Assembly: GCA_965227955.1 (NCBI GenBank)
Contig: OZ245784.1
Span: 2,206,031-2,270,030 of the forward strand
DNA: 64,000 nucleotides
Origin: Halioglobus sp.
Lineage (GTDB): Bacteria; Pseudomonadota; Gammaproteobacteria; Pseudomonadales; Halieaceae
Direction: 5' to 3'
Shown piece after piece: positions 1-64,000 of this stretch (position 1 is the first letter of the stretch; the number at the start of each line of letters is the position of its first letter). A model generated the notes under the pieces. It did not search any database. It worked only from the letters and a program-made list of their open reading frames with translations, and was not told where the DNA came from. The position numbers and the translations under genes are program-made.

Positions 1-1298
1 TTGAAGCTGGGGAGGTCATCGATCCTGCCCCGGGGCTCGTCCTCGCTCCAGCGCAGGGACGCCGCCACCGAATAACGGCTGGACAGTATCGGGCTGTAGG
101 TCAGGTTGACGTTCTTGAACACGGACTTTTCACCGTCCTCCGAACGCGTCTGTTCCGAGTAGTTGCCGTTCATCGAAAGCGAGAAGTCCCTGCCCGTATA
201 GCCCCAGCCCAGCGCGAGGCGCTCATCCAGGAGTGGGCCATTGCTGAGCGCGCTGGGATTGTCGATGTTGTCGGGGAAACCGCCCTGGTCCTCTGTGCGA
301 ATATCGCGCTCGAAGGTAATTTTCTTGCTGTAGTTGGCACTGAACCGGTTGCGCTTGTGGGAGTGCCTGATGTTCACCCGCGGGGTATCACCGAAAAAAC
401 GGTCCCCCTGCCCCACGTTGACAGCGGTGCGGTCTGTGGGCGTCCACGCCACCCCGATGTCCCAGGCGTTGCCGTCCTTGTCGCCGTTCAGCGTGGTGGC
501 GAAATCGTTCCACTCCTCGCCGATGTAACCGTTTACCGCCCAGCGGCGGCTGAACCTGTAGGCCAGGCGCAGTCGGGCGGACGCCAGCTCCGTGGGCTTG
601 CGCGTGAAGCCATTGAAATTCTCGCCGTACTCGACGCGACTCCAGCGGGCGTCGAGAGCGCGCGACCACTGGGAGGGGCTGGCGTTGCTGACGGTCGTGA
701 CCACACGGTGCCGGTGGCTGTCGCGCACCGCGTTGGTTGAATTGAACTGCTCGTCCCAGGTGTACTGGGCGCGCACCTTGACCCAGTCCTTGAACCGGCG
801 ATTGACGGTGGGGGAGATAGAGTACCGGTAGTAGGTATTGGTATTGCCCGTGCGATTCAGGTCGTCCCCGCCGCCGGCGGCGCGGGAGGTCACCTCGTTC
901 TGGTTGGCCCGCGCCTGGATGTTGAGGTCCATCCACTGGGGTATAACCACCGTGCGGAACGCGCCGCGCAACTGGGGCGAGTACTGCTCGCGGTCATCGT
1001 AGTTGCCGTTGCAGCCCTTCTTGTTCAGCGCACTGTTGGTCAGTGAATTCAGCTGCACGGAGCCGCTGAGGTTCAGGCTCGCCTTCGCTCCCCGCACTGA
1101 CATCGTACCGGAGGGTGTCAGCGTGCCGACCCAGTCGCCTTGCTTGTTGTTCTTGCTGAGACAGACGTTGTCCGTGTAGGTGACCGAGGGCGAAATATTC
1201 GCGCCGGCGCTCCAACGCGCCGCCTCGACACTCCCGCTCGTCGCCAGGGCCGCCACAAATACGGCTCCCGCGGAGTACTTCGCCTGCCTTATCGCCAT
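1..1298 (-). CDS. PEP-CTERM-locus outer-membrane beta-barrel protein (partial, 3' end beyond window edge)
   Basis: Not in the supplied ORF track because it has no stop inside the window. My own minus-strand translation from the ATG at 1298 stays open to position 1. It starts MAIRQAKYSAGAVFVAALATSGSVEAA (signal peptide), then shows Asn/Tyr/Arg/Trp-rich alternating segments (RYSISPTVNRRFKDWVKVRAQYTWDEQFN) typical of beta-barrel OMPs. The start lies 5 nt after the upstream kinase stop. The family assignment (TIGR03016-like) rests on context and recall. Confidence 0.6.
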   Translation of the reverse strand, partial: MAIRQAKYSAGAVFVAALATSGSVEAARWSAGANISPSVTYTDNVCLSKNNKQGDWVGTLTPSGTMSVRGAKASLNLSGSVQLNSLTNSALNKKGCNGNYDDREQYSPQLRGAFRTVVIPQWMDLNIQARANQNEVTSRAAGGGDDLNRTGNTNTYYRYSISPTVNRRFKDWVKVRAQYTWDEQFNSTNAVRDSHRHRVVTTVSNASPSQWSRALDARWSRVEYGENFNGFTRKPTELASARLRLAYRFSRRWAVNGYIGEEWNDFATTLNGDKDGNAWDIGVAWTPTDRTAVNVGQGDRFFGDTPRVNIRHSHKRNRFSANYSKKITFERDIRTEDQGGFPDNIDNPSALSNGPLLDERLALGWGYTGRDFSLSMNGNYSEQTRSEDGEKSVFKNVNLTYSPILSSRYSVAASLRWSEDEPRGRIDDLPSF

Positions 1299-1303
1299 CG
1301 CAA

Positions 1304-2386
1304 CTACCCCGATTCCGCCCCCGACTCTCTGTCCCGACCGTAGCCGTAAACCTCACCGTAGGTGTAGTAGTAGGGATTACTACGCCTGCGCGCCCGGTTC
1401 AGCACCATGCCGACCATCTTGTCTTCACCGATATGCTCGACAGCCTGTGTGACCGCGTGCTGCGGGGTCATGTCGGCACTCACCACGAAAACGATCTGTC
1501 CCATGAAACTGGCCAGCACCGAGGCCTCGGTGGTGAGCAGCAGCGGGGGCGAATCGAAAACGATAACCCGGTCGCTGTACTGCTCGGACAGTTCCACCAT
1601 CAACTGGCGCATACGCTCACTGGCCAGGAGTTCGTTGGCATGGGTGTGCAGGTCGCCCGCGGGCAGGATGCGCAGCTTGTCGATATTGGTGTGCAGCATG
1701 ACGTCCGGCAAGGTGGTGTTGTTGTCCTCGAGCACGTCGATAAGCCCCGGGCAATCGGAGGGGATACCGAGAATACGGCCCGCCTCCGCTTTCGCGGTGT
1801 CGGCGTCGACAAACAGGACAGTCTTGTCCTGCTCCATCGCGATACTGATGGCGAGGCTGATCGAGGTGAACGTCTTGCCGTCGCCTTCCAGCGCACTGGT
1901 CACCATGATGAGATTGCCCTGCCGGATCGGCTGGGTGGCATCGTCGCCGGCGATATTGGTCAGCAGCGGGCGCTTGATTGTGCGGAACTCCTCGGCGATG
2001 GCGCTGCGCGGCACCGAGGGGGTGAGAATGCCGATCTGCCGCAGGTCCTCGAAATTCAGCTTGATGTACTTGTCCCGGATAATGGTGGCCACGTCCTGCG
2101 GGCCGTCAAAATCCGGCGCGGCGGCGGCGGGTGTGGAAGCGCCTTCCTGGGGGGAATCTTCCAGGGGTGAATCTTCCCGGGGCGGCTCAGCCGGGCGCTC
2201 AACCTCGGGCTCGGGTGCCGCGGATTTACCGGGCCGGGTCGCCGGCGCTGCCTCCACGTCGTTGCCCGCACGCTCCACGGTGCTGGATACGGCCTCCGCT
2301 GCGCCGGCATCCGCGGTGGCGGTGTCTGCCGCCTTGTCCGCGTCGCCCTTGCCGAGCGCGTTAACCGCTTTTTCGATAATGCTCAT
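1304..2386 (-). CDS. Exopolysaccharide tyrosine autokinase (BY-kinase, PEP-CTERM locus type)
   Basis: Walker A LEGDGKTFTS, Walker A' VLFVDAD and Walker B RVIVFDSPP. C-terminal tyrosine cluster NPYYYTYGEVYGYG. It follows a separate chain-length determinant gene. Confidence 0.85.
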   Translation of the reverse strand: MSIIEKAVNALGKGDADKAADTATADAGAAEAVSSTVERAGNDVEAAPATRPGKSAAPEPEVERPAEPPREDSPLEDSPQEGASTPAAAAPDFDGPQDVATIIRDKYIKLNFEDLRQIGILTPSVPRSAIAEEFRTIKRPLLTNIAGDDATQPIRQGNLIMVTSALEGDGKTFTSISLAISIAMEQDKTVLFVDADTAKAEAGRILGIPSDCPGLIDVLEDNNTTLPDVMLHTNIDKLRILPAGDLHTHANELLASERMRQLMVELSEQYSDRVIVFDSPPLLLTTEASVLASFMGQIVFVVSADMTPQHAVTQAVEHIGEDKMVGMVLNRARRRSNPYYYTYGEVYGYGRDRESGAESG

Positions 2387-2443
2387 TGCTTGTCCCGAAC
2401 TTCACACTGTCCCTGTCGTTATTATCGTGGCCGCAGCGGGGCA

Positions 2444-4111
2444 TCAGCCCAACATCGCGTAGCCCGACCCGATCGTCATCCCGGCACATGCAATCAACAG
2501 GCAGACTGTCAGCGATGCGTAGGCGACTATGCCGTAGCGTTCCCTGCGGCGCTGTTCGGGCTGCAGGTTGATCGTCACCGATCCCAGTACCGGCAGGCCG
2601 GTCACCGAAGCGAGGGAGCGGGAATCAAAAAACACCGGGTAGATGAGCGACACCAGGAAGCTGACACCGATGCCGGCGGCGAGGCCGGCGGCCAGCATAA
2701 TGGCATTGAGCAGCACCTTGTCCGGTTCACTCGGCTTCAGCGGCACGTAGGGCGGGTCGATGACGCGAAACGTGACGTCCGTCGCCTTCTGCTCCATATC
2801 CTGCCCCATGCGCGCCGTCTCCCGTCGCTTCAACAGCGTGCTGTGCTGGCTCCTGATGACATCGTAGTCCCGGTCGAGCTGTTTCAGCTGGCCCTCGATC
2901 TCGGGAATGGTGTTGACCTTCTCCTCCAGCTCCGACACGCGCTCGCGGTACTCCTTGACCCGCACCTCCAGCGCCGCGACCTTGGACTTCGACTCCGACA
3001 ACAGCTTCTTCAGATTGAGGTATATCGGGCTATTGGCAAGCCCGGAGAGGTCCCCGAGGTCCTCGAGGTCCTCGATTTCGAGGGGCTTGCCCGCCTCGCG
3101 TTTTTTACGCGCGGCGGCGAGCGCTTTTTTCGCAGCCGCATTGGCCTCCGCCTGTTCCGACGCCCGCTGCGCTTCCAGGTCTTCCAGCAGCGAGGTCAGC
3201 ATGCGCACTTCGGGGTGGCGATTGGTGTAGTGGATCCTCAGGGCGCCGAGCTCCGCCTGTGCCGCCTCGATCTGGGAATCCAGGGCGGGGTTGTTGTAGC
3301 GCGGGACTGGCGGGGCCCGCCGCGCCGGCGCCGGGTTCAACGGCGTGGCCGGCTCACTGCTCGGCGGCGGCAGGTACAGGGGATCTTCACCGTCGATCTG
3401 GCGCTGCAGGTCCACGACGCGGTTCTTCTCTTCCTTCAGCTGTAGCTGGGCCTGCTGCAACCGGGTCCTGGCACTGTTCAAGTTGCGATAGTAACCGCCC
3501 TTGCCGCCGAGGACGGACATATGCTTCTGGCGGAAGTTGGCGGAGCGCGTCTCCGCCGCGATCAGTCGCGCTTCGTATTCCTTGATCTGTTCGTCCAGGA
3601 AATCCTGGGCCCCGGAAGTGTCCTCCCGCTTGCCGCTGAGGGAGCTCTCGATGAACACCGTGATGAGCGCCTGGGCGATCCGCTTGGCGGTGTCACGGTC
3701 GGGATCCTGCACAGAAATGGCATAGAGGGACTTGTCCTGCCGCCCGGCATTCAGACGAATAGCCTTGGACAGGTCGGACAGCAGCTCGTCCTTTTCCCGC
3801 GCAGTGGTGACCTGCAGGTCCAGGTCGGTCATGCGCATCAGTTTTTCCAGGTTGGGGCGACTGAGCAGCGTGCGGCTCAGCAGACCGATGCGGCTCTCCA
3901 CGTTGGGCTGGACCGCCAGCCCCTGCAGCAGCGGCCGCAGCACGCTGTTGGTGTCCACGTATACCCGGGCGCTCGCGACATAGGACTCCGGCAGCTGCCA
4001 GACCCAGATCCAGCCGCCGATGGCGACCAGCCACGCGACGACGAGGGCCAGCCAGCGATGCCGCCAGACTCCCCATGCGTAGGAGAAGACCTGCCCCAGG
4101 ATATCCTGCAT
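2444..4111 (-). CDS. Polysaccharide chain-length determinant protein (Wzz/PCP family, PEP-CTERM locus subfamily)
   Basis: N-terminal TM (WLALVVAWLVAIGGWIWVW), a long coiled-coil-like periplasmic region and a C-terminal TM (LLNAIMLAAGLAAGIGVSFLVSLIY). It sits directly upstream of the BY-kinase. Confidence 0.85.
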   Translation of the reverse strand: MQDILGQVFSYAWGVWRHRWLALVVAWLVAIGGWIWVWQLPESYVASARVYVDTNSVLRPLLQGLAVQPNVESRIGLLSRTLLSRPNLEKLMRMTDLDLQVTTAREKDELLSDLSKAIRLNAGRQDKSLYAISVQDPDRDTAKRIAQALITVFIESSLSGKREDTSGAQDFLDEQIKEYEARLIAAETRSANFRQKHMSVLGGKGGYYRNLNSARTRLQQAQLQLKEEKNRVVDLQRQIDGEDPLYLPPPSSEPATPLNPAPARRAPPVPRYNNPALDSQIEAAQAELGALRIHYTNRHPEVRMLTSLLEDLEAQRASEQAEANAAAKKALAAARKKREAGKPLEIEDLEDLGDLSGLANSPIYLNLKKLLSESKSKVAALEVRVKEYRERVSELEEKVNTIPEIEGQLKQLDRDYDVIRSQHSTLLKRRETARMGQDMEQKATDVTFRVIDPPYVPLKPSEPDKVLLNAIMLAAGLAAGIGVSFLVSLIYPVFFDSRSLASVTGLPVLGSVTINLQPEQRRRERYGIVAYASLTVCLLIACAGMTIGSGYAMLG

Positions 4112-4146
4112 GAAATTCTACCCCCCGCTGCCCGGTTGACCCCCGG

Positions 4147-4806
4147 TCAGAACCAGGACTCCGCGATGATCAGCACGTCGCCGGGCATGAGTGCGAGATT
4201 GGCCGTGATATCGCCGTCCTTGATCAAGTCGTCGAGACGCAGGCTGTACACCTGCTGCCTGCCGTCGACCATGCGCACCAGCACCGAACCGTTACCGTCC
4301 GCGTACGGGGTGAGCCCGCCGACCGAGATCATCAGGTCCAGCAGCGTCATGTGCTTCTTGTAGGGGATGCGCCTGGGATTGGTCGCCTCGCCCAGGACGC
4401 GAATAGTCTGCTCCGGAACCCCCGAAAAACTGCTGACGATAACGCTGACCACCGGCTCGCGGACGTACTCGGAATAGGCGCTCTCGATATCGCGCGCGAG
4501 TTGCGTGGATGTCTTGCCGCTGGCTTGCAAGTCCTCGACCAGTCGCGTCGTCAGTTTGCCGTCGGGCCGAACGGTACCGCCCGAGCTCAGCTCCTCGTTG
4601 CCCCAGACGAATATCGTGACCGAGTCGCCGGGACCGAGAACGTAATCGTAGTCGACTTCGACATCGCGCTGGGCCTCGGGTACCGGCGGGTAGGAGGTGG
4701 AACCACACCCCGCGCTCAGCGCGAGGAGCAGACCAGCGAGAGCCGCGAATGGAGTTTTCAGTATCGAGAAGCAACCGGATTGCGCAGATTGAGCCATCAT
4801 TTCCAT
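4147..4806 (-). CDS. Polysaccharide export outer-membrane lipoprotein (Wza/EpsE-like)
   Basis: Lipobox LALSAGC. Poly_export-type motif YVLGPGDSVTIFVWGNEELS. C-terminal SLBB-like segment (GDITANLALMPGDVLII). Confidence 0.85.
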   Translation of the reverse strand: MEMMAQSAQSGCFSILKTPFAALAGLLLALSAGCGSTSYPPVPEAQRDVEVDYDYVLGPGDSVTIFVWGNEELSSGGTVRPDGKLTTRLVEDLQASGKTSTQLARDIESAYSEYVREPVVSVIVSSFSGVPEQTIRVLGEATNPRRIPYKKHMTLLDLMISVGGLTPYADGNGSVLVRMVDGRQQVYSLRLDDLIKDGDITANLALMPGDVLIIAESWF

Positions 4807-4990
4807 CTCCTTCGGACCGTCGCATGGCCATTATTATCCCGAAAGTCTATCACGCCGCCCATTGCGGGAATCCCATGGTGGCTGAACATTGTGAACAACG
4901 TCACAGAGATATTCGGGGCGCCTGCAGCCCTCGTATTTACTGCCCCGGGAGCGAAACGGCAATCCGTGCGAACCGGGACCGGGGACGCCA

Positions 4991-7246
<2,256 letters not shown>

Positions 7247-7428
7247 CCGGGTCCGCCACCCAAGGCAAAAAGGAAGGAAATCAGAGCTTTACAGAGATCA
7301 ATACCCAATGCAAGTGACCGGGTGCTTACCCCGGACACCTTTTTTGTCTAAACTGGGAACCACGCACCCAAAGGGCCGAAGCCAGCGGATTCGCGGCGTC
7401 CGGGTGCGGTACCTGGGATACACACGAT

Positions 7429-7632
7429 ATGAATAAGAACCTCGTATTTCTCGGCACCATCGGGGGGGTGATCGGGGCGATCACCTGCTTCCTGGCAGGA
7501 CTCGCCAGGGTCGCCGGCTACTACTACATGCTCGGATACCAGTCCACGACCGTGTTCAATGTCGGGGTGGGCCTCATGGTGTTCGCCTGCCTGGTCAAGG
7601 TCGAGGAAATCGCCGCGCGCGAGCGCCGGTAG
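7429..7632 (+). CDS. Small hypothetical membrane protein (two predicted TM helices)
   Basis: 67-aa ORF with GC3-rich codons and two hydrophobic stretches (VFLGTIGGVIGAITCFLAGL, VFNVGVGLMVFACLV). Weak ribosome-binding site. No family recognised. Confidence 0.35.
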   Translation: MNKNLVFLGTIGGVIGAITCFLAGLARVAGYYYMLGYQSTTVFNVGVGLMVFACLVKVEEIAARERR

Positions 7633-7780
7633 GCCGACCCGGGACAATCGCGTTGCGCGCAGGTGCCCGGCCCTTCGCGTCAAAATTCTTTACGTTTGAC
7701 CGGCCCTTCCCGGCCACCGCTCGGGAAGAGTCTCGCATTTTTTCCGTAAGATACTGTTTTATATCAGTTTTTCGATTTTT

Positions 7781-7796
7781 AGGTATACAAATTGCA
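7781..7796 (+). promoter_or_regulatory. Candidate sigma-54 (-24/-12) promoter AGGTATACAAATTGCA
   Basis: GG-N10-GC spacing with a perfect TTGCA -12 element. It lies in an AT-rich intergenic tract about 185 nt upstream of the TAT-protein start. The sigma-54 activator PrsR is encoded in the same locus. Confidence 0.55.
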
Positions 7797-7980
7797 TAAG
7801 GAAGGGTTGCACCGGCATCAAAATCGACTGTGACTCGTATCACAGACGCTGTTGATGCGGGTTTCAGCGGTAATATGGCGGTGGTAAAGTCCCGGACAAT
7901 GGCTAACCTGAATACAGGGGTCGGCGCATTGCTTGGCAGCGCCTCGGCGGCCGAATCGCCTGGATGGTACGGGGGTTAAC

Positions 7981-8379
7981 TTGGACAGTTACAAAGACAG
8001 AGACAGCGAAGGACGCGCTGGCCGCCCCGAGCCCGCCGCTACCGAAGAATTGCGCGACCCCACCCGTCGCCGCTTCTCCCGCAGCGCCCTCGCGGGCAGT
8101 GCGGTGCTGCTCTCTCTCGGCAATCGCGCCGCGTGGGGCGGGGGCACCCAGATCGCCGGCTGCATGTCGGTGATGACCGTCAACTCCTTCAACCCGGAAA
8201 CCGGCATGTTCATCTCCGCGCCCGCGGGAAGGCCGGACCACAACGAGGATCTCGCGGCGGAAATCCACCGCATCGGCGACCCGCCCGACTATCTCGGCGC
8301 AGACGGCAGGTGGAAAGTGTGCCCGGACCCCGACTCCTTCGACGGCGTATGCCTCGTCAAGGGCAGGTGCCCGGACTGA
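7981..8379 (+). CDS. Small secreted protein with twin-arginine signal and four Cys in the mature part
   Basis: TAT motif TRRRFSRSALAGSAVLLSLGNRAAWG. Mature region of about 85 aa with Cys in GC, VCPD, VCLV and RCPD contexts. GC3-rich frame. No in-frame ATG: possible starts are TTG 7981 (GGGGG 5-6 nt upstream) or TTG 7933, as in the ORF track. Confidence 0.55.
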   Translation: MDSYKDRDSEGRAGRPEPAATEELRDPTRRRFSRSALAGSAVLLSLGNRAAWGGGTQIAGCMSVMTVNSFNPETGMFISAPAGRPDHNEDLAAEIHRIGDPPDYLGADGRWKVCPDPDSFDGVCLVKGRCPD

Positions 8380-8460
8380 GTTGCATCCCCCGGGCGGCCG
8401 GTGGCCACACCGGGAACCATCTGAAATAATATCCACTACCCGACACCTGGCGCGCGCCCT

Positions 8461-8730
8461 ATGACGTGGCGAGTTGAATCCCCGGGGCAGGTTTACGACG
8501 CCGGAGAGGGCTCGGTCGTGTACTTCGACCCCCGCAGTGGCGACACTCACCTGCTCAGCGACTTCGCGGCCTACCTTCTCGAACAGCTGGGGGACGGCCC
8601 CCTGGACACCGGCGAACTGGTCGCGCGCGTGGCGCCCGACGTGGAGGGCGGTGACCCGGCGGAGGTCCAGGCCTCGGTGACCGCGGCGCTGGAAGACCTC
8701 GTGTCCCTCGACATTCTCAAGCGGGGCTAG
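8461..8730 (+). CDS. PqqD-family peptide chaperone / RiPP-recognition-element protein (HPr-rel-A system type)
   Basis: 89-aa protein with the PqqD-like pattern VVYFDPRSGDTHLLSDFAAYLLEQL...AALEDLVSLDILKR. It sits immediately upstream of the HprK-related kinase. Confidence 0.75.
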   Translation: MTWRVESPGQVYDAGEGSVVYFDPRSGDTHLLSDFAAYLLEQLGDGPLDTGELVARVAPDVEGGDPAEVQASVTAALEDLVSLDILKRG

Positions 8731-8739
8731 GCCACCCAG

Positions 8740-9645
8740 ATGCAACGCCTCGGACAACTCGGTGCGGACGAACTGGGCGACAGGCTGCGCCGGGGTGACC
8801 TCGCCCTGCGTATCGGCCCCTACGTCTACAACGTCCAGAGCAATCTCGCCGATATCGCCCGCGGCCTGCACACACTGTACGCCGATTTTCCCCTCGCCGG
8901 CCCCGGCGACTATGTCGATTTCGACGTGGGTCTGCGCCAGTCGGGGCTGCGCCAGCGCCTGACGGGTCGCGCCGACTTCCTCTTCGATCGCCAGCGACCC
9001 TTCGACACCGTGCCCGCGGGCCAGTCCTACGCCTTCCTGGAGTGGGGGATGAACTGGTGTGTCTCACTGCACGTGAACGAGTACCTCAAGCTGCACGCGG
9101 CGGTGGTGTCGCGGGGCGACAGCGGGGTCGTCATGCCCGGCGTGCCCGGGGCCGGCAAGAGCACGCTCTGCGCTGCACTGGGCCTGCGCGGCTGGCGCAT
9201 CCTGTCGGACGAACACGCCATGCTCGAGCCGGGCACCACCGACCTGGTCCCGCTGTGCCGCCCGGTCAGCCTCAAGAACGAGAGCATCGAGGTCATCCGG
9301 GCGTTCTCGCCCCGGGCGGTACTGGGCCCGGTCAGCCACCAGACGCACAAGGGTGTGGTGGCACACATGAAGGCGGACCTTACCGCCGACAGCCATGACC
9401 CGGGCACAGTACCCGCGCGCTATATGCTGTTCCCGAGGTACAGCGCGACGGAGACACAGCGCCTCGCACCGCGACGGCGCACGGAGAGCTTCATCATCGC
9501 GGCCTACCACTCTTTCAACTACAGCCTGCTGGGTGAGCCGGGTTTCCGGGCCATGCGCCTGTTGGTGGAAACTGTCGAGTGCTTCGACCTGGTGTACCGG
9601 GACCTGGACTGGGCGGTCGGGGTGATGGAGGAATTGCTCGCATGA
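8740..9645 (+). CDS. HprK-related kinase A (P-loop serine kinase-like)
   Basis: P-loop GVPGAGKSTL followed by RILSDEHAML. Its size and its pairing with the PqqD protein match what I recall of the HprK_rel_A family. Confidence 0.8.
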   Translation: MQRLGQLGADELGDRLRRGDLALRIGPYVYNVQSNLADIARGLHTLYADFPLAGPGDYVDFDVGLRQSGLRQRLTGRADFLFDRQRPFDTVPAGQSYAFLEWGMNWCVSLHVNEYLKLHAAVVSRGDSGVVMPGVPGAGKSTLCAALGLRGWRILSDEHAMLEPGTTDLVPLCRPVSLKNESIEVIRAFSPRAVLGPVSHQTHKGVVAHMKADLTADSHDPGTVPARYMLFPRYSATETQRLAPRRRTESFIIAAYHSFNYSLLGEPGFRAMRLLVETVECFDLVYRDLDWAVGVMEELLA

Positions 9646-10760
9646 GCCCCCCTCCTTCCTTCGTCCTGCGGGAGGCGCTGCTCAATCCCGGCGAGGTCCC
9701 GGCCCTGAATGCCGGACAACTGGGAGGTCTCGTTACCCAGGCGAGAATCGCACGCCTGCTCCCGACCCTGGCGCTCGAGCTCGAGGCGTCGGGGGCACTC
9801 GACGAACTGGCCTGGCCGGTGCGCCGCCACCTGCTCTCCGCGGTGCTGGTGCACGAGAAACAGAAACGCGATCTCGCCTTCGACTGCGAATCGATCGGCG
9901 CCGCGCTGGCCCAGGAGGGCGAGCGCCTGGTGCTGCTCAAGGGAGGCGCCTACCTGCGCGCCGACCTGCCCGTCGGACGCGGCCGGCTGATCACCGATAT
10001 CGACATCATTGTGCCCCGCCCGTCCATCGAGGCCGCCGAACGGGCGCTCAACGAGCACGGCTGGGAAAGCGCCGAGCTCGACCCCTACAACGAGAGCTAC
10101 TACCGCAGGTGGAGCCACGAGACACCCGCCCTGTTCAACCGCAGGCGCGGCACCACCCTGGACCTGCACCACAATATCCTGCCCCCCACCGCCGGCCCGA
10201 ATGTCGATGCGGCGCTGCTGTTCGGGGAACTGCGCGAGGTGGCTCCGGGGATCTTCATCCCCTCGCTGCGTGACATGGTCATACACAGCGCGACCCACCT
10301 ATTCCACGAGGGGGAATTCCACCACGGGCTCAGGGACCTCTGGGACCTGGATCGCATGCTGCGGGACTTCCCTGCCAGGGAGGAGGATTTCTGGGCGCGC
10401 CTGGTGGAGCGGGCGCGACAGCTCCAATTACAGGAGTCGCTGTTTCACGGCCTGGTCTACGCCCGGGCGCTTTTCGATACACCTGTGCCCGCAGCGCTGG
10501 CCGCGACTGCGGGCTCGAGGGCGCAGCGCCTGCGGCGCCCGCTCATGGACTTCCTGTTCCTCCGCGCGTTCCGACCCGACCACCCGGATTGCCGCCTGCC
10601 CCTGACCGGGGTCGCGCTGAATGCGCTGTACCTGCGATCCCACTACCTGCGCATGCCGCTCTACCTGCTGCTGCCGCACCTCGTGCGCAAGGCCTGGATG
10701 CGGCGCAAGGCTTCCAGGGAGCGCAAGGATGAAACAGGAATGGCGGGCGGCGGCGCTTAA
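9642..10760 (+). CDS. Uncharacterised nucleotidyltransferase family protein (NTP_transf_5-like)
   Basis: Motifs LLKGGAYLRADLP and GRLITDIDIIVP (acidic pair). The ATG at 9642 overlaps the kinase stop (ATGA). The N-terminal extension in the ORF track (from 9579) is probably not translated. Confidence 0.7.
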   Translation: MSPPPSFVLREALLNPGEVPALNAGQLGGLVTQARIARLLPTLALELEASGALDELAWPVRRHLLSAVLVHEKQKRDLAFDCESIGAALAQEGERLVLLKGGAYLRADLPVGRGRLITDIDIIVPRPSIEAAERALNEHGWESAELDPYNESYYRRWSHETPALFNRRRGTTLDLHHNILPPTAGPNVDAALLFGELREVAPGIFIPSLRDMVIHSATHLFHEGEFHHGLRDLWDLDRMLRDFPAREEDFWARLVERARQLQLQESLFHGLVYARALFDTPVPAALAATAGSRAQRLRRPLMDFLFLRAFRPDHPDCRLPLTGVALNALYLRSHYLRMPLYLLLPHLVRKAWMRRKASRERKDETGMAGGGA

Positions 10761-10772
10761 TACCCCGGCCCG

Positions 10773-12086
<1,314 letters not shown>

Positions 12087-12092
12087 TGGGCG

Positions 12093-13127
12093 TCATCCCC
12101 CTTCCAGCTTGTCGCGGAACCACTCCGCGGTGACCGCCAGGCCCTGGCGCACATCGTGGGTGGGTTCATATCCCAGCAACGCCTGCGCCCTGCCGATATC
12201 AGCCTGCGAGTGGCGCACATCGCCCTCGCGAAAATCGCCGTACTGTGCCTCGATGGAGGCGACCTCGGGGCGAGTCTCCGCGAGCAGCGCGCGAATTGCG
12301 GCGAACAGCTCGTTGAGGCTGGTGCGGCCACCGACCGCCACATTGTATACCTGGTTGCAGGCGCCCGAATCCTCTACCGCCGCCGCCAACAGGTTGGCCT
12401 GCACCGTGTTGTCGATAAAGCAGAAATCGCGGGAGGTCTCGCCGTCACCGTTTATCCGCGGGGACTCGCCGCGACAGAGCGCCTCGAACCAGCGTGGGAT
12501 GACCGCGGCGTAGGCGCCCGCCGGGTCCTGCCTGGGCCCGAAAACGTTGAAGTAGCGCAGACCGATGCACTCGGTGCCGTACGCGCGCGAGAACACGTCC
12601 GCGTACAGTTCGTTGACGTACTTGGTCACTGCGTAGGGAGACAGGGGCCTGCCGATCTCGTCCTCCACCTTGGGGAGGCCGGGGTGGTCGCCGTAGGTCG
12701 ACGACGACGCGGCGTAGACGAAGCGTCGCACACCGGCATCCCGGGAGGCGACGAGCATGTTCAGGAAACCGTCGACGTTGGCGCGGTTGGAGAGGATCGG
12801 GTCGTCCAGCGAACGCGGCACACTGCCCAGCGCCGCCTGGTGCAGGACATAGTCCGCGCCGTCGACGACTGCGCGGCAGCCGTCCAGCTCGCAGATATCG
12901 CCCTCGTGAAAGTCGAAACGCGCCCAATGCTCCGGCTCCAGCCCGGCGCGCACATCCTCCAGGTTGTGGCGGTAGCCGGTGGCGAAGTTGTCCAGTCCGA
13001 CCACGGACTGGCCGAGACGCAGCAGCCTGTCCACCAGGTGCGACCCGATGAAGCCGGCGGCACCCGTGACCACCCACCGGGAAGGCAGCTCGGCGAGCCG
13101 GGATTCCAGTGCCTGAAAGGCTGACAT
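12093..13127 (-). CDS. NAD-dependent nucleotide-sugar 4-epimerase (TviC/WbpP-like)
   Basis: Motifs [11 protein letters not shown] and SSSTYG, plus YxxxK (PYAVTKY). It sits 6 nt upstream of the dehydrogenase. Confidence 0.9.
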
Positions 13128-13286
13128 AAGAGGCAGATTAATTCCTTACAACAGGTCCCGCGGGGCAGGTTTCTTATTTTGTGCGGCGCATCGCACTTAT
13201 CCGTTGCCGGCATTTACACTAATGAGGCCAGAGTATAGTGTTTCTCCAATGACACCGCTATCGCGGAACGTGACCTGGGGCACGCT

Positions 13287-15434
13287 TTGGAAAGTTCGGG
13301 ACTGGAGATACAGGACAGTATCCTCGGCAATATCGGCTTGTACAGCTACGGTACTGCCCTGCTCGCCTATGCGCTCCTTGTAGGCCTCGCGCTCGTCACC
13401 CGCCGCAACAACCCCCTCGGTATATCCATAGTCGTCGCCAGCTTTTTGACCGCCGCCTGGGCGGGCACGGTCACCCTGTCCGGACTCCTCATCGAACCGC
13501 GGCCGGGCCTGATACAGGTCGCCGAGCTGGGGCGCAACGCCGGCTGGATTTTCGTGCTGCTCAAGTTTATCGAACTGCGCCTGGAGGGCGGCGGGCACCC
13601 CGCGGCGACGCTGCGCTGGCTGCCGCTGTTCGGCGCCGGCTGTGCTATCACTCTCGCACTCCTGCTCGTGGCGGGCCCCTTTGCGGGGGCGCTCGGGCTG
13701 AGCATGGAGACCTCCGCCAACATCGCGTTCAGCACCTGGCTCGCCCTCTCGGTCCTCGGCCTGCTGCTGCTTGAGCAGTGCTTTCGCAACAGCAACGAGG
13801 GCGAACTATGGAGCACCAAGCACCTCTGCCTGGCGCTCGGCATCCTGTTCGCCTACGACTTTTTCATGTACGCCGAGGCGCTGCTGTTCCGGCACCTCGA
13901 CCGCAACCTCTGGCAGGCGCGCGGCGTGGTGATCACCATGGCCGCCATCCTCATGGCGGTCAGTATCCGTCGCGCCGAGCGCAGTGAAGATATCGCCAAC
14001 AGCCGCAGTATTTATCTCTCCCGCCATGTCGCGTTCCACTCGCTGACCCTGCTCGCGTCCGGCATCTACCTGATCGCCATGGCGCTGGCGGCCTACTTCA
14101 TCCGCTACCTGGGCGGCAGCTGGGGCGGCGTACTGCAGATCGCCTTCCTCTGCGGGGCGGGTCTAACCCTGGTGGTCCTGCTGTTCTCGGGCCAGATTCG
14201 CGCCCGCGCCAGGGTGTGGCTGAGCAAGAATTTTTTCTCCTACAAGTACGACTACCGCACCGAGTGGCTGGAGTTCACGCAGACTCTGGCCGGCGGCGAC
14301 GCGGATGTACCACAGAACATCACGCGCGCCATCGCCAACCTGGCGAAGAGCCCCGCGGGCATACTCTGGGGCCGGACTGAGGGCAGCCATTTCACCACGC
14401 TGGCACATCTCGAAATGCCCCACCCCGGGACGGACGTCGACCTCGGCAGCCTGCCGCGCTGGCTGCAGGAACACGAGTGGATCATCGACCTCGAGGAGTG
14501 GCGCACCGCGCCCGACGTCTACAGCAATCTTGAGATACCGCGGTCGCTGACGGAGGTCTCCCGCGCCTGGCTCATCATCCCGCTGCTCTTCGGCGAACGC
14601 CTGCAGGGAATCCTGTTGTTGCGCGAATCGGAACTGTTGCAGGAACTCAACTGGGAGGACCGCGACCTGCTGAAAGTCGCCGGCCGCCAGGCCGCCAGTC
14701 ACCTGGCGCAGTACCAGGCCGACCAAGCCCTGGTGGAGTCGCGCCAGTTCGAGGCGTTCAACCGCCTGTCCGCCTATGTGATCCACGATCTCAAGAACAT
14801 TCTCGCGCAACTCTCCCTGATGGTGTCGAACGCCGAGAAACACAAGCACAACCCGGACTTTGTCGAAGACATGGTGGGCACCGTGAGCAACGCGGTAAAC
14901 CGCATGAGCAAGCTCATGGCGCAGCTGCGCAGTGACATCGGGGAGGAAGCGCGACAGGATTTCGAGCTGGCCGCACTGCTCGGCGAGGTGGTCGCCGAAG
15001 CGGCGCTCCGAGATCCGCCGCCACAGTACGCACCCCCGCCGGTCCAGCTACGGGTGAACTGTGACCGCGATCGGCTGCACGCCGTCTTCGGTCACCTCAT
15101 ACACAACGCCCAGGACGCCACCGGCAAGCACGGTGTGGTTGCAGTCAGGCTGCGGCAAATGGGCGACAGTGCCGTGGTGGACATCGAGGACGACGGCGAG
15201 GGCATGGACGAGGAGTTCATCCAGCACCGCCTGTTCAAGCCCTTCGATTCCACCAAAGGGCTCACGGGCATGGGCATTGGCGCCTTCGAGAGCCGCGATT
15301 TCGTGCGCAGCGTGAACGGCGACATCAGCGTGCAGAGCACCCCCGGCCGGGGCTCGCTGTTCAGCGTTCGCCTGCCGGCCACGCCCGGCCCCGCCGCCGA
15401 GAGCAGAACACTGGTTGAGGATGCACAGACGTGA
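13287..15434 (+). CDS. prsK: XrtA/PEP-CTERM system sensor histidine kinase PrsK
   Basis: Multi-TM N-terminal half and a GAF-like middle region. H-box HDLKNILAQLSLM. ATPase boxes DDGEGMD and GMGIGAF. Overlaps prsR. TTG start, so the start is uncertain. Confidence 0.85.
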   Translation: MESSGLEIQDSILGNIGLYSYGTALLAYALLVGLALVTRRNNPLGISIVVASFLTAAWAGTVTLSGLLIEPRPGLIQVAELGRNAGWIFVLLKFIELRLEGGGHPAATLRWLPLFGAGCAITLALLLVAGPFAGALGLSMETSANIAFSTWLALSVLGLLLLEQCFRNSNEGELWSTKHLCLALGILFAYDFFMYAEALLFRHLDRNLWQARGVVITMAAILMAVSIRRAERSEDIANSRSIYLSRHVAFHSLTLLASGIYLIAMALAAYFIRYLGGSWGGVLQIAFLCGAGLTLVVLLFSGQIRARARVWLSKNFFSYKYDYRTEWLEFTQTLAGGDADVPQNITRAIANLAKSPAGILWGRTEGSHFTTLAHLEMPHPGTDVDLGSLPRWLQEHEWIIDLEEWRTAPDVYSNLEIPRSLTEVSRAWLIIPLLFGERLQGILLLRESELLQELNWEDRDLLKVAGRQAASHLAQYQADQALVESRQFEAFNRLSAYVIHDLKNILAQLSLMVSNAEKHKHNPDFVEDMVGTVSNAVNRMSKLMAQLRSDIGEEARQDFELAALLGEVVAEAALRDPPPQYAPPPVQLRVNCDRDRLHAVFGHLIHNAQDATGKHGVVAVRLRQMGDSAVVDIEDDGEGMDEEFIQHRLFKPFDSTKGLTGMGIGAFESRDFVRSVNGDISVQSTPGRGSLFSVRLPATPGPAAESRTLVEDAQT

Positions 15435-16786
15435 AGAACGATAAAAAACACCTGCTCGTCGTCGAGGACGACAAGGGGCTGCAGAGCCAGCTGCGCTGGG
15501 CCTTCGAAAACTTCGAGGTGGAGATCGGCGGCGACCGCACGGAGGCGATCAACCAGTTCCGCCGTATCCACCCGGGGGTCGTTCTGCTGGACCTCGGGCT
15601 GCCACCCGATCCGGGGGGCGTCACCGAGGGCCTGGCCACCCTCAGCGAGATCCTGGCGCTGGCACCTGAAACCAAGGTCATCATCGTCACCGGCGACAAC
15701 GATCGCGCCAACGCGGTGAAAGCCATCGCGATGGGCGCCTACGACTTTCACCAGAAACCGGCGGATCCCGAGATCCTGTCGCTTCTCGTCAACCGCGCAC
15801 AGCATGTCTACGAGCTGGAACGGGAGAATCGCCGCTTGCAGCAGGGCGACGAGAACATGCCCCTGCGCGGCATCATCACCGCCAGCCCGCAGATGCTCAA
15901 GGTCTGCCGAACAATCGAGAAAATCGCCCCGTCGGATATCACCACCCTGCTGTTGGGCGCGAGCGGCACCGGCAAGGAGCGCTGCGCACAGGCCCTGCAC
16001 GACCTGAGCCCGCGGGCCGAGGGTCCGCTGATCGCCATCAACTGCGCCGCGATCCCGGAGAATCTCCTGGAGAGTGAACTCTTCGGGTACGAGAAAGGCG
16101 CTTTCACCGGCGCGGCGAAGCAGACTCCCGGCAAGATCGAGTACGCCGACGGGGGCACGTTGTTCCTCGACGAGATTGGCGACCTGCCCATGGAATTGCA
16201 GGCCAAGCTGCTGCGCTTCCTGCAGGAGCGGGTGGTGGAGCGCATCGGGGGCCGCAAGGAAATCCCGGTCGATGTGCGCATACTGTGCGCGACACACCAG
16301 GACCTGCAGGCGCTCATCGAGAAGGGTCTCTTCCGCGAGGACCTCTACTACCGGATCAGCGAGATCGTTATCGAGATACCGCCGCTTCGCGAACGCGAGG
16401 GCGACGTCCTGGTCCTGGCGAAGTCTTTTCTCAACAGCCTGGGGAACGAATACAACAGCTCGGTCAAGGATTTTTCCGCCGAGGCCATCGCCGCCATGGA
16501 GGCCCATGACTGGCCCGGAAACGTGCGCGAACTCGAAAGCAAGGTGAAACGCGGGGTCATCATGGCGGACGGCAGCCAGATCGGCCCCGAGGACATGGAG
16601 CTCGCCGAGACCTCCGAGGAGCCGATGCCGCTGAACCTCAAGGAGGTCCGCGAGAACGCCGAGCGGCGCGCGGTGATCAGGGCGATGAACCATTGCAACC
16701 AGAACATCACCGAGGCCGCCAACGTGTTGGGCATCACCCGGCCCACCCTTTACAACCTGCTCGAGAGGCTCGGCCTCAAAAGCTGA
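15431..16786 (+). CDS. prsR: PEP-CTERM-box sigma-54-dependent response regulator PrsR
   Basis: Receiver domain (LLVVEDD, VVLLDLGLPPD). AAA+ domain with Walker A GASGTGKE and the GAFTGA sigma-54 contact loop. C-terminal Fis-type HTH (ITEAANVLGITRPTLYNLL). GTGA overlap with prsK. Confidence 0.9.
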   Translation: MKNDKKHLLVVEDDKGLQSQLRWAFENFEVEIGGDRTEAINQFRRIHPGVVLLDLGLPPDPGGVTEGLATLSEILALAPETKVIIVTGDNDRANAVKAIAMGAYDFHQKPADPEILSLLVNRAQHVYELERENRRLQQGDENMPLRGIITASPQMLKVCRTIEKIAPSDITTLLLGASGTGKERCAQALHDLSPRAEGPLIAINCAAIPENLLESELFGYEKGAFTGAAKQTPGKIEYADGGTLFLDEIGDLPMELQAKLLRFLQERVVERIGGRKEIPVDVRILCATHQDLQALIEKGLFREDLYYRISEIVIEIPPLREREGDVLVLAKSFLNSLGNEYNSSVKDFSAEAIAAMEAHDWPGNVRELESKVKRGVIMADGSQIGPEDMELAETSEEPMPLNLKEVRENAERRAVIRAMNHCNQNITEAANVLGITRPTLYNLLERLGLKS

Positions 16787-16791
16787 GCGGG

Positions 16792-19563
16792 TTACTGCAG
16801 GCTCTTCAGCAACGCTTCCGCCTTCTTGCGCCCGGCAAACTCCGCGTCGCTGGCCAGCACCGCCGACAGCGAAGCCACCGCCCCCTCGCGCTGGCCCCGC
16901 GCCGCGAGTATGCGCGCCTCGTGGTAGCGCAGGTCCGGATTGTCGGGGTCGATGCCCAGTGCCCGCTCCAGCGTTCGCTGCGCCGCCATGGTGAGGCCGT
17001 TTTCAAGCTGCGCCATGGCCAGTGTATCCAGGACTGCGACGGAGTCCGGTGACAGCGCCTGCGCCCGCTCGGCATAGGCAAGTGCCTGCGCGGGGTCCTG
17101 TCCCAGCAGGTGCCAGGCGAGGTTGTTGAGCGCCACCACATTGTCGCTGTCTATCTGCACGATTTTCATGTACTCGGCCACGACCTTGTCGCGCTGGCGG
17201 CTCTCCCGGTAGAGTTCCGCGAGCGCCTCGCGCGCCTTGATGTCCTGGTCGTGCTCCTTCAGCCATTTCTCCAGCTGTCGAATGGCCTGGCCGGTCTTGC
17301 CAATCTGGTGCCAGTGATTGGCCAGGCCGATCGCGTTGGCCGTCGTGGGCGATTGCTGAAAGAGTATGCCCAGCAGATAGCCCGCGTAGCGATTGTCGCC
17401 CTTCATGCGCGCCGCAGTGGCTTCGAGCTGGATCACGTCCGGATTTTCCGGCGCCACTTCCTTGAGTTCCGCCATGCGCTTCGCGAACAGGTCACCGCGG
17501 CCCCTGAGCAGTGCCAGCCTGGCCATCGCTATGCGCGCGTAGAAATGATCGGGGTCCAGTTCAACGGCGCGCTCCAGCTCCGGCAACAGGTGTTCCGTGT
17601 CGCCGAGGCCGGCGTAGGCCTTCGCGCGCAGGTAGTGGTACTGGCTGATGCCGGGTCGAAGCTGGACCAGGCGCTCCAGCGTGCGCAGGGCCTGGTGGTA
17701 GCGACTGCCGGCGAGCTGGAAACTGGCGAGCGTGGCGAGCACGTCCGGCTGGTCCCTCTGCAGGCGGGAGAGACTGTCGAGAACCGGCTCGGCCTCTTCC
17801 AGCTGCCCCTTGGCTATGTAGTAGCGCGCCAGCACCAGGCGCGGCTCGGTGGCCTCCGGATGGGTATCGATGGCCAGTGCGAGGCGTTCCAGCATCTCTG
17901 TCTCCCGACCCTCCAGGGCGTAGGCCGCCGCGAAATCGAGCTGGGTCGACAGGCGCTCTGGATGATACTTGAGCACGTGGCGATACTGCTTGCGCGCGGC
18001 ACTGTACTGCCCGCGCTGCAGGGCGATCTCCGCCAGCCCGTGCCGCGACGCCGGATCGGCGGGATTGATCTCCAGCGACTTGTTGAAGGCATCGCGGGCC
18101 TCGTCGAGATTTCCGTTGGCCAGGTGCGCGCGCCCGAGCAGGTTGTAGGAGGCCGAGCTTCCGGGGTTGCGGTCGCGATAGCGCAGCGCCGCCTCCAGCG
18201 CCTCCTCCGGCTGGTCGTTGCTGAGAAAGTTGACCACCAGCAGTATGTCCGCCTGCTCGAACTTCGGGTTGGTGACGATGGCGTCCTCGAGTGCGGCGAC
18301 CGCGGAGTCGACCTCCCCGGCCGCGATATAGCCGGCGCCCAGCCGCGCCTTCGCACCGGCACTTTCCGGTTGCAGCTCGACAATCTTGAGCAGCAGCTCG
18401 ACGCCCTCCCCGCCCCGCCCCTGGGCGAGAATGGCGCTGGCCATGAGGTTCAGCGCCTCGATATCGTTGGGGTAGACCTCGAGTACGGGCTGCAGCAGGG
18501 TCTCCGCCGAGTGATATCCCCCCAGTTCCAGCTCCAGGCGCGCGGCGAGCTTGGGCCCGACAATACTCTCCGGGGCCAGGGCCAGGAAGCGGTACACCTC
18601 CGTCAGCGCCCGTTCGAGGGTGCCCTCTTGCAGGTCGATGACGGCCATGTAGTAGTAGGCCAGCGGGTAGGCGTAGGTGAAGTCCACGGTTTTCTCGAAG
18701 GCCTTGCGCGCCGGCGTGTGATTCCCCGACTGCATCAGCGCAATGCCCTCCGCGAAACTCACGCCGGGGTGGGTCTTGGCGGCGCGCCCGTGAATCCTGT
18801 TCAGGGCCTTCAGGTCTTCCCGCGCACCCTTGAAGTCCTGTTGGTAGATCCGCATCATCGCGCGGTTCAGGCGCGCGTCGAAGGCGTTGTTGTTGAGTTT
18901 CAGCACCTGGCTATAGGCCTGTTCCGCCTTCTTCGTCTTGCGCTGTGCCGCGTCGATATCGCCGACCAGGTTCCACGCCGGCGCGTAGTTGCGGTTTTCC
19001 GCGATGATCTCCTGCAGCTGCTTGCGCGCGAGATCGAAATCCTCCCTGGCCATGGACAGGCGTGCCGCCGCGACCCGGGCGTAGAGGGAAATCTCTCCCG
19101 TCGCGACGGCGGTCTGCAGCAGGTCCTCCGCGACCACCACGTCGCCCTGGTAGAGAATGGCCAGCCCCTTCGCGGCCAGGGTGGTGGAACGCGCCTCGTC
19201 GTCCAGCCCGTCGACCTCGAGGTCGTCGAGCCGGTCGAAGTCACCGATGTGCAGGAGTGTCTGTGCCAGGATGGGCACCACCAGGGAGCGATCGACCGCG
19301 GCGCCCGCCTCCAGCGCCCTGCTCAACTCCTTGTCGGCCCCGTCGTAGTCGCCCAGCTTGTAGTAGGCCTTGCCGAGCAGCGCGCGCGCCTCGACCTGAT
19401 GGACGTCCTTGTTCAGGGCCATCTTGAACTCGACCACGGCCGCCCGGAACTGCTCCCCCTCCAGGAGCGCCTTGCCGTCGGCCAGGTGTTCCTCGCTGGT
19501 GACGCTGTCGCCGCAGGCTGCCAGGAGGCAGGAGAGCACAAGGAGGCGGATGAAACGACTCAT
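16792..19563 (-). CDS. prsT: PEP-CTERM system TPR-repeat lipoprotein PrsT
   Basis: Lipobox LLAAC. About 900 aa made almost entirely of TPR repeats. It is convergent with prsR, with a 5-nt gap. Confidence 0.85.
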   Translation of the reverse strand: MSRFIRLLVLSCLLAACGDSVTSEEHLADGKALLEGEQFRAAVVEFKMALNKDVHQVEARALLGKAYYKLGDYDGADKELSRALEAGAAVDRSLVVPILAQTLLHIGDFDRLDDLEVDGLDDEARSTTLAAKGLAILYQGDVVVAEDLLQTAVATGEISLYARVAAARLSMAREDFDLARKQLQEIIAENRNYAPAWNLVGDIDAAQRKTKKAEQAYSQVLKLNNNAFDARLNRAMMRIYQQDFKGAREDLKALNRIHGRAAKTHPGVSFAEGIALMQSGNHTPARKAFEKTVDFTYAYPLAYYYMAVIDLQEGTLERALTEVYRFLALAPESIVGPKLAARLELELGGYHSAETLLQPVLEVYPNDIEALNLMASAILAQGRGGEGVELLLKIVELQPESAGAKARLGAGYIAAGEVDSAVAALEDAIVTNPKFEQADILLVVNFLSNDQPEEALEAALRYRDRNPGSSASYNLLGRAHLANGNLDEARDAFNKSLEINPADPASRHGLAEIALQRGQYSAARKQYRHVLKYHPERLSTQLDFAAAYALEGRETEMLERLALAIDTHPEATEPRLVLARYYIAKGQLEEAEPVLDSLSRLQRDQPDVLATLASFQLAGSRYHQALRTLERLVQLRPGISQYHYLRAKAYAGLGDTEHLLPELERAVELDPDHFYARIAMARLALLRGRGDLFAKRMAELKEVAPENPDVIQLEATAARMKGDNRYAGYLLGILFQQSPTTANAIGLANHWHQIGKTGQAIRQLEKWLKEHDQDIKAREALAELYRESRQRDKVVAEYMKIVQIDSDNVVALNNLAWHLLGQDPAQALAYAERAQALSPDSVAVLDTLAMAQLENGLTMAAQRTLERALGIDPDNPDLRYHEARILAARGQREGAVASLSAVLASDAEFAGRKKAEALLKSLQ

Positions 19564-19706
19564 ACCAATTTTACGATTGCCGTGGCGCTGCCGGGGCAGC
19601 GAATGCCGGGAATTCTACTTTTCGCTACATTATCCACCCCCGGCGGGGGCTGGGCAATTGCGCGGGGGCAAAAAGCGCGGCGGGAAAACGCGCGGGGTTG
19701 GCGGGC

Positions 19707-20243
19707 TCAGACGGCCATGCGCAGGGCGTCGCTGTCCCCCAGGTACGCGACCGACAGGTAGTGCTCCAGGCCGGCGAAGGCGCCCTGGGCGCAATGTGGC
19801 ACCGGGCGGTGAATCGTGAAATCCACGCCGAGGGCCGTGTGGCAACGCCGGTAGAAGCGGGCATTGCGCAATGAACTGAGCACCATGGCCTGCCGGAAGC
19901 CCGCGTCCCTGGAGGCGCCGATCAGGTGGGCGAGAAAGTCCCGCATCATCTGCAGGGTGCGGACCCGGGGGTCGATGACGAAGCGCTCCCACATGCAGCA
20001 GGACTCCCCCGCCAGTTCCAGCGCGTCCACCTGGCTGGGCAGGGACACCCGCGGGGAGATCCGCACACCGCCGACACACTCACCCTCGAACAGGGCCAGC
20101 ATGATGGTGCCGTGCAGGTCCGACTCCTCCTCGGAGCCGTCGAAATCGGGCAGTTCCAGTTCTCGTCGATAACAGCCTTCGCGCAGGGCGTAGTATTGAT
20201 CCAGTGTGTTGGGGTTACTGCAGACTTCAAACTCGACCGACAA
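19707..20243 (-). CDS. GNAT-fold N-acyltransferase (possibly a short FeeM/LuxI-like N-acyl amino acid synthase)
   Basis: 178-aa ORF with TTG start. Segments YYALREGCYRRELELP, LFEGECVGGVRIS and CCMWERFVIDP resemble the acyl-CoA/ACP N-acyltransferase core. The assignment is weak. It is preceded by a strong sigma-54 promoter match. Confidence 0.5.
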   Translation of the reverse strand: MSVEFEVCSNPNTLDQYYALREGCYRRELELPDFDGSEEESDLHGTIMLALFEGECVGGVRISPRVSLPSQVDALELAGESCCMWERFVIDPRVRTLQMMRDFLAHLIGASRDAGFRQAMVLSSLRNARFYRRCHTALGVDFTIHRPVPHCAQGAFAGLEHYLSVAYLGDSDALRMAV

Positions 20244-20302
20244 CGCTCTTTACCTCGAATGGCTATTACGCCGATCCCTGTAAGGCTCGACGGGAATAAA
20301 CT

Positions 20303-20318
20303 CGCAAGTTGCGTACCA
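20303..20318 (-). promoter_or_regulatory. Candidate sigma-54 promoter TGGTACGCAACTTGCG
   Basis: Near-consensus TGGYAC-N5-TTGC read on the minus strand, about 60 nt upstream of the GNAT start. It would also read through to prsT. Confidence 0.6.
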
Positions 20319-20655
20319 CTCCCGGCTATATCTATGAAATTCATAAAGTTACGAATACAAGATCACGCGATACCGAGAAATCGTGGGAAAATACCGATAA
20401 TATTTCGCGATTTTGTGGAAAATTTGCGACGAGATTAGCAGCGAAAACAAACTAGTACTTAGAAATCAAAGAGTTGGATTGTCGCCAATTTGCGACAAGT
20501 CGAAAAAACCTGCCCCTGTAGGTCACTCCGCGGTGCCCGGTGAATCCGCCGCGGCCACGTGCGTGCCGCCGCGTTTGACATGGCTGCGGGAAAGCCCGAC
20601 ATTACTTGCGGGACACGCGGCGTGGCACTTTTCGGGCCGGGGACGACAGCGATCG

Positions 20656-23007
20656 ATGGCGGGCAAGCGGGACCTGACAGCACTGATCATGCGCCACCCC
20701 CTGGCGATGCTGGTACTCGGCCTCGCCGTCGTCTGCGCCCTGGGCTCCGGCGCGGGGCGCCTCTACCTCGAGTCCGGCATCGACATCTTCTTCGCCGACG
20801 ACGACCCCTACCTGCTGGCGGAGCAGCACCTCAAGGACACGTACGGCCGCGAGGACAACATCCTGTTCGTGGTGGACACGGGCGATTCCGGCGTGTTCAG
20901 CCGGGACACCCTGGTGGCACTGGAGCGGCTCGCCGGGCGCGCCTGGCAGATGCCCTCGGCCCGACGGGTGGACTCCATCACCAACTATCTCTATCCCACG
21001 GTCGACGGCGACGACATCCGCATCGATCCCCTGGTCGAGGGTGCCGCGACGCTGTCGGCTACCGACATCGAGCGCATAGCCCGCATCGCGCGGGGAGAAA
21101 AAGCGCTCGTAGGCCGCCTGCTCGGTCCCGGCGCGGACGTGGTCGCGGTCAACGTCAGCCTCCTGCTGCCGTCGGAGGACACACCCGCGGCCATCGCCGC
21201 GGCCGTGGGGTTCGCCCGGGAGCTTGTGCGGGAGACCGAGGCGGAACACCCGGACCTGCGTATTCACCTCGCCGGCTGGGCGGTGACGGAGCAGACCCTC
21301 GCCGAGGTGACCGCGCAGGATTCCGCGACCCTCATGCCGGTGCTGTTCGCGCTGGTCATGGTGCTGCTGGCACTGCTGCTGCGCTCCGTGCTCGCAGCCC
21401 TGCTGACAGCCCTGGTCATCGCGCTCAGTGTGGCGACCGGCCTCGGCTACGCGGGCTGGGCGGGCACCGGACTGAACAGCGTGAGCATCTCGGCGCCGAC
21501 TATCATTCTCACTCTCGCCATCGCCGACTGTATCCACGTGCTGACCGCCTTCCTGCGGCAGTTGAGGACAGAACCGGACCGTCGCGCGGCCATGGCGCAC
21601 GCGCTGCGCGAAACGCTGTACCCTGTGACCCTCACCAGCGTGACCACCGCGCTGGGCTTCCTCAGCATGAATTTCAGCGAGTCGCCGCCTTTCCGCGACC
21701 TCGGCACCATCGCCGCGGTCGGTGTGATGGGTGCCCTGTGGGTGACCGTGACCATTCTCCCGGGCCTCGTCCTTGCGCTGCCGTTCCGCGCCGCGCGAGG
21801 TGCGCGCACCGGCCTGCCAATGGACGGCTTCGCACGCCTTGTGGTGCGACATCAGCGCACGCTGTTCTGGGCGAGCCTCGGGGTCATTCTCCTGGCGGTG
21901 GCGGGCCTGTCCAGGATAGAGCTCAACGACGACCCGGCGGGTTATTTCGACGCCGACGTCCCCCTCACCGGGACCATGGATATCGTCGAGAACCGCCTGT
22001 CCGGCACCCAGGTACTGCACTACTCCCTCCCCGCCGGCGGCGCGGGGGCGATAGCGGAACCGGCGTTCCTGGCCCAGGTGGAACAGTTCGCCGCCTGGCT
22101 GCGCGCGCAGCCGGAAGTGGCCAACGTCGAGGTGTTCACGGAGACCCTGAAACGCCTGAACGAGGTCATGCACGAGGGCGACCCGGCCTGGCACCGCCTT
22201 CCCGAGAGCCGCGAGCTGGCCGCGCAGTACACGCTTCTCTACGAGATTTCCGTGCCCTACGGGCAGGATGTCACCCACCAGGTGAGCGCCGACAAGTCCG
22301 CGCTGAAACTCAGCGCGACACTCAGGAACCAGCAGTCGCGCGGTATCGTCGCCTTCGACCACCGCGCGCAGGCCTGGATGGCCGCCAATACGCCGGCGCT
22401 GTCCGCCCAGGGCGCCGGCCAGTCCATCAGCTTCGCCAACGTGGGGCTGCGCAATATCCAGAGCATGCTCGCGGGCTCGCTGGTCGCCGTGCTGCTCATC
22501 TCAGGTTGCCTGGTGCTCGCCTTCCGCTCCCTGCGTTTCGGCCTGGTCAGCTTTATTCCCAACCTGTTCCCGGCCTTTGTCACGCTGGGCCTCTGGGGCT
22601 GGCTGGTGGGCGAGGTCAACATCGCCGCGTCGGTGGTGTTCAGCCTGACTCTGGGCATCATCGTCGACGACACCACCCACTTCCTGGTCAGGTACCTGCA
22701 GGGCCGGCGTGACATGGGGCTGGACGCCGCCGCAGCGGTCGCGCACACGTTCAACACTGTGGGCAGCGCGCTGGTGTCGACCTCACTCGTGCTGGCCATC
22801 GGCTTCCTGGCACTTGTACAATCCGATTTTTCCGTCAACGCCACATCGGGCCTGCTGGTCGCGGTCACCATCACCGTTGCCATCGTGCTGGACCTGCTGT
22901 TCCTGCCCACGGTCCTCATGCGGGCGGACCGACTGCTGGTCGGCGGATCGGCGGGCACACCGCGGGACGCAGCGGCGGCCCCCAATGCCCGAGGAACCCG
23001 ACAATGA
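20656..23007 (+). CDS. MMPL/RND-superfamily transporter (HpnN-like lipid exporter type)
   Basis: About 783 aa. Two blocks of about 6 TM helices each, each preceded by a large periplasmic loop. N-terminus HPLAMLVLGLAVVCALGSGAGRLYLESGIDIFF. I take the ATG at 20656 as the start, not the upstream TTG at 20413. Confidence 0.85.
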   Translation: MAGKRDLTALIMRHPLAMLVLGLAVVCALGSGAGRLYLESGIDIFFADDDPYLLAEQHLKDTYGREDNILFVVDTGDSGVFSRDTLVALERLAGRAWQMPSARRVDSITNYLYPTVDGDDIRIDPLVEGAATLSATDIERIARIARGEKALVGRLLGPGADVVAVNVSLLLPSEDTPAAIAAAVGFARELVRETEAEHPDLRIHLAGWAVTEQTLAEVTAQDSATLMPVLFALVMVLLALLLRSVLAALLTALVIALSVATGLGYAGWAGTGLNSVSISAPTIILTLAIADCIHVLTAFLRQLRTEPDRRAAMAHALRETLYPVTLTSVTTALGFLSMNFSESPPFRDLGTIAAVGVMGALWVTVTILPGLVLALPFRAARGARTGLPMDGFARLVVRHQRTLFWASLGVILLAVAGLSRIELNDDPAGYFDADVPLTGTMDIVENRLSGTQVLHYSLPAGGAGAIAEPAFLAQVEQFAAWLRAQPEVANVEVFTETLKRLNEVMHEGDPAWHRLPESRELAAQYTLLYEISVPYGQDVTHQVSADKSALKLSATLRNQQSRGIVAFDHRAQAWMAANTPALSAQGAGQSISFANVGLRNIQSMLAGSLVAVLLISGCLVLAFRSLRFGLVSFIPNLFPAFVTLGLWGWLVGEVNIAASVVFSLTLGIIVDDTTHFLVRYLQGRRDMGLDAAAAVAHTFNTVGSALVSTSLVLAIGFLALVQSDFSVNATSGLLVAVTITVAIVLDLLFLPTVLMRADRLLVGGSAGTPRDAAAAPNARGTRQ

Positions 23008-23822
23008 GACAAACGCGCACCGTTCAACGCCTCGGCGCCGGCCTGCTGTGCCTGTGGGCACTGGCGGCGCGCGCCGAGACCCCCGCCGTCGATGCCGAGG
23101 GCAGCGCCGCCGATCGCGGACTCGCGGTGGCGCAGGAGGCCGACCGGCGGGACGCCGGCTTCGGCGACACCACGGCGGACCTCACCATGCTGCTCAACCT
23201 GTCCGAGGCGGGCCAGGTCGAGCGCAGCATGCGACAGATGGTACTGGAGGTGGCCGACGACGGGGACAAGAGCATCATGGTGTTCGACCGGCCGCGGGAC
23301 CTGCAGGGCACCGCCATTCTCACCTTCACCCACAGGACGGGCCCCGACGACCAGTGGCTGTACCTGCCCGCGCTGAAACGGGTCAAGCGCATCTCCAGCG
23401 CCGACAAATCCGGCCCGTTCATGGGCAGCGAGTTCGCCTACGAGGACCTCGCCTCGCAGGAGGTGGAGAAATACGGGTATCGCTACCTGCGCCGGGAAAC
23501 CCTGGACGGGGTCGAGTGCCACGTGGTGGAGCGTGTACCGGTGGACCCGAAATCGGGGTACTCGCGACAGGAGGCCTGGTTCGACACGGAGGAGTACCGG
23601 CTGCGCCGCGTCGATTACTTCGACCGCAAGGGCGACGCGCTGAAAACCATGACCCTCACCGGTTACCGGCAGTACTTGCAACAGTACTGGCGTGCGGATG
23701 AAATGCACATGTCCAACCACCAGAGCGGCAAGAGCACACTGCTGCGGTTCAGCAATTACCAGTTTCGCGTGGGCCTGAAGGACAGGGATTTCAGCCGCGG
23801 TGCGCTGGCGCGCATTCGCTGA
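23004..23822 (+). CDS. Outer-membrane lipoprotein-sorting (LolA-like) periplasmic protein
   Basis: Signal peptide LLCLWALAARAE. Motif DQWLYLPALKRVKRISSADKSGPFMGSEFAYEDL, which I recall as typical of LolA-like partners of MMPL transporters. ATGA overlap with the transporter. Confidence 0.75.
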   Translation: MRQTRTVQRLGAGLLCLWALAARAETPAVDAEGSAADRGLAVAQEADRRDAGFGDTTADLTMLLNLSEAGQVERSMRQMVLEVADDGDKSIMVFDRPRDLQGTAILTFTHRTGPDDQWLYLPALKRVKRISSADKSGPFMGSEFAYEDLASQEVEKYGYRYLRRETLDGVECHVVERVPVDPKSGYSRQEAWFDTEEYRLRRVDYFDRKGDALKTMTLTGYRQYLQQYWRADEMHMSNHQSGKSTLLRFSNYQFRVGLKDRDFSRGALARIR

Positions 23823-23847
23823 CCACGTCGCCAGATCCGGAGATCGA

Positions 23848-25539
23848 GTGAAAAAAGGCCTGTTCCGCCCCGCACTGTTACCGACCCTGCTGGCCGCGCT
23901 GGCCGCGCTGGCGGCACAGCCGGCGCGCGCGGAGGGAGAGACCCAGGTCGAGCGCCTGCGCATCGGACTCAATCCCGAGCGCACGCGCGTGGTCTTCGAC
24001 CTCTCGGGCGCGGGTCCCTATCGCATGCTGACGCTGGAGAACCCCCTGCGCGTGGTCGTGGACTTCCCCTCCGGCACGAGTTATTTCGACCCCGACAGCC
24101 TCGGCCTCGCCGGCACGCCGGTTGCGCGCATCCGCACCGGCATCCAACCGGACGGCACACTGCGCTACGTATTCGACCTGCGCCGCGAGGTCGAACCCGA
24201 GCTGTTTCCGCTGCAACCTTTCGAGGGTCGCGGTCACCGCCTGGTGCTGGACCTCCACCAGCCCGGTGCAGCGCCCGCGGGGACTGCCGTCGCGGTTGCC
24301 GAGGACACCGCGGGGGCAACCGAGGGGCAAGCGGAGACGCTGCGTGCGCCGCCGGTAATCACACCCAGGGATGCGACAGAGGTGCCCAACCCCGTCGACA
24401 GCGGCACGCCGGGACAGTGGTCCGGTTCCGTCGGCGTGCAGACACGGCTGTTCTTCAGCGACCCCGCATACCCGGACCAGGACGAACAGAACCTGTCCGC
24501 ATCCTTCGAACCCGAGTACTACATCGACTGGGCCGGGGGCACCCAGCGTTTCGCCTTCCGGCCCTTCTTCCGCTGGGACGCCAACGACAGCGAGCGCACC
24601 CACGCCGACGTGCGCGAACTGTACTGGCGTGCACAGAGGGACGCACTGGTGTTCAAGGCCGGTGTAGACGTGGTGTTCTGGGGTGTCACCGAGTCCCAGC
24701 ACCTCGTGGACATCATCAACCAGACCGACCGGGTGGAGAACATCGACCGCGAGGACAAACTGGGCCAGCCCATGGCCAGCCTGCAGTGGATGACCGACAC
24801 GGCGGGCACCTGGGAGGGCTGGGTGCTGCCCTACTTCCGCGAGCGCACCTTCCCGGGGAAAGACGGTCGCCTGCGCACCGACCCGCCCGTCGATACCGAC
24901 GACCCGATCTGGGACTCCTCCGACGAGGAGGAACACGTGGACTTCGCCCTGCGCTGGAGCCACTACATCGGCAACTGGGACATCGGGCTGGCTCACTTCA
25001 CCGGCACCGGCCGGGAACCCGTCCTCGTGCCGGGCGGCGATCCGGGCAAACCCACACTGCGCCCGTTCTACCAGCAGATCGACCAGACCTCTCTCGACCT
25101 GCAGGCGACTGTCGGCGCGTGGCTGTGGAAACTGGAGGCGATCCACAACAGCAACAAGATCGAGGACTACTACGCCGCGGTGGGCGGCTTCGAGTACACC
25201 CTGTTCGGTGTGGCAAACAGCACGGCGGACCTGGGCTGGCTACTGGAATACCATCACGACGAGCGCGGCGAGGACCCCATGGTGGCCCTGCAGAACGATC
25301 TGTACGCGGGTCTGCGCTGGACCGGCAACGACATCGCCGGCACCCGCCTGTTGACCGGTTTCACCGTCGACCTCGACAACGGCGGCACCTTCGGCAACGT
25401 GGAGGCGGTGCGGCGCCTCGGCGAGTCCTGGACCATCACGCTGGAAGCGCGCACCTTCTTCAACACCGACGACGACAACCCGCTGCATTTCTTCCGCGAC
25501 GACGACTACATCGAGCTGCAGCTGGATCGTTTTTTCTAA
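23848..25539 (+). CDS. Secreted protein with N-terminal AMIN-like domain and C-terminal predicted beta-barrel
   Basis: GTG start with GGAG 6 nt upstream. Signal peptide LLAALAALAAQPARAEG. AMIN-like segment RLRIGLNPERTRVVFDLSGAGPYRMLTLENPLRVVVDFP. The rest is rich in aromatic/Gly/Asp alternation and ends in ...LQLDRFF (terminal Phe, as in OMPs). Confidence 0.6.
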   Translation: MKKGLFRPALLPTLLAALAALAAQPARAEGETQVERLRIGLNPERTRVVFDLSGAGPYRMLTLENPLRVVVDFPSGTSYFDPDSLGLAGTPVARIRTGIQPDGTLRYVFDLRREVEPELFPLQPFEGRGHRLVLDLHQPGAAPAGTAVAVAEDTAGATEGQAETLRAPPVITPRDATEVPNPVDSGTPGQWSGSVGVQTRLFFSDPAYPDQDEQNLSASFEPEYYIDWAGGTQRFAFRPFFRWDANDSERTHADVRELYWRAQRDALVFKAGVDVVFWGVTESQHLVDIINQTDRVENIDREDKLGQPMASLQWMTDTAGTWEGWVLPYFRERTFPGKDGRLRTDPPVDTDDPIWDSSDEEEHVDFALRWSHYIGNWDIGLAHFTGTGREPVLVPGGDPGKPTLRPFYQQIDQTSLDLQATVGAWLWKLEAIHNSNKIEDYYAAVGGFEYTLFGVANSTADLGWLLEYHHDERGEDPMVALQNDLYAGLRWTGNDIAGTRLLTGFTVDLDNGGTFGNVEAVRRLGESWTITLEARTFFNTDDDNPLHFFRDDDYIELQLDRFF

Positions 25540-25566
25540 GACCCTCTGAGAGATTGTTTCAGGCAT

Positions 25567-25595
25567 AAAAAAACCCGCTCGAGAGCGGGTTTTTT
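25567..25595. terminator. Bidirectional rho-independent terminator
   Basis: AAAAAAACCCGCTCGAGAGCGGGTTTTTT: a GC stem flanked by an A-run and a T-run. It lies between the convergent AMIN-barrel and PEP-CTERM genes. A second GC hairpin follows (GGCCCCCGCGGGGGGGCC). Confidence 0.7.
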
Positions 25596-25626
25596 CGCGG
25601 GCCCCCGCGGGGGGGCCGGATCAGAC

Positions 25627-26619
25627 TCAGGCGGCTTTCCGGCGGGAGAGACCGGCGCCAGCCAGCAGGCCCGCACCCAGCAGCAGCAGGGTGGCCGGGA
25701 CCGGCACTTCCTGGGATACCAGCGTCTGGGCAGAGGCCGCGTAGGACACCGCGTACGTGCCGCTCTCCAGGCCGGTGATGGTCAGGCTGAAGAAGCCGTT
25801 GCCACTGTCGTCCAGGGTCACACCGTTGGTGGCCGTGGTGGAGTTGGCGTTCAGGTTGCCCGCCTCCACGGAGGCACAGGACACTGCGCCGGGACCGCTA
25901 CACTCGACGATACCCGCGTTGGCACCACCTTCCGGTACCCACTCGATCTCGGTACCGTTGCTGGCGGTGATGGTCACGCTGGAGGAGATCACACCCAGGG
26001 CCACGCCCTGTGAAAGACCGGTGATGTCGGCGATCGCGTTCCAGTCCGCGTTGAAGGCCAGGGCGATGCCGCCGCCCGGATCGTCCAGGGTGAACTCGAA
26101 GTTCAGGGACGTGGTGGAGGCCACGTTGGCGGACGCAGAGGCGATAAAGCCGCCCTGCAGGTTGCTCTCCGCTACCACGGCGGCCGACGTGGCCGGATCG
26201 CCGACCAGCTGCGCGTCTGCGATCACGGACTCCGCGTTGGAGTACTGGCCGGTCTGGGCGAACAGCGTGTTCACGTCATTGTCAGCACGGTTGACGTCGC
26301 CGCCGGGGGCATTTTGTACCGGGCCGCTGAGCACGATGCCGGGGCCGGGGCCACCGCAGGTGCCGGGACCGACGCCGTTGCCGAAGCAGTCCTGGATGAA
26401 TCCACCGGAAGAGCCGCCGTTCAGGGACGCGTTCGCGGAAGTGGTGAAGTTCCAGAGGCCGGGGCCGGTGCCGCCGGTCAGGCCGGAAATCTCCGTGGTG
26501 AAGTCGGTGACTACCAGGCGCCCGAGGCCGTATACATCGGCGGAGGCCTGTCCCGACACGCCCAGGGTCGCTGCTGTTGCCAGCGCCGCCGCGAGCGATT
26601 TCAGTGCTGTTTTCTTCAT
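25627..26619 (-). CDS. PEP-CTERM sorting-domain protein (putative exosortase substrate)
   Basis: Signal peptide MKKTALKSLAAALATAATLGVSGQASA. Gly/Thr/Ser/Ala/Asn-rich body. C-terminal sorting signal VPVPATLLLLGAGLLAGAGLSRRKAA (a Pro motif, then a TM helix, then a basic tail). Ribosome-binding site GGGAGA. The internal ATG at 26619 is preferred over the track start at 26733. Confidence 0.8.
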   Translation of the reverse strand: MKKTALKSLAAALATAATLGVSGQASADVYGLGRLVVTDFTTEISGLTGGTGPGLWNFTTSANASLNGGSSGGFIQDCFGNGVGPGTCGGPGPGIVLSGPVQNAPGGDVNRADNDVNTLFAQTGQYSNAESVIADAQLVGDPATSAAVVAESNLQGGFIASASANVASTTSLNFEFTLDDPGGGIALAFNADWNAIADITGLSQGVALGVISSSVTITASNGTEIEWVPEGGANAGIVECSGPGAVSCASVEAGNLNANSTTATNGVTLDDSGNGFFSLTITGLESGTYAVSYAASAQTLVSQEVPVPATLLLLGAGLLAGAGLSRRKAA

Positions 26620-26710
26620 GGCTAGTCTCCCTAACTTGCCGTTACCGTTGAAAACCTTGCGACCTGCGCCCTGTCCTGGGCCGGCCGAAAATTTCGTTCG
26701 GAAGATAAAA

Positions 26711-26726
26711 AGCAAGGCATGTACCA
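26711..26726 (-). promoter_or_regulatory. Candidate sigma-54 promoter TGGTACATGCCTTGCT
   Basis: Near-consensus -24/-12 element on the minus strand, in an AT-rich tract about 92 nt upstream of the PEP-CTERM protein start. Confidence 0.7.
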
Positions 26727-26884
26727 ATGTCATATTATTTCTTTATTTTCAGTAAGTTACAAACTTCGCCAATGTTTCAGCGCCCCGCCAAACCGCGTTT
26801 TGTAAAAAATCCTGACGGGGCCGGGCGAGGATCACGCCATTACCACTGGTTATGGCGGGGTGATCGCGACGGCCGCCCGGGGCA

Positions 26885-29668
26885 TCAGCCGGCGGACAGC
26901 TCCGCCAGCAGCTCCCTGGCGCGGGCCAGCACCGCCGGGTCCTCGGCCTCGTCGACCACGGTGCGCAGCTGCGCGGTGGCCTCCCGGGTCCGGCCCTGGG
27001 CGGCCAGGAGGCGGGCGAGGTTGACCCGGTACTGCATGTTCCGGGGCTGTACCTCTACCGCTTTCGCCACCATGTTGGCCCCCGCCACAGTCTTGCCGCT
27101 GTCCGCGAGCAGGCTGCCGTAGGTATCGAGCACCACCGGGTCCTCCGGCAGCAGTTCGTGGGCCCGTTTCGCGTAGTCCAGCGCCCTGTCCAGGTCGCGC
27201 TCGCGCTCCAGCCAGGCCAGGTTGTTCAACGCCACGATGGAGGCCGGCGCCAGCGACAGCATCTCTTCATACAGCGCTATGGCTTTCTCCGGGTCCGTCG
27301 TCACGGCGCCCTCCGCCTGCATGGCGAGCAGGGTGAGGTCCTCGGGGAACTCCCCGCGCCAGTGTTCCAGTTCGGCGAGGGAGCCCTCCCGGTCGCCGAC
27401 CGTGGCCAGGGTGATGGCCAGCATCAGCGCCGACTCGGGGTTCGGGTCGAGTTCCAGGACCTTGCGGAAGGACTCCTCGGCCCGCTCGAAGCGCTGTTCG
27501 CGCACGGCCAGCCAGCCCTCCATGCGCCAGATCTCGACCCTGTCCCCGGTCGCCTCCGCGAGCACCTTGTCCATCACCGCACGCGCCTGTGCGAGGTCGC
27601 CCGCCAGGCCGTGCATACGCACCTGGGCCAGTCGCGCGGGCAGGTACTTGCCGTTGATGGCGACAGCCCGGTCGAGGGCCGCCATCGCGCCCTCGAAGTC
27701 ACCCTGGGCGGCGAGCGCTTCGCCGTGGAAATAGTTGGCCAGCACCGAGTCCGGCGAGACCTCGACCCACTGCTCCCAGCTGCCCTGTGCCATGTCGCCC
27801 TGGCCGAGGTTGGCGAAGGACTTGCCGCGCAGCTCCATCAGGGACGGCTGGGCGAGGACCCACTCGTCCTTCAGCTTCTCCGTCAGCACGATCACCTGGT
27901 CGTATTCACCGGCGTCAAACCGCAACCGCACCAATCGCGCGCGAACAGCGTGGTTGGCAGGGTCCTGGTTGAGCAGTTCCTCCAGTGCGGCGGTAGCGTC
28001 CGAGGGCTGGTCCTCGCGCACTACGAGACCGGCCAGGTAGGAGCGGGCGAGACCGTCCTCCGGGTGTACCTCCAGGTAGTCCGTCAGCAGGGTGCGCGCC
28101 CTGGCGCGCTCCCCGGTGGCGTCGTAGATCTTCGCGAGGTTGCGTGTCGTGGAGGGGTCGTGGGGGTCGAGTTTGAGGATGGCTTCCATGGTCGCGCGGC
28201 CGGCCGCGAAATCGCCGCCGATCATCTGCCCGGCAGCCACCACCTTCAGCGCGTCGCTGCGCTGGGGGTACTGGTTGTGCAGGTTCTGCGCCATGGCCAT
28301 CGACTCCTCCACCCGGCCCTTTTTCAGGGCCGCGGCAGCGGACAGCAGGACGTTCGAGTACTGGCTCTCGTCGATGGTGCCCTGCGCCACCTCCAGGTCC
28401 CGGGCGATGTAGTCGCCCCGCACCGTGCGCGCCTCCTCGAGGGCGCGCTGGGCCCGCTCCTCCTCGGGGTCCAACGCCAGCACACGCTCGAAATAGTCGA
28501 CCGCGGAATCGTGGTCACCCTCGACCATGGCCAGTGCCCCGAGCATCCCGAGCACCGGCACGTTGTCGTCCCCAGAGCGCTCCAGCGCGTCCTGCAGGAT
28601 CTCCTGGGCGGAATCGACATCGAGGCGCTGGCTCTGCAGCGTCGCCCGCATGCGCGCCACGGTCGTGGACCTCGGAACCTGCTCGTAGAGCTGGCCGAGC
28701 AGCACGTCCGCCTGCTCGAAGCGCTCCTGTTCCAGCAGCGCCGCCACGAGGTACATCTTCATGGGAACATTGCGCGGCAACGCCTCGAGCCCCTTGGTCA
28801 GCTCGGCAGAGGCGCCGGCGTAGTCCTCCTTCATGTACAGGGAGACCCCGCGCACCTGGTGCACATAGGCGAGCTTGCCGAGGCCCGCCTTGCGCAGCTC
28901 CCGCAGGTCGTGCTCAGCCAGGCCGATTTTGCCCAGGCGCAGGGCCGTCATGGCGCGCCGCGCGTTGACCATGTTCACGTAGCCGCGGCTCTCGATGGAT
29001 TTCGAATAGGCCTCGTAGGCGCCGGCCAGGTTCTCCTCGGCGGCCAGCAGGTCGCCCTTCAGCGCCAGGGCATCCGGCGATTCCGGGTCCAGCTCCAGCG
29101 CCCTGTCCACCCACTCCCGCGCCCTCTCCAGGCTGCCCACCCGCGCCTCGAAGGACGCGGTCGCCGCCAGCACCAGTGCAGACTCGGGATCCAGTTCCCG
29201 TGCCGCTTCCAGGGTCTTGCCCGCCAGCTCGAAATCCCCGAGCTCCATCAGCGCGAGACCGCGCCAGGCCATGATCTCACCCTGCACTGTCGGCGAGGGC
29301 TCCTCGGGGAACTCCTCTGCCTCCTCCACCAGCTCCTCGTACTTGCCCTGCAGCATGAGGGAGCGGGTCAGCAGCAGCGCCGCCTCGCTCGCGTTCATGC
29401 CCATTTCCCGGGCGCGCCTGATCTCCTTCTCAGCCTCCGCACCCAGCCCGAGGTCGAGGTGGACGTAGGCCATCTCCCGGCGGATCTGCATGTTGAAGGG
29501 CGCCTTCTGCGCCGCGTTCTTCAGTTCGATCTGGGCGCCCAGCAGGTCGCCTGCGTCGCGCAGCATGCCGGCGTTGGACAGGTGCTCCTCCGTGGTCAGT
29601 TCCCTCTCGCACGATGCGGTGAACAGCGCCACCAACAGCACCAGCAGCGGTGTGATCCTGTTACGCAT
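26885..29668 (-). CDS. Second PrsT-like TPR-repeat lipoprotein
   Basis: Lipobox ALFTASC. About 927 aa of TPR repeats. The N-terminus is colinear with PrsT (TTEEHLSNAG.. versus TSEEHLADGK..). Ribosome-binding site GGGAGG 8 nt before the ATG at 29668. Confidence 0.8.
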   Translation of the reverse strand: MRNRITPLLVLLVALFTASCERELTTEEHLSNAGMLRDAGDLLGAQIELKNAAQKAPFNMQIRREMAYVHLDLGLGAEAEKEIRRAREMGMNASEAALLLTRSLMLQGKYEELVEEAEEFPEEPSPTVQGEIMAWRGLALMELGDFELAGKTLEAARELDPESALVLAATASFEARVGSLERAREWVDRALELDPESPDALALKGDLLAAEENLAGAYEAYSKSIESRGYVNMVNARRAMTALRLGKIGLAEHDLRELRKAGLGKLAYVHQVRGVSLYMKEDYAGASAELTKGLEALPRNVPMKMYLVAALLEQERFEQADVLLGQLYEQVPRSTTVARMRATLQSQRLDVDSAQEILQDALERSGDDNVPVLGMLGALAMVEGDHDSAVDYFERVLALDPEEERAQRALEEARTVRGDYIARDLEVAQGTIDESQYSNVLLSAAAALKKGRVEESMAMAQNLHNQYPQRSDALKVVAAGQMIGGDFAAGRATMEAILKLDPHDPSTTRNLAKIYDATGERARARTLLTDYLEVHPEDGLARSYLAGLVVREDQPSDATAALEELLNQDPANHAVRARLVRLRFDAGEYDQVIVLTEKLKDEWVLAQPSLMELRGKSFANLGQGDMAQGSWEQWVEVSPDSVLANYFHGEALAAQGDFEGAMAALDRAVAINGKYLPARLAQVRMHGLAGDLAQARAVMDKVLAEATGDRVEIWRMEGWLAVREQRFERAEESFRKVLELDPNPESALMLAITLATVGDREGSLAELEHWRGEFPEDLTLLAMQAEGAVTTDPEKAIALYEEMLSLAPASIVALNNLAWLERERDLDRALDYAKRAHELLPEDPVVLDTYGSLLADSGKTVAGANMVAKAVEVQPRNMQYRVNLARLLAAQGRTREATAQLRTVVDEAEDPAVLARARELLAELSAG

Positions 29669-29743
29669 TGACTCGGCCTCCCTGCGGCTAATGCGGGCAT
29701 TATGGCCCGCCATCAGTAGTTCGTATACTGCCCGGCTGTTTCC

Positions 29744-29830
29744 AAGACCCGCTGATTGAAACAGCTTTTACTAAGACCCGCTGATCGGAACCGCTTTTAC
29801 TAAGATCTGCTGCTTGAACCGGCTTCTGAG
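29744..29830. repeat. Three tandem 29-bp direct repeats spanning the stop codon of the acyltransferase gene
   Basis: Unit 1 is aagacccgctgattgaaacagcttttact. Unit 2 is aagacccgctgatcggaaccgcttttact and matches unit 1 at 26/29. Unit 3 is aagatctgctgcttgaaccggcttctgag, matches at about 18/29, and is coding. Confidence 0.85.
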
Positions 29831-30483
29831 ACCAGCGGCTTCGCGGGCATCCCGCCCCAGCGCTCCCCCGGCCCGATGCGCGTCCCCTTGGCGACCACCG
29901 CGCCCACCGATACCACCGCCCCGTCGCCGATTACCACCCCGGGCATGACGGTGGCCTTGGCGCCGATGGTGACGTTGTCACCTATGCGCACCGCTTCCAG
30001 GGCCATGTGGGCGCCCTCGATCACGTGGGAAAACAGCACAGCGTCGTGTCCGATGATGGTGTTCGCACCCAGCTCGGTGAGGGCGGGGTCGAGAATGGCG
30101 CCGCCGCTGTAGGTGTTCGCCCCCATCTTCGCGCCAAGGGCGAGGTAGACGAGGCGCATGATGGGCGTCGGTACGAAATGCGTGCGTATCAGCGGGTAAA
30201 ACAGGACCAGCCGAAACAGGGTGTCCACCTGGTAGGCGAACTCCTCCTGGGAGCCCTCGGGCAGGTCGCCCTCCACCAGTGGCAGGAACTGGTGGGAGAG
30301 CCGGTAGAGCAGGAAAGCCCAGAGATAGAAAACGAACAGGAACACCAGCAGCCAGGCCACGGCATAGAAATCGCCGGCCCAGGCGCGGCTGACGAGTGCG
30401 AGCGTGGTCGCCAGGGCCAGGACGGCGATGAGCGTCAGCAGTGTCGCGAAAACGGCCACCTGCGCCGCAGAGATCTTACGCAT
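29800..30483 (-). CDS. Membrane-anchored hexapeptide-repeat (left-handed beta-helix) acyltransferase
   Basis: Two N-terminal TM helices (VAVFATLLTLIAVLALATTLALV, VAWLLVFLFVFYLWAFLLY). LbH repeats follow (IGHDAVLFSHVIEG, IGDNVTIGAKATVMPGVVIGDGAVVSVGAVV). The ATG at 30483 overlaps the glycosyltransferase stop by 8 nt. Confidence 0.75.
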   Translation of the reverse strand: MRKISAAQVAVFATLLTLIAVLALATTLALVSRAWAGDFYAVAWLLVFLFVFYLWAFLLYRLSHQFLPLVEGDLPEGSQEEFAYQVDTLFRLVLFYPLIRTHFVPTPIMRLVYLALGAKMGANTYSGGAILDPALTELGANTIIGHDAVLFSHVIEGAHMALEAVRIGDNVTIGAKATVMPGVVIGDGAVVSVGAVVAKGTRIGPGERWGGMPAKPLVSEAGSSSRS

Positions 30484-31747
30484 GTTGCACCTCCTGCGTG
30501 TGTCGCCCGTGCCCGGACCAGGGTGCGGCGGACTCCTCGAGGAACCGCGCAAACCCGGCGACGCCGTCCACCGCGGCGGACTCTGCCGCCAGGGCTTCGG
30601 CAGCGCGTGTAAAGGAAGGCTCCTGGAGCAGCCTCTGCAGCGCCGTCGCCAGGGTCGCCGACGTCAGGTTGTCCGCGCGCAGGCAGAGTCCCGCTCCCAC
30701 TCGCTCCAGGGCCTGCATGTTGAGAAACTGGTCCAGGTTGCCGGCGATACCCAGGACAGGCCTGCCACAGGCCAGCGCCTGCTGGGTGGTCGGGCTGCCG
30801 CCGTTGCACACCACGACAGCGGCGCGGCGCGCTGCCAGGTGACCCGGGAGGTAGGGCGCCACCCACACATTGCCCGGCAAGGTCGGCGTCCCGGCGCCGG
30901 CGGTGGCGACCATGGCCGCCACGGGCAATTCGGCCAGCGCCTGCAGCAGTGCGGGCAGCATCCCGGCATGCCCGGAACTGCCGGGCGTGGCGTAGACCAG
31001 CGGTCGGTCGTCCGGCAGCGCGTCCCACCAGTCCGGGACAACCGCGGACGGCGACCAGGGAACCGGCCCTATCACCCGGTGGTTGGCGGGCAGGGGACGC
31101 ATCTCGTAAAGCCCGGGAATATCGCAGTACAGCGTGTAGTCGCCGTGCGTGTACACCCGCCGCAGATCGGGTCCGAGGGAGGGCAAACCGTGACGCCTGC
31201 GCAGGGCCGCCATGGGCCGGCTGTGCAAAGCAAAGGCGAAAGGCCGCGCGGCACTGAACAGCCACTGGCCCAGCCGTGGACCCAGCGCCCGGGTCACCGG
31301 GAGGTCGGGGGCCGGGTAGCCCTGTTGCGCATAGGGCGACCAGCAGGCATTGCCCAGGGTCACGCTGGGCACACCGCGAATCTGGGCGGCCACCGGCAGG
31401 GAGAGGCGGAAGTCCCCGACGACGAGGTCCGGCCGCACCGCGTCGAGCAGGCCCAGGTCGGCCTCGAGGTAGGCTTCGAGCGTCGCCAGATCGTACAGCG
31501 GGGCGCCGCGCGCCAGGGCCGCGGTGAACTGGCCCGGCTCGATCGAATGGACGGCGTGTTCGGTGCAATGCAGGTCGCCGAGCAGTTCGCGGTAGCGCGG
31601 GCACTGGGCGATGTGCACTTCCCAGTGCGCTGGATCGAGACCCGCCGCCAGGGCGGCGGGTCTGGCGACGTGCGCGAGGGTAACCGCCTCTGCCACGAAC
31701 AGGATGCGCGTCCTGTTCCCGGCCGTGTTGTCGACGCTCATGACCAT
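30476..31747 (-). CDS. GT-B glycosyltransferase of the UDP-glycosyltransferase/MGT type
   Basis: N-terminal RILFVAEAVTLAHVARPAALA. C-terminal nucleotide-sugar motif VVCNGGSPTTQQALACGRPVLGIAGNLDQFLN. Confidence 0.75.
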   Translation of the reverse strand: MVMSVDNTAGNRTRILFVAEAVTLAHVARPAALAAGLDPAHWEVHIAQCPRYRELLGDLHCTEHAVHSIEPGQFTAALARGAPLYDLATLEAYLEADLGLLDAVRPDLVVGDFRLSLPVAAQIRGVPSVTLGNACWSPYAQQGYPAPDLPVTRALGPRLGQWLFSAARPFAFALHSRPMAALRRRHGLPSLGPDLRRVYTHGDYTLYCDIPGLYEMRPLPANHRVIGPVPWSPSAVVPDWWDALPDDRPLVYATPGSSGHAGMLPALLQALAELPVAAMVATAGAGTPTLPGNVWVAPYLPGHLAARRAAVVVCNGGSPTTQQALACGRPVLGIAGNLDQFLNMQALERVGAGLCLRADNLTSATLATALQRLLQEPSFTRAAEALAAESAAVDGVAGFARFLEESAAPWSGHGRHTQEVQHA

Positions 31748-31752
31748 GCGCC

Positions 31753-33711
31753 TCAGCCGTCGGCACCGACCAGCAGTTTTTCGAGGGCCGGCCTTGTCGA
31801 ACGCGAGCGGGGCGCGGGACCGAAGCCGAGGCGACCCATGTAGACCCTCCCCGCCTCGTTGCCGCGATCACCGAGCAGATCGGCGAGCTGGCCGGAGAGC
31901 CGCTCCGCGAGCGCCTGCTCGCCGGCGACCGCGGTGAACTGCATGCCCCGATGCACGTACCTCGAGAAGATCACCGGGGTCATCTCCGGTTGCAACTGCA
32001 GGTTCTGTCGGGTCGCCTCCAGCCAGAATCGCTGCACGGCGCGGCCGCCAGCGATAAAGTCGTCCACCCCGGCCAGGGGACGGTCGGCGACGATGGCGAA
32101 GTGTGCGCCGCAGCGCAGCCCGGTGGCGAGGTCCATCTGCAAGCGCGGCAACCAGGTGCCGGCGAAGAAGCGGTTGAGCACCTTGACGCGTCCCCAGCTG
32201 CCCAGCGCCCAGCGCATGATACGCCGGGTCAGCGGGTCGACACCCAGCGCGTACTCCGGGAGGCGGTCCTCGCTGTAGCGCGCACCCCACTCGATGTTCT
32301 GCCGGTGCACCTCGTAGGCCTCGGGCGTCGCCAGGCGGATGTGGGCGTTGTGAAACAACAGCTTCGCGACGCTTCGCCGCACAGCGCCCTCCAGCCAGAT
32401 GACCCGGTAGCCCTCGCCGACGGCCGACTCCAGTGCCCCCTTTTGCGTCGCCGACAGCGGCCGCGTGGACAGTGGCCGGCGCTGCGTGGTGCGCGCGGCG
32501 ACGAAAGGCAGCAGCGGGCTCGGCGCCACACCCTCTCCCGCCGCCAGCTCGACATCGATGCGCAAGGCGGTGTCGGGCGTATCGGGGCGACGCCGGCACC
32601 GGGCGATCATCCCCTCCCCCGACGCCGCTATTTCGATGGACTCCAGCAGCGCGCCGACCGCTATCTGGCTGGAGGTGCCGTCGAGGTCGTAGACACACCA
32701 GTCACGGGTGTCGTGGGCGTGCACGACCGCGCGGCTGTCGTCCACGATCTCGAAGCGCCAGGGTTGCTCGTTGTCCCCGCTCGGCGCCCAGCGCGCAATG
32801 TCGAGTACGCGCTCGATCCCTCGCTGCCGCGGCGCGCCGGTGCCCGGCGCGGTCTCGCCCTTGGCCATGACCATACGCCGCGCCACCGCCAGGCCGAGGC
32901 GCTGCAGCGGATTGTTGTTGCCCCAGGGCCGCCAGGTGGTGGCCAGGCGGTTGCGGTAGGCATCGAAATGGATGCCGCGCGGCGCCAGCGGCACCGGGCC
33001 GCGGTCCAGCAGCAGCTTGAGCGCGAAGGTACCGGCAAATCCCGCGCACAACTCGCAGGCCATCGGCGTCGACGGGCCCTTGCGGGCGTTGAAATCGACC
33101 CGGGTGTCGTCGGCGAGGTAGGACATCTGCAGGCGCGCCGGCGCCAGTCCCAGCATGAAGCGCAGGGCCTGCTCGTCCGCGTCCCGGCCCGCCATGCGAA
33201 AATAGTCCTCGTAGCTCATACCCCCCGGGGCGAACACCAGCAGCGCTGCGCCCATACCGAGCGGCGCGGCGGTCACCGCCGGTATGCCGCGCTGCGCGCA
33301 GCCTGCGAAAACCTGGTTGCGGATATCCAGCGCGAAGAAATCCAGGCTGTCGACGTAAAGGTCCACGCCGTCCAGGAAGCGATCGAGATTCTGCGCGCTC
33401 ACGCCCTCCTCGAAGCGGGCGATGTCGAGCCCCGGGTTGATGTCGAGCGCGGCCTCCGCCAGGACGTCGACCTTGGGGCGGTCCAGGTTGCTGACGAAGG
33501 CGCCGGCCTGGCGGTTGAAATTCTGGATTTCGAAGCGGTCGAAGTCGGCGATAGTGAAGTTGCCGATCCCCAGGCGCGTCAGCGTCAGCAGGTGGCTCCC
33601 GCCGACGCCGCCGAGACCCGCGATGGCGACGCGCTTGCCGCGCAGGATCTCCTGTTCCGCCTCGGTGACCCAGCCGATGTTGCGGGAAAAGGCTGCGCGG
33701 TAATCAAACAT
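31753..33711 (-). CDS. ThiF/MoeB-type E1-like adenylyltransferase fused to a nitroreductase-like (Acg-type) FMN domain
   Basis: N-terminal half: GKRVAIAGLGGVGGSHLLTLTRLGIGNFTIADFDRFEIQNFNRQ (E1 nucleotide-binding fold). C-terminal half: LDIARWAPSGDNEQPWRF plus a second nitroreductase-like lobe. A single 652-codon ORF. Confidence 0.75.
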   Translation of the reverse strand: MFDYRAAFSRNIGWVTEAEQEILRGKRVAIAGLGGVGGSHLLTLTRLGIGNFTIADFDRFEIQNFNRQAGAFVSNLDRPKVDVLAEAALDINPGLDIARFEEGVSAQNLDRFLDGVDLYVDSLDFFALDIRNQVFAGCAQRGIPAVTAAPLGMGAALLVFAPGGMSYEDYFRMAGRDADEQALRFMLGLAPARLQMSYLADDTRVDFNARKGPSTPMACELCAGFAGTFALKLLLDRGPVPLAPRGIHFDAYRNRLATTWRPWGNNNPLQRLGLAVARRMVMAKGETAPGTGAPRQRGIERVLDIARWAPSGDNEQPWRFEIVDDSRAVVHAHDTRDWCVYDLDGTSSQIAVGALLESIEIAASGEGMIARCRRRPDTPDTALRIDVELAAGEGVAPSPLLPFVAARTTQRRPLSTRPLSATQKGALESAVGEGYRVIWLEGAVRRSVAKLLFHNAHIRLATPEAYEVHRQNIEWGARYSEDRLPEYALGVDPLTRRIMRWALGSWGRVKVLNRFFAGTWLPRLQMDLATGLRCGAHFAIVADRPLAGVDDFIAGGRAVQRFWLEATRQNLQLQPEMTPVIFSRYVHRGMQFTAVAGEQALAERLSGQLADLLGDRGNEAGRVYMGRLGFGPAPRSRSTRPALEKLLVGADG

Positions 33712-33766
33712 CGTTGCGCACGCGTCTTACCCGTGCAGACCCGGCCCGCCGCGATGCGCGAGGTAA

Positions 33767-34513
33767 TCAGCCACCATAACCCCGGGCGATGCGCTCGTGC
33801 ACCTCGAGATAAAGCTCCTTCAGGTCCGGCCGCATGTTGTCGAGGGCCGACTGAGTGCGGATGAAGTAGGGGGCGCGCATGCCGTGATAGTCGATGTCCT
33901 GGCCCACCCGATCGAACACAATGCCCGAGCGCTGCAGCAGCCGCGGCAGGAAAGGCTCCATCATGGCGAAGACATCCGTGCGGCCGGAGATTGCGGTCAG
34001 CGCAGTCGCCGCGAGAAAACAGGTGACGGCTATCATGGAGAAAGTACGGCGCTCCTGCTGCGAGCAGTCCAGGCCCTCGATTTCACCGAAGCGCGTCACA
34101 CTCTCCCCCGAGCGCCGCCGGAACGCGCCGTCCACCGCGAGCCGCGAGATTTCGCAGACCCGGCCGCGATCGACCTGCAGCGCCCCCAGCCGCTCGAGGT
34201 CGAGGCTCTCGGCGCAGTTCTTCTCGAAAGGCAGCGGGTCGGCGCCCCCGTCACCGGTGGGCAATACCATGCGCACACACCCGGCGGCCAGGCCGGAGGA
34301 CTTGTGGAGGATCACCGCGTGTACGGAGGTCGCGTCAAACTCGTCGGTTTCCTGGCCGTTCGGAAAGGCCTCTGCGGGTTCGTAACCGAACTCCTGGCAG
34401 TAAACCCGGTAGCGGATACCGAAGACCTCGTCGCGCTGGGACTCGGACGCGGCGAAGTCCACGTCGAAATAGCGCAGGAAATTCTCACTCAATGGATAGC
34501 GCATGCTTCCCAC
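33767..34513 (-). CDS. PEP-CTERM/exosortase-system-associated acyltransferase (FeeM/LuxI-like N-acyl amino acid synthase family)
   Basis: Segments FGIRYRVYCQEFGYE, AAGCVRMVLP and VCEISRLAVDGAFRRR match what I recall of the TIGR03694-type family. GTG start at 34513, or ATG at 34504. Confidence 0.75.
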   Translation of the reverse strand: MGSMRYPLSENFLRYFDVDFAASESQRDEVFGIRYRVYCQEFGYEPAEAFPNGQETDEFDATSVHAVILHKSSGLAAGCVRMVLPTGDGGADPLPFEKNCAESLDLERLGALQVDRGRVCEISRLAVDGAFRRRSGESVTRFGEIEGLDCSQQERRTFSMIAVTCFLAATALTAISGRTDVFAMMEPFLPRLLQRSGIVFDRVGQDIDYHGMRAPYFIRTQSALDNMRPDLKELYLEVHERIARGYGG

Positions 34514-34644
34514 AGCCCTGGTATCTCCCCTTTTATTATTTCACCCGCGTCCCCGCGGACAGTGTATCCAATTTTGACGGGCAAGTGCTCGGCATTTGCG
34601 CGGTCGGAGGTCCTGCAGGCCGGTAATAATGCCGCTTCCGCGGG

Positions 34645-35154
34645 CTAGCGCCCCCCCTGTACCCCCAGGTGCGCCTCCAGGTGGGGCAGGAACCCGGCCA
34701 TCGCCCGGTGCAGCAGGACGAGCACCTCCTCGAAGCCGCTGAGGCTGCCGTAGTAGGGATCGGGAATATCGCCGACGTCGCCCTCGGGGCACCAGGAGCC
34801 GAGCAGGGAGACGCGGCGCCTCAGGTGTACCGGGGCATTCTCCTGAAGCCACTCCAGGTTGCGGCTGTCCATCGCCAGGATAAAGTCAAAGCGCGAAAAG
34901 TCCTCCCCGACCACCTGCCGCGCCCGTGTGCGGCGCAGGTCGATGCCCTCCCGGGCGCAGACCTGTTGTGCGCGGCCGTCAGCGGGATGCCCCGGCTGCG
35001 TCGCGTTGGTGCCCGCCGAGTCCAGGCGCACCTTGCGCTTCAGCCCGCGCAGCGCGAGCTCCTCCCGCAGCAGTCCCTCGGCCATTGGCGAGCGGCAGAT
35101 GTTTGCGGTACAAACCAGCAGGACCGACGCGGAGTAGCGCGCTGCGAAAATCAT
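34645..35154 (-). CDS. Low-molecular-weight protein-tyrosine phosphatase (Wzb-like)
   Basis: P-loop VCTANICRSP (CX5R) and Asp loop DIPDPYYG. Confidence 0.9.
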   Translation of the reverse strand: MIFAARYSASVLLVCTANICRSPMAEGLLREELALRGLKRKVRLDSAGTNATQPGHPADGRAQQVCAREGIDLRRTRARQVVGEDFSRFDFILAMDSRNLEWLQENAPVHLRRRVSLLGSWCPEGDVGDIPDPYYGSLSGFEEVLVLLHRAMAGFLPHLEAHLGVQGGR

Positions 35155-35221
35155 GGATCGCCCCGGGACAACACGGCGCCAGTATACGGGTTAAGCGGGT
35201 GCGCTCGCCACGCCGCGAACG

Positions 35222-36352
35222 TCAGGGGTGGGCATTCCCACGTGTCTCACTGTAGCGCGTAATCAGCCAGGCCATCGTCGGGAACAGCAGCGGATCGGTC
35301 AGGGCCGGCGTACCGGCGCCGACATAGCGCTGCACCCACTCGATCAACAGCAGGCCCAGCGCGATCGCCAAAACCCGCGGCGCGGCGGGCGGTCGACCCG
35401 CGACCAGCAACAGTGCCACGGCGCCGAACACGAATATCTTGCGGCACAGGGCCTGGGCGTTGACCAGCATCGAGCCCTGCAGGTAACCGATGAAGGGCAG
35501 CCAGCCGAACTCGCGACTCTCCTCCCTGAGGTGCAGCGGGCCGATCGCGTCCACGGCAAAGGCGATGCAGAGTCCCCAGCCCAGCGTCACACCCGATACC
35601 CGCCCGTTCACCGCGGGCCACAGGACCAGCGCGAGGACCACCGACACCACCGCGGTCAGGCTGAGGTGATTCTCGATGATGACCAGCTGCAGGGTGAGTA
35701 CCGCGAGCGCCCCGGCGACAAGCGTCGTCCCGCGCAAACGCAGGCCCGCCCAGTGTGCGAGCAGGTGCAGGAAGACCAGCCAGGAGAGCGTGGTCACCAG
35801 GCACGCCTGCCAGGAAAATCGCAGCAGGGGCCATAGGGGGAACAGCGCCTCGCGCCATGCCTGCGGATCCAGGGACGGCACAAAGGGAACGAGCTGGCTG
35901 GCGAGCCAGAACCCGGCAATCACCAGGGGCAGGTGACGCGCGGTATCCTCGCCCCTGCCCCCCAGTGGCAGGACCCGGCCGGTAAGCCAGCCCAGGGCGC
36001 CGCCGAGCACATTGACATAGAAGTCGAAAATCGACGGGTCACGGCCGGGTGTGAACAGCTGGCCGAGCTGGCACGCGGCGGAGAGGAGCACGCCGCCCAG
36101 AGCCAGCGCCAGTGCACCGCGTGCGCCGCCGCGCGCGGCGAGCAGGCAGGCCAGGTAGCCGTAGGGGAAAAACAGCACCAGGTTGCCGAGGATGTCGCCG
36201 ATACTGTTGACCTCCCGCCACGAGGCGAGGAAGCCGGCCCAGACGGTCTCGTCCACCGGCAGTGTGAACCAGAACGGGAACAGGGACCCGTAGAGGATGC
36301 CCAGACACACCAGGGCGAAGAGGGGCTGCAGTACGGAACGCTGCCGGCTCAA
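35222..36352 (-). CDS. VanZ-like polytopic membrane protein with extra C-terminal TM domain
   Basis: VanZ-type motif SIGDILGNLVLFFPYGYLA within 3-4 N-terminal TM helices, followed by about 6 more TM helices. TTG start, so the start is uncertain. Confidence 0.6.
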   Translation of the reverse strand: MSRQRSVLQPLFALVCLGILYGSLFPFWFTLPVDETVWAGFLASWREVNSIGDILGNLVLFFPYGYLACLLAARGGARGALALALGGVLLSAACQLGQLFTPGRDPSIFDFYVNVLGGALGWLTGRVLPLGGRGEDTARHLPLVIAGFWLASQLVPFVPSLDPQAWREALFPLWPLLRFSWQACLVTTLSWLVFLHLLAHWAGLRLRGTTLVAGALAVLTLQLVIIENHLSLTAVVSVVLALVLWPAVNGRVSGVTLGWGLCIAFAVDAIGPLHLREESREFGWLPFIGYLQGSMLVNAQALCRKIFVFGAVALLLVAGRPPAAPRVLAIALGLLLIEWVQRYVGAGTPALTDPLLFPTMAWLITRYSETRGNAHP

Positions 36353-36405
36353 GGAGATCTCGCCGGGTTCGACCGGCTCACCGGGCGGCCGCGGCCATGC
36401 CCCGC

Positions 36406-37206
36406 TCAGGGCGTCTCGAGGAGCCGGTGTACATATTCCGCCGGTATGGCGAAGGTGATGCCGGTGGGCTGCGAGAGCATCGATTCCCGGCTCTCCTTGA
36501 CCATCACGCTGTTGATGACGCCGATGACCCGGCCCGTCTCGAGTTCAAACAGCGGGCTGCCGCTGTTGCCCGGGTAGGCGGTGGCATTGAGCTGGAAGAC
36601 ATTGAAGCTCTCGCGCAACAGGCGTATGTGCACATCCTCGAGGTCCCGGGCGTTCTCCAGCGGGCGCGCTATGGGTGTGATCGCCGCGACGATACCGTGG
36701 TGCGTGGCCGGGTAGAGTCCGAGCACGTTGCCGATGGGGAATCCGGTAAAGGCGACCGCCTGGCCCTCGCGCACCCGGTCCGACTCTCCCAGTTCGAGGG
36801 CGGGCACCGGCTCGCCATCAAAGCGCAACAGGGCGAGATCCCGCGTGTCATCCCGGTGCACCTCCGTCGCGGGCCGCACCCTGGCACGCGCGCCGCGCCC
36901 GGTGAACACTGCCAGTATCTGGTTGTTGTCGACATCGAGAGCGTCGGGAACGACGTGGGCGTTGGTGACCACGTGGCGACCGTCGCCGACCACGAAGCCC
37001 GTGCCGTGGTAAACCACGGGGTCGCGGCCACCGGTCGGCTGTCGCGGTGGGTAGACCGCACCGATCGCCACTATCGAGGGGCGGATGCGCTCGACAAGTT
37101 CCGGCAGGCCGTCGCCGCGTGCCACCTGTGCCAGGCAGAGCATCAAGGAAAGGAAAGCCAGGCGAATCAAGCTGTGTTCTCCGTCACAGTTCACGTTGGC
37201 GCACAT
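36406..37206 (-). CDS. Secreted trypsin-like (S1/DegP-core, no PDZ) serine protease
   Basis: Signal peptide LIRLAFLSLMLCLAQVARG. Catalytic contexts TNAHVV (His), DLALLRF (Asp) and GNSGSPLF (Ser). Only the last 266 codons of the 889-aa track ORF are credible. Confidence 0.8.
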   Translation of the reverse strand: MCANVNCDGEHSLIRLAFLSLMLCLAQVARGDGLPELVERIRPSIVAIGAVYPPRQPTGGRDPVVYHGTGFVVGDGRHVVTNAHVVPDALDVDNNQILAVFTGRGARARVRPATEVHRDDTRDLALLRFDGEPVPALELGESDRVREGQAVAFTGFPIGNVLGLYPATHHGIVAAITPIARPLENARDLEDVHIRLLRESFNVFQLNATAYPGNSGSPLFELETGRVIGVINSVMVKESRESMLSQPTGITFAIPAEYVHRLLETP

Positions 37207-37317
37207 TGTCCCGTCCCGTTTTTCGTTCGACAATCCGCCGTATTGCCGGGTATGGACATGGGCTACAATAGCTGTTTTCGCCCGCAAATCCCACAGGATC
37301 CCACCGACACCGGAACC

Positions 37318-38919
37318 ATGCCCGACCTGATACACGAGTTTATCGAGCACAGTGCTCAGGTCTCGCCGGACGCCACCGCACTGCTCTTCAAGGACCACAC
37401 GCGAAGCTACGCTGAACTGTGGACGGACGTGCAGCGGGTCGCTGGCGCCCTCATCGATATGGGCATCGGTGCCGGCGAGCGCGTCGCGGTCTACCTGCCG
37501 AAACAGTTCGAGACCGTTGCCGGACTGTTCGGCGCCGCGGCTGCGGGTGCCAGTTTCGTCCCCGTCAATCCACTGCTCAAAGCGCGCCAGCTCGCCCACA
37601 TTCTGCCCCACTGCAACGTGCGCGTGCTGATCACGTCGGCGCAGCGACTGGAGGGCATTCGCGAAGTGCTGGACGACTGCCCGGACCTGCACACGGTGGT
37701 ACTGACCAACTGCGAGGCGGGCGCAGCGGCGGCGCTGCCAAAACAGGGTTTTCTCGCCTGGGACGACTTCACCTCGCGCGGCCATCCCGGCGCCGGACAC
37801 CGGCGCATCGACACAGACATGGCCGCCATCCTCTATACCTCCGGCAGCACCGGCAACCCGAAGGGCGTGGTCCTGTCCCACCGCAACATGGTGGCCGGTG
37901 CGCACAGCGTGGCGACCTACCTCGGCAACACGGCCGCCGATCGCCTCCTCGGCGTCCTGCCCCTGAGCTTCGACGCGGGCCTGAGCCAGCTCACCACGGC
38001 GTTCTCCGTCGGCGCCTCGGTGGTCCTCATGGACTACCTCCTGCCCCGGGACGTACTGCGCGCGGTGGCCCGGCACGGCGTCACCGGGCTCGCGGCGGTA
38101 CCGCCACTGTGGAACCAGCTGCGCGACCTGGAATGGCCGCCGGAAGCGGCCGCCTCGCTGCGCTATATCACCAACACCGGCGGCAAGATGCCCGTGGCGA
38201 CAACCCGCGCACTGCAGGCGGCGCTCCCGGACACCGCCGTGTTCCTGATGTACGGCCTCACCGAGGCCTTCCGCTCCACCTACCTGCCCCCCGACCAGGT
38301 AGACGTGCGACCCGACTCCATCGGTGTGGCGATCCCCAACGCGGAGATACTCGTGGTGGACGAACACGGCAGGGAGTGCGGCCCGGAGGAACCGGGAGAA
38401 CTGGTGCACCGGGGCGCGCTGGTCTCGCTCGGTTACTGGAACGACCCGGAGAAAACCGCCGCGCGCTTCAAGCCCGCCCCGGGACGCCCCGGCGAGATAC
38501 CCACCGAGGAACTGGCGGTGTGGTCCGGCGACCAGGTGAAAAGGGATGCCGAGGGTTACCTCTATTTCATCACCCGCCAGGACGAGATGATCAAGACCTC
38601 GGGTTACCGCGTCAGCCCCACCGAGGTGGAGGAGGTGGCCTTCGGTTCCGGACTGGTCAGCGGCGCCGCGGCTCTCGGCCTGCCCCACGAGGCGCTGGGC
38701 CAGGCCATCCTGCTGGTGGTTACCGCGGCGGGCACCGGGACCGGGGAGGACAGCCTGGAGGACACGCTGCTCGCCCACTGCCGTCGCGAGCTGCCCAACT
38801 ACATGGTGCCCCTGGCGATCGCGGCCCGCGACGCCATGCCCCACAACCAGAACGGCAAGATCGACCGCCGCGCCCTCGCCGACGAGTACGGCGACATGTT
38901 CCAGGAGGCCGCGCGTTGA
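37318..38919 (+). CDS. Acyl-CoA ligase (AMP-forming), exosortase-A-system-associated type
   Basis: AMP-binding motifs LYTSGSTGNPKGV, YGLTE and GDQVKRDAEGYLYFITRQDEMIKTSGYRV. The ATG at 37318 is in frame within the longer track ORF. Confidence 0.85.
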   Translation: MPDLIHEFIEHSAQVSPDATALLFKDHTRSYAELWTDVQRVAGALIDMGIGAGERVAVYLPKQFETVAGLFGAAAAGASFVPVNPLLKARQLAHILPHCNVRVLITSAQRLEGIREVLDDCPDLHTVVLTNCEAGAAAALPKQGFLAWDDFTSRGHPGAGHRRIDTDMAAILYTSGSTGNPKGVVLSHRNMVAGAHSVATYLGNTAADRLLGVLPLSFDAGLSQLTTAFSVGASVVLMDYLLPRDVLRAVARHGVTGLAAVPPLWNQLRDLEWPPEAAASLRYITNTGGKMPVATTRALQAALPDTAVFLMYGLTEAFRSTYLPPDQVDVRPDSIGVAIPNAEILVVDEHGRECGPEEPGELVHRGALVSLGYWNDPEKTAARFKPAPGRPGEIPTEELAVWSGDQVKRDAEGYLYFITRQDEMIKTSGYRVSPTEVEEVAFGSGLVSGAAALGLPHEALGQAILLVVTAAGTGTGEDSLEDTLLAHCRRELPNYMVPLAIAARDAMPHNQNGKIDRRALADEYGDMFQEAAR

Positions 38920-40160
38920 ACGAGGAGCAAACGGCGGACACCGCCCCGCGCCACGCGGCCATGGACCAGTTCCCGGTAGTCGATAACTGCCTGCAGGTCG
39001 GCGGTAGGCCCCTGACGGAGCTCGCCGCCGCGGGCACGCCGTTTTTCGCCTACGACGGCGCCGTGATGAAGGCACAGGTGGACCGGCTGCGCGCGGCGAT
39101 GCCCGGGGGCCTGCACCTGCACTACGCCATCAAGGCCAACCCGATGCCCGAGGTGGTGAGCCACCTCGCCGCCCTGACCGACGGCCTGGACGTGGCCTCC
39201 GCGGGGGAACTGCGCGCGGCCCTCGCGACCGGCACCGAACCCCGGCACATCAGTTTCGCGGGCCCGGGTAAATCCGCCGAGGACCTGGAGCTGGCCCTCG
39301 AGGCAGGCGTGATCATCAACCTCGAGTCCGAGCGCGAGATGGCGAAGGTGGCAGCCCTCGCCGAGCGCAGCGGGATTCGGCCGCCGGTCGCCATCCGGGT
39401 CAACCCGGATTTTGAACTGAAGGCCGCCGGCATGAAGATGGGCAGCGGCCCCAAACCGTTCGGTGTGGACGCGGAGCGCGTCCCCGCCATGCTCGGGGCC
39501 CTCGCCACGCTGCCCCTGGAGTTCGTCGGCTTCCACATTTTCTCCGGGTCGCAGAACCTGCGTCCCGAGGCCATCATCGACGCCCAGTCGCAGACCTTCG
39601 ACCTCGCCTTCGCCCTGGCTGAACACGCTCCCGGCCCGGTGCGCTGGCTGAATGTCGGCGGCGGGCTCGGGGTGCCGTACTTCCCGGGTGAGCAACGGCT
39701 GGACCTGGCGCCGATCGCCGCGCGCATGGAGGCCCTGCTGCAGTCTGCCGCCGAGCGGCTGCCGGGGGTCGAGGTCGTCATGGAACTCGGCCGCTACCTG
39801 ACCGCCGAAGCGGGCGTGTACGTCTGCGCGGTCGTCGAGCGCAAGGCGTCGCGGGGGGAGACCTTCCTCGTGACCGACGGCGGGCTCCACCACCACCTGG
39901 CCGCCTCGGGCAACTTCGGCCAGGTCATCCGCAAGAACTACCCGCTCGCCCTGGGCAATCGCGTCGACGACGGCGCCGGCGAGGTGGTCAACGTGGTCGG
40001 GCCACTGTGCACCCCGCTGGACCTGCTGGGCGACACGGTGACACTGCCGCGCGCCGACGAGGGCGACCTCGTCGTGGTGTTCCAGTCCGGCGCCTATGGC
40101 TACTCCGCCAGTCCCCGCGACTTCCTGAGTCATCCACAGCCGCGGGAAATCTTCCTCTGA
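38916..40160 (+). CDS. PLP-dependent decarboxylase (Orn/DAP/Arg decarboxylase fold), exosortase-A-system-associated type
   Basis: Motifs HYAIKANP (PLP Lys), GFHIFSGSQ and GGGLGVPY. AGGAGG lies 8 nt before the TTG at 38916, which overlaps the ligase stop. Alternative ATG at 38961. Confidence 0.85.
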   Translation: MNEEQTADTAPRHAAMDQFPVVDNCLQVGGRPLTELAAAGTPFFAYDGAVMKAQVDRLRAAMPGGLHLHYAIKANPMPEVVSHLAALTDGLDVASAGELRAALATGTEPRHISFAGPGKSAEDLELALEAGVIINLESEREMAKVAALAERSGIRPPVAIRVNPDFELKAAGMKMGSGPKPFGVDAERVPAMLGALATLPLEFVGFHIFSGSQNLRPEAIIDAQSQTFDLAFALAEHAPGPVRWLNVGGGLGVPYFPGEQRLDLAPIAARMEALLQSAAERLPGVEVVMELGRYLTAEAGVYVCAVVERKASRGETFLVTDGGLHHHLAASGNFGQVIRKNYPLALGNRVDDGAGEVVNVVGPLCTPLDLLGDTVTLPRADEGDLVVVFQSGAYGYSASPRDFLSHPQPREIFL

Positions 40161-40700
40161 GCAAAGGCCGCACAATTTCGCGTTGACCTCGTCGCCGCGT
40201 TGCCTATACTTAGCCTCCGCCGCGAGCCCTGAAAGGGCTTGCGCAGGTCCCCGGAAGGGGTCGCTGGGAGGCGTGGAAACAGCCGGTGCGGGCCGCTTCC
40301 AAACCTCGATAAAAATAAATAAACGTTTTGCATCTGTATGATTTGGCGAGTTTTTTCATCGACTGACCAAGTGTGCCGACCGGGCTGTCCCGGCGCCGGG
40401 CCTGTGCACCCGCTTCATCACGGTGTAACAACGGCGTGCGATGCTACGAACCGCATCACATTTTGGGCATTATTTTGAGCACGAGTACAGGACTCGTGCT
40501 AGGCTGGTTACTGCACTGATAATGTTGTGGATAAGTGTGGTGACTGACTGTGAATAACTTCTCGCTGGCTGTCCTCTAGCGGCGGGATTCACGGGAAGAG
40601 AAACAACAACCAGGTCGAATACTCTGATCGCCGCAAGGGGTGGCGCAGCACTTCCCTATCCCCTGCGATCTGTCGACACGGTGTACTCAGGGACTCGGTA

Positions 40701-42113
40701 ATGGCTACGGTCAGGGTGTTCAATCACCACGTACATACTTCCTTCTACTGGCTTGCCCTGATCGACGCCGCGCTCTTCTTCCTCGCCTTCTACGCCGGCA
40801 CCTACCTCTACTGTTTCCTGCAACTGCAGCCCGACGCCTTCGCGGCGGTTGTCGCGGAGATCCCGACCCGGGCGCTCATGTTTGCCATCGTCGTGCTGGT
40901 CTGCCTGACCGCCATGGGCCTCTACGAACCGCGCATGCGGGAAGGGCGATCGGGGGTCCTGATCCGGGCCTCCGGCGGCTTCGGCGCCGCGGTACTCCTG
41001 ATGGGCACGGTGTTCTTTTTGCTGCCGGAGTTCTTCGTCTGGGGCGGCGCCCTCTTCTACGCCGTGCTCCTGTCCTTCACCGCCAACCTGATCAGCCGCA
41101 CCGCCTTCACCAATCTCGCCGACCTCGACCAGTTCAAGAGCCGGGTCCTCGTTCTCGGCTCCGGGTACGCCGCCTCCACCATCACCAGCTCAATGCGGCG
41201 CAAGACCGACCGGCAGGGATTCAACATCGTCGGTTTCGTGCGTATCGACGGCGAGGAGCCGCGGGTGACCGGCGAACGCATCATCAACCTGCGCCAGCCC
41301 CTGGCCGAGTACGCCCGCCAGACCGAGATCGACCAGATCGTGGTCGCCCTGGACGACCAGCGTGAGCAGATGCCCAAGGACGAGCTTTTCAAGTGCCGCC
41401 TGCAGGGCGTCAAGGTACTCAACCTGGTGAACTTCTTCGAGCGCGAAGCCGGCAAGATTCTCGTGGACTTCGCCAGTCCTGGCTGGATGAGCCTGACGGA
41501 GGACCTGAGTACAGGCTCCTCCGCCTCGGTCACCAAGCGCCTGTTCGATATCGCCTCGAGCTTCATCCTGCTGATGGGCACCTGGCCCATCATGGTTGTT
41601 ACCGCGATCGCCATCTGGTGTGAGGACGGCCTCAAGGCGCCGATTTTCTTCAGCCAGGAGCGCGTCGGTCTCAACGGCAAAGCCATCCGCGTGCTGAAGT
41701 TCCGCAGCATGACTGTCGACGCCGAGGGCGACGGCAAGGCGGTCTGGGCCACCAAGAACGACAGCCGCATCACGCGTGTGGGCAATTTCATCCGCCGCAC
41801 CCGGATTGACGAACTGCCGCAGATTTTCAACGTCCTCGCGGGGGACATGGCCTTTATCGGACCCCGCCCCGAGCGTCCCGAGTTCGTACAACAACTCGCC
41901 GAGCGCATCCCCTACTACAACTCCCGCCACGCGGTGAAGCCGGGCATCACGGGCTGGGCACAGCTCTGCTACCCCTACGGCGCCTCCGAGGAGGACGCCC
42001 GGCAGAAGCTGCAGTTCGACCTCTACTACGTGAAAAACCACAGCCTGTTCCTCGACTTCATGATCACCCTGAGCACCGTCGAGGTGGTGCTTTTCGGCAA
42101 GGGCGCCCGCTAA
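40701..42113 (+). CDS. Polyprenyl-phosphate sugar phosphotransferase (priming sugar transferase, PEP-CTERM-associated EpsB/WbaP type)
   Basis: Four to five N-terminal TM helices. C-terminal bacterial sugar transferase domain with KRLFDIASSFILLM, DELPQIFNVLAGDMAFIGPRPERPEF and KPGITGWAQ. Confidence 0.9.
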   Translation: MATVRVFNHHVHTSFYWLALIDAALFFLAFYAGTYLYCFLQLQPDAFAAVVAEIPTRALMFAIVVLVCLTAMGLYEPRMREGRSGVLIRASGGFGAAVLLMGTVFFLLPEFFVWGGALFYAVLLSFTANLISRTAFTNLADLDQFKSRVLVLGSGYAASTITSSMRRKTDRQGFNIVGFVRIDGEEPRVTGERIINLRQPLAEYARQTEIDQIVVALDDQREQMPKDELFKCRLQGVKVLNLVNFFEREAGKILVDFASPGWMSLTEDLSTGSSASVTKRLFDIASSFILLMGTWPIMVVTAIAIWCEDGLKAPIFFSQERVGLNGKAIRVLKFRSMTVDAEGDGKAVWATKNDSRITRVGNFIRRTRIDELPQIFNVLAGDMAFIGPRPERPEFVQQLAERIPYYNSRHAVKPGITGWAQLCYPYGASEEDARQKLQFDLYYVKNHSLFLDFMITLSTVEVVLFGKGAR

Positions 42114-42210
42114 CCCAAATTTGTCAGAAAATTATACACATCACTATTGTTGGCCCATCCCTGCGGCGCTAACATACTGAAAGCGGCTGTAGAATAAGCA
42201 TGAGCCAAAC

Positions 42211-42226
42211 CGGCGCGGAATTTGCA
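42211..42226 (+). promoter_or_regulatory. Candidate sigma-54 promoter CGGCGCGGAATTTGCA
   Basis: GG-N10-GC spacing with a perfect TTGCA -12 element, 48 nt upstream of the 42275 ATG. The -24 half (CGGCGC) is weaker than consensus. Confidence 0.5.
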
Positions 42227-42274
42227 TACTAATTACAAGCTCCGCAAACCGCCTGGAACGGGACCCCGACGATA

Positions 42275-42547
42275 ATGGATGTGGTACTGATCACCCTGGG
42301 TGTAATGGGTTTTGGTGCAATAGTCGTTTCCGCCTATGTATTCATGGTGGCAGCCCGCAATTACGTCTCAGATGACGCGGGCCGCCAGCGTTCCGCCGGC
42401 GGCAGCTCCCCGTACCACCTCGTGACCCGCAGCCCCACGGACCGCCGCAGCGGACAGCCGGTCACGTTCCCCCTGATGGTCAACGGCATCCTGGTCGAGA
42501 AAGACCGCCGTGTGCTGCCCGACAGGCGCCGCGCGGTAGCTGCCTGA
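42275..42547 (+). CDS. Small single-pass membrane protein, Arg-rich C-terminus
   Basis: 90-aa ORF. N-terminal TM VVLITLGVMGFGAIVVSAYVFMV. C-terminus RSGQPVTFPLMVNGILVEKDRRVLPDRRR. ATG start and GC3-rich codons. The sigma-54-like promoter upstream supports expression. Confidence 0.45.
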   Translation: MDVVLITLGVMGFGAIVVSAYVFMVAARNYVSDDAGRQRSAGGSSPYHLVTRSPTDRRSGQPVTFPLMVNGILVEKDRRVLPDRRRAVAA

Positions 42548-42798
42548 CCCCTCCCCCGGGGCCAACTATTACCCCCTGACGGCGGCATTTTGCACGATTG
42601 CGCCTGCGCGCGCAGTCATGCTACTTTGCGGAGAGGAACGTGTTCCAGGCCGTATCCCTGCAGGTACGAGCGCTGCGGCCTGTCATTCTTCCCGAGGGCG
42701 GGCCTGGAACCCTCCCCGGGACAGGGGATAACAATAATGGCGACAAGGGGTGCGCACAGCGTTGCTGGCCGCGCCGGCTGCTTTGCGAGGGCCGTGGC

Positions 42799-45132
42799 GT
42801 GACCGTCGCGGGGAAAATCAACGCCCTGACCCTGGTGCTGGCGATTGCCGCCGGCATCCTGTTGGCCGCCAGTTCGATCCGCTCCGATTACACCGTCGCC
42901 CGGGAGCGGCTGATCGAGCGCAGTTATCACCGGGTCCACGCCGAGACCCAGCTACAGGTCGCCATCTACCGCAGGGATGTGGCCCGGCAGGGCGCACTGC
43001 TGGAGGAGGTACTGAATACCTCCCCGGCCCTGCGCTTCGCGCGCGTACTCGACCCCGTCGGTGGTACGCTCAGCGAGATCGCCCAGGCCGGCGCCCAACC
43101 CTACCCGGCGCCGTTGTTTGCCGACCTGCGCGGCGGCGCCACAGCACTGGAGAGCAGCCTGGTACAGCGCCGGGTGGACATCGCACCGCCGGGACACGAA
43201 ATGCTCGCCACCCTGGCCGGGGGCGACAGGTTGTGGGACCTGGTCATCCCGGTCTTCAGCGTGGTGAACCCGATGGAAAAGGGCATCACGCCGGCGGAGT
43301 TCGGCGCCGCACTGGCGGTGGCGGACAAAACCGGCAGCCGGCACCTGGTGGGCTACGTCCACCTGGGCATCAGCCGCAGCCTGGTCCTTGCGAGCATACT
43401 CCCCGCAGTGGCAGTCACACTTGGCATCGCACTGGTTTTCATCGCCGCCTGCGCCTTTCTCAGCCGGGTGATTACCCGCCGGATAACCGCGCCTTTCGCC
43501 ACGATCGTCCGCATGGCGGACGACATCGCCCACGGACGGGACGTGAAGACCGACGGCCTGGAGAAGAACACCGAATTCCGCGAGCTGGTGGGGTTGCTCA
43601 ACGGCATCATCGGGGATTTCCGCAGTCGCCGTACCCAGATGGAGGTAAATCAGCAGCTCCTGAGCATGAAAGTGGAAGAGCGCACCTCGCAGCTGTCCCG
43701 GCGCAATGAAGAACTCAACCAGGCGGTGCGCGAGGTGACCGAAACCAAGGACCGGCTGCGCAAGATGGCCTACTACGACAGCCTGACCGCGTTGCCGAAC
43801 CGCCGGCTGTTCACCGAGCAGCTGGACCTGTTGCTGCGCCTGGCCAAGCGCAACAAGGAAAACATCGGCCTGCTGTTCCTGGATCTGGACAATTTCAAGC
43901 GCATCAACGACTCGCTGGGCCACAGTGCCGGGGACCTGTTGTTGCGCGAGGTGGCGAAGCGCCTGGCGCGCTGTATCCGCGAGAGCGACGTGGTGGCACA
44001 CAACGTCGAGCCCAATTCGGCTATCGGGGTCTCGCGACTCGGCGGCGACGAGTTTACCGTGGTGCTCAACCAGCTGACGGAGCCGGACTCCGCGGGCATC
44101 GTAGCGCGGCGTATTCGCGACGCGCTCTGCGAGCCGATGACCATCGAGGGACACGAACTCGTCGTCACGCCCAGCCTGGGTATCGCGGTGGCACCCCGGG
44201 ATGCGGATACCGTCGAAGGCCTGTTAAAGGCTGCGGACACCGCCATGTACCACGCCAAGAGCTCAGGCAAGAACAACTTTGTCTTCTACGACTCCGACAT
44301 GGATGCCGCAGGCGTGGAGCGACTGACCCTGGAGAACGACCTGCGCAAGGCCATCGATCGCGACGAGCTGGTGCTGCACTACCAGCCCCAGGTGGATTCG
44401 GATACCGGCTCGGTGATCGGCGCCGAAGCGCTGATGCGCTGGGAGCACCCGGAGCGCGGCCTGGTGCCGCCGTTCAAATTTATACCCCTGGCCGAGGAGA
44501 TGGGTCTTATCGGCGACCTGGGGCAGTGGGGGCTGGAGGAGGCCTGCCGCCAGATGGTGGCACTGCAGGCGGAGGGCCTGGACCTGCCCAAGGTATCCGT
44601 CAACGTTTCAGCCCTCCAGTTCACTCCCTCGTTCATGCAGCGCGTAGCGGATGTGCTCGCTGAGACGGGCCTGCACCCCAAGCGCCTGGAGCTGGAGCTG
44701 ACCGAGGGCATCCTGATGGACTCGAGCGATGCCACACTACAGGCACTGGTGCGGCTGAAGAGCCTGGGCGTGAAGCTGTCCATCGACGACTTCGGCACGG
44801 GGTACTCGTCGCTGAGCTACCTGTCGAAGTTCCCGCTCGACGAGCTGAAGATCGACCGCAGCTTCGTGATCGCCATGGATCGCAGCGAGAACGACGCGAG
44901 CCTGGTCATTGCGATCATCGCCATGGCGCGGAGCATGAACCTGGAGCTGGTGGCGGAGGGCGTGGAGGATCACGAGCAGTACCGCTTCCTGCGCCGTCAC
45001 GGCGCCAGCGTGATCCAGGGTTACCTGTTCAGCAAGCCACTCCCCGTGGACGAGCTGAAACCGCTGCTCGAACCGGGATTCTTCAGGGCGCAGGTCGAGG
45101 CCATCGACAACCCGCGACTGGCGGAAGCCTAG
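42799..45132 (+). CDS. Membrane-bound GGDEF-EAL c-di-GMP turnover protein with periplasmic sensor and HAMP
   Basis: TM1 INALTLVLAIAAGILLAASSI, a periplasmic region of about 230 aa, then TM2 and HAMP. Intact GGDEF (SRLGGDEFTVV). EAL motifs GAEALMRW, DDFGTGYSSLSYL and KIDRSF. The GTG start at 42799 is inferred; the track ORF begins at 42598. Confidence 0.85.
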   Translation: MTVAGKINALTLVLAIAAGILLAASSIRSDYTVARERLIERSYHRVHAETQLQVAIYRRDVARQGALLEEVLNTSPALRFARVLDPVGGTLSEIAQAGAQPYPAPLFADLRGGATALESSLVQRRVDIAPPGHEMLATLAGGDRLWDLVIPVFSVVNPMEKGITPAEFGAALAVADKTGSRHLVGYVHLGISRSLVLASILPAVAVTLGIALVFIAACAFLSRVITRRITAPFATIVRMADDIAHGRDVKTDGLEKNTEFRELVGLLNGIIGDFRSRRTQMEVNQQLLSMKVEERTSQLSRRNEELNQAVREVTETKDRLRKMAYYDSLTALPNRRLFTEQLDLLLRLAKRNKENIGLLFLDLDNFKRINDSLGHSAGDLLLREVAKRLARCIRESDVVAHNVEPNSAIGVSRLGGDEFTVVLNQLTEPDSAGIVARRIRDALCEPMTIEGHELVVTPSLGIAVAPRDADTVEGLLKAADTAMYHAKSSGKNNFVFYDSDMDAAGVERLTLENDLRKAIDRDELVLHYQPQVDSDTGSVIGAEALMRWEHPERGLVPPFKFIPLAEEMGLIGDLGQWGLEEACRQMVALQAEGLDLPKVSVNVSALQFTPSFMQRVADVLAETGLHPKRLELELTEGILMDSSDATLQALVRLKSLGVKLSIDDFGTGYSSLSYLSKFPLDELKIDRSFVIAMDRSENDASLVIAIIAMARSMNLELVAEGVEDHEQYRFLRRHGASVIQGYLFSKPLPVDELKPLLEPGFFRAQVEAIDNPRLAEA

Positions 45133-45145
45133 CGGTCGTAGCGGC

Positions 45146-45418
45146 TCAGGCGTCGCCCTCGCCGGACTCTGCCATACGGCGTTTCATGTCCTGGATCCGC
45201 TCCAGTTCCTCGCGGTAGCGCTCGGCTACCTTATCGACGCCGGTATCAGTCAGTCCGCCCGCATTGCCGCTGACACTGTACGTCGTGTAGAGCGCGGACG
45301 CCGTCATCAGCGCCGCTGACACCAACTCAGGACTCAGCCCCTCGTCCTTCATGCTGTTGGCGAGGGCGATGAAGCGGTTGACGCTGTCGCGGTGATTATC
45401 CCGGTCGTTCTTGGCCAT
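45146..45418 (-). CDS. DUF3144-family small protein
   Basis: Pattern FIALANSMKDEGLSPELVSAALMTASALYTTY, which I recall from DUF3144. The ATG at 45418 is preferred over the GTG at 45451. Confidence 0.6.
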   Translation of the reverse strand: MAKNDRDNHRDSVNRFIALANSMKDEGLSPELVSAALMTASALYTTYSVSGNAGGLTDTGVDKVAERYREELERIQDMKRRMAESGEGDA

Positions 45419-45490
45419 GTTCGGACTCCGTTGCGGCTCGGTGGCAAACACCCCCCGCTCGCCCGCCGGGGGCGCGGGAAGGTCGGCGGA

Positions 45491-46624
45491 TCACTCGGAG
45501 AGGGACTCCCACCCGGGACCGTCGGACAGCATGGCGCCGATCCAGTCCATCAGGTTGACGCCATCGATGGTCTTGTCCGGCTCGAGCTGCAGGAACGTGT
45601 GGCCGGTGCCTGCCGGGATAAAGCTGCGCACCCGCTCGGGGTTGGCGGCCTCCTGCTTCTCCATCTCCCCGCGCAGGGCGGTCTCGAACGCGGGGCCACC
45701 GATGCGCACGAAGGTGTTCGCAATCACGAAGTCCTGGGTGTAACTGAGCAGGCTGAGGTTTGTGTTGGAGTCCTGGTCCAGCTGCCAGATCATGTAGTTG
45801 GTAAAGTGGCCGTCGTCCCCGATACAGTCCGGGCAGCTGGCCGGCTGGAAGGCGCCCAGATTCCAGTCCTCCTGCAGCGTCAGCAGCAGGCCGGGATCGT
45901 CCGGCTCACCGACACCGACACCGGAATCATTGAGTACGTCGATGCGCGCATCAGGGTAGATGGCGCGCACCAGCGGCAGTGCGAAGATCGTGCCGAAGCC
46001 GCCGCCGCTGTTGCCCGCCAGCACGATGCGCCGGGGCGACGGAAAGGTGTTCGCGGCGACGTCCAGGGCCGCCGACAGATTGTGCAGGCCGCGGTGGGAG
46101 CGCTCGGGGATGCCGTCGTTGTCGTAGTCCGCCTCACTGTCGCCGGCGTGCAGGGAGCCGTCGCAGTACGGCACGTAGACCTGGTTCCAGTCGCGCGTGG
46201 GATTGTTGGCGCGGTTCGGGTCATTGATACCCGCGGTGGAGTTGAAAGTGGATATCTCCTCCGTGGACAGGCACAGCTCGGACCAGCAGGCGCCGCCGCC
46301 CTCTAGAAAGATCAGGAGGTTCTCTGAGCCCTGGTCGCGCGTGGACATACCGAAGGGCGCGCCAAGCTGGCACATGGGCCCGTCGCCGACACCGAAGGTG
46401 TGGACGGTCACGTCGCCGTTCACCTCTGACTGCATGGGTGTGTACACACCCAGGTAGCGCAGGATGCCCTGCTCGTAGAGTTCCGCGAAGGGCCGGGTGT
46501 CAATTTCAGGCGAGTCGCTGTCATCGGAGCAACCGAGCAGGAATAGTGACAGGCAGGCGGCCAGCAGGCCTGGAATCGCGCGCGATGCGGTCGCTCGCTC
46601 GGTACTGCGTCCCCTTGTTTGCAT
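45491..46624 (-). CDS. Pectin-acetylesterase/Notum-like family lipoprotein hydrolase
   Basis: Lipobox FLLGCS. Motifs FLEGGGACWS, YVPYCDGSLHAGD and LAGNSGGGFG. Confidence 0.7.
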   Translation of the reverse strand: MQTRGRSTERATASRAIPGLLAACLSLFLLGCSDDSDSPEIDTRPFAELYEQGILRYLGVYTPMQSEVNGDVTVHTFGVGDGPMCQLGAPFGMSTRDQGSENLLIFLEGGGACWSELCLSTEEISTFNSTAGINDPNRANNPTRDWNQVYVPYCDGSLHAGDSEADYDNDGIPERSHRGLHNLSAALDVAANTFPSPRRIVLAGNSGGGFGTIFALPLVRAIYPDARIDVLNDSGVGVGEPDDPGLLLTLQEDWNLGAFQPASCPDCIGDDGHFTNYMIWQLDQDSNTNLSLLSYTQDFVIANTFVRIGGPAFETALRGEMEKQEAANPERVRSFIPAGTGHTFLQLEPDKTIDGVNLMDWIGAMLSDGPGWESLSE

Positions 46625-46745
46625 TGTTGTTTACCTCGATTATCGCGCCCCGCTAGCCGGGGCAGCCACTGATTGACGGCCGATTCTGGCTTACTGCGGG
46701 GCACGGTTCAAGGGAATGTCCATCTTTCCCGCCCCTTACGGGTCA

Positions 46746-48359
46746 TTACTTACACAGGCCCCCGCCCAGGAGGCGATAGGGCTCGCAGTTGTAAATCAGG
46801 CGGCCCGCCTCGCCGTGCTGGAAATCCAGCGTGGGCAACGCGAAGGACGGCGGCATCCCCGGCGCCGGCTTGTCCTGTGTCTCGGCGATGGACCTCGGGT
46901 AATCTGCCCAGTCGCGGGGAGCGCGCCAGCCGGGGGGCGGCACCAGCTCGTGGCGGGTGCCGGACACCGGGTACAGGGTCCGCCAGTAGTGGATGGCCTC
47001 CGCCAGGCGTTCGACAACCGCGGGATGGGCCGCGGCGAGGTTGTTGCGCTCGTTCGGGTCATCGTCGATGTTGAACAGGTAGTTGGTCACCGAAGCGGAC
47101 AACAGACCCTGCTCCACTTCCTGTACCAGTTTCCAGTGGTCGTTGAAAGCGGTGAACATGAAGTAACCTCGAATGGGCGTTTCGGAGGCGAAGAACACCA
47201 GGTCTTCCCTGGGGGCCCGGCGCCCCTCCCCGATAGCCGGCCACAGACTGCGGCCGTCCAGTTCAAACCGCTCGTTGCCGGGCGCGACCGTCGCCGCCTC
47301 GGCGAGTGTCGGGAACACGTCCATCGCCGTCATGATCTGGCCCATGTCGCTCCCCGGTGCGATCCGCTCCGGCCAGCGCATAACTGAGACGACCCGGATG
47401 CCGCCCTCCCAGGTCTCGCCCTTGCCGCCGCGCAGCGGGACGTTGTCGGCGCCACCGGTGGCGTAGGCCGCCCCGCCGTTATCACTGAAAAACAACACGA
47501 TGGTGTTGTCGGCAATACCCTCCTCGTCCAGTGTCCGCAGCACCTGCCCGATCGCCTGGTCCATGGCGTCGACCACAGCCGCGTAGACCGGGCGCGCACT
47601 CGGCTGGAGCAGCAGGCGCGCAAAACGCCGCGACTCGTCGGTGTTCTTGCTGCGCGCGGGTTTGCGGTTGTCCGGCAGGTCCGCGTACTTCGCCAGTAAA
47701 TCATCGGGGGCCTCAAGGGGCGTGTGGGGTGCGATGAACGGCATGTAGACAAAGAAAGGTTTGTCCGGGTCCCGCTCGCGGATGTAGCGGGAGACCTCGT
47801 CACCCAGGATGAAAGTCTCGTAGCCGTCGCGCTCGATAGACTCGCCGTTGCGCTGGAAGTCCTTTCCCCCCTGGTTGCTGAATGGCGGGAAGTAGCCGAC
47901 CTCCGTGTGCAGGTGTCCGTAAAAGTGTTCGAATCCACGCTCGTTGGGATGGTAGGCCTGCAGCGCGTGACCGAGGTGCCACTTGCCCACCATCGCCGTC
48001 TGGTAGCCCGCCGCGAGGAAGCTCTGCGGCATGAAATGCTCGTCCGGGTGAATACCGTTATTCATCCAGGGCATGATCACGCCGTAGGACACGCCCAGGC
48101 GCATCGGGTCGCGGCCGGTCATGAGTGCCGCGCGGGTGGGTGAGCAGATGGGCGTGGTGTAGAACCGCGAGAGTTCGACCCCCTCCGCCGCGAGGCGATC
48201 GAGGGCGGGTGTATCGATGTCGCCACCGTGGAAACCGACGTCGCTCCAGCCGAGGTCGTCCGCCAGCATAATGATGATATTGGGCCTTGGGTCCGCTGCC
48301 GCGTGGGCCAGCGGTACAACGGCCAGGAACAGGACAGCCAGCCAGTTCCGTCGACACAT
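46746..48359 (-). CDS. Arylsulfatase (formylglycine-dependent sulfatase family)
   Basis: Signal peptide. IIIMLADDLGWSDVG and the C-x-P-x-R maturation motif PICSPTRAALMTGR. Confidence 0.9.
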   Translation of the reverse strand: MCRRNWLAVLFLAVVPLAHAAADPRPNIIIMLADDLGWSDVGFHGGDIDTPALDRLAAEGVELSRFYTTPICSPTRAALMTGRDPMRLGVSYGVIMPWMNNGIHPDEHFMPQSFLAAGYQTAMVGKWHLGHALQAYHPNERGFEHFYGHLHTEVGYFPPFSNQGGKDFQRNGESIERDGYETFILGDEVSRYIRERDPDKPFFVYMPFIAPHTPLEAPDDLLAKYADLPDNRKPARSKNTDESRRFARLLLQPSARPVYAAVVDAMDQAIGQVLRTLDEEGIADNTIVLFFSDNGGAAYATGGADNVPLRGGKGETWEGGIRVVSVMRWPERIAPGSDMGQIMTAMDVFPTLAEAATVAPGNERFELDGRSLWPAIGEGRRAPREDLVFFASETPIRGYFMFTAFNDHWKLVQEVEQGLLSASVTNYLFNIDDDPNERNNLAAAHPAVVERLAEAIHYWRTLYPVSGTRHELVPPPGWRAPRDWADYPRSIAETQDKPAPGMPPSFALPTLDFQHGEAGRLIYNCEPYRLLGGGLCK

Positions 48360-48569
48360 GATTCACTCCTCGGGTCGCTTGCGGGGTGGGGTGTATAGTA
48401 GTCCACGGACATAATACGCATGTATTAAATATCTGCAACACCACCCGCTGCATAAGCACGGCTTACATACCCAACGGCCTCGCCGGCCCGCTACTGGTCT
48501 TTGCCTAGCGTGTCACTCCTCTGAGACACTTCTTCCATCTGATGGTTGGGATGTGAGAGGCCCCGATTC

Positions 48570-48986
48570 ATGACCCTGTCCGTTTCCAGAGGAATAGAGA
48601 TTCCGCTGGAGGAGATCGAGCTGAGCGCGGTGCGCGCCGGGGGGCCGGGCGGCCAGCACGTGAACAAGGTGTCCTCGGCGATTCACCTGCGCTTCGATAT
48701 CGGCGCCTCCTCCCTGCCGGAGGCATTGAAGGAACGGCTGTACAGCCTGCCCGACGGGCGCATCAGTGAGGACGGTATCGTCACCATCAAGGCGCGGCGC
48801 TTTCGCAGCCGGGACCAGAACCGGCGCGACGCCCTCGAGCGCCTCGCGGCGCTGGTCCGGGGTGCGTCGAACCCGCCCCGGGAGCGCCGCCCGACGCGAC
48901 CCACCCGGGCCAGCAAGCAGCGGCGGCTCGACGCCAAGAACCGTCGCAGCCGGGTCAAGGCGCTGCGTGGACGCGTGGATACCTGA
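48570..48986 (+). CDS. arfB: Alternative ribosome-rescue peptidyl-tRNA hydrolase ArfB
   Basis: GGQ motif GPGGQHVNKVSSAIHLRFD and a basic C-terminal tail (RPTRASKQRRLDAKNRRSRVKALR). About 138 aa. Confidence 0.85.
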   Translation: MTLSVSRGIEIPLEEIELSAVRAGGPGGQHVNKVSSAIHLRFDIGASSLPEALKERLYSLPDGRISEDGIVTIKARRFRSRDQNRRDALERLAALVRGASNPPRERRPTRPTRASKQRRLDAKNRRSRVKALRGRVDT

Positions 48987-49088
48987 CACCCGCGGAAATT
49001 AAACCGCGGGAACCTCCTTCCACCGCGACCGGCCGACGGGCTACGTATCTAAACCCCCGCGCTGGCGACCTCTGCACGCATCGCTATC

Positions 49089-49544
49089 ATGAGTGCTTCC
49101 AACAGGGCGGGACTCATTATGGGCAGTGACAACAGCGAGGCCAACAAGGTGCTGGTCCAGCGTTTCTTCGAGGCCATGAACACGGGGGACGTCGACTACA
49201 TCGTCGGCGCCTACGCCGACGACGGCGCACTGCAGACCATGGGCAATACCCTGATCTCCGGCACCTATGGCCGGGAGCAGATCGCTGCCTCAGCCGGCGG
49301 GATATTCGAGGTTTTCCCCAACGGAATCCGCTTCGACATCCTGCACATGACAGCGGAGGGAGAGCGGGTCGCGGTGGAGGCGACGAGCGAGGGTGAACAC
49401 GTATCCGGCCAGACCTACGCCAACGAGTACCACTTCCTGTTCGAGTTCCGCGACGGCAAACTGCTGCAGCTGAAGGAATACATGGACACCGAACGGGTCA
49501 CCGACGTACTCTGCGGCGGACAGCGCCCACCCTTCGACGGCTGA
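49089..49544 (+). CDS. SnoaL-like / NTF2-fold protein
   Basis: Segments VLVQRFFEAMNTGDVDYIVGAYADDG and YHFLFEFRDGKLLQLKEYMD are typical of the SnoaL/ketosteroid-isomerase-like fold. Confidence 0.65.
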   Translation: MSASNRAGLIMGSDNSEANKVLVQRFFEAMNTGDVDYIVGAYADDGALQTMGNTLISGTYGREQIAASAGGIFEVFPNGIRFDILHMTAEGERVAVEATSEGEHVSGQTYANEYHFLFEFRDGKLLQLKEYMDTERVTDVLCGGQRPPFDG

Positions 49545-49579
49545 GACCGCACGGACAACACACACCGGGAGAGAACGGC

Positions 49580-50764
49580 ATGGACAGACGCGACCTGCTG
49601 AAAGGAGCCGCGCTGAGCGCAGTGGCGGGCACCCTGCTGGCACCGGCATTACAGGCCGCCACACCCGGGGCAGGCGACAGCGAGGCCGCGGCGGCACTGG
49701 CGGAACTGCAGCGCGCCCTGGACGAACTGGAGGCGGGCTTTGCCACGCCGGAGTGGCGACTCGCCACTCCCCGGGATTACGCCGAGGCCCGGCGCATGCT
49801 TCTGCACATCCTGATGCACGGCCTGGAGGCCTGGCTGGAGGCAGACCCGGCGCGCCCGTTCTTCACGTCTTTTATCAACCCGCACAAGAAGCTGCTCGGC
49901 GACAACCCCGACGCGCGCTATTTCTCCGCAGTTATCGACGGCTCTCACAGCTACCGCATTCGGGGCAACCTGGCGGGTGCGACCTACACCAGCTTTACGG
50001 TGGAACTGGGCAGCGGTGCGGAAGCCGGCGGCATCGGGGCCACGCTGAACGACACCCAGTTCGAGGCGGACGAGAACGGCGACTACGAAATCATCGCCAG
50101 CGCCCGGGAGGTCAAGGGCAACTGGCTCAGGTTGTCCCCGGGCGCCAACAGTATCACCACGAGGCACTACTACGAGCGCAAGCGCAGCATCAACCGCGAC
50201 CGGCTGCATCACATCCCTATCGAGATCAGCAACCTGCACGCCGTGTCGCCGCGGGACGTGCCGAACGACGCAGGCATAGCGGCGGGCATCCGCCGTGTGA
50301 CACAGTTCGTCCGGGGAAACACCATACCCATGAACGGGGATAACAGCCCCGCCTGGGTATCGCGGGTCCCCAACCAGTTCGCGCCCCCGGTCCGGGACGA
50401 CAGCAACGAGGCCATCACCTACGCCGCGAAGGACAATGTCTACGCCATGGCGCCTTTCGTACTGCGTGAAAACCAGGCACTGCTGATTCGCGGCCGCTTT
50501 CCGAAGTGCCGGTTCAGCAACGTGGTACTGTTCAACCGCTTCCTGCAGACGCTGAATTACGAGGAGCGCACAGTGTCGCTGAACCGCGCCCAGGCGCGGC
50601 AGGAGGAGGACGGCAGTTTCGAGATGATCGTCTCGGCGCGCAACCCTGGCCACCCGAACTGGCTCGACACCGAGGGGCGGCCCTACGGGATCATGTTCTG
50701 GCGATTCCAGCTGCCGGAAGAGGAGATTGCCCCGCTGCAGACGCGGGTGGTCGACCTGCCCTGA
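49580..50764 (+). CDS. TAT-exported hypothetical protein (DUF1214-like by recall)
   Basis: Twin-arginine signal MDRRDLLKGAALSAVAGTLLAPALQA. The segment GDNPDARYFSAVIDGSHSYRIRG resembles DUF1214-type proteins, but I am not certain of this. Confidence 0.5.
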   Translation: MDRRDLLKGAALSAVAGTLLAPALQAATPGAGDSEAAAALAELQRALDELEAGFATPEWRLATPRDYAEARRMLLHILMHGLEAWLEADPARPFFTSFINPHKKLLGDNPDARYFSAVIDGSHSYRIRGNLAGATYTSFTVELGSGAEAGGIGATLNDTQFEADENGDYEIIASAREVKGNWLRLSPGANSITTRHYYERKRSINRDRLHHIPIEISNLHAVSPRDVPNDAGIAAGIRRVTQFVRGNTIPMNGDNSPAWVSRVPNQFAPPVRDDSNEAITYAAKDNVYAMAPFVLRENQALLIRGRFPKCRFSNVVLFNRFLQTLNYEERTVSLNRAQARQEEDGSFEMIVSARNPGHPNWLDTEGRPYGIMFWRFQLPEEEIAPLQTRVVDLP

Positions 50765-50774
50765 TTGCCCGCGC

Positions 50775-51659
50775 CTACTCCGGGATTCGTGGGCACCACT
50801 CGTCCGCGGGGCCGGCCAGCCACAGTAACGAGTTCTCGATAATCTTCTGCACCTGCGGTTGACTGTAGGCTTCAGCGGCGTGGCCCATCGTGACGTAGAC
50901 GCTGCGGCCGTTCCCGATACAGTTGCTCCACACCACCGGGTGGTCGCCCATGCGCAGGTCGCGCTCGCTGCCGAACATCTTCTGCACCGGCGTGTAGGAG
51001 TCCTCGTCGATGGTTGCGAGTATAAGAAACCCCTCGGCGCGCGGGCTCTTCGCCCAGGAGTACCACTCTTCCTCGTGCTGCCAGATATCCGGGACACCGC
51101 GCAGGACCGGGTGCTCCTGGTTCTCCAGGTATACCGTGGCGACCTGGAACTGCGGGCCCATGATATGCGCTGTGAAATCGGCGCCGACCAGGTTGTCGCG
51201 GTACCAGCGCCAATCCTTGTGGGAATCGTCCCCGGCTGCGTGAATACCCAGCCACCCGCCGCCCGCCTCCAGCCAGGCCTGGAAATGGCCCTCCTGCTCT
51301 GCGCTCAGCATGTCGCCCGAGGCGTTGAGAAACACCACCGCGTCGAAGCGGGCCAGGTCGAGGTCGTTAAAGACGGCGCCGTTCTCCGTGTGGAACAGGC
51401 CCCAGCCGTGCTTCCCGGCCAGGTGCTGCAACAGTAACGCGCCGGCCTCGATGCCCTCGCCGTGACGGAAGCCGTTGGTCTTGCTGAAGGCGAGAATACG
51501 GGGCGAGGCCAGTTCGCCGGGCAGCGCGGGCGGCACCACGTCGTGGCTGCGATTGGGAAACACGAGGTTCCACGCGCCCACCTGCCAGATGGCGACAAGA
51601 CCGGCGACCACCAGCAGGAATACAATGATCAGTAACCACTTCAGCAGGCGCATAACCAT
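50775..51659 (-). CDS. ThuA-domain protein
   Basis: N-terminal TM/signal LLKWLLIIVFLLVVAGLVAIW. ThuA-like motifs FRHGEGIEAG, FDAVVFLNASGD, GGGWLGIHAAGD, EEWYSW and MGDHPVVW. The start at 51659 (MVMRLL) is inferred. Confidence 0.8.
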   Translation of the reverse strand: MVMRLLKWLLIIVFLLVVAGLVAIWQVGAWNLVFPNRSHDVVPPALPGELASPRILAFSKTNGFRHGEGIEAGALLLQHLAGKHGWGLFHTENGAVFNDLDLARFDAVVFLNASGDMLSAEQEGHFQAWLEAGGGWLGIHAAGDDSHKDWRWYRDNLVGADFTAHIMGPQFQVATVYLENQEHPVLRGVPDIWQHEEEWYSWAKSPRAEGFLILATIDEDSYTPVQKMFGSERDLRMGDHPVVWSNCIGNGRSVYVTMGHAAEAYSQPQVQKIIENSLLWLAGPADEWCPRIPE

Positions 51660-51696
51660 GGCGAACCCTCCCTCGGGCCGGACCTGGATTATAGGG

Positions 51697-52824
51697 CTAC
51701 TTGGCCCCGTCGAACCAGTCGTCGAAGCCGAAGCTGACGGAGGGACCGACGTGCATCTGCTCCAGCACCCCGTGACCCACACGGTCTCCGCAACGCGCGA
51801 TTACCACCTGCTGGATATGCAGGTTCTCGATGGCCAGCGGGTCGAGATCGCTGTCCGTCCAGCTCTCGCCCGCCACGGCGAGCTCGCCGTGCCACTTGCC
51901 GTGCCCCCATTCCGGGTGCTGGTACCCGAGCCCCTTCATGCGATGCACCAGCACCGGCTCCAGGGTAACCTTCAGTTCCTCCCCGCTGCGGTCGCGCATG
52001 GTGATCCGGGCGGACCGCATGCGCCGGGTGCCGGGAATCATGTCCAGGTTGTGGGCCACCTTGCCCTGCCAGACACGTGACCCCGGGTCATTGGTTCCCG
52101 GGACCTCGTCCATCGACGGGTACAGCGGCAGGAAGCACTGGTCCGTGTGCCATTGGTAACCGGTGTCGTCTTCGAACCAGCTCGCCAGGCTGCACTCGTC
52201 CTCCCAGTGGATCGGCATCCAGCCAAAGTGGAAGGCCTGGTACTCGGGCAGCGGGGCGCCGCCCGTATAGGGGTCGCCCACCGGCCTCACGCCCCAGGAG
52301 CGGTCCTTCAGGCCGAAGGTCGTTGCGCCGTCCACCTGCAGCTCCCTGCCGTCGTAGCGGATCCAGCCGGACCAGTTGCCGAACTGGTCCAGGCGGGTGG
52401 CATCCATGACGATGTGCCGCTCGTTGCGCAGGGTCTGCCGTCCCTCTTCGATACACGCCGTGCGCGGTGTGAACACGAGGTCGCACTCGATACCGGTATC
52501 GTTGCTCTCGATCACCACCCGGTGTCGGCCCATCGGTTCCAGTATCTGCAGTGCGAACGGCCCCACTGTGGTGTCCGTGGGCTCGGCGGGTGCGCGCCGG
52601 GATGCGTGAAAGGCGTATTGCCTGCCGTCGATGGCGAGGCTCAGGCTGCAGTCGAGGATGCCGAGATTGGCGTAGCGGCACATGGCGACGCCGAAGTAGA
52701 AGCCGCCGTCCCGGGCGTGGGCGTTGTACCAGTACCGATCGTAGACGAAACGGTCGCTGGTGGCCGCGTGAAACAGGGGTTCGGCGGTCTGGTGAATCGG
52801 GTAATCATCGAATTTGGAGAGCAT
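51697..52824 (-). CDS. Conserved hypothetical protein
   Basis: 375-codon GC3-rich frame starting MLSKFDDYPIHQTAEPLF. No family recognised. The upstream 128 codons of the track ORF look non-coding. Confidence 0.5.
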   Translation of the reverse strand: MLSKFDDYPIHQTAEPLFHAATSDRFVYDRYWYNAHARDGGFYFGVAMCRYANLGILDCSLSLAIDGRQYAFHASRRAPAEPTDTTVGPFALQILEPMGRHRVVIESNDTGIECDLVFTPRTACIEEGRQTLRNERHIVMDATRLDQFGNWSGWIRYDGRELQVDGATTFGLKDRSWGVRPVGDPYTGGAPLPEYQAFHFGWMPIHWEDECSLASWFEDDTGYQWHTDQCFLPLYPSMDEVPGTNDPGSRVWQGKVAHNLDMIPGTRRMRSARITMRDRSGEELKVTLEPVLVHRMKGLGYQHPEWGHGKWHGELAVAGESWTDSDLDPLAIENLHIQQVVIARCGDRVGHGVLEQMHVGPSVSFGFDDWFDGAK

Positions 52825-52993
52825 GGGGGGCACCTTGCGGGGAACGTGGTGCAAGCATGGACCAGCGGGGCCCACCCAACAAGCGGGGCCCTGGAATCCG
52901 CGCTGCCACGTACAGCAATTCAAACCCCGGGGGCGGTGGACATTTCCGCCCCCCTCCACTACCGTCGAGCCTGTCGCTGCAAGGATACCGTCG

Positions 52994-54229
52994 ATGTCAC
53001 AGGCGCTCGTGGGGCTGCCCTGCCTGATTCTCCTCGCCTGGATAACCAGTGCGGACCGGCGCCGCTTCCCCGTGCGCCTGGTGCTCTCGGGACTCGCCGC
53101 ACAGCTTGTCCTGGCGCTCCTGCTGCTCAAGGTCCCGCTGTTGCAGGATGCGCTGCTGGTTATCAACCGCCTGGTACTGGTCATCGAGGCCGCTACCGGC
53201 GAGGGCACGGCGATGGTATTCGGCTTTCTCGGCGGCGCCGATCCGCCCTACGAGGTGACCTCTCCCGCGAACAGCTTCGTGCTCGCGTTCCGCGCACTGC
53301 CCATCGTCATCGTTTTCGCTGCGCTGAGCGCGCTGCTCTGGCACTGGCGCGTGATCCCGGTGGTTATTTCCGCCCTGGCCCGACTGCTGGACCGGTCGAT
53401 GGGCCTCAGCGGGCCTGTCAGTATGGGTGCGGCGGCCTCCGTATTCGTGGGCATGGTGGAGTCACCGCTGTTGGTGAAGCCCCACCTCAAGACCATGACC
53501 AGCGGCGAACTGTTCATGCTCATGAGCTGCGGCATGGCCACCGTTGCGGGGACCATGCTGGGCCTGTACGCGGGCATTCTCGGCAGCGTCATACCCACGT
53601 CCTTGAGTCACATTCTTATCGCCTCAATGATCAGCGCGCCGGCTGCCCTCATGCTCGCGGCGGTCATGGTGCCACCGGATGCCATGACGCGCGGCGGGCA
53701 CATCGACATGGCGTCACCCTATGCCGGCAGCATGGACGCCCTGGTGACCGGCGCCGGCGAAGGATTGCGCCTGCTCGCCAATATCGTCGGAATGCTGATA
53801 CTGTTCATGGCGTTGGTCTACCTCGCGGACCAGGTTCTCGCCCTGTTGCCCGTGGGCGGCGAACCACTCACCCTCGTCGGCCTGTTCGGGACACTGCTGT
53901 CACCCCTGGCCTGGCTGCTCGGCATTCCCTGGGAAGAGTCGCGTCTAGCCGGGGAACTGCTGGCAACCAAGGTGTTTATCAATGAGCTGGTCGCCTACCT
54001 GCAACTGGCGGCACTCGAACCGGACACCCTCAGCGAACGCAGCCGGCTTATCCTGACCTACGCGATGTGCGGTTTTGCCAACTTCGGCAGCCTGGGGATC
54101 ATGATCGGCGGGATGACGGCCATGTGCCCCGAGCGCAGTGCGGACATCCTGCGCCTTGCGCCACGGTCAATCTGGTCCGGCCTGCTGGCAACCTGCATGA
54201 CCGGCTGCGTGGTCGGCCTGATTCTCTGA
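52994..54229 (+). CDS. NupC/CNT-family nucleoside transporter
   Basis: Polytopic protein. N-terminus GLPCLILLAWITSADRRRFPVRLVLSGLAAQLVLALLLLKVP. C-terminal TYAMCGFANFGSLGIMIGG, typical of concentrative nucleoside transporters. Confidence 0.85.
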   Translation: MSQALVGLPCLILLAWITSADRRRFPVRLVLSGLAAQLVLALLLLKVPLLQDALLVINRLVLVIEAATGEGTAMVFGFLGGADPPYEVTSPANSFVLAFRALPIVIVFAALSALLWHWRVIPVVISALARLLDRSMGLSGPVSMGAAASVFVGMVESPLLVKPHLKTMTSGELFMLMSCGMATVAGTMLGLYAGILGSVIPTSLSHILIASMISAPAALMLAAVMVPPDAMTRGGHIDMASPYAGSMDALVTGAGEGLRLLANIVGMLILFMALVYLADQVLALLPVGGEPLTLVGLFGTLLSPLAWLLGIPWEESRLAGELLATKVFINELVAYLQLAALEPDTLSERSRLILTYAMCGFANFGSLGIMIGGMTAMCPERSADILRLAPRSIWSGLLATCMTGCVVGLIL

Positions 54230-54239
54230 TACCGCCCCC

Positions 54240-55097
54240 GTGCTGTTCGACAACAGCAAGCCGCGCCACCTGCCGCACCTGGGACAACCCGAGATACTGA
54301 AGATGGGCCTGTCGCCCCTCGGTGACGGCGCCTGGATCGAGACCGACGCGGATTTTCCCGCGTACCACGCGCACAAGCTCGAACGGCGCGGCGCGCTCGG
54401 GGAGCGCGTCTATCGCGCCCTACCCGGCACCGACGATGCGCAGCGCGAGGTGGCACAGGCGCTGCGCAAGCACCTGCTGGACGAACACGGCGATGTCTAC
54501 GCACCGCGGGGAAACGGATTGACCTTCCTGCCGCGGGACGTCGCGCTGCCGGGGATCGGCGCCGAGCCCCTGTGGGACTGTTCGCTGTGGGTCGCCGATG
54601 ACCTCGCGCTCATGCAGGAGCAGGCCGGGAGCTACCATCTCACCGCCGCGAGCCTGTGCAGCCCCAGCGACTGGTTGCTGGAGGAAAAAATGGGCAGGCC
54701 GCTCGCGGAGATACACGCGCCAATCCCGGGCTTCACGCGCGAACTGACGCCCGCGGTAGATCGCTTCTTCGACCACCTGAAGGTGGCCCACCCCGTGGTT
54801 CGCTTCAACTGGTCGCTGCAGGCCGGGAACGCCCTCTGCCGGCGCCCCGGGGAATTCGTCGAGGGGGCGGCGGGCGAGCTGTTCTACCGCAGCGAACGCC
54901 AGAGCCTCAGGCGCCTGCCCCGGACCGGCGCCGTACTTTTCACCATTCGGGTCTACCTGCACCCGCTGACTTTACTGGAGACGATTCCCGGGGCGATGTC
55001 CGCGCTGTTCGCTGCCATCGATGCTACGGAGCCCGCGCTGGCAGACTACAAGGACTTCGAGGATCTCGCCCCGGCGCTGCAGTCCTACCGCCCCTGA
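54240..55097 (+). CDS. DUF3445-family protein (heme-dependent oxidative N-demethylase alpha-subunit-like)
   Basis: Segments LKMGLSPLGDGAWIETD, AASLCSPSDWLLEEKMGRPLAEIHAPIPGF and VRFNWSL match what I recall of DUF3445. GTG start. Confidence 0.6.
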   Translation: MLFDNSKPRHLPHLGQPEILKMGLSPLGDGAWIETDADFPAYHAHKLERRGALGERVYRALPGTDDAQREVAQALRKHLLDEHGDVYAPRGNGLTFLPRDVALPGIGAEPLWDCSLWVADDLALMQEQAGSYHLTAASLCSPSDWLLEEKMGRPLAEIHAPIPGFTRELTPAVDRFFDHLKVAHPVVRFNWSLQAGNALCRRPGEFVEGAAGELFYRSERQSLRRLPRTGAVLFTIRVYLHPLTLLETIPGAMSALFAAIDATEPALADYKDFEDLAPALQSYRP

Positions 55098-55103
55098 GCG
55101 TTT

Positions 55104-56039
55104 CTACAGGCCCGCCGCAGCGTGAAGCACTCGTTCGTGACTGCGCAGCTGCCGCCCGTCGTCGACACCGCTGATGCCGCCGCGCAGTATCAGGTGACTG
55201 AGCCCCAGCCGCTCGACGTACTCCTGCAGGCGGTCGCGCACGTAGTGCCCGTCGCCCACGATGGACCAGTCGTCAACTTCCGCTGCGCGCTCACGCATCC
55301 GCGCGGGTACGGTACGCGCGAGCCCCTCCCGCACCGCGCCGGCTTCTGCCGGGTCCTCCGTGGCGTAAACCGTACGCATGACGGGAATCGTCGCGACAGG
55401 TTCGCCGCCCTGCTCGGCGACATGACCCCGGTAGATACGGTAGTTCTCTTCCAGTACCGACAGGGACTCCACCGGGGAGGCGAGGTACGGCAGGGACAGA
55501 CCGGCCACCTGCTTTAGCGCGAGTGGCCCGAAGGCGGCCACCCACAGGGGCGGCGAAGGCTGTTGCAGCGGCAGTGGCGACAGGCGGACCGGCTCACCCC
55601 CCTCCTCCTCCGCGACCGGCTCCCCGCGCCAGGCGCTGCGCATGACCTGGAGGTTGTCGGCAAAGAGGCGGCGCTTGTCGGCGGGATCGACACCAAAGGC
55701 GCGGAACATTGACGACTGGATACCCCGACCCAACCCGAGGATCAGGCGCCCCCCGGACAGCTGGTCCAGTACCGCCACCTCCTCCGCCGCCTGCAGCGGG
55801 TTGCGAATGGGCAACAGGTAGGACGTGCAGCCGAGTCGCAGCCGGTCGGTGCGCGCGGCGACCGCGGCAAGCAGGGTAAGGGGCGAGGGGATGGCGCCGC
55901 GCTCGCCAAAGTGATTCTCCGGCAGCCAGAACGAGTGAAAGCCCATGGCCTCGGCGCGCTCGGCCTGCCGGCAGAGATCGTCGGCGCGGCTGATCCCCTC
56001 CCAGGACCAGGCGGTGGTGGCTACCTCGATACCGCCCAC
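55104..56039 (-). CDS. Luciferase-like (LLM class) flavin-dependent oxidoreductase
   Basis: Motifs GFHSFWLPENHF and LDQLSGGRLILGLGRG. Confidence 0.8.
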   Translation of the reverse strand: MGGIEVATTAWSWEGISRADDLCRQAERAEAMGFHSFWLPENHFGERGAIPSPLTLLAAVAARTDRLRLGCTSYLLPIRNPLQAAEEVAVLDQLSGGRLILGLGRGIQSSMFRAFGVDPADKRRLFADNLQVMRSAWRGEPVAEEEGGEPVRLSPLPLQQPSPPLWVAAFGPLALKQVAGLSLPYLASPVESLSVLEENYRIYRGHVAEQGGEPVATIPVMRTVYATEDPAEAGAVREGLARTVPARMRERAAEVDDWSIVGDGHYVRDRLQEYVERLGLSHLILRGGISGVDDGRQLRSHERVLHAAAGL

Positions 56040-56046
56040 GCTGGTG

Positions 56047-57138
56047 TCAGCTGACCTTCACGACCAGCTTGCCGAAGTTCGCGCCGCTGAATAGGCCGAG
56101 GAAGGCCTCGGGGGCGTTCTCCAGTCCCTCCACGACGTCCTCGCGGTACTTGATCCTGCCCTCGGCAAGCCAACCGGTCATGTCGCCGACAAACGCGGGT
56201 ATACGATTCGTATAATTGCTGACGATAAACCCCTGCATCTTGATACTGCGACTCAGGATCAGGCCCTGCAGGGTACTCATACGGTCAGGCCCCGGGGGCA
56301 ATTCGGTCTGGTTGTAGTGTGCGATCAGACCGCAGACGGGCACCCGGGCGAAGGTGTTGAGCAGCGGCATGACCGCTTCCCAGGAACTGCCACCCACGTT
56401 CTCGAAATAGACATCGATACCGTCGGGGCACTCGGCGGCGAGTTGCTCAGCCATGTCGTCGTCGTAGTGGCTGACGCACGCGTCGTAGCCCAGTTCCTTC
56501 ACCGCGTACTCGCACTTCTCCTTCGCGCCGGCAATACCCACGACCCGGCAGCCCTTGAGTTTGGCGATCTGCCCCACCACCGATCCCACTGCACCGGTGG
56601 ACGCCGCGAGCACGACGGTCTCCCCCGGTTTGGGTTCGCCGATATCCAGCAGGCCGACATAGGCGGTCAGGCCCGGCATACCCAGCACGCCGAGCGCATA
56701 GGAGGGACGCTCGATGCGCGGGTCGAGCGGCATCGCGGCCTTGGCGACGGTGTAGTCCTGCCAGCCCGCGTAGGAACTGACAAGGTCGCCGACGGCAAAC
56801 TTCGGGTTGTTGGATTCGACCACCTCGCTGACGGTGCCCCCCACCATGACACCGTCCACCGGCACGTTGGCCGCGTAACTGCGCCCCGCGTTCATGCGCC
56901 CGCGCATGTAGGGGTCGAGGCTGAGCCAGCGGGTGCGCAGCAGGATTTCGCCGTCCCCCGGGACCGGGACAGGCGCCTCCTCGAGGCGAAAATTCGCCGT
57001 CGTGGGCGCTCCCTGGGGCCGGGAGGCGAGAACGATGCGGCGATTGACTCCCTTCCCTGCGGCCGCGGCCGGCGTGAGGCCCAAAGCGGCCAGGGCGGTG
57101 AGTGATCCCAGGGTGAACTCGCGGCGATTGAAACTCAT
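56047..57138 (-). CDS. NADP-dependent MDR oxidoreductase (YncB/alkenal reductase-like) with TAT-like signal
   Basis: Motifs RWLSLDPYMRGRM and AASTGAVGSVVGQIAKLKG. The N-terminus MSFNRREFTLGSLTALAALGLTPAAAA looks like a twin-arginine signal. The start at 57138 is inferred. Confidence 0.85.
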   Translation of the reverse strand: MSFNRREFTLGSLTALAALGLTPAAAAGKGVNRRIVLASRPQGAPTTANFRLEEAPVPVPGDGEILLRTRWLSLDPYMRGRMNAGRSYAANVPVDGVMVGGTVSEVVESNNPKFAVGDLVSSYAGWQDYTVAKAAMPLDPRIERPSYALGVLGMPGLTAYVGLLDIGEPKPGETVVLAASTGAVGSVVGQIAKLKGCRVVGIAGAKEKCEYAVKELGYDACVSHYDDDMAEQLAAECPDGIDVYFENVGGSSWEAVMPLLNTFARVPVCGLIAHYNQTELPPGPDRMSTLQGLILSRSIKMQGFIVSNYTNRIPAFVGDMTGWLAEGRIKYREDVVEGLENAPEAFLGLFSGANFGKLVVKVS

Positions 57139-57274
57139 GGCGGGGGCCTCGTTGCAGGGTGGGTCTTCTACCTTAGACCACTGTGGCCTCCGTGTCTCCC
57201 GGCCCCTTGACTTCCAGTGCACCGGGGGAGATAAACGGGCCCTCGACAGGCGGTAACACCGTGGGGTGCCGGAC

Positions 57275-59011
57275 ATGTATGACCTTGTAATTCGCAACGC
57301 GACCATCGTCGACGGCACGGGCCGCGACGCCTACGCCGGCGACCTCGCCGTCAAGGACGGCAGGATCGCCGCTGTCGGTGCGGTGGAGGGTGGGGGAAGT
57401 CGCGAAATCGACGCTCGCGGCCGGCTGCTGACACCCGGCTGGGTCGACGTGCACTCCCACATGGACGGGCAGGCCACCTGGGATCCCGTGTGCAGTCCCG
57501 CCGCCAACCACGGTATTACAACGCTGGTCATGGGCAACTGCGGCGTCGGTTTCGCTCCCTGCGAGCGCAACGATGCCGCCCACGACCGGCTGATCTCCGT
57601 CATGGAGGACGTGGAGGACATTCCCGGCACCGCCCTGCACGAGGGCATCGAGTGGAACTGGGAGTCCTTTCCGGAGTACCTGGACGCGGTGGAGGCTTAC
57701 CCCCGCGCGATCGATGTCGGTGCGCAGGTGCCCCACTGCGCCGTGCGCACCTATGTCATGGGCGATCGCGGCACACACAACGAGAAGGCCACCGCGGAAG
57801 ACATCGAAAAGATGGCCGCCATCGTGCGTGAGGGTATCGCCGCCGGCGCCCTGGGCTTCACAACGTCGCGTACCGAACTGCACACCACACGGGAAGACGA
57901 GGCCATGCCCGGCACCTACGCCGACGAGAGCGAACTGCTCGGCATCGGCAGTGTCATCGGCGAGCTGGGCGGCCGCGGCATTTATGGTGTCGTGTCGGAC
58001 TGGGACAACTGGGAGGAGGAGATGGACTGGATGAAGCGCCTGTCCATCGAGAACGACTGCCAGATCAATTTCGTACTCTTTTTCCGCGAGGACAGCGACT
58101 GGCCGCGGGTGAAGGCACAGCTGGATTTCGTACGCGACGCGGCGAAAGAAGGCGCGCGCCTCATTCCGCACGTAGGCGCCCGGCCGGTCAATATCCTCCT
58201 GTCCTGGGACGGCACCATCCACCCTTTCAGTTTCCACACAAACTACGGCCCGCTGTCGGTCATGTCCCACGAGGAGCGCCTTGCGGAACTGCGCAAACCT
58301 GAACTGCGCCGGGCCATCGTCTCCGAAGACCTGCCCCTGATGGGCGACGACTTCATGGACACCATCATCGGCGGCTACGACAAACTCTACGAGCTGGGTA
58401 ATCCGCCGAACTACGAGCCGGGCCCCGGGGACAGCATCGCGGCGAAGGCCGCGGCCGCAGGCGTGATCCCGCAGGAATACTGCTACGACCTGATGATGAG
58501 CGACGACGGCAAGGGCGTCGTCTACTTCCCGTGCTTCGGCTACGGCGCGGGCGATCTCAGCCGCCAGGTCGAGTTGCTGGAAGACGACCTCACCGTTCTC
58601 TCGCTGGCGGACACCGGCGCACACTGCGGTGTGCTCTGCGACGCCAGCGTCCCCACCCAGATGCTCAGCTACTTTGTGCGCGACCGGGAGCGCGGCCACC
58701 GTTTTCGCCTGGAGGACGTGGTGAGGATGCAGACCCACGACACCGCGCGCTGTGTCGGCCTGGAGGACCGCGGCACGCTGGAGCCCGGCATGAAGGCGGA
58801 CCTCAACATCATCGACTTCGAGTCCCTGCAACTGGAGACGCCGCGCATCACCTTCGACCTGCCCGCCGGCGGACGGCGCATGTTCCAGGGCGCCTCCGGG
58901 TACGCGGCCACCATCGTCAGCGGCGAAGTGATCATGGAGAACGGCGAGTATACCGGCGCCGTACCCGGGGCACTGATTCGCGGACCCCAGCCTGCACCGG
59001 CCGCGGCCTGA
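57275..59011 (+). CDS. N-acyl-D-amino-acid deacylase family amidohydrolase
   Basis: Motifs [15 protein letters not shown] and [11 protein letters not shown] (metal-binding HxH). Size about 578 aa. The ATG at 57275 is preferred over the GTG at 57266. Confidence 0.85.
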
Positions 59012-59037
59012 CACCTTTCCCGCCCAGCTGACCTCGG

Positions 59038-60033
59038 ATGCCGCCGATCAGCGCGAACCTGCGCCTGAATCTCACAGGCGCCGAAGCCGACCCCGCCCTG
59101 CGAGCGAAGCGCTACCAGACCGCCATCGACATGGCGGCGTACGCCGATCAGCAGGGCTTCTCCAGCGTCAACGTGGAGGAGCACCACGCCGCCGACAACG
59201 GCTGGCTCCCCTCCCCCCTTACAATGGCCGCTGCCATCGCGGCGCGCACGGAACATTGCAGCATCGGCGTCATGGCGCTGCTCGTCACTCTATACGACCC
59301 CATTCGCCTGGCGGAGGACATTGCCGTCGTCGACCTGCTGAGCGGTGGGCGCCTCAACTTTGTGGCGGGCATGGGTTACCGGGAGGTCGAATTCCACATC
59401 GTCGACAAGCCCTTTGACAGGCGCGGCGAGTGGATGGACCACGTCCTCGAAACCCTGCTGAAGGCCTGGGGGGACGAGCCCTTCGAATACCGGGGCAAGA
59501 TGGTAAACATCACACCCAAGCCGTTCACCCGCCCCCATCCCTTTTTCCTCGTCGGGGGTATGAGCAGGCCCGCCGCGCGCCGCGCCGCCAGGCTGGGACT
59601 GCCCTTCGCACCGCCCGTGGCCGACCCGGAACTGGAGGCTTACTACTTCCAGCAGTGTGAAAAATTCGGCACCGCCGGTTTTACCCATTCACCACCGGCG
59701 GATTTCTCGGTGCTGTTCATCCACGAGGACCCCGACCGGGCCTGGGCGGAGCTGGGCCAGCACTTCCTCAACGAGGCGGTGGAGTACTCGAGCTGGAAAA
59801 CCGAGGGGGTCAAACGGCCGCTGGAGTACAGCAGCGACTCCATCGAGGGGCTGCGCGCGGAAAAGCGCTACGAGATCATCACGCCGGAAGAATGCACACG
59901 GCGCCATCAAGAGCGCGAGGACTTTTTCGCGGCGATTCATCCCCTGATCGGCGGTATGCCCCTCGACGAGGCCTGGAACAGCCTGCGCCTCTACGCCGAG
60001 CGGGTGGTCGCTCCACTGCGCGCCGCCGAGTAA
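59038..60033 (+). CDS. Luciferase-like (LLM class) flavin-dependent oxidoreductase
   Basis: Motifs GFSSVNVEEHH and VDLLSGGRLNFVAGMGY. Paralogous in type to 55104-56039. Confidence 0.8.
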   Translation: MPPISANLRLNLTGAEADPALRAKRYQTAIDMAAYADQQGFSSVNVEEHHAADNGWLPSPLTMAAAIAARTEHCSIGVMALLVTLYDPIRLAEDIAVVDLLSGGRLNFVAGMGYREVEFHIVDKPFDRRGEWMDHVLETLLKAWGDEPFEYRGKMVNITPKPFTRPHPFFLVGGMSRPAARRAARLGLPFAPPVADPELEAYYFQQCEKFGTAGFTHSPPADFSVLFIHEDPDRAWAELGQHFLNEAVEYSSWKTEGVKRPLEYSSDSIEGLRAEKRYEIITPEECTRRHQEREDFFAAIHPLIGGMPLDEAWNSLRLYAERVVAPLRAAE

Positions 60034-60939
60034 CTACCCGGGCGGCTGGGCGCCGGTCTCGAGGTTGCGCCGGAGCGTATCGGCCCGCTTGTCGGGACCG
60101 TCGTGAGTCCACCCCGGGGCGAGAAACAGGTAGCGCAGGCGGTCGCGCCAGTTATCCGCTCGCCAGAAGTCCCGCCAGATCGAACGGTACTCGTGAAATG
60201 CCACCGTGAGAATCGCGTCCGACTCCAGGTTGGTGGTCAGCCCGTACTTTACGGGATCGTCGTCCCGCTCCGGCGCAAAAGTGCCGAACAGCCTGTCCCA
60301 GACAATGAGCACACCGCCGTGGTTGCGATCGAGGTACCGCACATTGGAGCCGTGGTGTACGCGGTGGTGCGACGGCGTGTTGAAGACCGCCTCGACCCCG
60401 GGATGCAGCCGGCCCACGGCCCGGGTGTGTATCCAGAACTGGTAGAACAGGCTGAGGCTGATCATGGTGATGATCATCGCCGGGTCGAAGCCGAGCAGTG
60501 GCAGCCACAGCCAGAACAGGAACTTGTGGATACGCTCGCCTACACCCTGGCGTAAAGCGGTGGCGAAATTCAGGTATTGTGACGAGTGATGGTTGACGTG
60601 CCCTGCCCAGAACAGGCGGATCTCGTGGTTGCTGCGGTGGAACCAGTAGTAGGAAAAGTCATCGAGCAGGAACAGCAACAGCCACGCCCACCACTGCCGC
60701 CCGACCACGTCGCGCAGGGGACTGACCTCGTGCAGCCACACCATGAGCGCCAGGGCGGCGATGCGCGGCAGCACCTCCACCAGCAGGGAGAGGCCACCCA
60801 TCGCCAGGGAGGCGATGGTATCGCCGCGACGATACCACTCGTGCCCCCGACGCCGGGCGAAGCGCATCTCCAACAGCAGGGCCAGGATGTACAGCGGCAC
60901 CGCGAATACTGTGAGGTCGTCTTTAAGGAATTCCTGCAC
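60034..60939 (-). CDS. Sterol desaturase / fatty-acid hydroxylase family membrane protein
   Basis: Histidine boxes HRSNHE, HVNHH and HHRVHH. Several TM helices. Confidence 0.85.
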   Translation of the reverse strand: MQEFLKDDLTVFAVPLYILALLLEMRFARRRGHEWYRRGDTIASLAMGGLSLLVEVLPRIAALALMVWLHEVSPLRDVVGRQWWAWLLLFLLDDFSYYWFHRSNHEIRLFWAGHVNHHSSQYLNFATALRQGVGERIHKFLFWLWLPLLGFDPAMIITMISLSLFYQFWIHTRAVGRLHPGVEAVFNTPSHHRVHHGSNVRYLDRNHGGVLIVWDRLFGTFAPERDDDPVKYGLTTNLESDAILTVAFHEYRSIWRDFWRADNWRDRLRYLFLAPGWTHDGPDKRADTLRRNLETGAQPPG

Positions 60940-61043
60940 GAGTCTCTGGCCTGCCGTGAAGCACGGGGGAATTCAGGCCAATTTTACGCCATTTGCGTCA
61001 CCGCACCAGAGCGGTGTGGGAGGCGCGGCCACAGGGCCCCACA

Positions 61044-61553
61044 CTACAGTGGCCGGTAGTCCCCGTGCCCCGGCGCCCGGATGTCCAGGGAGTTCAATTG
61101 CAATCCGCCGGCGGCGAGGTCATCCAGTCCGCTGGGGAAACTGTGCACCCAGTCCGCCACGTAACGCCGCCTGGAGATCCGCCACTCCCCGTCGCGCTTT
61201 TCCAGTTCGTCCAGGTAGCGACCGCCGAACAAGGTGTCCACCTTGTCGCCCGCCTCGTTTTCCACCGTGCCCAGGCTCAGGCCGTAGCACTCGCTCCGCG
61301 CGGTCTCCCCCTTTACCTGCACCAGTACGCTGCTGCTCATATGCCAGCGCTGCAGGGAGGCCGCCTCTACCGACATGACGACGGGCACCCAGTCCTTTCC
61401 CGAGCCCTCAAAAAAACCGTAGTCGATCTCGGCATCCGGCCAGAAGCAGTCCTGCTGCCCCGCCTCGTCCAGCCAGTCAAGGGTGCGCCCGTAGCGCACC
61501 AGCACATCCTCGCACGCCTTCCTGTCCAGCAGCTCCTGCAGTTCTGCTTCCAT
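61044..61553 (-). CDS. NTF2-fold (SnoaL_4-like) protein
   Basis: Segments CEDVLVRYGRTLDWLD and GRYLDELEKRDGEWRISRR are typical of this fold. Confidence 0.65.
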   Translation of the reverse strand: MEAELQELLDRKACEDVLVRYGRTLDWLDEAGQQDCFWPDAEIDYGFFEGSGKDWVPVVMSVEAASLQRWHMSSSVLVQVKGETARSECYGLSLGTVENEAGDKVDTLFGGRYLDELEKRDGEWRISRRRYVADWVHSFPSGLDDLAAGGLQLNSLDIRAPGHGDYRPL

Positions 61554-61593
61554 CGCTTGCTTTCCTCTGTCAATTATTTTTGCACGGGCCGAC

Positions 61594-62430
61594 CTAGCCG
61601 CCGAAGCGGGCGACCAGCTGGTTGTGCATCATGCCCTCCGCGCGCTCGCGCATCACGGTCTTCCACTCGGGATGGGTGATGATCCAGAAATCGTTGGCCC
61701 CGATCGCTGCGAGCACCTGCTCCGCAACATCAGCCGGGGACATACCCGCATCGACGATGGCGCCCGCCAACTCGCTGAACTCCGTATCGGTACCCGATTC
61801 ACGACCGGGACCCATTCCCGCCGACTCACGGTTGCGCCCGCTCTCGCAGATACGCGTCTGCACCGCCCCCGGGCAGAGCACCGAGGCGCCGATCGGCAGA
61901 TCACCCTCGTCCAGTTCGATGCGCAGGGTCTCGGTCAACGCCACCACACCGAACTTGGCGACATTGTAGGGACCGATGTTCGCCGAGGCCTGCAGCCCCG
62001 CAGTGGAAGCTGTATTGACGAAGTGCCCCTCCCCGGCGCTGCGCACGAGGGGCAGGAATACGCTGATACCGTAGATGACACTCCACAGGTCGACACCCAG
62101 CACCCATTGCCAGTCCTCATCGGTGAGTTCCTCCAGCGTGCCGGCGCGGACCACCCCCGCATTGTTGTGCAACACGTTGACCTGCCCGTAGCGGTCCAGC
62201 GTCTGCCGGGCCAATTCCTCCAGCGGCGCCCGTCGGCTCACATCGGTCGGCACACCGAAAACGTCGTGACCGGCGTCGCGCAGCGCCGCAACAGCGGCGT
62301 CCAGAGGGCCCTCCTCGATATCCGCCAGCACCACCTTCATGCCCTCCCGGGCAAAGCGGGTGGCGGTGGCCAGGCCGATCCCGCTGGCGGCGCCGGTGAC
62401 GACGGCGACCTTTTCTCGCAAGTCCTTCAT
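61594..62430 (-). CDS. Short-chain dehydrogenase/reductase (SDR)
   Basis: Motifs VAVVTGAASGIGLA, NNAG and YNVAKFG (YxxxK). The start at 62430 (MKDLREK) is inferred. Confidence 0.9.
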   Translation of the reverse strand: MKDLREKVAVVTGAASGIGLATATRFAREGMKVVLADIEEGPLDAAVAALRDAGHDVFGVPTDVSRRAPLEELARQTLDRYGQVNVLHNNAGVVRAGTLEELTDEDWQWVLGVDLWSVIYGISVFLPLVRSAGEGHFVNTASTAGLQASANIGPYNVAKFGVVALTETLRIELDEGDLPIGASVLCPGAVQTRICESGRNRESAGMGPGRESGTDTEFSELAGAIVDAGMSPADVAEQVLAAIGANDFWIITHPEWKTVMRERAEGMMHNQLVARFGG

Positions 62431-62687
62431 GGTGAATCCCTGTAACGTTTTCCGTCTGCGACCCTGTAACATACAGCAGCCGGCACCCGGAATTCCAACG
62501 CCCCGGGTGCCGGACACCCCGCGAAGCAAGGGCCTGCTCAACAAGGTAAGCCTGTTTCCTATCTGTTTCTTCCGAAAGAGCCGCCAGTCTCGGCTAGACT
62601 AGTGAAAACTGCGCTGCAAATTGCGTCATCGAGCCGTCACAGCCGGCTGGTACAGATAGTGGCGATGAGCCCACGGAGGAGAAACGC

Positions 62688-64000
62688 ATGAGACTGTTTT
62701 TTAAGACCCTGGTAATCGCCCTGGCCCTGGGTGGATTGGGCGCTAACCCGGTATATGCGGATCCTTTCGTGTTCGTCTCGCTCCCGGACACCCAGGTCTA
62801 CGCGGAGAACCGGTTTCCCGACGGCCGCAGACCGGCAGTCACCGACTCACGCGGCACGGGCGCGCTGTTCTTTGACCAGACACAGTGGATCGTCGACAAC
62901 GCCTCGGACATCGACTACGTGGGACACCTCGGTGACATCGTGCAGCGCGGCGAAAACATCGACCAGTGGAACCTCGCCAAGGATGCCATGAACCTGCTGC
63001 TCAACGCCGACATCCCCCACGGCACGGTGATGGGCAACCACGACGACATCCCGCCGGACTACGCGGACGCCCACGGTGTGAGCTATATAAAGAACTACCT
63101 CGATTACTTCGGCCCCGCGGTGTTTGCCGGGCGCCCCTGGTATGCGGGGAGTTCTCCCGGTGGCGGCGCCAACTGGCAACGCCTGGAACACGACGGCGTC
63201 AAACTGGCGTTCCTCAATTTCAGCATCGATCACCCGGAGAGCGAAATCGAGTGGGCGGAGGGGATACTCAGCGCCAACCCGGATACTATTTTCATCATCG
63301 GCACGCACCGCTACCTGTATGACTTCAAACTGCTGGGGGGCCGCTACGACGAGACCATCGAATCCGACATCTTCGGCACCCTGGTCTACGAGGACAACCC
63401 GGTGCCCGGTGTCGTCGAGCCCAATTCCGGCGAGGAGTTGTTCCAGCGCTTCATCGCGCAGTACCCGAATATTCTCATGGTCCACGCGGGGCACTTTCAC
63501 GGGGAGTGGCTGCGGCTGGACGGCCGCAACCCCGCGAACAAGCTGATCATCCAGATTCTCACGGACTACCAGAGTACCCGCAACGGCGGGGACGGCTACC
63601 TGCGCACGTATACGCTGGATTTCGAGGCGGGCACCTTCAGCTTCGATACCTGGTCGCCGACCCTCGACCGCAAACGCACGGTCATTGACCACTTCGTCGA
63701 GACCATCTACCTGACCTGGGACCAGCGCGAGCAGATCAAGGAGGTTCTGGGTATAGAGTCGGACGCGTTGTACTTCGCCGCGCTGGATGCGCTGCTGAAA
63801 GACTCCCCGGCACCCGACGGCTTCCTGCGGTCCCACCCCGATCTCGACGAGTTTTCCGAGTGGGCCTACTACGAGCGCTACCTCAATGACCTCTTCCTGG
63901 GGGACATACCGCCCGGGTACGAAGACTTCATGGAGTGGGAGGCACTGTGGCTGGCCGCCTTCGCCGCCAACCCCGACGACCCCTTCGACTTCAGCGACTG
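62688..64000 (+). CDS. Secreted calcineurin-like metallophosphoesterase (partial, continues beyond window)
   Basis: Not in the ORF track because it has no stop in the window. My own translation from the ATG at 62688 (GGAGGA upstream) gives MRLFFKTLVIALALGGLGANPVYA (signal), then SLPDTQ, GHLGDIV, GNHDD and HAGHFH metal-binding motifs. The frame stays open to position 64000. Confidence 0.75.
   Translation, partial: MRLFFKTLVIALALGGLGANPVYADPFVFVSLPDTQVYAENRFPDGRRPAVTDSRGTGALFFDQTQWIVDNASDIDYVGHLGDIVQRGENIDQWNLAKDAMNLLLNADIPHGTVMGNHDDIPPDYADAHGVSYIKNYLDYFGPAVFAGRPWYAGSSPGGGANWQRLEHDGVKLAFLNFSIDHPESEIEWAEGILSANPDTIFIIGTHRYLYDFKLLGGRYDETIESDIFGTLVYEDNPVPGVVEPNSGEELFQRFIAQYPNILMVHAGHFHGEWLRLDGRNPANKLIIQILTDYQSTRNGGDGYLRTYTLDFEAGTFSFDTWSPTLDRKRTVIDHFVETIYLTWDQREQIKEVLGIESDALYFAALDALLKDSPAPDGFLRSHPDLDEFSEWAYYERYLNDLFLGDIPPGYEDFMEWEALWLAAFAANPDDPFDFSD

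What the first reader, a model, noticed from the sequence alone, without database searches (positions are those of the whole stretch)
7781..10760. Sigma-54-driven PqqD / HprK-related kinase / nucleotidyltransferase operon: a RiPP-like tailoring system without a core cyclase
Seen: a tightly packed co-directional set downstream of a -24/-12 promoter match.
- A TAT-signal Cys-containing protein (7981-8379).
- An 89-aa PqqD-like protein.
- A P-loop kinase (GVPGAGKSTL) of the HPr-kinase lineage.
- An NTP_transf_5-like nucleotidyltransferase whose ATG overlaps the kinase stop.
- No lasso cyclase, leader protease, radical-SAM enzyme or YcaO gene is nearby.

Known: PqqD-like domains act as peptide-binding recognition elements in RiPP pathways. 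HPr-kinase homologues phosphorylate lasso-peptide precursors in paeninodin-type clusters, which also carry a nucleotidyltransferase. The HprK-related kinase A / PqqD pairing has, as far as I know, been named only by comparative genomics (the HPr-rel-A system), with no substrate, product or phenotype assigned.

Inference: this is a peptide or protein phosphorylation and/or nucleotidylylation module wired into the PEP-CTERM/EPS regulon. This locus also offers concrete substrate candidates, described in the next two findings.
Basis: partly seen in the sequence, partly recalled or inferred. Interest (0 to 1): 0.85.

Follow-up and report, generated by a model that had tools for sequence, protein, structure and literature searches.

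The report
Four-gene secreted-protein tailoring operon
This is a real operon, controlled like the biofilm (PEP-CTERM) genes, in which a peptide-docking protein, a serine-kinase-like enzyme and a nucleotidyltransferase always sit beside one small unnamed secreted protein, which makes that protein the obvious, testable candidate for what these uncharacterised enzymes modify.

Summary
The genes at 8461-8730, 8740-9645 and 9642-10760 match TIGR04353 (PqqD, HPr-rel-A system), TIGR04352 (HprK-related kinase A) and PF14907, all above the curated cut-offs. The window is a Halieaceae XrtA/PEP-CTERM exopolysaccharide locus.

- **Fourth gene.** The twin-arginine ORF (7981-8379) is a constant fourth gene. 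A homologue lies next to the trio in 78 of 79 related loci whose flank can be read, from Halieaceae to Betaproteobacteria. It belongs to a family with no Pfam or NCBIfam model, no PDB fold match, and only "hypothetical protein" names.
- **Promoter.** The -24/-12 promoter (7781-7796) is conserved across these lineages. It is preceded by the 17-nt "PEP-CTERM box" (7678-7694) that Haft (2006) assigned to PrsR. So the operon belongs to the PrsK/PrsR/sigma-54 regulon.
- **No core RiPP enzyme.** No lasso cyclase, protease, radical-SAM or YcaO gene is in the window.

Best reading: the PqqD protein docks the N-terminal region of the fourth protein. The kinase phosphorylates conserved serines after an invariant Cys. 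The PF14907 enzyme elaborates the phosphate, as PsmK/PsmN do on pseudomycoidin. Tat export follows. The biochemistry is inferred, not shown.

It is a member of a system known only by name, in a variant form not described before.

The parts
7678..7694 (+). PEP-CTERM box, motif 1: the putative PrsR enhancer site, CGTCAAAATTCTTTACG, of TGT-N11-ACA type.
   Evidence: This is one of only two exact matches to GTCA-N6-TTTACR in the 64-kb window. The other lies upstream of the EDSAP-1 PEP-CTERM gene. The motif is conserved at -92 or -79 from the -24 element in related loci, in 59 of 74 loci against a background of 0.005. It fits Haft 2006: a 17-nt motif ending in TTTACA, 32-92 nt upstream of the sigma-54 motif.
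7781..7796 (+). Sigma-54 -24/-12 promoter, AGGTATACAAATTGCA.
   Evidence: GG-N10-GC with a perfect TTGCA. A comparable site is conserved upstream of the fourth gene in 78% of 74 loci, against 14% of random windows and 7% of shuffles.
7829..7844 (+). Conserved palindrome TGTGA-N6-TCACA in the 5' UTR. It matches the CRP/Vfr-type consensus. Its function is unknown.
   Evidence: It is present at the same relative position in 28 of 74 loci, all Halieaceae. The arms are invariant and the centre is variable. A second copy lies at 4890-4905.
7981..8379 (+). Fourth cassette gene: a 132-aa protein with a twin-arginine N-terminus (T-R-R-R-F-S-R, residues 28-34). It has an invariant Cys61-Met-Ser63 ... 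Thr66 ... Ser69 segment and a small domain with three further Cys. It is the candidate substrate.
   Evidence: A homologue lies next to the trio in 78 of 79 loci whose flank can be read. All five substrate-side look-ups returned the same cassette. There is no Pfam, NCBIfam or PADLOC hit. AF2 predicts residues 52-132 as folded, with no PDB fold match.
8461..8730 (+). PqqD-family peptide-binding protein (an RRE), HPr-rel-A type.
   Evidence: TIGR04353 at 53.9 bits (cut-off 35) and PF05402. It lies directly upstream of the kinase in 81 of 82 loci; the exception is a truncated contig.
8740..9645 (+). HprK-related kinase A, a P-loop Ser-kinase-like enzyme.
   Evidence: TIGR04352 at 330.1 bits (cut-off 200). 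H119, G137-x-G139-K140-S141-T142 and S156-D157-E158 are conserved in >=97% of 84 sequences.
9642..10760 (+). PF14907 (NTP_transf_5) nucleotidyltransferase-fold enzyme.
   Evidence: PF14907 at 166 bits. It lies directly downstream of the kinase in 81 of 81 loci. L-K-G-x-A-Y ... G-R ... D119-x-D121 is about 95% conserved.
13287..16786 (+). PrsK (13287-15434) and PrsR (15431-16786): the histidine kinase and sigma-54 enhancer-binding response regulator presumed to drive the operon.
   Evidence: TIGR02916 at 748 bits and TIGR02915 at 701 bits. Haft 2006 links PrsR to motif 1.

Best explanation
The unit is a four-gene operon (7981-10760), not a trio. It is transcribed from a PrsR-activated sigma-54 promoter together with the PEP-CTERM matrix-protein genes.

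**Proposed mechanism**
1. The first gene encodes a small protein with a twin-arginine N-terminus.
2. While this protein is still in the cytoplasm, the PqqD-type domain binds its conserved N-terminal region. That region is the RR motif, the h-region and the "LGNRAAWG" segment.
3. PqqD presents the protein to the HprK-like P-loop kinase. The kinase phosphorylates one or more conserved serines just after the invariant Cys. In the window protein these are Ser63 and/or Ser69.
4. The PF14907 enzyme then extends the phosphoserine through a phosphodiester, adding a hexose or a nucleotide. The only characterised kinase/nucleotidyltransferase pair of this kind, PsmK/PsmN, does this on the lasso peptide pseudomycoidin.
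5. The finished, folded protein is exported by Tat and acts in the periplasm or matrix alongside the exopolysaccharide.

**Shown here:** family membership, intact catalytic motifs, invariant four-gene linkage, and the conserved enhancer plus sigma-54 promoter.

**Inferred:** that the fourth protein is the substrate, which residues are modified, the chemistry of the second step, and Tat export.
For: - **Family membership** is above the curated cut-offs.
- **Catalytic residues are conserved** across 84 homologues:
  - Kinase: H119, K140, D157, E158. Lasso-peptide kinases share a His-Lys-Asp-Asp motif.
  - Nucleotidyltransferase: D119-x-D121. The PsmN D134A/D136A mutant is inactive.
- **Gene order is fixed.** The nucleotidyltransferase follows the kinase in 81 of 81 loci, and PqqD precedes it in 81 of 82.
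- **The fourth gene is linked to the trio.**
  - It is adjacent on the same strand in 78 of 79 loci whose flank can be read.
  - This holds in loci with no PEP-CTERM gene within 10 kb, so it tracks the trio rather than the EPS locus.
  - In 4 loci it has moved to just after the nucleotidyltransferase and still stays with the cassette.
  - From the substrate side, 5 of 5 look-ups return the cassette.
- **The shared part of the fourth protein is its N-terminus.** Between the short (about 130 aa) and long (about 230 aa) forms, only the RR region and a C-x(1-2)-S ... S segment are conserved. The C-terminal domains differ. This is the leader-plus-modification-site pattern.
- **The segment looks accessible in the long form.** There it is a low-confidence loop (pLDDT 53-67) ahead of a domain with pLDDT above 90.
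- **The enzymes look cytoplasmic.** I saw no signal peptide in either on reading the sequences.
- **Experimental precedent.** PsmK (poly)phosphorylates a precursor serine, and PsmN is required for hexose addition on that phosphate. Both are in clusters that also encode a PqqD-like B1 protein.
- **Regulation.** The PEP-CTERM box plus sigma-54 promoter is conserved, and PrsK/PrsR/PrsT lie in the window.
Against: - No experiment bears on this cassette. Full-text searches for its names found nothing.
- Lasso kinases act on a C-terminal serine. The window protein ends in ...GRCPD, and the family has no conserved C-terminal serine. A different site would have to be used.
- In the short form, the CMS...NSF segment is predicted to lie inside the fold, with pLDDT about 90. 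That is less obviously accessible to a kinase.
- The Pfam and NCBIfam searches returned no match to the N-terminus, even at E<=10.
- RRE domains are known to bind short precursor peptides, not 130-250 aa proteins.
- Adjacency alone cannot distinguish a substrate from a co-functioning partner.
- I could not test whether PsmN belongs to PF14907.
Confidence: 0.5

Rival explanations
1. The trio modifies something else, and the fourth protein is only a co-regulated secreted partner. Candidate targets are PEP-CTERM matrix proteins, which are often Ser/Thr-rich, or an unannotated small peptide. The fourth protein could then be, for example, a receptor, scaffold or periplasmic enzyme for the modified product.
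For: - The operon shares its enhancer and promoter with PEP-CTERM genes.
- PEP-CTERM genes flank the cassette in Sulfuricella and a Nitrosomonadales MAG.
- The fourth protein has a well-folded orphan domain.
- It lacks the C-terminal serine that lasso kinases use.
Against: - The fourth gene tracks the trio even where no PEP-CTERM gene lies within 10 kb.
- What is conserved across its forms is the N-terminal region and the Cys/Ser segment, not the folded domain.
- PEP-CTERM proteins are diverse and dispersed, with no fixed partner here.
- No conserved additional small ORF was seen between the cassette genes. The gaps are 81, 9 and -4 nt.
Confidence: 0.2
2. The kinase and nucleotidyltransferase build or activate a small molecule, such as a phosphorylated and nucleotide-activated sugar or a cofactor. 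That molecule is loaded onto the Tat protein before export, or fed into exopolysaccharide synthesis. PqqD acts as a signal-peptide-binding holding chaperone, in the manner of TorD, DmsD or NapD.
For: - A kinase plus a nucleotidyltransferase is the classic route to NDP-activated sugars (general knowledge).
- The cassette sits in an EPS locus, next to a TviB/TviC-like UDP-GalNAcA pair, in Halieaceae and in two other lineages.
- Tat substrates typically acquire cofactors in the cytoplasm (general knowledge).
- The fourth protein has invariant cysteines.
Against: - HprK-lineage P-loop kinases with known substrates are protein or peptide kinases.
- PF14907 is not the sugar-1-phosphate nucleotidyltransferase family.
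- TviB/TviC adjacency is absent from most betaproteobacterial loci.
- A PqqD-type RRE points to a peptide substrate for the enzymes themselves.
Confidence: 0.13
3. Phosphorylation is a leaving-group step. Phosphoserine is eliminated to dehydroalanine, and the invariant neighbouring Cys adds to it. This gives a lanthionine-like thioether, as in class III/IV lanthipeptide synthesis.
For: - An invariant Cys lies 2-3 and 7-8 residues before conserved serines in both the short and long forms.
- Kinase-then-elimination chemistry is established for class III/IV lanthipeptides (abstract of PMC10604976, listed).
Against: - No lyase or cyclase homologue is in the cassette or the window.
- This reading gives no role to the universally linked PF14907 enzyme.
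- The cysteines could simply form periplasmic disulfides.
Confidence: 0.07
4. It is a remnant or split lasso/RiPP pathway whose cyclase and protease are encoded elsewhere in the genome.
For: The same three enzyme families co-occur in lasso clusters of Firmicutes and some Proteobacteria.
Against: - No cyclase or protease appears in the 64-kb window. Gene tables for six related loci list none either.
- The four-gene unit is self-contained and conserved across classes.
- The partner gene encodes a 130-250 aa protein with no lasso-like core.
Confidence: 0.03

Closest known systems
HPr-rel-A system (NCBIfam/TIGRFAMs TIGR04352 HprK-related kinase A plus TIGR04353 PqqD family peptide chaperone)
   Same: Both equivalog models are matched above their cut-offs. 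The genes are adjacent, with a PF14907 gene overlapping the kinase stop. This window is a plain member.
   Different: The named system is defined only by comparative genomics. I found no substrate, product, phenotype or literature for it. The constant fourth gene and the PrsR/sigma-54 enhancer shown here are not covered by any Pfam or NCBIfam model.
Lasso-peptide phospho(glyco)sylation module: PadeK/ThcoK/PsmK kinase, PsmN nucleotidyltransferase and the PqqD-like B1 protein (paeninodin, pseudomycoidin)
   Same: - It has an HPr-kinase-lineage kinase, an "uncharacterised nucleotidyltransferase" and a PqqD-type leader-binding protein.
- The kinase acts on the linear precursor before maturation.
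- The nucleotidyltransferase is needed for hexose addition on the phosphate.
- The acidic catalytic pairs are conserved.
   Different: - There is no cyclase, B2 protease or ABC exporter here.
- The partner is a 132-aa (elsewhere about 230-aa) protein with a twin-arginine N-terminus, not a peptide of about 40 aa with a C-terminal Ser.
- Control is by PrsR/sigma-54 in an EPS locus of Gram-negative bacteria.
PEP-CTERM box regulon (PrsK/PrsR/PrsT; Haft et al. 2006, PMC1569441)
   Same: A 17-nt motif ending TTTAC(A/G) lies about 85 nt upstream of a GG/GC sigma-54 element. The same arrangement precedes the window's EDSAP-1 PEP-CTERM gene. PrsK, PrsR and PrsT are all in the window.
   Different: The first gene downstream is not a PEP-CTERM protein (no NCBIfam match at all), and the unit is a four-gene operon rather than a single gene. 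[quoted passage not shown]
HPr kinase/phosphorylase (HprK/P) of the PTS
   Same: The P-loop region is similar: residues 118-176 match an HPr kinase/phosphorylase-related model at E=0.005. Ser phosphorylation of a protein is the ancestral activity.
   Different: The similarity is confined to the P-loop region. The N-terminal 115 residues are unrelated. There is no HPr or PTS context, and no PDB relative is detectable by sequence.
Tat proofreading chaperones (TorD, DmsD, NapD), from my own knowledge
   Same: A small cytoplasmic protein is encoded next to a twin-arginine protein. It is proposed to hold the signal peptide until a cytoplasmic maturation step is complete.
   Different: The fold family differs: this is a PqqD/RRE protein. 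The maturation step would be a covalent modification rather than cofactor insertion. This is an analogy only, and I did not test it.
SynChlorMet cassette protein ScmC and HprK-related kinase B
   Same: These are other HprK-lineage proteins found in RiPP-like cassettes. They show weak P-loop-region matches. Precomputed annotation tags the kinase family as PF27840 "ScmC".
   Different: Scores are far below their cut-offs (27 and 19 bits against 200 and 125). The partner genes are different.

Membership tests
HPr-rel-A system | Kinase matches the TIGR04352 equivalog above its trusted cut-off. | tested here: met
   330.1 bits against a cut-off of 200. Residues 21-299 align to model positions 1-280 of 280.
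HPr-rel-A system | The adjacent small protein matches the TIGR04353 PqqD_rel_X equivalog above its cut-off. | tested here: met
   53.9 bits against a cut-off of 35, plus PF05402 at 28.8 bits against 23.4.
HPr-rel-A system | A PF14907 nucleotidyltransferase lies in the same cassette. | tested here: met
   166 bits against a cut-off of 31.2. The start overlaps the kinase stop. It lies downstream of the kinase in 81 of 81 related loci.
HPr-rel-A system | Catalytic motifs are intact: the P-loop and acidic pair in the kinase, and G-x ... D-x-D in the nucleotidyltransferase. | tested here: met
   Kinase H119, K140, D157 and E158 are >=97% conserved. Nucleotidyltransferase D119 and D121 are about 95% conserved.
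Lasso-peptide K/N/B1 tailoring module | An asparagine-synthetase-like lasso cyclase and a B2 protease are in the cluster. | tested here: not met
   None was found among the window genes scanned with Pfam and NCBIfam. None appears in the gene tables of six related loci.
Lasso-peptide K/N/B1 tailoring module | A short precursor peptide with a conserved C-terminal Ser as the kinase target. | tested here: not met
   The partner is 132 aa and ends in ...GRCPD. No C-terminal Ser is conserved in the family.
Lasso-peptide K/N/B1 tailoring module | The nucleotidyltransferase belongs to the same family as PsmN. | not testable with these tools
The paper calls it a member of "a family of uncharacterized nucleotidyltransferases" with a catalytic D-x-D.
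PEP-CTERM box (PrsR/sigma-54) regulon | A 17-nt motif 1 ending in TTTACA lies 32-92 nt upstream of a -24 GG / -12 GC motif. | tested here: met
   CGTCAAAATTCTTTACG at 7678-7694, then an 86-nt spacer, then 7781-7796. The arrangement is conserved in 59 of 74 loci.
PEP-CTERM box (PrsR/sigma-54) regulon | PrsK, PrsR and PrsT are present. | tested here: met
   TIGR02916, TIGR02915 and TIGR02917 (the last in two copies) are all above their cut-offs in the window.
PEP-CTERM box (PrsR/sigma-54) regulon | The regulated gene encodes a PEP-CTERM protein. | tested here: not met
   No NCBIfam or Pfam PEP-CTERM hit for 7981-8379. [quoted passage not shown]
Tat (twin-arginine) substrate | An S/T-R-R-x-F-L-K motif, then a mildly hydrophobic h-region, then a c-region with a basic residue and small residues at -3 and -1. 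| tested here: inconclusive
   - By inspection: T-R-R-R-F-S-R, then SALAGSAVLLSLG, then N-R-A-A-W-G.
- RR is conserved in about 95% and F in 94% of 75 homologues.
- The Pfam and NCBIfam searches returned no match to the N-terminus, even at E<=10.
- No dedicated Tat predictor was available.
RRE-dependent RiPP | A short precursor with a leader bound by the RRE and a core that becomes the product. | tested here: inconclusive
   An RRE is present. The conserved N-terminal region and the variable remainder resemble a leader and core. The partner, however, has a folded domain of 80-150 aa. Binding was not tested.

The most novel reading that the evidence does not exclude
A family of Tat-exported biofilm-matrix proteins carries a phosphodiester-linked sugar or nucleotide on serine. 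The modification is installed in the cytoplasm by an RRE-guided HprK-like kinase and a PF14907 transferase. The PqqD domain doubles as a Tat-signal proofreading chaperone. This would be the first RRE-dependent modification of a folded secreted protein. It would also be a new post-translational modification in the PEP-CTERM/exosortase matrix pathway of Gram-negative bacteria.
Probability: 0.3. Interest if true: 0.85.

Novelty: new variant of a known kind. Interest (0 to 1): 0.62.

Why it matters
- **The system is common but functionally blank.** Relatives of the kinase were found in at least 462 of about 185,000 species genomes and in 2,612 protein clusters, by searches that examine only pre-filtered candidates.
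- **There is now a concrete substrate candidate.** It is a protein of modest size that is always encoded next to the enzymes. There is also a defined inducing circuit, PrsK/PrsR/sigma-54. Together these turn an annotation label into a simple co-expression and intact-mass experiment.
- **It bears on an open question.** It is not known what the PF14907 enzyme PsmN actually does in lasso clusters.
- **If the model holds, it has three consequences.** It extends RiPP recognition elements from peptides to proteins. It gives a reason for using Tat in this pathway, namely export of a pre-modified protein. It adds a new component to the poorly understood PEP-CTERM/exosortase flocculation and biofilm system, which matters in activated sludge and marine aggregates.

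Tried and rejected
- **Window-only statistics for the sigma-54 site.** With 3 mismatches allowed there were 220 matches against 255 expected, which is uninformative. I replaced this with cross-locus conservation.
- **Profile searches on the fourth protein.** Pfam, NCBIfam and PADLOC searches of both the short and long forms found nothing.
- **PDB sequence searches.** The kinase profile and the nucleotidyltransferase gave no meaningful hits.
- **Foldseek against the PDB.** Both AF2 models of the fourth protein had best E above 3 and TM at or below 0.24.
- **Rfam on 7250-8500.** Only a sub-threshold mir-2 hit on both strands, which reflects the palindrome.
- **Intrinsic terminator between the first gene and PqqD.** None was found.
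- **The 67-aa ORF (7429-7632) as a cassette member.** Rejected: it is Halieaceae-only and lies upstream of the enhancer.
- **Lipoprotein reading of the invariant Cys.** Rejected: the preceding residues fit a lipobox only in a few sequences.
- **Defence or toxin-antitoxin reading.** Rejected: no PADLOC hits, and the context is EPS.
- **Literature searches.** Searches for HPr-rel-A, TIGR04352, TIGR04353, PF14907, and PEP-CTERM combined with PqqD or HprK found nothing relevant. Zhu et al. 2016 (PMC4919450) is not held.

Full report
**1. What is there**

The window has 65.8% G+C. It is an XrtA/PEP-CTERM exopolysaccharide locus.

| Coordinates | Strand | Assignment |
|---|---|---|
| 1304-2386 | - | XrtA-associated tyrosine autokinase |
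| 2444-4111 | - | chain-length determinant |
| 4147-4806 | - | export protein |
| 4991-7246 | - | PEP-CTERM-system ATPase fused to OmpA |
| 10773-13127 | - | TviB/TviC-like pair |
| 13287-15434 | + | PrsK |
| 15431-16786 | + | PrsR |
| 16792-19563 and 26885-29713 | - | two PrsT paralogues |
| 25627-26619 | - | EDSAP-1 PEP-CTERM protein |
| 33767-34513 | - | exosortase-associated acyltransferase |
| 36397-38919 | + | exosortase-A-associated acyl-CoA ligase |
| 40701-42113 | + | TIGR03013 priming glycosyltransferase |

The closest kinase homologues, at 62-74% identity, are from Halioglobus and Haliea. The source organism is therefore an unnamed member of the Halieaceae.

**2.

- The 89-aa ORF is TIGR04353 (53.9 bits, cut-off 35).
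- The 301-aa ORF is TIGR04352 (330 bits, cut-off 200).
- The 372-aa ORF is PF14907 (166 bits).
- The genes are packed: gaps of 81 nt and 9 nt, then an ATGA overlap.
- No lasso cyclase, B2-type protease, radical-SAM or YcaO gene appears among the window genes scanned.
- PADLOC finds nothing.

**3. The cassette has four genes, not three**

I fetched 80 loci from one-genome-per-species contigs using a kinase alignment. In that scan, 462 candidate stretches encoded a relative.

- **Gene order.** tblastn and iterated HMM searches on stop-to-stop ORFs show the nucleotidyltransferase directly after the kinase in 81 of 81 loci. PqqD lies directly before it in 81 of 82; the exception is a contig that starts inside the kinase.
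- **Fourth gene.** A homologue of the 7981-8379 ORF was detected in 75 of 82 sources.
  - Three of the seven misses are contig-edge truncations.
  - Three others (L065, L071, L076) have a diverged homologue in the expected place, recognisable by eye.
  - One (L080) has no upstream copy, and its downstream flank is cut.
  - That gives 78 of 79 loci whose flank can be read.
- **Position.** The gene sits on the same strand, directly upstream of PqqD. In four betaproteobacterial loci it sits directly after the nucleotidyltransferase instead.
- **Linkage to the trio.** It stays with the trio in loci that have no PEP-CTERM gene within 10 kb (L047, L050-L052, L056, L058-L061, L063 and others).
- **Reverse check.** Starting from five diverse members of the fourth-gene family, every look-up returned the same four-gene unit.
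- **Why it may have been overlooked.** It usually starts with GTG or TTG. It was not called at all in the Haliea record.

**4. The fourth protein**

- **Two forms.**
  - The short form, about 130 aa, is found in Halieaceae and has 119 database clusters.
  - The long form, about 210-260 aa, is found in Cellvibrionales and Betaproteobacteria and has at least 804 clusters.
- **No annotation.** Every named member is "hypothetical" or "uncharacterised protein", and none carries a Pfam domain. Pfam and NCBIfam searches of both forms are empty.
- **Shared elements:**
  - a variable acidic n-region;
  - S/T-R-R-R/K-F-x-K/R, with RR about 95% and F 94% conserved;
  - a Gly/Ala/Ser-rich hydrophobic stretch ending in LGNRAAWG or LASRPVLG;
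  - 4-25 residues later, an invariant Cys followed by conserved serines. Examples are G-C-M-S-V-x-T-L-N-S-F in the short form and N-C-T-V-S-G-x-x-S-G-N-x-S in the long form.
- **Structure predictions.**
  - Long form (P0241): residues 78-230 have pLDDT above 90, and the Cys/Ser segment has 53-67.
  - Short form (window ORF): residues 52-132 are mostly 84-95.
  - Neither model matches anything in the PDB.
- **Tat assignment.** The N-terminus reads as a Tat signal by inspection, including the basic "Sec-avoidance" residue in the c-region. The Pfam and NCBIfam searches returned no match to it, even at low stringency. I therefore treat Tat export as inferred.

**5. Regulation**

A comparable site, however, occupies the same position upstream of the fourth gene in 78% of 74 loci. 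The control rates are 14% for random windows and 7% for shuffles. Near-consensus copies occur in Betaproteobacteria, for example TGGCACGAATTTTGCA in Sulfuricella.

Anchoring the loci on that site reveals a second conserved element, yGTCAG-N5-TTTACA. It lies 92 nt (Halieaceae) or about 79 nt (others) upstream. This is Haft's motif 1: 17 nt ending in TTTACA, 32-92 nt upstream of the sigma-54 motif, the proposed PrsR site.

- It is present in 59 of 74 loci, against a background of 0.005 per equivalent stretch.
- In the window, the exact pattern occurs only twice: here at 7679-7694, and upstream of the EDSAP-1 PEP-CTERM gene at 26801-26816. The latter has its own TGGTACATGCCTTGCT promoter.
- The operon is therefore part of the PrsK/PrsR/sigma-54 regulon. 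This holds across lineages and is independent of physical linkage to the EPS locus.
- RpoN dependence of a PEP-CTERM gene has been shown experimentally in Aquincola.

**6. Mechanism**

Both enzymes keep their catalytic residues.

- Kinase: H119, the P-loop K140, and D157-E158 are conserved in at least 97% of 84 sequences. Lasso kinases share a His-Lys-Asp-Asp motif.
- Nucleotidyltransferase: L-K-G-x-A-Y ... D119-x-D121 is about 95% conserved. The PsmN D134A/D136A mutant is inactive.

The only experimentally studied combination of an HprK-lineage kinase, an "uncharacterised nucleotidyltransferase" and a PqqD-like protein is in lasso clusters.

- PadeK, ThcoK and PsmK (poly)phosphorylate a serine of the linear precursor.
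- PsmN is required for adding one or two hexoses to that phosphate.

By analogy, I propose that the PqqD protein docks the conserved N-terminal region of the fourth protein. The kinase then phosphorylates Ser63 and/or Ser69, and the PF14907 enzyme elaborates the phosphate. Tat exports the finished protein. Tat would fit a protein that is folded and decorated in the cytoplasm, where ATP and NTPs are available.

This model is weaker in four respects:
- Lasso kinases need a C-terminal serine, which this family lacks.
- The short-form target segment is predicted to be structured.
- RREs are not known to act on proteins of this size.
- Adjacency does not prove an enzyme-substrate relationship.

I put the model at about 0.5.

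Rival explanations, with my confidence in each:
- another substrate, with the fourth protein as a partner (0.2);
- small-molecule or cofactor activation and loading (0.13);
- phosphorylation-elimination giving a thioether with the invariant Cys (0.07);
- a split lasso pathway (0.03).

**7. Comparison and novelty**

As a sequence family, this is a plain member of the HPr-rel-A system, which is known only by comparative genomics. Full-text searches found no paper on it. It fails two defining features of lasso tailoring modules: there is no cyclase or protease, and no short precursor ending in Ser. So it works like that module without being one.

Two things appear to be undescribed:
- the invariant fourth gene, an orphan twin-arginine protein family;
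- the conserved PEP-CTERM-box/sigma-54 control.

I rate it a new variant of a known kind, with interest 0.62. A specialist would not be astonished. The finding does make a long-blank system, and the function of PF14907 enzymes, directly testable.

Noticed in passing
window 7829-7844 and 4890-4905: A perfect TGTGA-N6-TCACA palindrome (CRP/Vfr-type consensus) lies in the 5' UTR of the operon. It starts 33 nt after the end of the sigma-54 site. It is conserved at that position in 28 of 74 loci, all Halieaceae, with invariant arms and a variable centre. Most of those loci have a second copy. In the window the second copy lies between the export gene and the ATPase gene. It may be a second regulatory input on the EPS locus.
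   Followed up: partly
window 7880-7890: A conserved GGTGGTAAAGT element lies in the 5' UTR, about 90 nt before the start codon, in many Halieaceae loci. Its function is unknown.
   Followed up: no
window 7429-7632 (+): A 67-aa ORF that reads as a two-transmembrane protein lies between the ATPase gene and the operon's enhancer. It is conserved in 35 loci, all of them Halieaceae plus one Porticoccus MAG. It has no family hit and lies outside the sigma-54 transcription unit.
   Followed up: partly
window 31753-34513 (-) and 19707-20243 (-): A ThiF-adenylyltransferase/nitroreductase fusion (PRK08223 / Rv1355c-like) sits next to the exosortase-associated acyltransferase TIGR03694. A second FeeM/GNAT-like N-acyl amino acid synthase homologue (19707-20243) is preceded by a sigma-54-like site, TGGTACGCAACTTGCG, at 20318-20303. 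This may be an acyl-amino-acid or signal-lipid module of the same regulon.
   Followed up: no
window 42123-42138, 42211-42226, 42275-42547 (+): A third PEP-CTERM-box-like site (GTCAGAAAATTATACA, one mismatch) lies 72 nt upstream of a sigma-54-like site (CGGCGCGGAATTTGCA). Both precede a 90-aa ORF with a hydrophobic N-terminal stretch.
   Followed up: no
window 25627-26733 (-): The mechanical ORF for the EDSAP-1 PEP-CTERM protein is too long. The sigma-54 promoter (26726-26711) lies inside it, and the real start is the ATG at 26619, which follows a GGAG ribosome-binding site.
   Followed up: yes
window 4991-7246 (-): Here the PEP-CTERM-system ATPase (TIGR03015) is fused to a long Pro-Glu repeat linker and a C-terminal OmpA peptidoglycan-binding domain. 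In the Haliea locus L001 these are two separate genes.
   Followed up: no
window 10773-13127 (-); L085 9152-11505; L086 10480-12681: A TviB/TviC-like pair (UDP-GlcNAc 6-dehydrogenase and UDP-GlcNAcA 4-epimerase, which make UDP-GalNAcA) lies immediately next to the cassette. This holds in Halieaceae and in two unrelated metagenomic lineages, but not in most betaproteobacterial loci. It could hint at the sugar donor.
   Followed up: partly

Follow-up and report, generated by a model that had tools for sequence, protein, structure and literature searches.

Which protein do the enzymes of the HPr-rel-A system act upon? The HPr-rel-A pair (a PqqD-family peptide chaperone and HprK-related kinase A) is named in the NCBI annotation library without a described substrate, and neither NCBIfam nor Pfam holds a precursor model for the system. 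The open-access literature that we searched contains no paper on HprK-related kinase A, TIGR04352, TIGR04353 or HPr-rel-A, and a search for PEP-CTERM together with PqqD or HPr kinase returned none treating the operon described here. We analyzed a stretch of 64,000 nucleotides from Halioglobus sp. (hereafter the window), in which such a pair is part of an operon of four genes on the forward strand, in the order small protein, PqqD_rel_X, HprK_rel_A and NTP_transf_5 (Table 1). We conclude that the 132-residue protein encoded by the first gene is likely the dedicated precursor, and hence the substrate, of the PqqD, kinase and nucleotidyltransferase (NTase) proteins; this rests on comparison and precedent, not on experimental data.

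The criterion for an HPr-rel-A system is met: both equivalog models (TIGR04352 and TIGR04353) score above their cut-offs and the two genes are adjacent. The small gene is separated from the PqqD gene by 81 nt and the PqqD gene from the kinase gene by 9 nt, while the ATG of the NTase gene at 9642 overlaps the kinase stop codon as ATGA (the longest NTase frame starts from a GTG at 9579). We considered whether an attenuator or a terminator separates the small gene from the PqqD gene and rejected this: the gap folds no better than shuffles (z +1.2) and contains no terminator-like site. Sequence searches of the PDB with the kinase, the NTase and the PqqD protein gave nothing significant (the lasso RRE TfuB1 was found at E 0.25). 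The operon is flanked by a divergent ATPase gene of the XrtA/PEP-CTERM type with an OmpA domain and by a convergent sugar dehydrogenase gene. PrsK and a PrsR-like activator are encoded 3 kb beyond the operon, the XrtA gene is found about 11 kb from the small gene on its 5' side, and polysaccharide genes abound in the surrounding locus.

Table 1. Position of the small gene, its parts and neighboring features in the window (position 1 is the first nucleotide of the window).
Feature	Positions	Strand	Basis or remark
ATPase, XrtA/PEP-CTERM type	4991..7246	-	TIGR03015 309.6 bits, just below the cut-off of 324.5
67-aa open reading frame	7429..7632	+	two predicted membrane helices (MNKNLVFLGTIGGVIGAITCF...)
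Sigma-54-type -24/-12 promoter element AGGTATACAAATTGCA	7781..7796	+	match to NGG-N8-TTGC[AT]
Leader RNA, -12 element to start codon	7797..7980	+	about 185 nt
34-codon small open reading frame	7875..7979		inside the leader RNA
CDS, 132-aa leader-bearing protein	7981..8379	+	TTG start; stop at 8377-8379; open reading frame and homologue alignment
Polar, acidic N-extension	7981..8064	+	residues 1-28; subfamily motif SFTDKDS
Twin-arginine leader TRRRFSRSALAGSAVLLSLGNRAAWG	8062..8139	+	residues 28-53; probable signal-peptidase site after AWG
Mature domain, about 79 aa	8140..8376	+	Cys-x-Ser start (C61, S63, S69); two inferred disulfide pairs, C61-C124 and C114-C130
HPr-rel-A system PqqD-family peptide chaperone (RRE)	8461..8730	+	TIGR04353 53.9 bits (cut-off 35); PF05402 E 1.6e-6
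HprK-related kinase A	8740..9645	+	TIGR04352 330.1 bits (cut-off 200), E 8.7e-99
NTP_transf_5 nucleotidyltransferase	9642..10760	+	PF14907 E 1.7e-48
PrsK and PrsR-like activator	13287..16786		

The reading frame of the small gene is open from a TTG at either 7933 or 7981 up to 8379 (+), giving 132 residues when read from the latter. We favor the start at 7981, because the N-termini of the homologues align there and a GGGGG (7971-7975) is found 5 nt upstream: 119 homologous clusters (about 128-140 aa long) start at the corresponding alignment position and share the N-terminal consensus xxxFTDKDS. With E-values of 1e-22 to 1e-85 and identities of 44-80%, these homologues show that the small gene is far beyond chance. 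Invariant in the subfamily are R29, R30, F32, S33, V42, L46, R49, A51, C61, M62 and S63, and further on S69, F70, P72, F77, S79 and C124. Cysteines are found at residues 61, 114, 124 and 130, the last close to the C-terminus (...KVCPDPDSFDGVCLVKGRCPD). No family in Pfam or NCBIfam matches the small protein, nor any of eight representatives of the other precursor types discussed below.

Most of what an earlier note had read from the sequence alone is confirmed by these comparisons. It had placed the gene first in the kinase operon and had recognized a TAT-type leader followed by a mature region with four cysteines; both claims held, with the mature part now put at about 79 residues. Of the two TTG codons that it had left as possible starts, the second is preferred. 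Its statement that the frame lacks an in-frame ATG is true only for the part ahead of the RR motif, as ATG does occur at codons 62, 65 and 76, all of them inside the mature part. The duplicated CPD motif that it had described failed as a conserved feature and is rejected as a motif, since it is not conserved across the subfamily alignment; the cysteine positions alone are conserved.

In the genomes sampled, the small protein is always linked to the kinase operon. When the subfamily alignment was used to scan GTDB species, each represented by one genome, 35 loci were returned, all from Halioglobus, Haliea and other Halieaceae with the exception of one 3.9-kb contig binned as Bacteroidia. The PqqD and kinase genes directly follow the small gene in 35/35 of these species-level loci, and the NTase is present in all 33 where the contig extends far enough; the order is that of the window (reverse-strand ATPase, small protein, PqqD, kinase, NTase, reverse-strand dehydrogenase). 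In a sample of 151 genomes of the family, 25 carry the small protein and 49 the kinase, and every one of the 25 small-protein matches lies less than 1 kb 5' of the kinase. Thus, the expectation that homologues always precede the PqqD/HprK-rel-A pair held (35/35 and 25/25), and no homologue without the operon was found in either set. The reverse case, an operon without homologues, had been named as a result that would refute the substrate hypothesis, and it does occur for the mature domain; the slot then holds another leader-plus-Cys protein. The hypothesis fails this test for the cargo only and not for the recognition part, because the slot is filled by the same leader-plus-Cys module.

This module is seen in nearly all of the other kinase loci. 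The remaining 24 kinase genomes of the family, as well as the kinase loci of the class and phylum samples, have a different open reading frame in the same slot. Taking the family and class samples together, a leader-plus-Cys frame lies 5' of the PqqD-kinase pair at 82 of the 84 kinase loci, both exceptions being contig ends. In the phylum sample the slot is occupied in this way at 24/28 loci and the other four genomes carry such a frame elsewhere (one divergent at a distance of 330 nt, one 2.5 kb upstream and, where the assembly is fragmented, two on a separate contig). The slot proteins vary from 74 to 257 aa and their C-terminal parts cannot be aligned with each other (the cargo ranges from about 12 to about 200 aa), yet the N-terminal plan is shared: a polar acidic stretch of 15-40 residues is followed by [ST]-R-R-x-[FL]-x-[KR] and then by a short uncharged stretch ending in ...[LM][ST][LV][AG][NS][RK][PA][AV][WFL][GA]. 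Among 74 diverse precursors, the 20 residues ahead of RR are rich in S, A, D, E and T (mean net charge -1.7), and the first cysteine follows the first arginine at a distance of 25-47 residues in 74/74 (25-34 in 72 of these).

A profile-profile comparison of the window subfamily with the most common type, of about 200 aa, confirms that the homology comprises the N-extension and the leader up to the cysteine only (97%, E 5.6e-11 over 51 columns). Two traits of RiPP-type systems are consequently met: a conserved leader with a variable core, as judged from the profile-profile result and the non-aligning cargos, and a precursor gene that adjoins a discrete RRE and tailoring enzymes, in the same order in nearly all loci. 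The sequence of the N-extension is not conserved between precursor types, and the conserved serines are found at different offsets (C+2/C+8 in the window subfamily against C+3/C+7 in the common type).

Three further loci deserve separate mention. The smallest precursor seen, of 74 aa (locus L075:787-1008 (+), genome G226), has a typical RR leader and a core of only about 12 residues, GSACISCNASLI; the series therefore spans from peptide-sized to protein-sized precursors, and this one is a good candidate for chemical analysis. In locus L151 (genome G616, contig 8, 63088-66607) the leader-bearing gene is separated from the PqqD-kinase pair by a same-strand frame of at least 316 aa, which might be an added tailoring enzyme. 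Genome G547 (contig 1, 449807-451381 (-)) has two tandem leader-bearing frames of 77-79 aa, one with an internal TAA, adjoining an HprK-like kinase for which TIGR04352 gives a score of only 81 bits. This locus could belong to a separate, related system that has several small precursors.

To assess the size and specificity of the family, a 63-position profile of the module was searched against 1.84 billion cluster representatives, yielding 3,233 representatives at E <= 0.001 and 365 at E <= 1e-10. The top 148 matches all have RR with a cysteine 25-45 residues later, with a Ser/Thr at Cys+1 or Cys+2 in 144/148, and the ten matches that we looked up are all "hypothetical" or without a name. In the genome of the window the leader profile scores 72.6 bits at the small gene against at most 23.8 bits at any other site; it is therefore not a generic detector of Tat signals, and the genome contains one such protein.

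The association was also evaluated in both directions on 400 class-level genomes (leader profile at E <= 1e-6, kinase above its cut-off). The kinase is present in 31 genomes and the leader module likewise in 31, with 29 genomes common to both. The listed leader matches adjoin the kinase wherever both are on the same contig (the match in G509 is on another contig). The two genomes with the kinase only are explained by a contig end and by an atypical leader; of the two with the leader only, one has two leader frames of 77-79 aa beside a diverged HprK-like kinase and the other remains unexplained. Genomes that are related do not count as independent observations, but the 29 shared ones come from many families. 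An exosortase is found in 28 of the 31 kinase genomes (25 above the XrtA cut-off) against 105/401 overall, a tally that includes genome G291, flagged as unpublished and used for no other claim made here.

The pattern of cysteines provides further information on the mature part. Four cysteines are present in 71/77 sequences and only C61 and C124 in the other 6/77, while a further sequence, P0074, has only C114 and C130. This paired co-variation points to two disulfides, C61-C124 and C114-C130, which we infer on this basis alone, and to a life outside the cytoplasm; it also argues against acylation of C61. Conservation of the first cysteine might be purely structural, owing to the disulfide, and not linked to any modification. 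An AlphaFold2 model reaches a pLDDT of about 90 over residues 57-130, though no convincing fold match in the PDB was found (best Foldseek E 3). A wide VIA-align search with the same model gave at best a Z of 3.2, for a roadblock-like arrangement, which is within noise. For the common 200-aa type the fold search likewise returned no convincing relative in the PDB.

The leader agrees with the twin-arginine consensus S/T-R-R-x-F-L-K: the window protein has T-R-R-R-F-S-R, and the 74 precursors have S/T at -1 in 55, R-R in 73-74, F/L at +3 in 72 and K/R at +5 in 54. A short, weakly hydrophobic h-region, a c-region and an A-x-A-type site are also present (SALAGSAVLLSLG followed by N-R-A-A-W-G in the window protein), with positions +19 to +24 conserved as [NS]-[RK]-[PA]-[AV]-[WFL]-[GA], including a basic residue in the c-region. 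At about 53 residues the signal would be long. TIGR01409 (E <= 0.01) and PF10518 (E <= 0.1) do not match the window protein, and its relatives score 13-18 bits against the curated Tat-signal models, which are very short, remaining below the cut-offs. Since these short models miss the window protein, the Tat assignment rests on the features of the leader, and export by Tat with cleavage after G53 is an inference. TatC itself is encoded in the window genome (E 2.4e-73, above cut-off). The PqqD protein, the kinase and the NTase lack signal peptides; any action on the small protein therefore has to precede export, which would make Tat, a carrier of folded proteins, a sensible route. That Tat exports folded substrates was given as background in the earlier note; it serves here as the rationale for modification followed by export.

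Upstream of the gene, a sigma-54-type element (NGG-N8-TTGC[AT]) is located in the 450 nt preceding the RR codon at 50/75 non-redundant loci against 4 expected from shuffles, consistent with regulation by the NtrC-type PrsR. In Aquincola, a PEP-CTERM gene has been shown to depend on sigma-54 (PMC9850573). In the window the element is separated from the start codon by a long leader RNA that is without explanation, and other loci of the genus have a similar spacing (the element lies at -275 to -303 relative to the RR codon). A 34-codon small frame inside this leader RNA was considered as the true substrate and is rejected, since it is present only in the window genome and conserved in no other locus.

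Two neighbors of the operon can be described further. The ATPase is fused to an OmpA-like domain, with a long Glu-Pro repeat and a membrane segment as the connection, and its N-terminal part is kept at 70-85% identity in the 33 loci whose flank reaches that far. Between the ATPase gene and the sigma-54 element lies a 67-aa frame that is conserved in 31/35 subfamily loci and has no family in Pfam or NCBIfam. It is also found in loci of the common type (L027, L029, L030, L032, L036-L038, L061, L066 and L071) and could possibly be a further component of the system.

Taken together, the proposed pathway would run as follows. The operon would be transcribed from the sigma-54 promoter, probably under control of PrsK/PrsR. 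In the cytoplasm the PqqD-family RRE would bind the N-terminal module, i.e. the extension, the twin-arginine leader and the region around C61-x-S63. The HprK-related kinase would then phosphorylate a conserved serine just past the leader, perhaps several times (S63 and S69, both invariant in the subfamily, are the best candidates), and the NTP_transf_5 enzyme would extend the phosphate with a sugar or a nucleotide-derived group. The folded and decorated protein is predicted to leave through the Tat translocon, with ordinary signal peptidase I cutting after AWG. The two disulfides would form outside the cytoplasm, and the product may act in the exopolysaccharide matrix of the XrtA/PEP-CTERM system. 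Cytoplasmic modification, chaperoning by the PqqD-like protein and Tat export had been inferred as one coherent pathway in the earlier note; this is supported by comparison and precedent, even though PqqD binding, the site and chemistry of modification, export, cleavage and the matrix function are all still inferred. What is shown is the gene itself, its conservation and synteny, the two-way co-occurrence of leader and kinase, the promoter motif, the cysteine co-variation and the presence of TatC in the genome. Some points count against the substrate reading: the leader lacks a YxxP/WxxP motif of the kind bound by known RREs (PMC13381572), the offsets of the conserved serines differ by type, and the related genomes are not independent.

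The main rival explanation is that the small protein is an unmodified, co-transcribed and exported component (of the matrix or the periplasm) of the exopolysaccharide system, while the enzymes act elsewhere: on another peptide, a PEP-CTERM protein or a sugar or lipid carrier. In its favor, evidence of a modification is lacking, the locus is rich in polysaccharide genes, and a confidently folded small domain with two disulfides could work undecorated. We nonetheless consider it unlikely. No other candidate peptide is conserved (the 34-codon frame is found only in the window genome), and the cargo changes completely between loci whereas the leader-plus-Cys module and the enzymes stay together, which is expected for recognition of a leader and not for a fixed structural partner. 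Moreover, enzymes of the same three families modify an adjacent precursor in the Bacillota pathway for linear polyphosphorylated peptides (LPP; Popov et al., Nat Commun 2026, PMC13381572).

Two other alternatives concern the leader. If it were an uncleaved signal anchor, the protein would remain in the inner membrane and expose its polar N-tail to the cytoplasm, where the kinase would phosphorylate this tail as part of a signaling or gating device. The N-extension (about 28 aa, rich in Ser, Thr, Asp and Glu, with SFTDKDS conserved in the subfamily) would suit this role, and it would be the sole part permanently accessible to cytoplasmic enzymes. However, the uncharged stretch counts just 13-15 residues or so with an arginine on either side, the A-x-G/A site and the basic c-region residue fit a Tat signal better than a membrane helix, and the sequence of the extension is not conserved between types; we regard this explanation as very improbable. 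The remaining possibility, a Tat-exported lipoprotein, reads IAGC (residues 58-61) as a lipobox, with C61 acylated after cleavage by signal peptidase II. I-A-G-C indeed fits [LVI][ASTVI][GAS]C and many subfamily members have x-x-G-C. Across the 74 precursors, though, the residue preceding the cysteine is often one that a lipobox bars, namely Q, V, N, H or R (G, Q and V occur 13 times each, N 7, H 4 and R 4 times), a charged arginine and 11 polar or glycine residues separate the h-region from the cysteine in the window protein. In addition, C61 and C124 are present or absent as a pair, as expected of disulfide partners, and an acylated cysteine cannot be such a partner. With the lipobox criterion not met, the lipoprotein reading is rejected and can be all but ruled out.

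Returning to the protein as a dedicated precursor, a bolder version of this reading can be formulated: the twin-arginine signal itself would be the leader that is read by the PqqD protein, in a form of Tat proofreading for post-translational decoration, with release to the translocon only after the leader-adjacent serine has been polyphosphorylated and extended by NTP_transf_5. We lean slightly against it as the evidence stands. If true, there would be a large Gram-negative class of leader-guided, Tat-exported, phospho-decorated peptides and small proteins, comprising at least 3,233 clusters at 50% identity (profile matches, the neighbors of which are not part of the count), tied to exosortase exopolysaccharide loci and controlled by sigma-54. 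Independently of this version, the HPr-rel-A pair now has a candidate substrate family that is large, almost perfectly co-distributed with the kinase and easily recognized by its RR leader, the cysteine at a fixed distance and the Ser/Thr beside this cysteine. XrtA/PEP-CTERM loci underlie the formation of flocs and biofilms, so the product may possibly be a matrix component, a role worth testing in floc-forming bacteria.

Some of the proposed steps have counterparts in known systems. TorD, DmsD and NapD bind a specific twin-arginine signal and hold the substrate until its maturation ends. Such Tat proofreading chaperones serve the insertion of cofactors into redox enzymes and have folds that differ from PqqD; to our knowledge no PqqD-family protein acts as one, and the likeness to the role proposed here is by analogy, in idea alone. 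Bufferins (DUF2282 precursors with an MNIO enzyme and a DUF2063 RRE partner) are similar in being RiPP-type precursors with a signal peptide in place of a classical leader and with periplasmic export (PMC12710340). They differ in using a Sec instead of a Tat signal as well as other enzymes, and they lack a specific leader motif (PMC12710340), whereas the signal peptide is strongly conserved here.

Closer in chemistry are the phosphorylated and phosphoglycosylated lasso peptides (paeninodin and pseudomycoidin), in which the leader is bound by a PqqD-like B1 protein, an HPr-kinase homologue phosphorylates a precursor serine ahead of maturation and, in pseudomycoidin, a nucleotidyltransferase adds a hexose to the phosphoserine (PMC8498205). 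The lasso macrolactam synthetase and B2 protease are both absent here, and the lasso target is the C-terminal serine of a core of about 20 aa, in contrast to the present family, where the C-terminus is not conserved as serine.

The closest parallel is the LPP pathway, with core genes for an SpI-like peptidase, a discrete RRE (Pfam PqqD), an HprK-like kinase, NTP_transf_5 and an MsbA-like exporter (PMC13381572). Its precursors are 35-200 aa long with a conserved N-terminus and a variable C-terminus, and the clusters are found in capsule and polysaccharide loci (PMC13381572); the earlier concern that the window protein is larger than a normal RiPP precursor is answered by these lengths. Ser3 of the core receives several phosphates from the kinase, and the peptidase requires the RRE and works poorly on unphosphorylated precursor (PMC13381572). 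The LPP NTase was inactive in a heterologous host (PMC13381572), and the chemistry of the NTase step is for this reason left open here as well. Our operon shares the set of PqqD RRE, HprK-like kinase and NTP_transf_5 (domain names as in the LPP supplementary table), the precursors with conserved N- and variable C-terminus, the SpI-type removal of the leader (proposed here) and the setting in a polysaccharide locus; the likeness rests on enzyme families, without a sequence comparison to LppK, LppB and LppN. It differs in its hosts (Pseudomonadota), its XrtA/PEP-CTERM loci and the conserved Cys-x-Ser start of the core. The LPP leader carries the motif YxxPxVLxHQxIxFETxxS and is not a signal peptide; this motif is absent from both the window protein and the consensus of the 74 precursors, in which a twin-arginine signal takes the place of the LPP leader. 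As the SpI-like peptidase (LppS) and the MsbA-like exporter are both missing from the cluster, we do not file the operon as an LPP member. By analogy, it would work like LPP with the Tat leader replacing the dedicated peptidase and the ABC exporter. The comparison links the HPr-rel-A system to a pathway that was shown experimentally in 2026 and described by its authors as restricted to Bacillota (PMC13381572), indicates a large unstudied Gram-negative counterpart of LPP-type phosphorylated peptides in slime-making clusters, and suggests a Gram-negative solution for export, namely Tat for a substrate decorated in the cytoplasm.

Follow-up and report, generated by a model that had tools for sequence, protein, structure and literature searches.

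What is made by four tightly packed genes that encode a protein resembling N-acyl amino acid synthases, a ThiF::nitroreductase fusion, a glycosyltransferase, and a membrane acyltransferase (genes A to D) in Halioglobus sp.? The earlier note on the window (the whole stretch of DNA analyzed, 64,000 nucleotides) read the set as a small-molecule lipid pathway, not polymer assembly, and knew of no characterized pathway with this composition. Our analysis supports the first point. The second does not hold for two of the four genes, because A and B match oxzAB (bioRxiv 10.1101/2020.06.11.147165), with further relatives in TyzACB (PMC10404671), TrzAS (PMC12856293), and the stieleriacine core (PMC7293339, PMC12479983). 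Judged by sequence, A and B are a recognizable copy of the known oxzAB pathway; C and D are uncharacterized additions that recur with oxzAB-type pathways. We consider it probable that the cassette as a whole is an extended oxazolone-lipid (tyrazolone/N-acyl-dehydro-amino-acid) operon inside an XrtA/PEP-CTERM exopolysaccharide (EPS) locus.

Inspection of the sequence bore out the described layout, with A to D co-directional and closely spaced on the minus strand at 29800-34513. The genes and their neighbors, in the direction of minus-strand reading, are as follows:
36406-37206, minus strand: trypsin/HtrA-like protease (family match), upstream and co-directional.
35222-36352, minus strand: VanZ-like membrane protein (family match), upstream and co-directional.
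34645-35154, minus strand: low-molecular-weight phosphotyrosine phosphatase (family match), upstream and co-directional.
33767-34504/34513, minus strand: gene A, 245-248 aa, predicted OxzA/NasY-type N-acyl amino acid synthase, TIGR03694.
31753-33711, minus strand: gene B, 652 aa, OxzB-type ThiF::nitroreductase di-domain protein, predicted oxazolone synthetase.
30476-31741, minus strand: gene C, 421 aa, GT1-family (GT-B) glycosyltransferase of natural-product type.
29800-30483, minus strand: gene D, 227 aa, two N-terminal TM helices and a left-handed beta-helix (LbH) acyltransferase domain.
26885-29713, minus strand: second PrsT, directly downstream of D.
25627-26733, minus strand: EDSAP-1 family PEP-CTERM protein (NF041538, 171 bits, plus PEP-CTERM domain).
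23004-23822, plus strand: LolA-like protein (Pfam LolA_like), candidate exporter component.
20413-23007, plus strand: MMPL-family RND transporter (Pfam MMPL), candidate exporter of the product.

Gene A lies immediately upstream of B on the same strand with a gap of 55 nt, B and C are separated by 11 nt (5 nt with an alternative start), the end of C overlaps the start of D by 8 nt, and 86 nt separate D from the second PrsT, whose match to TIGR02917 (472 bits) agrees with the PrsT-like gene proposed to follow the cassette directly. The length of D is counted from MRKI...; a 250-aa open reading frame opens at a TTG further upstream. Third-position GC content of the four genes (0.83-0.89) is as for real genes (window GC 65-69%), and genes A to D are also what a separate gene prediction gives on a public contig of identical sequence. 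The window also holds the XrtA-system genes PrsK, PrsR, both PrsT, and the EDSAP-1 PEP-CTERM protein, along with members of the XrtA/PEP-CTERM families TIGR03098, TIGR03099, TIGR03013, TIGR03007, TIGR03018, TIGR03027, and TIGR03015.

Gene A belongs to TIGR03694 (219.6 bits, cut-off 111.95; aa 10-243 on profile positions 2-238 of 241), the PEP-CTERM/exosortase system-associated acyltransferase family, and lies within this XrtA/PEP-CTERM locus; its Pfam matches are Acetyltransf_5, FeeM, and Autoind_synth. The curated name of TIGR03694 itself ties the family to the exosortase system, a tie also attributed to Craig et al. 2011 where that work is cited elsewhere. We predict that A is an OxzA/NasY-type N-acyl amino acid synthase, which would make long-chain N-acyl amino acids.

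Gene B combines an N-terminal ThiF domain (PF00899, aa 9-257) with a C-terminal Acg/Rv1355c-type nitroreductase-like domain (aa ~290-646, of which the Acg-family model NF047509 covers aa 302-575). Alignment with MoeB places its adenylation site at GLGGVG (aa 32-37), D56, R67, K80, and D124, opposite MoeB G41, D62, R73, K86, and D130, which we take to be the ATP-site residues of that enzyme. In B and its relatives, these residues and the GLGGVG motif are invariant among 25 homologues. In an AF2 model, the N-terminal domain resembles ThiF (1zud, TM 0.82) and the C-terminal domain MsAcg (2ymv, TM 0.71), the structure reported to be nearest to the TrzS oxidase domain (PMC12856293). The Rv1355c family model NF005901 matches B across both domains in two stretches (190.7 bits, cut-off 476), and B falls below the curated cut-offs of both the Rv1355c (TrzS) and PRK14851 models. 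Thus, although homologous, B is not a TrzS orthologue.

The architecture of OxzB, a single chain of ~650-680 aa with a ThiF domain followed by a nitroreductase-fold/FDO domain, is present in B. Over 648 aa, B shares 75% identity with MAT91603.1 (P0363; 658 aa, Halioglobus sp., contig PABK01000010.1), which agrees in its organism, its length, the dataset, and the gene order with entry A0A2E0YTU5 in Table S1 of de Rond et al.; the connection of B to the validated OxzB of Pseudoalteromonas rubra (A0A5S3UR53) is indirect, as it runs through that table entry. In the Halioglobus OxzB-like entry, oxzA is the gene directly upstream, in the same orientation (bioRxiv 10.1101/2020.06.11.147165). Likewise, the OxzA/OxzB pairs of P. 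rubra and other Proteobacteria, which make tyrazolone/phenazolone, have an N-acyltransferase gene just upstream of a ~650-aa ThiF-nitroreductase gene and on its strand. We therefore predict, because A and B match the oxzAB pathway, that B forms an oxazolone as an ATP-dependent cyclase and O2/FMN-dependent desaturase; the role of "activate or redox-tailor" step first proposed for it was too vague.

A classical E1-like role for B on the C terminus of a protein or peptide (candidates being a sulfur carrier, the precursor of a RiPP, or a PEP-CTERM protein after processing), in which case A would acylate a macromolecule and not a free amino acid, would fit the structural neighbors of the B N-terminal domain (ThiF, MoeB, MccB, and PaaA) and the fact that characterized ThiF-like enzymes other than OxzB act on proteins, peptides, or tRNA (PMC12596934). 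We nevertheless regard it as very improbable: for three systems with this di-domain architecture and an acyltransferase gene upstream, biochemistry has shown that free N-acyl amino acids are the substrates, a search of 25-40 kb turned up no ThiS/MoaD-like small open reading frame with Gly-Gly at its end, and the C-terminal Gly-Gly of A is not conserved among its homologues.

OxzAB, TyzACB, and TrzAS have been biochemically reconstituted (bioRxiv 10.1101/2020.06.11.147165, PMC10404671, PMC12856293). The TyzACB/TrzAS systems of Mycobacterium tuberculosis use an N-acylase, a ThiF cyclase, and an NTR-fold flavin oxidase, as predicted for A and B, and TrzS (Rv1355c) has the same fusion and domain order as B (PMC10404671, PMC12856293). 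The tyz genes are flanked by the MMPL transporter gene mmpL9 (PMC10404671), and an MMPL gene also lies near the cassette here. Clusters for stieleriacine, for thalassotalic acid, and for kyonggic acid share the core of NasY, ThiF, and nitroreductase, but as separate ThiF and nitroreductase genes, and their tailoring is by methyltransferases; the stieleriacine cluster of Stieleria maiorica contains a gene for a PEP-CTERM protein, and EPS genes adjoin the cluster (PMC7293339, PMC12479983). On chemical reasoning, we infer that the products of these clusters, N-acyl dehydrotyrosines, are ring-opened tyrazolones.

What sets the present locus apart from OxzA/OxzB is that a translationally coupled GT1 and a membrane LbH acyltransferase follow A and B, inside an XrtA/PEP-CTERM locus. 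Some oxzB genes do cluster with predicted glycosyltransferases, to which the OxzA/OxzB paper gives one sentence, with exosortase not mentioned (bioRxiv 10.1101/2020.06.11.147165). The mycobacterial reports describe no glycosyltransferase, LbH, or PEP-CTERM context (PMC10404671, PMC12856293), and no glycosyltransferase or LbH acyltransferase is described for the stieleriacine-type clusters (PMC7293339, PMC12479983). In the literature searched, we found no report of glycosylated oxazolones or glycosylated N-acyl dehydrotyrosines.

Gene C matches EryCIII-like_C (65.1 bits, cut-off 31.7), Glyco_tran_28_C (30.3, cut-off 22), and UDPGT (23.9, cut-off 19.5). Pfam gave no GT4/Glycos_transf_1 domain and only a sub-threshold Glyco_trans_1_3 match (20.3 bits, threshold 25); C was also under the cut-offs of the MGT subfamily TIGR01426 (49.9 bits, cut-off 260) and the activator-dependent glycosyltransferase family TIGR04516 (84.2 bits, cut-off 440). 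The closest solved structures are CalG1 (1.3e-19), SpnG, OleD, and CalG2/3, and all PDB neighbors are natural-product GT1s. CalG1 (calicheamicin), OleD, and SpnG are phenol/aglycone GT1s that have the GT-B C-terminal donor-binding domain in common with C; the likeness does not extend beyond the C-terminal half and reaches about 74 bits at most. The Halioglobus japonicus orthologue of C is called a "PGL/p-HBAD biosynthesis glycosyltransferase" in automated annotation. By these family and structure matches, C is a GT1 nearest to natural-product glycosyltransferases, and the expectation that it would lie outside the polymer-building GT4 enzymes held.

Gene D matches Pfam Hexapep (39 bits, cut-off 27) behind two strong hydrophobic helices (aa 13-31 and 41-59). 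Across 34 homologues, the MRKI N terminus, D132, E207, and His153 (in 33 of 34) are conserved, which suggests His153 as a catalytic-type residue. Its best NCBIfam match is to one unit of the Pls/PosA C-terminal domain (TIGR02353, 71.2 bits, cut-off 423). We rejected an assignment as a Pls/PosA NRPS C-terminal domain: the score is below the cut-off, and D is a single, free-standing TM-TM-LbH unit, not tandem or NRPS-fused.

Do C and D belong to the same pathway as A and B? They could instead serve EPS modification because the cassette sits in a polysaccharide locus. On that account, only A and B make a small molecule (a plain tyrazolone or N-acyl dehydro-amino acid), C and D modify another target of the XrtA system (for example, the EPS, a repeat unit linked to lipid, or a glycoprotein of the PEP-CTERM type), and they adjoin oxzAB only because both are in one regulon or locus. 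The window is indeed a large XrtA EPS locus, and hexapeptide acyltransferases often O-acetylate polysaccharides; D weakly matches WcaF, NeuD, and EpsC. Genome neighborhoods centered on A (42 gammaproteobacterial loci with both flanks complete) tie A to B: a ThiF homologue lies within 10 kb of A in 28 (nitroreductase-fused in 16 of those 28). Most of the oxzAB loci lack C and D, with C present in 8 of the 42 and D in 5, which leans toward separate roles. The earlier note proposed to check whether the four-gene order is kept across genomes with the TIGR03694-type synthase; in general it is not, and exact A-B-C-D order is restricted to Halieaceae-like lineages.

Neighborhoods centered on C, taken from metagenomes, point the other way. 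ThiF plus nitroreductase lies within 10 kb of C in 13 of the 15 loci with both flanks complete, and a D-like gene is present in 10 of these 15. The arrangements vary (same strand, divergent, or with an RND pump in between), and the partners stay together despite inversions and insertions. Co-conservation was borne out for C, D, and ThiF/nitroreductase, which occur together in many loci, in several arrangements. The loci in which C accompanies ThiF plus nitroreductase include some with no PrsT match (L095, L107, L111, L119, L139, and L147), and a distant planctomycete-like locus (L162) has FeeM/NAS, ThiF, nitroreductase, and a C-type GT1 near an exosortase gene. This four-part module is also seen again with an MMPL or a MacB exporter. 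Among the 26 informative C-centered loci, the ThiF gene is missing nearby in 4, and in L105, L149, and L160, C homologues stand beside PrsT/PEP-CTERM genes with no ThiF gene within reach, as separate roles would predict. Weighing these counts together with the membership of C in GT1, with natural-product relatives rather than polymer-building GT2/GT4 enzymes, we consider it rather unlikely that C and D act apart from A and B.

The wider neighborhood is also partly conserved. Lipid exporters (MMPL, RND, and MacB) and PEP-CTERM/exosortase genes are often near C. MMPL orthologues (39-69% identity) adjoin ThiF or C homologues in five loci (L043, L048, L055, L140, and L163) and lie in the vicinity, not adjoining, in four (L062, L079, L083, and L089), and RND or MacB pumps occupy this position in other lineages. 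Upstream, the order Lig(-)/Tryp/(VanZ)/PTP/A/B repeats in L163 and in loci of Halieaceae and Porticoccaceae, and Neptunomonas loci have the Lig/Tryp/VanZ/PTP/A/B genes nearby but arranged otherwise. Downstream, D, PrsT, and EDSAP-1 follow in the same order in L003, L005, L006, L082, L087, L089, and L090.

For the extended oxazolone-lipid operon, we propose the following route, in which the first two steps draw on homology to characterized enzymes. Gene A would N-acylate an aromatic L-amino acid, most likely tyrosine, from a medium- or long-chain acyl-CoA or acyl-ACP. The ThiF domain of B would then adenylate the free carboxylate, allowing the amide oxygen to close the ring of a 5(4H)-oxazolone, and the FMN-dependent nitroreductase-fold domain would desaturate the C-alpha/C-beta bond with O2, giving an N-acyl "azolone" that would slowly hydrolyze to an N-acyl dehydro-amino acid. 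GT1 enzymes like C glycosylate natural-product aglycones, phenols included. From its family and gene neighborhood, C may attach a sugar, with the phenolic hydroxyl as the most plausible site. Membrane-tethered D may acylate the resulting glycolipid at the inner membrane face, and the MMPL/LolA-like system encoded nearby may export the amphiphile, which could act in the EPS/floc matrix under control of the PEP-CTERM system.

The role suggested in the earlier note, in which the cassette would yield either a diffusible signal that PrsK/PrsR senses or the exosortase lipid acceptor for PEP-CTERM proteins, would account for the XrtA-system genes on both sides of the cassette (PrsK/PrsR 13 kb away) and for the exosortase tie in the TIGR03694 name and the Craig et al. 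2011 attribution. Stieleriacines change the composition of biofilms (PMC7293339), oxazolones, like many signals, are prone to hydrolysis (bioRxiv 10.1101/2020.06.11.147165), and a study of Methylomonas LW13 describes disruption of the homologue and an assay of its effect on polysaccharide band formation (PMC11072679). We find this role quite unlikely, however: upstream of A we found no sigma-54 promoter-like site, unlike two neighboring genes, which have such sites; a glycosylated oxazolone would offer no obvious amine nucleophile to a transpeptidase; and oxzAB also occurs in organisms, mycobacteria included, for which exosortase/PEP-CTERM goes unmentioned (bioRxiv 10.1101/2020.06.11.147165, PMC10404671, PMC12856293).

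Oxazolone and N-acyl-dehydrotyrosine lipids were found separately, between 2020 and 2025, without a clear function, and the locus offers a link between that literature and the exosortase literature. The gene for the exosortase-linked synthase heads an oxzAB-type operon in many Gammaproteobacteria, and a defined sub-family extends this operon with a glycosyltransferase of natural-product type, an acyltransferase of the membrane, and exporters of lipids. From the extended operon we predict glycosylated lipids of a new class, built on oxazolone or dehydro-tyrosine. With the core enzymology established by earlier work, the gain here is an incremental one, unless the product turns out to be the lipid partner of the exosortase system. 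As a long shot, the exosortase-linked synthase would feed the oxazolone synthetase, and the azlactone, or a derivative glycosylated and acylated by C and D, would be a lipid used by the PEP-CTERM/exosortase system; its part could be to lipidate EPS or sorted proteins, as acyl donor or anchor, or to drive floc formation as a glycolipid of the matrix. If this were true, the exosortase system would gain its missing small-molecule partner.

Four adjacent minus-strand genes, here called A to D, make up the cassette:

33767-34504, minus strand: A, OxzA/NasY-type TIGR03694 N-acyl amino acid synthase, 245 aa
31753-33711, minus strand: B, ThiF::nitroreductase (NTR) fusion of the OxzB type, 652 aa
30476-31741, minus strand: C, GT1 glycosyltransferase, 421 aa
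29800-30483, minus strand: D, hexapeptide-repeat (LbH) acyltransferase with two transmembrane helices, 227 aa

A and B are separated by 55 nt and B and C by 11 nt, C and D overlap by 8 nt, and the second PrsT gene (PrsT2) starts 86 nt past D. The earlier note had placed four same-strand genes at 29800-34513 with a PrsT-like gene directly behind them, and this layout is borne out by the spacing, by a strong bias in third-position GC (0.83-0.89; the surrounding window has 62-70% GC), and by an independent gene call on the identical public contig, which gives the same four genes of 245, 652, 421, and 227 aa. The family named for each gene was likewise matched in profile searches. A motif search found no terminators or sigma-70 promoters inside the cassette, which is consistent with, but short of proof of, a single transcription unit; Rfam models gave zero matches across the whole window. 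The 86-nt gap between D and PrsT2 holds two tandem copies of a 29-nt unit (29744-29799, minus strand) composed of a 27-nt core, TAAAAGC[G/T]GTT[C/T]C[G/A]ATCAGCGGGTCTT, and 2 nt. The unit has no further copy in the window (chance expectation 0), and we rejected it as a shared regulatory box since it is confined to this gap; it may be a site of regulation or result from a recent duplication.

We found that A and B are a predicted oxzAB-type pathway. Against TIGR03694, the model for the PEP-CTERM/exosortase-associated acyltransferase, A scores 219.6 bits, above the curated cut-off of 112, and it also matches the Pfam families Acetyltransf_5, FeeM, and Autoind_synth. Profile searches assign aa 9-257 of B to a ThiF domain and aa ~290-646 to a nitroreductase-fold domain of the Acg/Rv1355c type, and the Rv1355c family model matches both at 190.7 bits, under its equivalog cut-off. 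The ATP-site residues of B align with those of MoeB and are unchanged in 25 homologues. In an AlphaFold2 model (mean pLDDT 78), the N-domain resembles ThiF (TM 0.82) and the C-domain MsAcg 2ymv (TM 0.71, E 4e-11). A PDB sequence search with B returned relatives of the ThiF domain only and no solved OxzB; the oxidase domain is recognised solely via the NCBIfam profile and the fold comparison. The link to the published OxzB catalogue runs through P0363 (MAT91603.1), a 658-aa protein from a Halioglobus MAG (contig PABK01000010.1) that is 75% identical to B over 648 residues and whose upstream neighbour (locus L005) is 76% identical to A. It matches an entry in Table S1 of de Rond for an OxzB-like protein of Halioglobus sp. 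that is likewise 658 aa long, comes from the same MAG study, and has oxzA as its direct upstream neighbour (bioRxiv 10.1101/2020.06.11.147165).

The earlier note had stated that no characterised pathway has this composition, which does not hold for the A and B half. The oxzAB system has in common with A and B a ThiF-nitroreductase di-domain protein behind an N-acyltransferase. OxzA makes N-acyl-Tyr or N-acyl-Phe, OxzB converts these in an ATP-dependent manner to oxazolones named tyrazolones and phenazolones, and the usual place of oxzA is just upstream of oxzB, in the same orientation (bioRxiv 10.1101/2020.06.11.147165). M. tuberculosis has two routes for the same chemistry: TyzA with a separate ThiF protein, TyzB, and a flavin-dependent oxidase, TyzC (PMC10404671), and TrzA with the fusion TrzS (Rv1355c), for which cyclisation precedes desaturation and the nearest structure to the oxidase domain is MsAcg, 2YMV (PMC12856293). 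A core of NasY, ThiF, and nitroreductase has also been proposed for the stieleriacines, thalassotalic acids, and kyonggic acids, all N-acyl dehydrotyrosines (PMC12479983, PMC7293339).

Of note, A ends in RGYGG (33767-33775), a Gly-Gly end as in E1 substrates, just upstream of the E1-like gene. This end is absent from 24 homologues and is therefore probably a coincidence. We rejected a ubiquitin-like substrate for B, because the only Gly-Gly-ending ORFs in 25-40 kb are A and a spurious GC-rich ORF.

Conservation was followed in two sets of loci (L numbers), both searched with the window's proteins. The first, centred on relatives of A with one genome per species, returned 80 loci, all from Gammaproteobacteria; because it used two exact peptide motifs and stayed within that class, it is uninformative on TIGR03694 in Betaproteobacteria or other phyla. 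Among the 42 loci whose flanks each reach 9 kb or more, a ThiF homologue lies within 10 kb in 28, of which 16 have the full fusion protein, and PrsT is present in 24, C in eight, and D in five. The ThiF gene is directly downstream of A in 16 loci, and other loci have separate ThiF and nitroreductase-like genes. The exact A-B-C-D order occurs in Halieaceae relatives (L002-L007); in L016 (a Chromatiaceae MAG) and L046, a membrane-fusion protein and an AcrB-type RND pump stand between B and C, and many Methylomonas loci have A with no ThiF gene nearby. Checked in this way, the four-gene order is lineage-restricted rather than general to genomes with TIGR03694.

The second set comprised 80 metagenomic loci around relatives of C (45-64% identity). 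Where each flank reaches 9 kb or more, 13 of 15 loci have ThiF and nitroreductase genes within 10 kb (six fused, seven split), ten have a D-like gene, and eight have PrsT; with partial flanks, ThiF is present in 22 of 26. Counts of A here are lower bounds, since tblastn with A under-detects divergent FeeM-type synthases and missed the Pfam FeeM genes of L162 and L164. The order of the partners varies: a second lineage (L085-L090) has A-B-C-D-PrsT-EDSAP; in L107, L111, and L147, C is accompanied by D, NTR, and ThiF, found on the opposite strand; and L103, L106, and L143 have PrsT-PrsT-ThiF-NTR-C. Three annotated neighbourhoods of C homologues extend the range. L162, from a genome with planctomycete-type PSCyt/PSD genes, has exosortase EpsH, FeeM, MacB/HlyD, ThiF, NTR, GT, FeeM, and KAS III; L163 has ligase, protease, LMW-PTP, A, a second A-like gene, B, C, and MMPL; and L164 has a PEP-CTERM protein, C, D, a MacB-type ABC exporter, a LolA-like protein, FeeM, NTR, and ThiF. 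In several other loci, orthologues of the window's MMPL adjoin homologues of ThiF or C.

Several side features accompany these loci. In L016 (12781-17331, Chromatiaceae) and L018 (12889-17431, Porticoccaceae), oxzAB is directly followed by an HlyD-type membrane-fusion protein and an AcrB-family RND pump of ~1165 aa, and in L016 the C and D homologues come after the pump. A second, divergent A paralogue (26-32% identity) lies ~5 kb upstream of the main copy in Methylomonas and related loci (L024, L025, L028, L030, L032, L033, L037, L044, L065), and L163 (6054-7916) has two tandem A-type genes ahead of B; this multiplicity is reminiscent of the Stieleria clusters, which have three or four NAS genes.

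C carries a GT1 C-terminal domain (EryCIII-like_C, UDPGT, Glyco_tran_28_C), and the check for GT4 membership found no GT4 domain in the Pfam search. Its closest solved relatives are natural-product GT1s, with CalG1 best (1.3e-19), then SpnG, OleD, and CalG2/3; because it scores too low for both the MGT and the activator-dependent subfamily cut-offs, we file it as GT1 only. One orthologue is auto-annotated as a 'PGL/p-HBAD biosynthesis glycosyltransferase', a family that glycosylates a phenol. Because the phenol is free in both tyrazolones and N-acyl dehydrotyrosines, O-glycosylation at that position would be the most economical guess for C. D has hexapeptide repeats after two strongly hydrophobic N-terminal helices, and its family is well conserved across 34 homologues (MRKI N-terminus, two TM helices, LGDF(R/Y)GV linker, D132, E207, and His153, the last in 33 of 34). 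Its best profile match, far under the cut-off, is to one unit among the TM-interspersed LbH repeats with which Pls/PosA synthetases end at their C-terminus. We infer that D would transfer an acyl group at the cytoplasmic face of the membrane.

Judged by gene content, an XrtA/PEP-CTERM exopolysaccharide (EPS) locus fills the first two thirds of the window:

1.3-7.2 kb: XrtA-associated tyrosine autokinase, chain-length determinant, export protein, and ATPase
13.3-19.6 kb: PrsK, PrsR, and the first PrsT
20.4-23.8 kb, plus strand: MMPL transporter and LolA-like protein (PF17131)
directly downstream of D: PrsT2 and an EDSAP-1 PEP-CTERM protein
directly upstream of A: LMW phosphotyrosine phosphatase, VanZ-like protein, and trypsin-like protease
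other strand: exosortase-A-associated acyl-CoA ligase (TIGR03098), decarboxylase (TIGR03099), and TIGR03013 sugar transferase

The MMPL and LolA-like genes form a co-directional trio with a 579-aa AMIN-domain protein (20413-25539, plus strand). The trio is conserved close to the cassette in L083 and L089, both Halieaceae-like; the tyz oxazolone genes of M. tuberculosis are flanked by mmpL9 (PMC10404671). An HprK-related kinase A gene (8740-9645, plus strand; TIGR04352, 330 bits) lies between the EPS export genes and sugar-nucleotide genes (TviB/TviC-like, 10773-13127). The two PrsT paralogues (16792-19563 and 26885-29713, minus strand) score 619 and about 473 bits against TIGR02917, and PrsT2 orthologues at 60-62% identity occur only in loci that keep the A-B-C-D order, PrsT matches elsewhere being ~25% identical. 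The longest mechanical ORFs near the protease, 36397-38919 (plus) and 36406-39075 (minus), were rejected as high-GC artefacts; the real genes are a 266-aa trypsin/HtrA-like protease (36406-37206, minus) and the TIGR03098 ligase (plus, start near 37327), which diverge from a ~120-nt gap.

No sigma-54 site within one mismatch lies upstream of A, where it would link A to PrsR. Elsewhere, -24/-12 matches (TGGTAC-N5-CTTGC, one mismatch, minus strand) occur at 26712-26726, ~90 nt upstream of the point where the EDSAP-1 gene probably starts (MKKTALKS...), and at 20304-20318, ~60 nt upstream of a FeeM-like gene. Their positions would fit control by PrsR, a sigma-54 activator, while the window as a whole has seven such sites against 5.1 expected, not above chance. 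The FeeM-like gene (19707-20243, minus strand), between the first PrsT and the MMPL gene, encodes a GNAT protein of 178 aa whose similarity to FeeM is weak (24 bits, under the cut-off). L088 has a 61%-identical copy, and similar genes of 169-181 aa are present in the C/D locus L164. The protein may be a truncated second component resembling N-acyl amino acid synthases.

NAS genes were reportedly linked to PEP-CTERM by Craig et al. in 2011. Both the oxzAB chemistry and the presence of oxzAB in Halioglobus are already known. The stieleriacine cluster contains a PEP-CTERM gene, and a ThiF-type cyclase was proposed for its pathway (PMC7293339); one sentence records that some oxzB genes cluster with glycosyltransferases (bioRxiv 10.1101/2020.06.11.147165). 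In the literature searched, which covers few subscription journals, we found no statement that the exosortase-linked synthase usually has OxzB-type genes as neighbours, no description of the extension by GT1, membrane LbH protein, and exporter, and no glycosylated oxazolone or glycosylated N-acyl dehydrotyrosine. Such absences are weak evidence.

The proposal of a small-molecule pathway stands in part: the genes point to a lipid pathway and are co-conserved, but one half of it had been characterised before and the order of the four genes is limited to certain lineages. We consider it improbable that the activated oxazolone or its glycolipid would be the lipid partner of the exosortase system. 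We conclude that there is good evidence, from gene neighbourhoods, that C and, less consistently, D functionally belong with the oxazolone genes and that the product would be an exported lipid.
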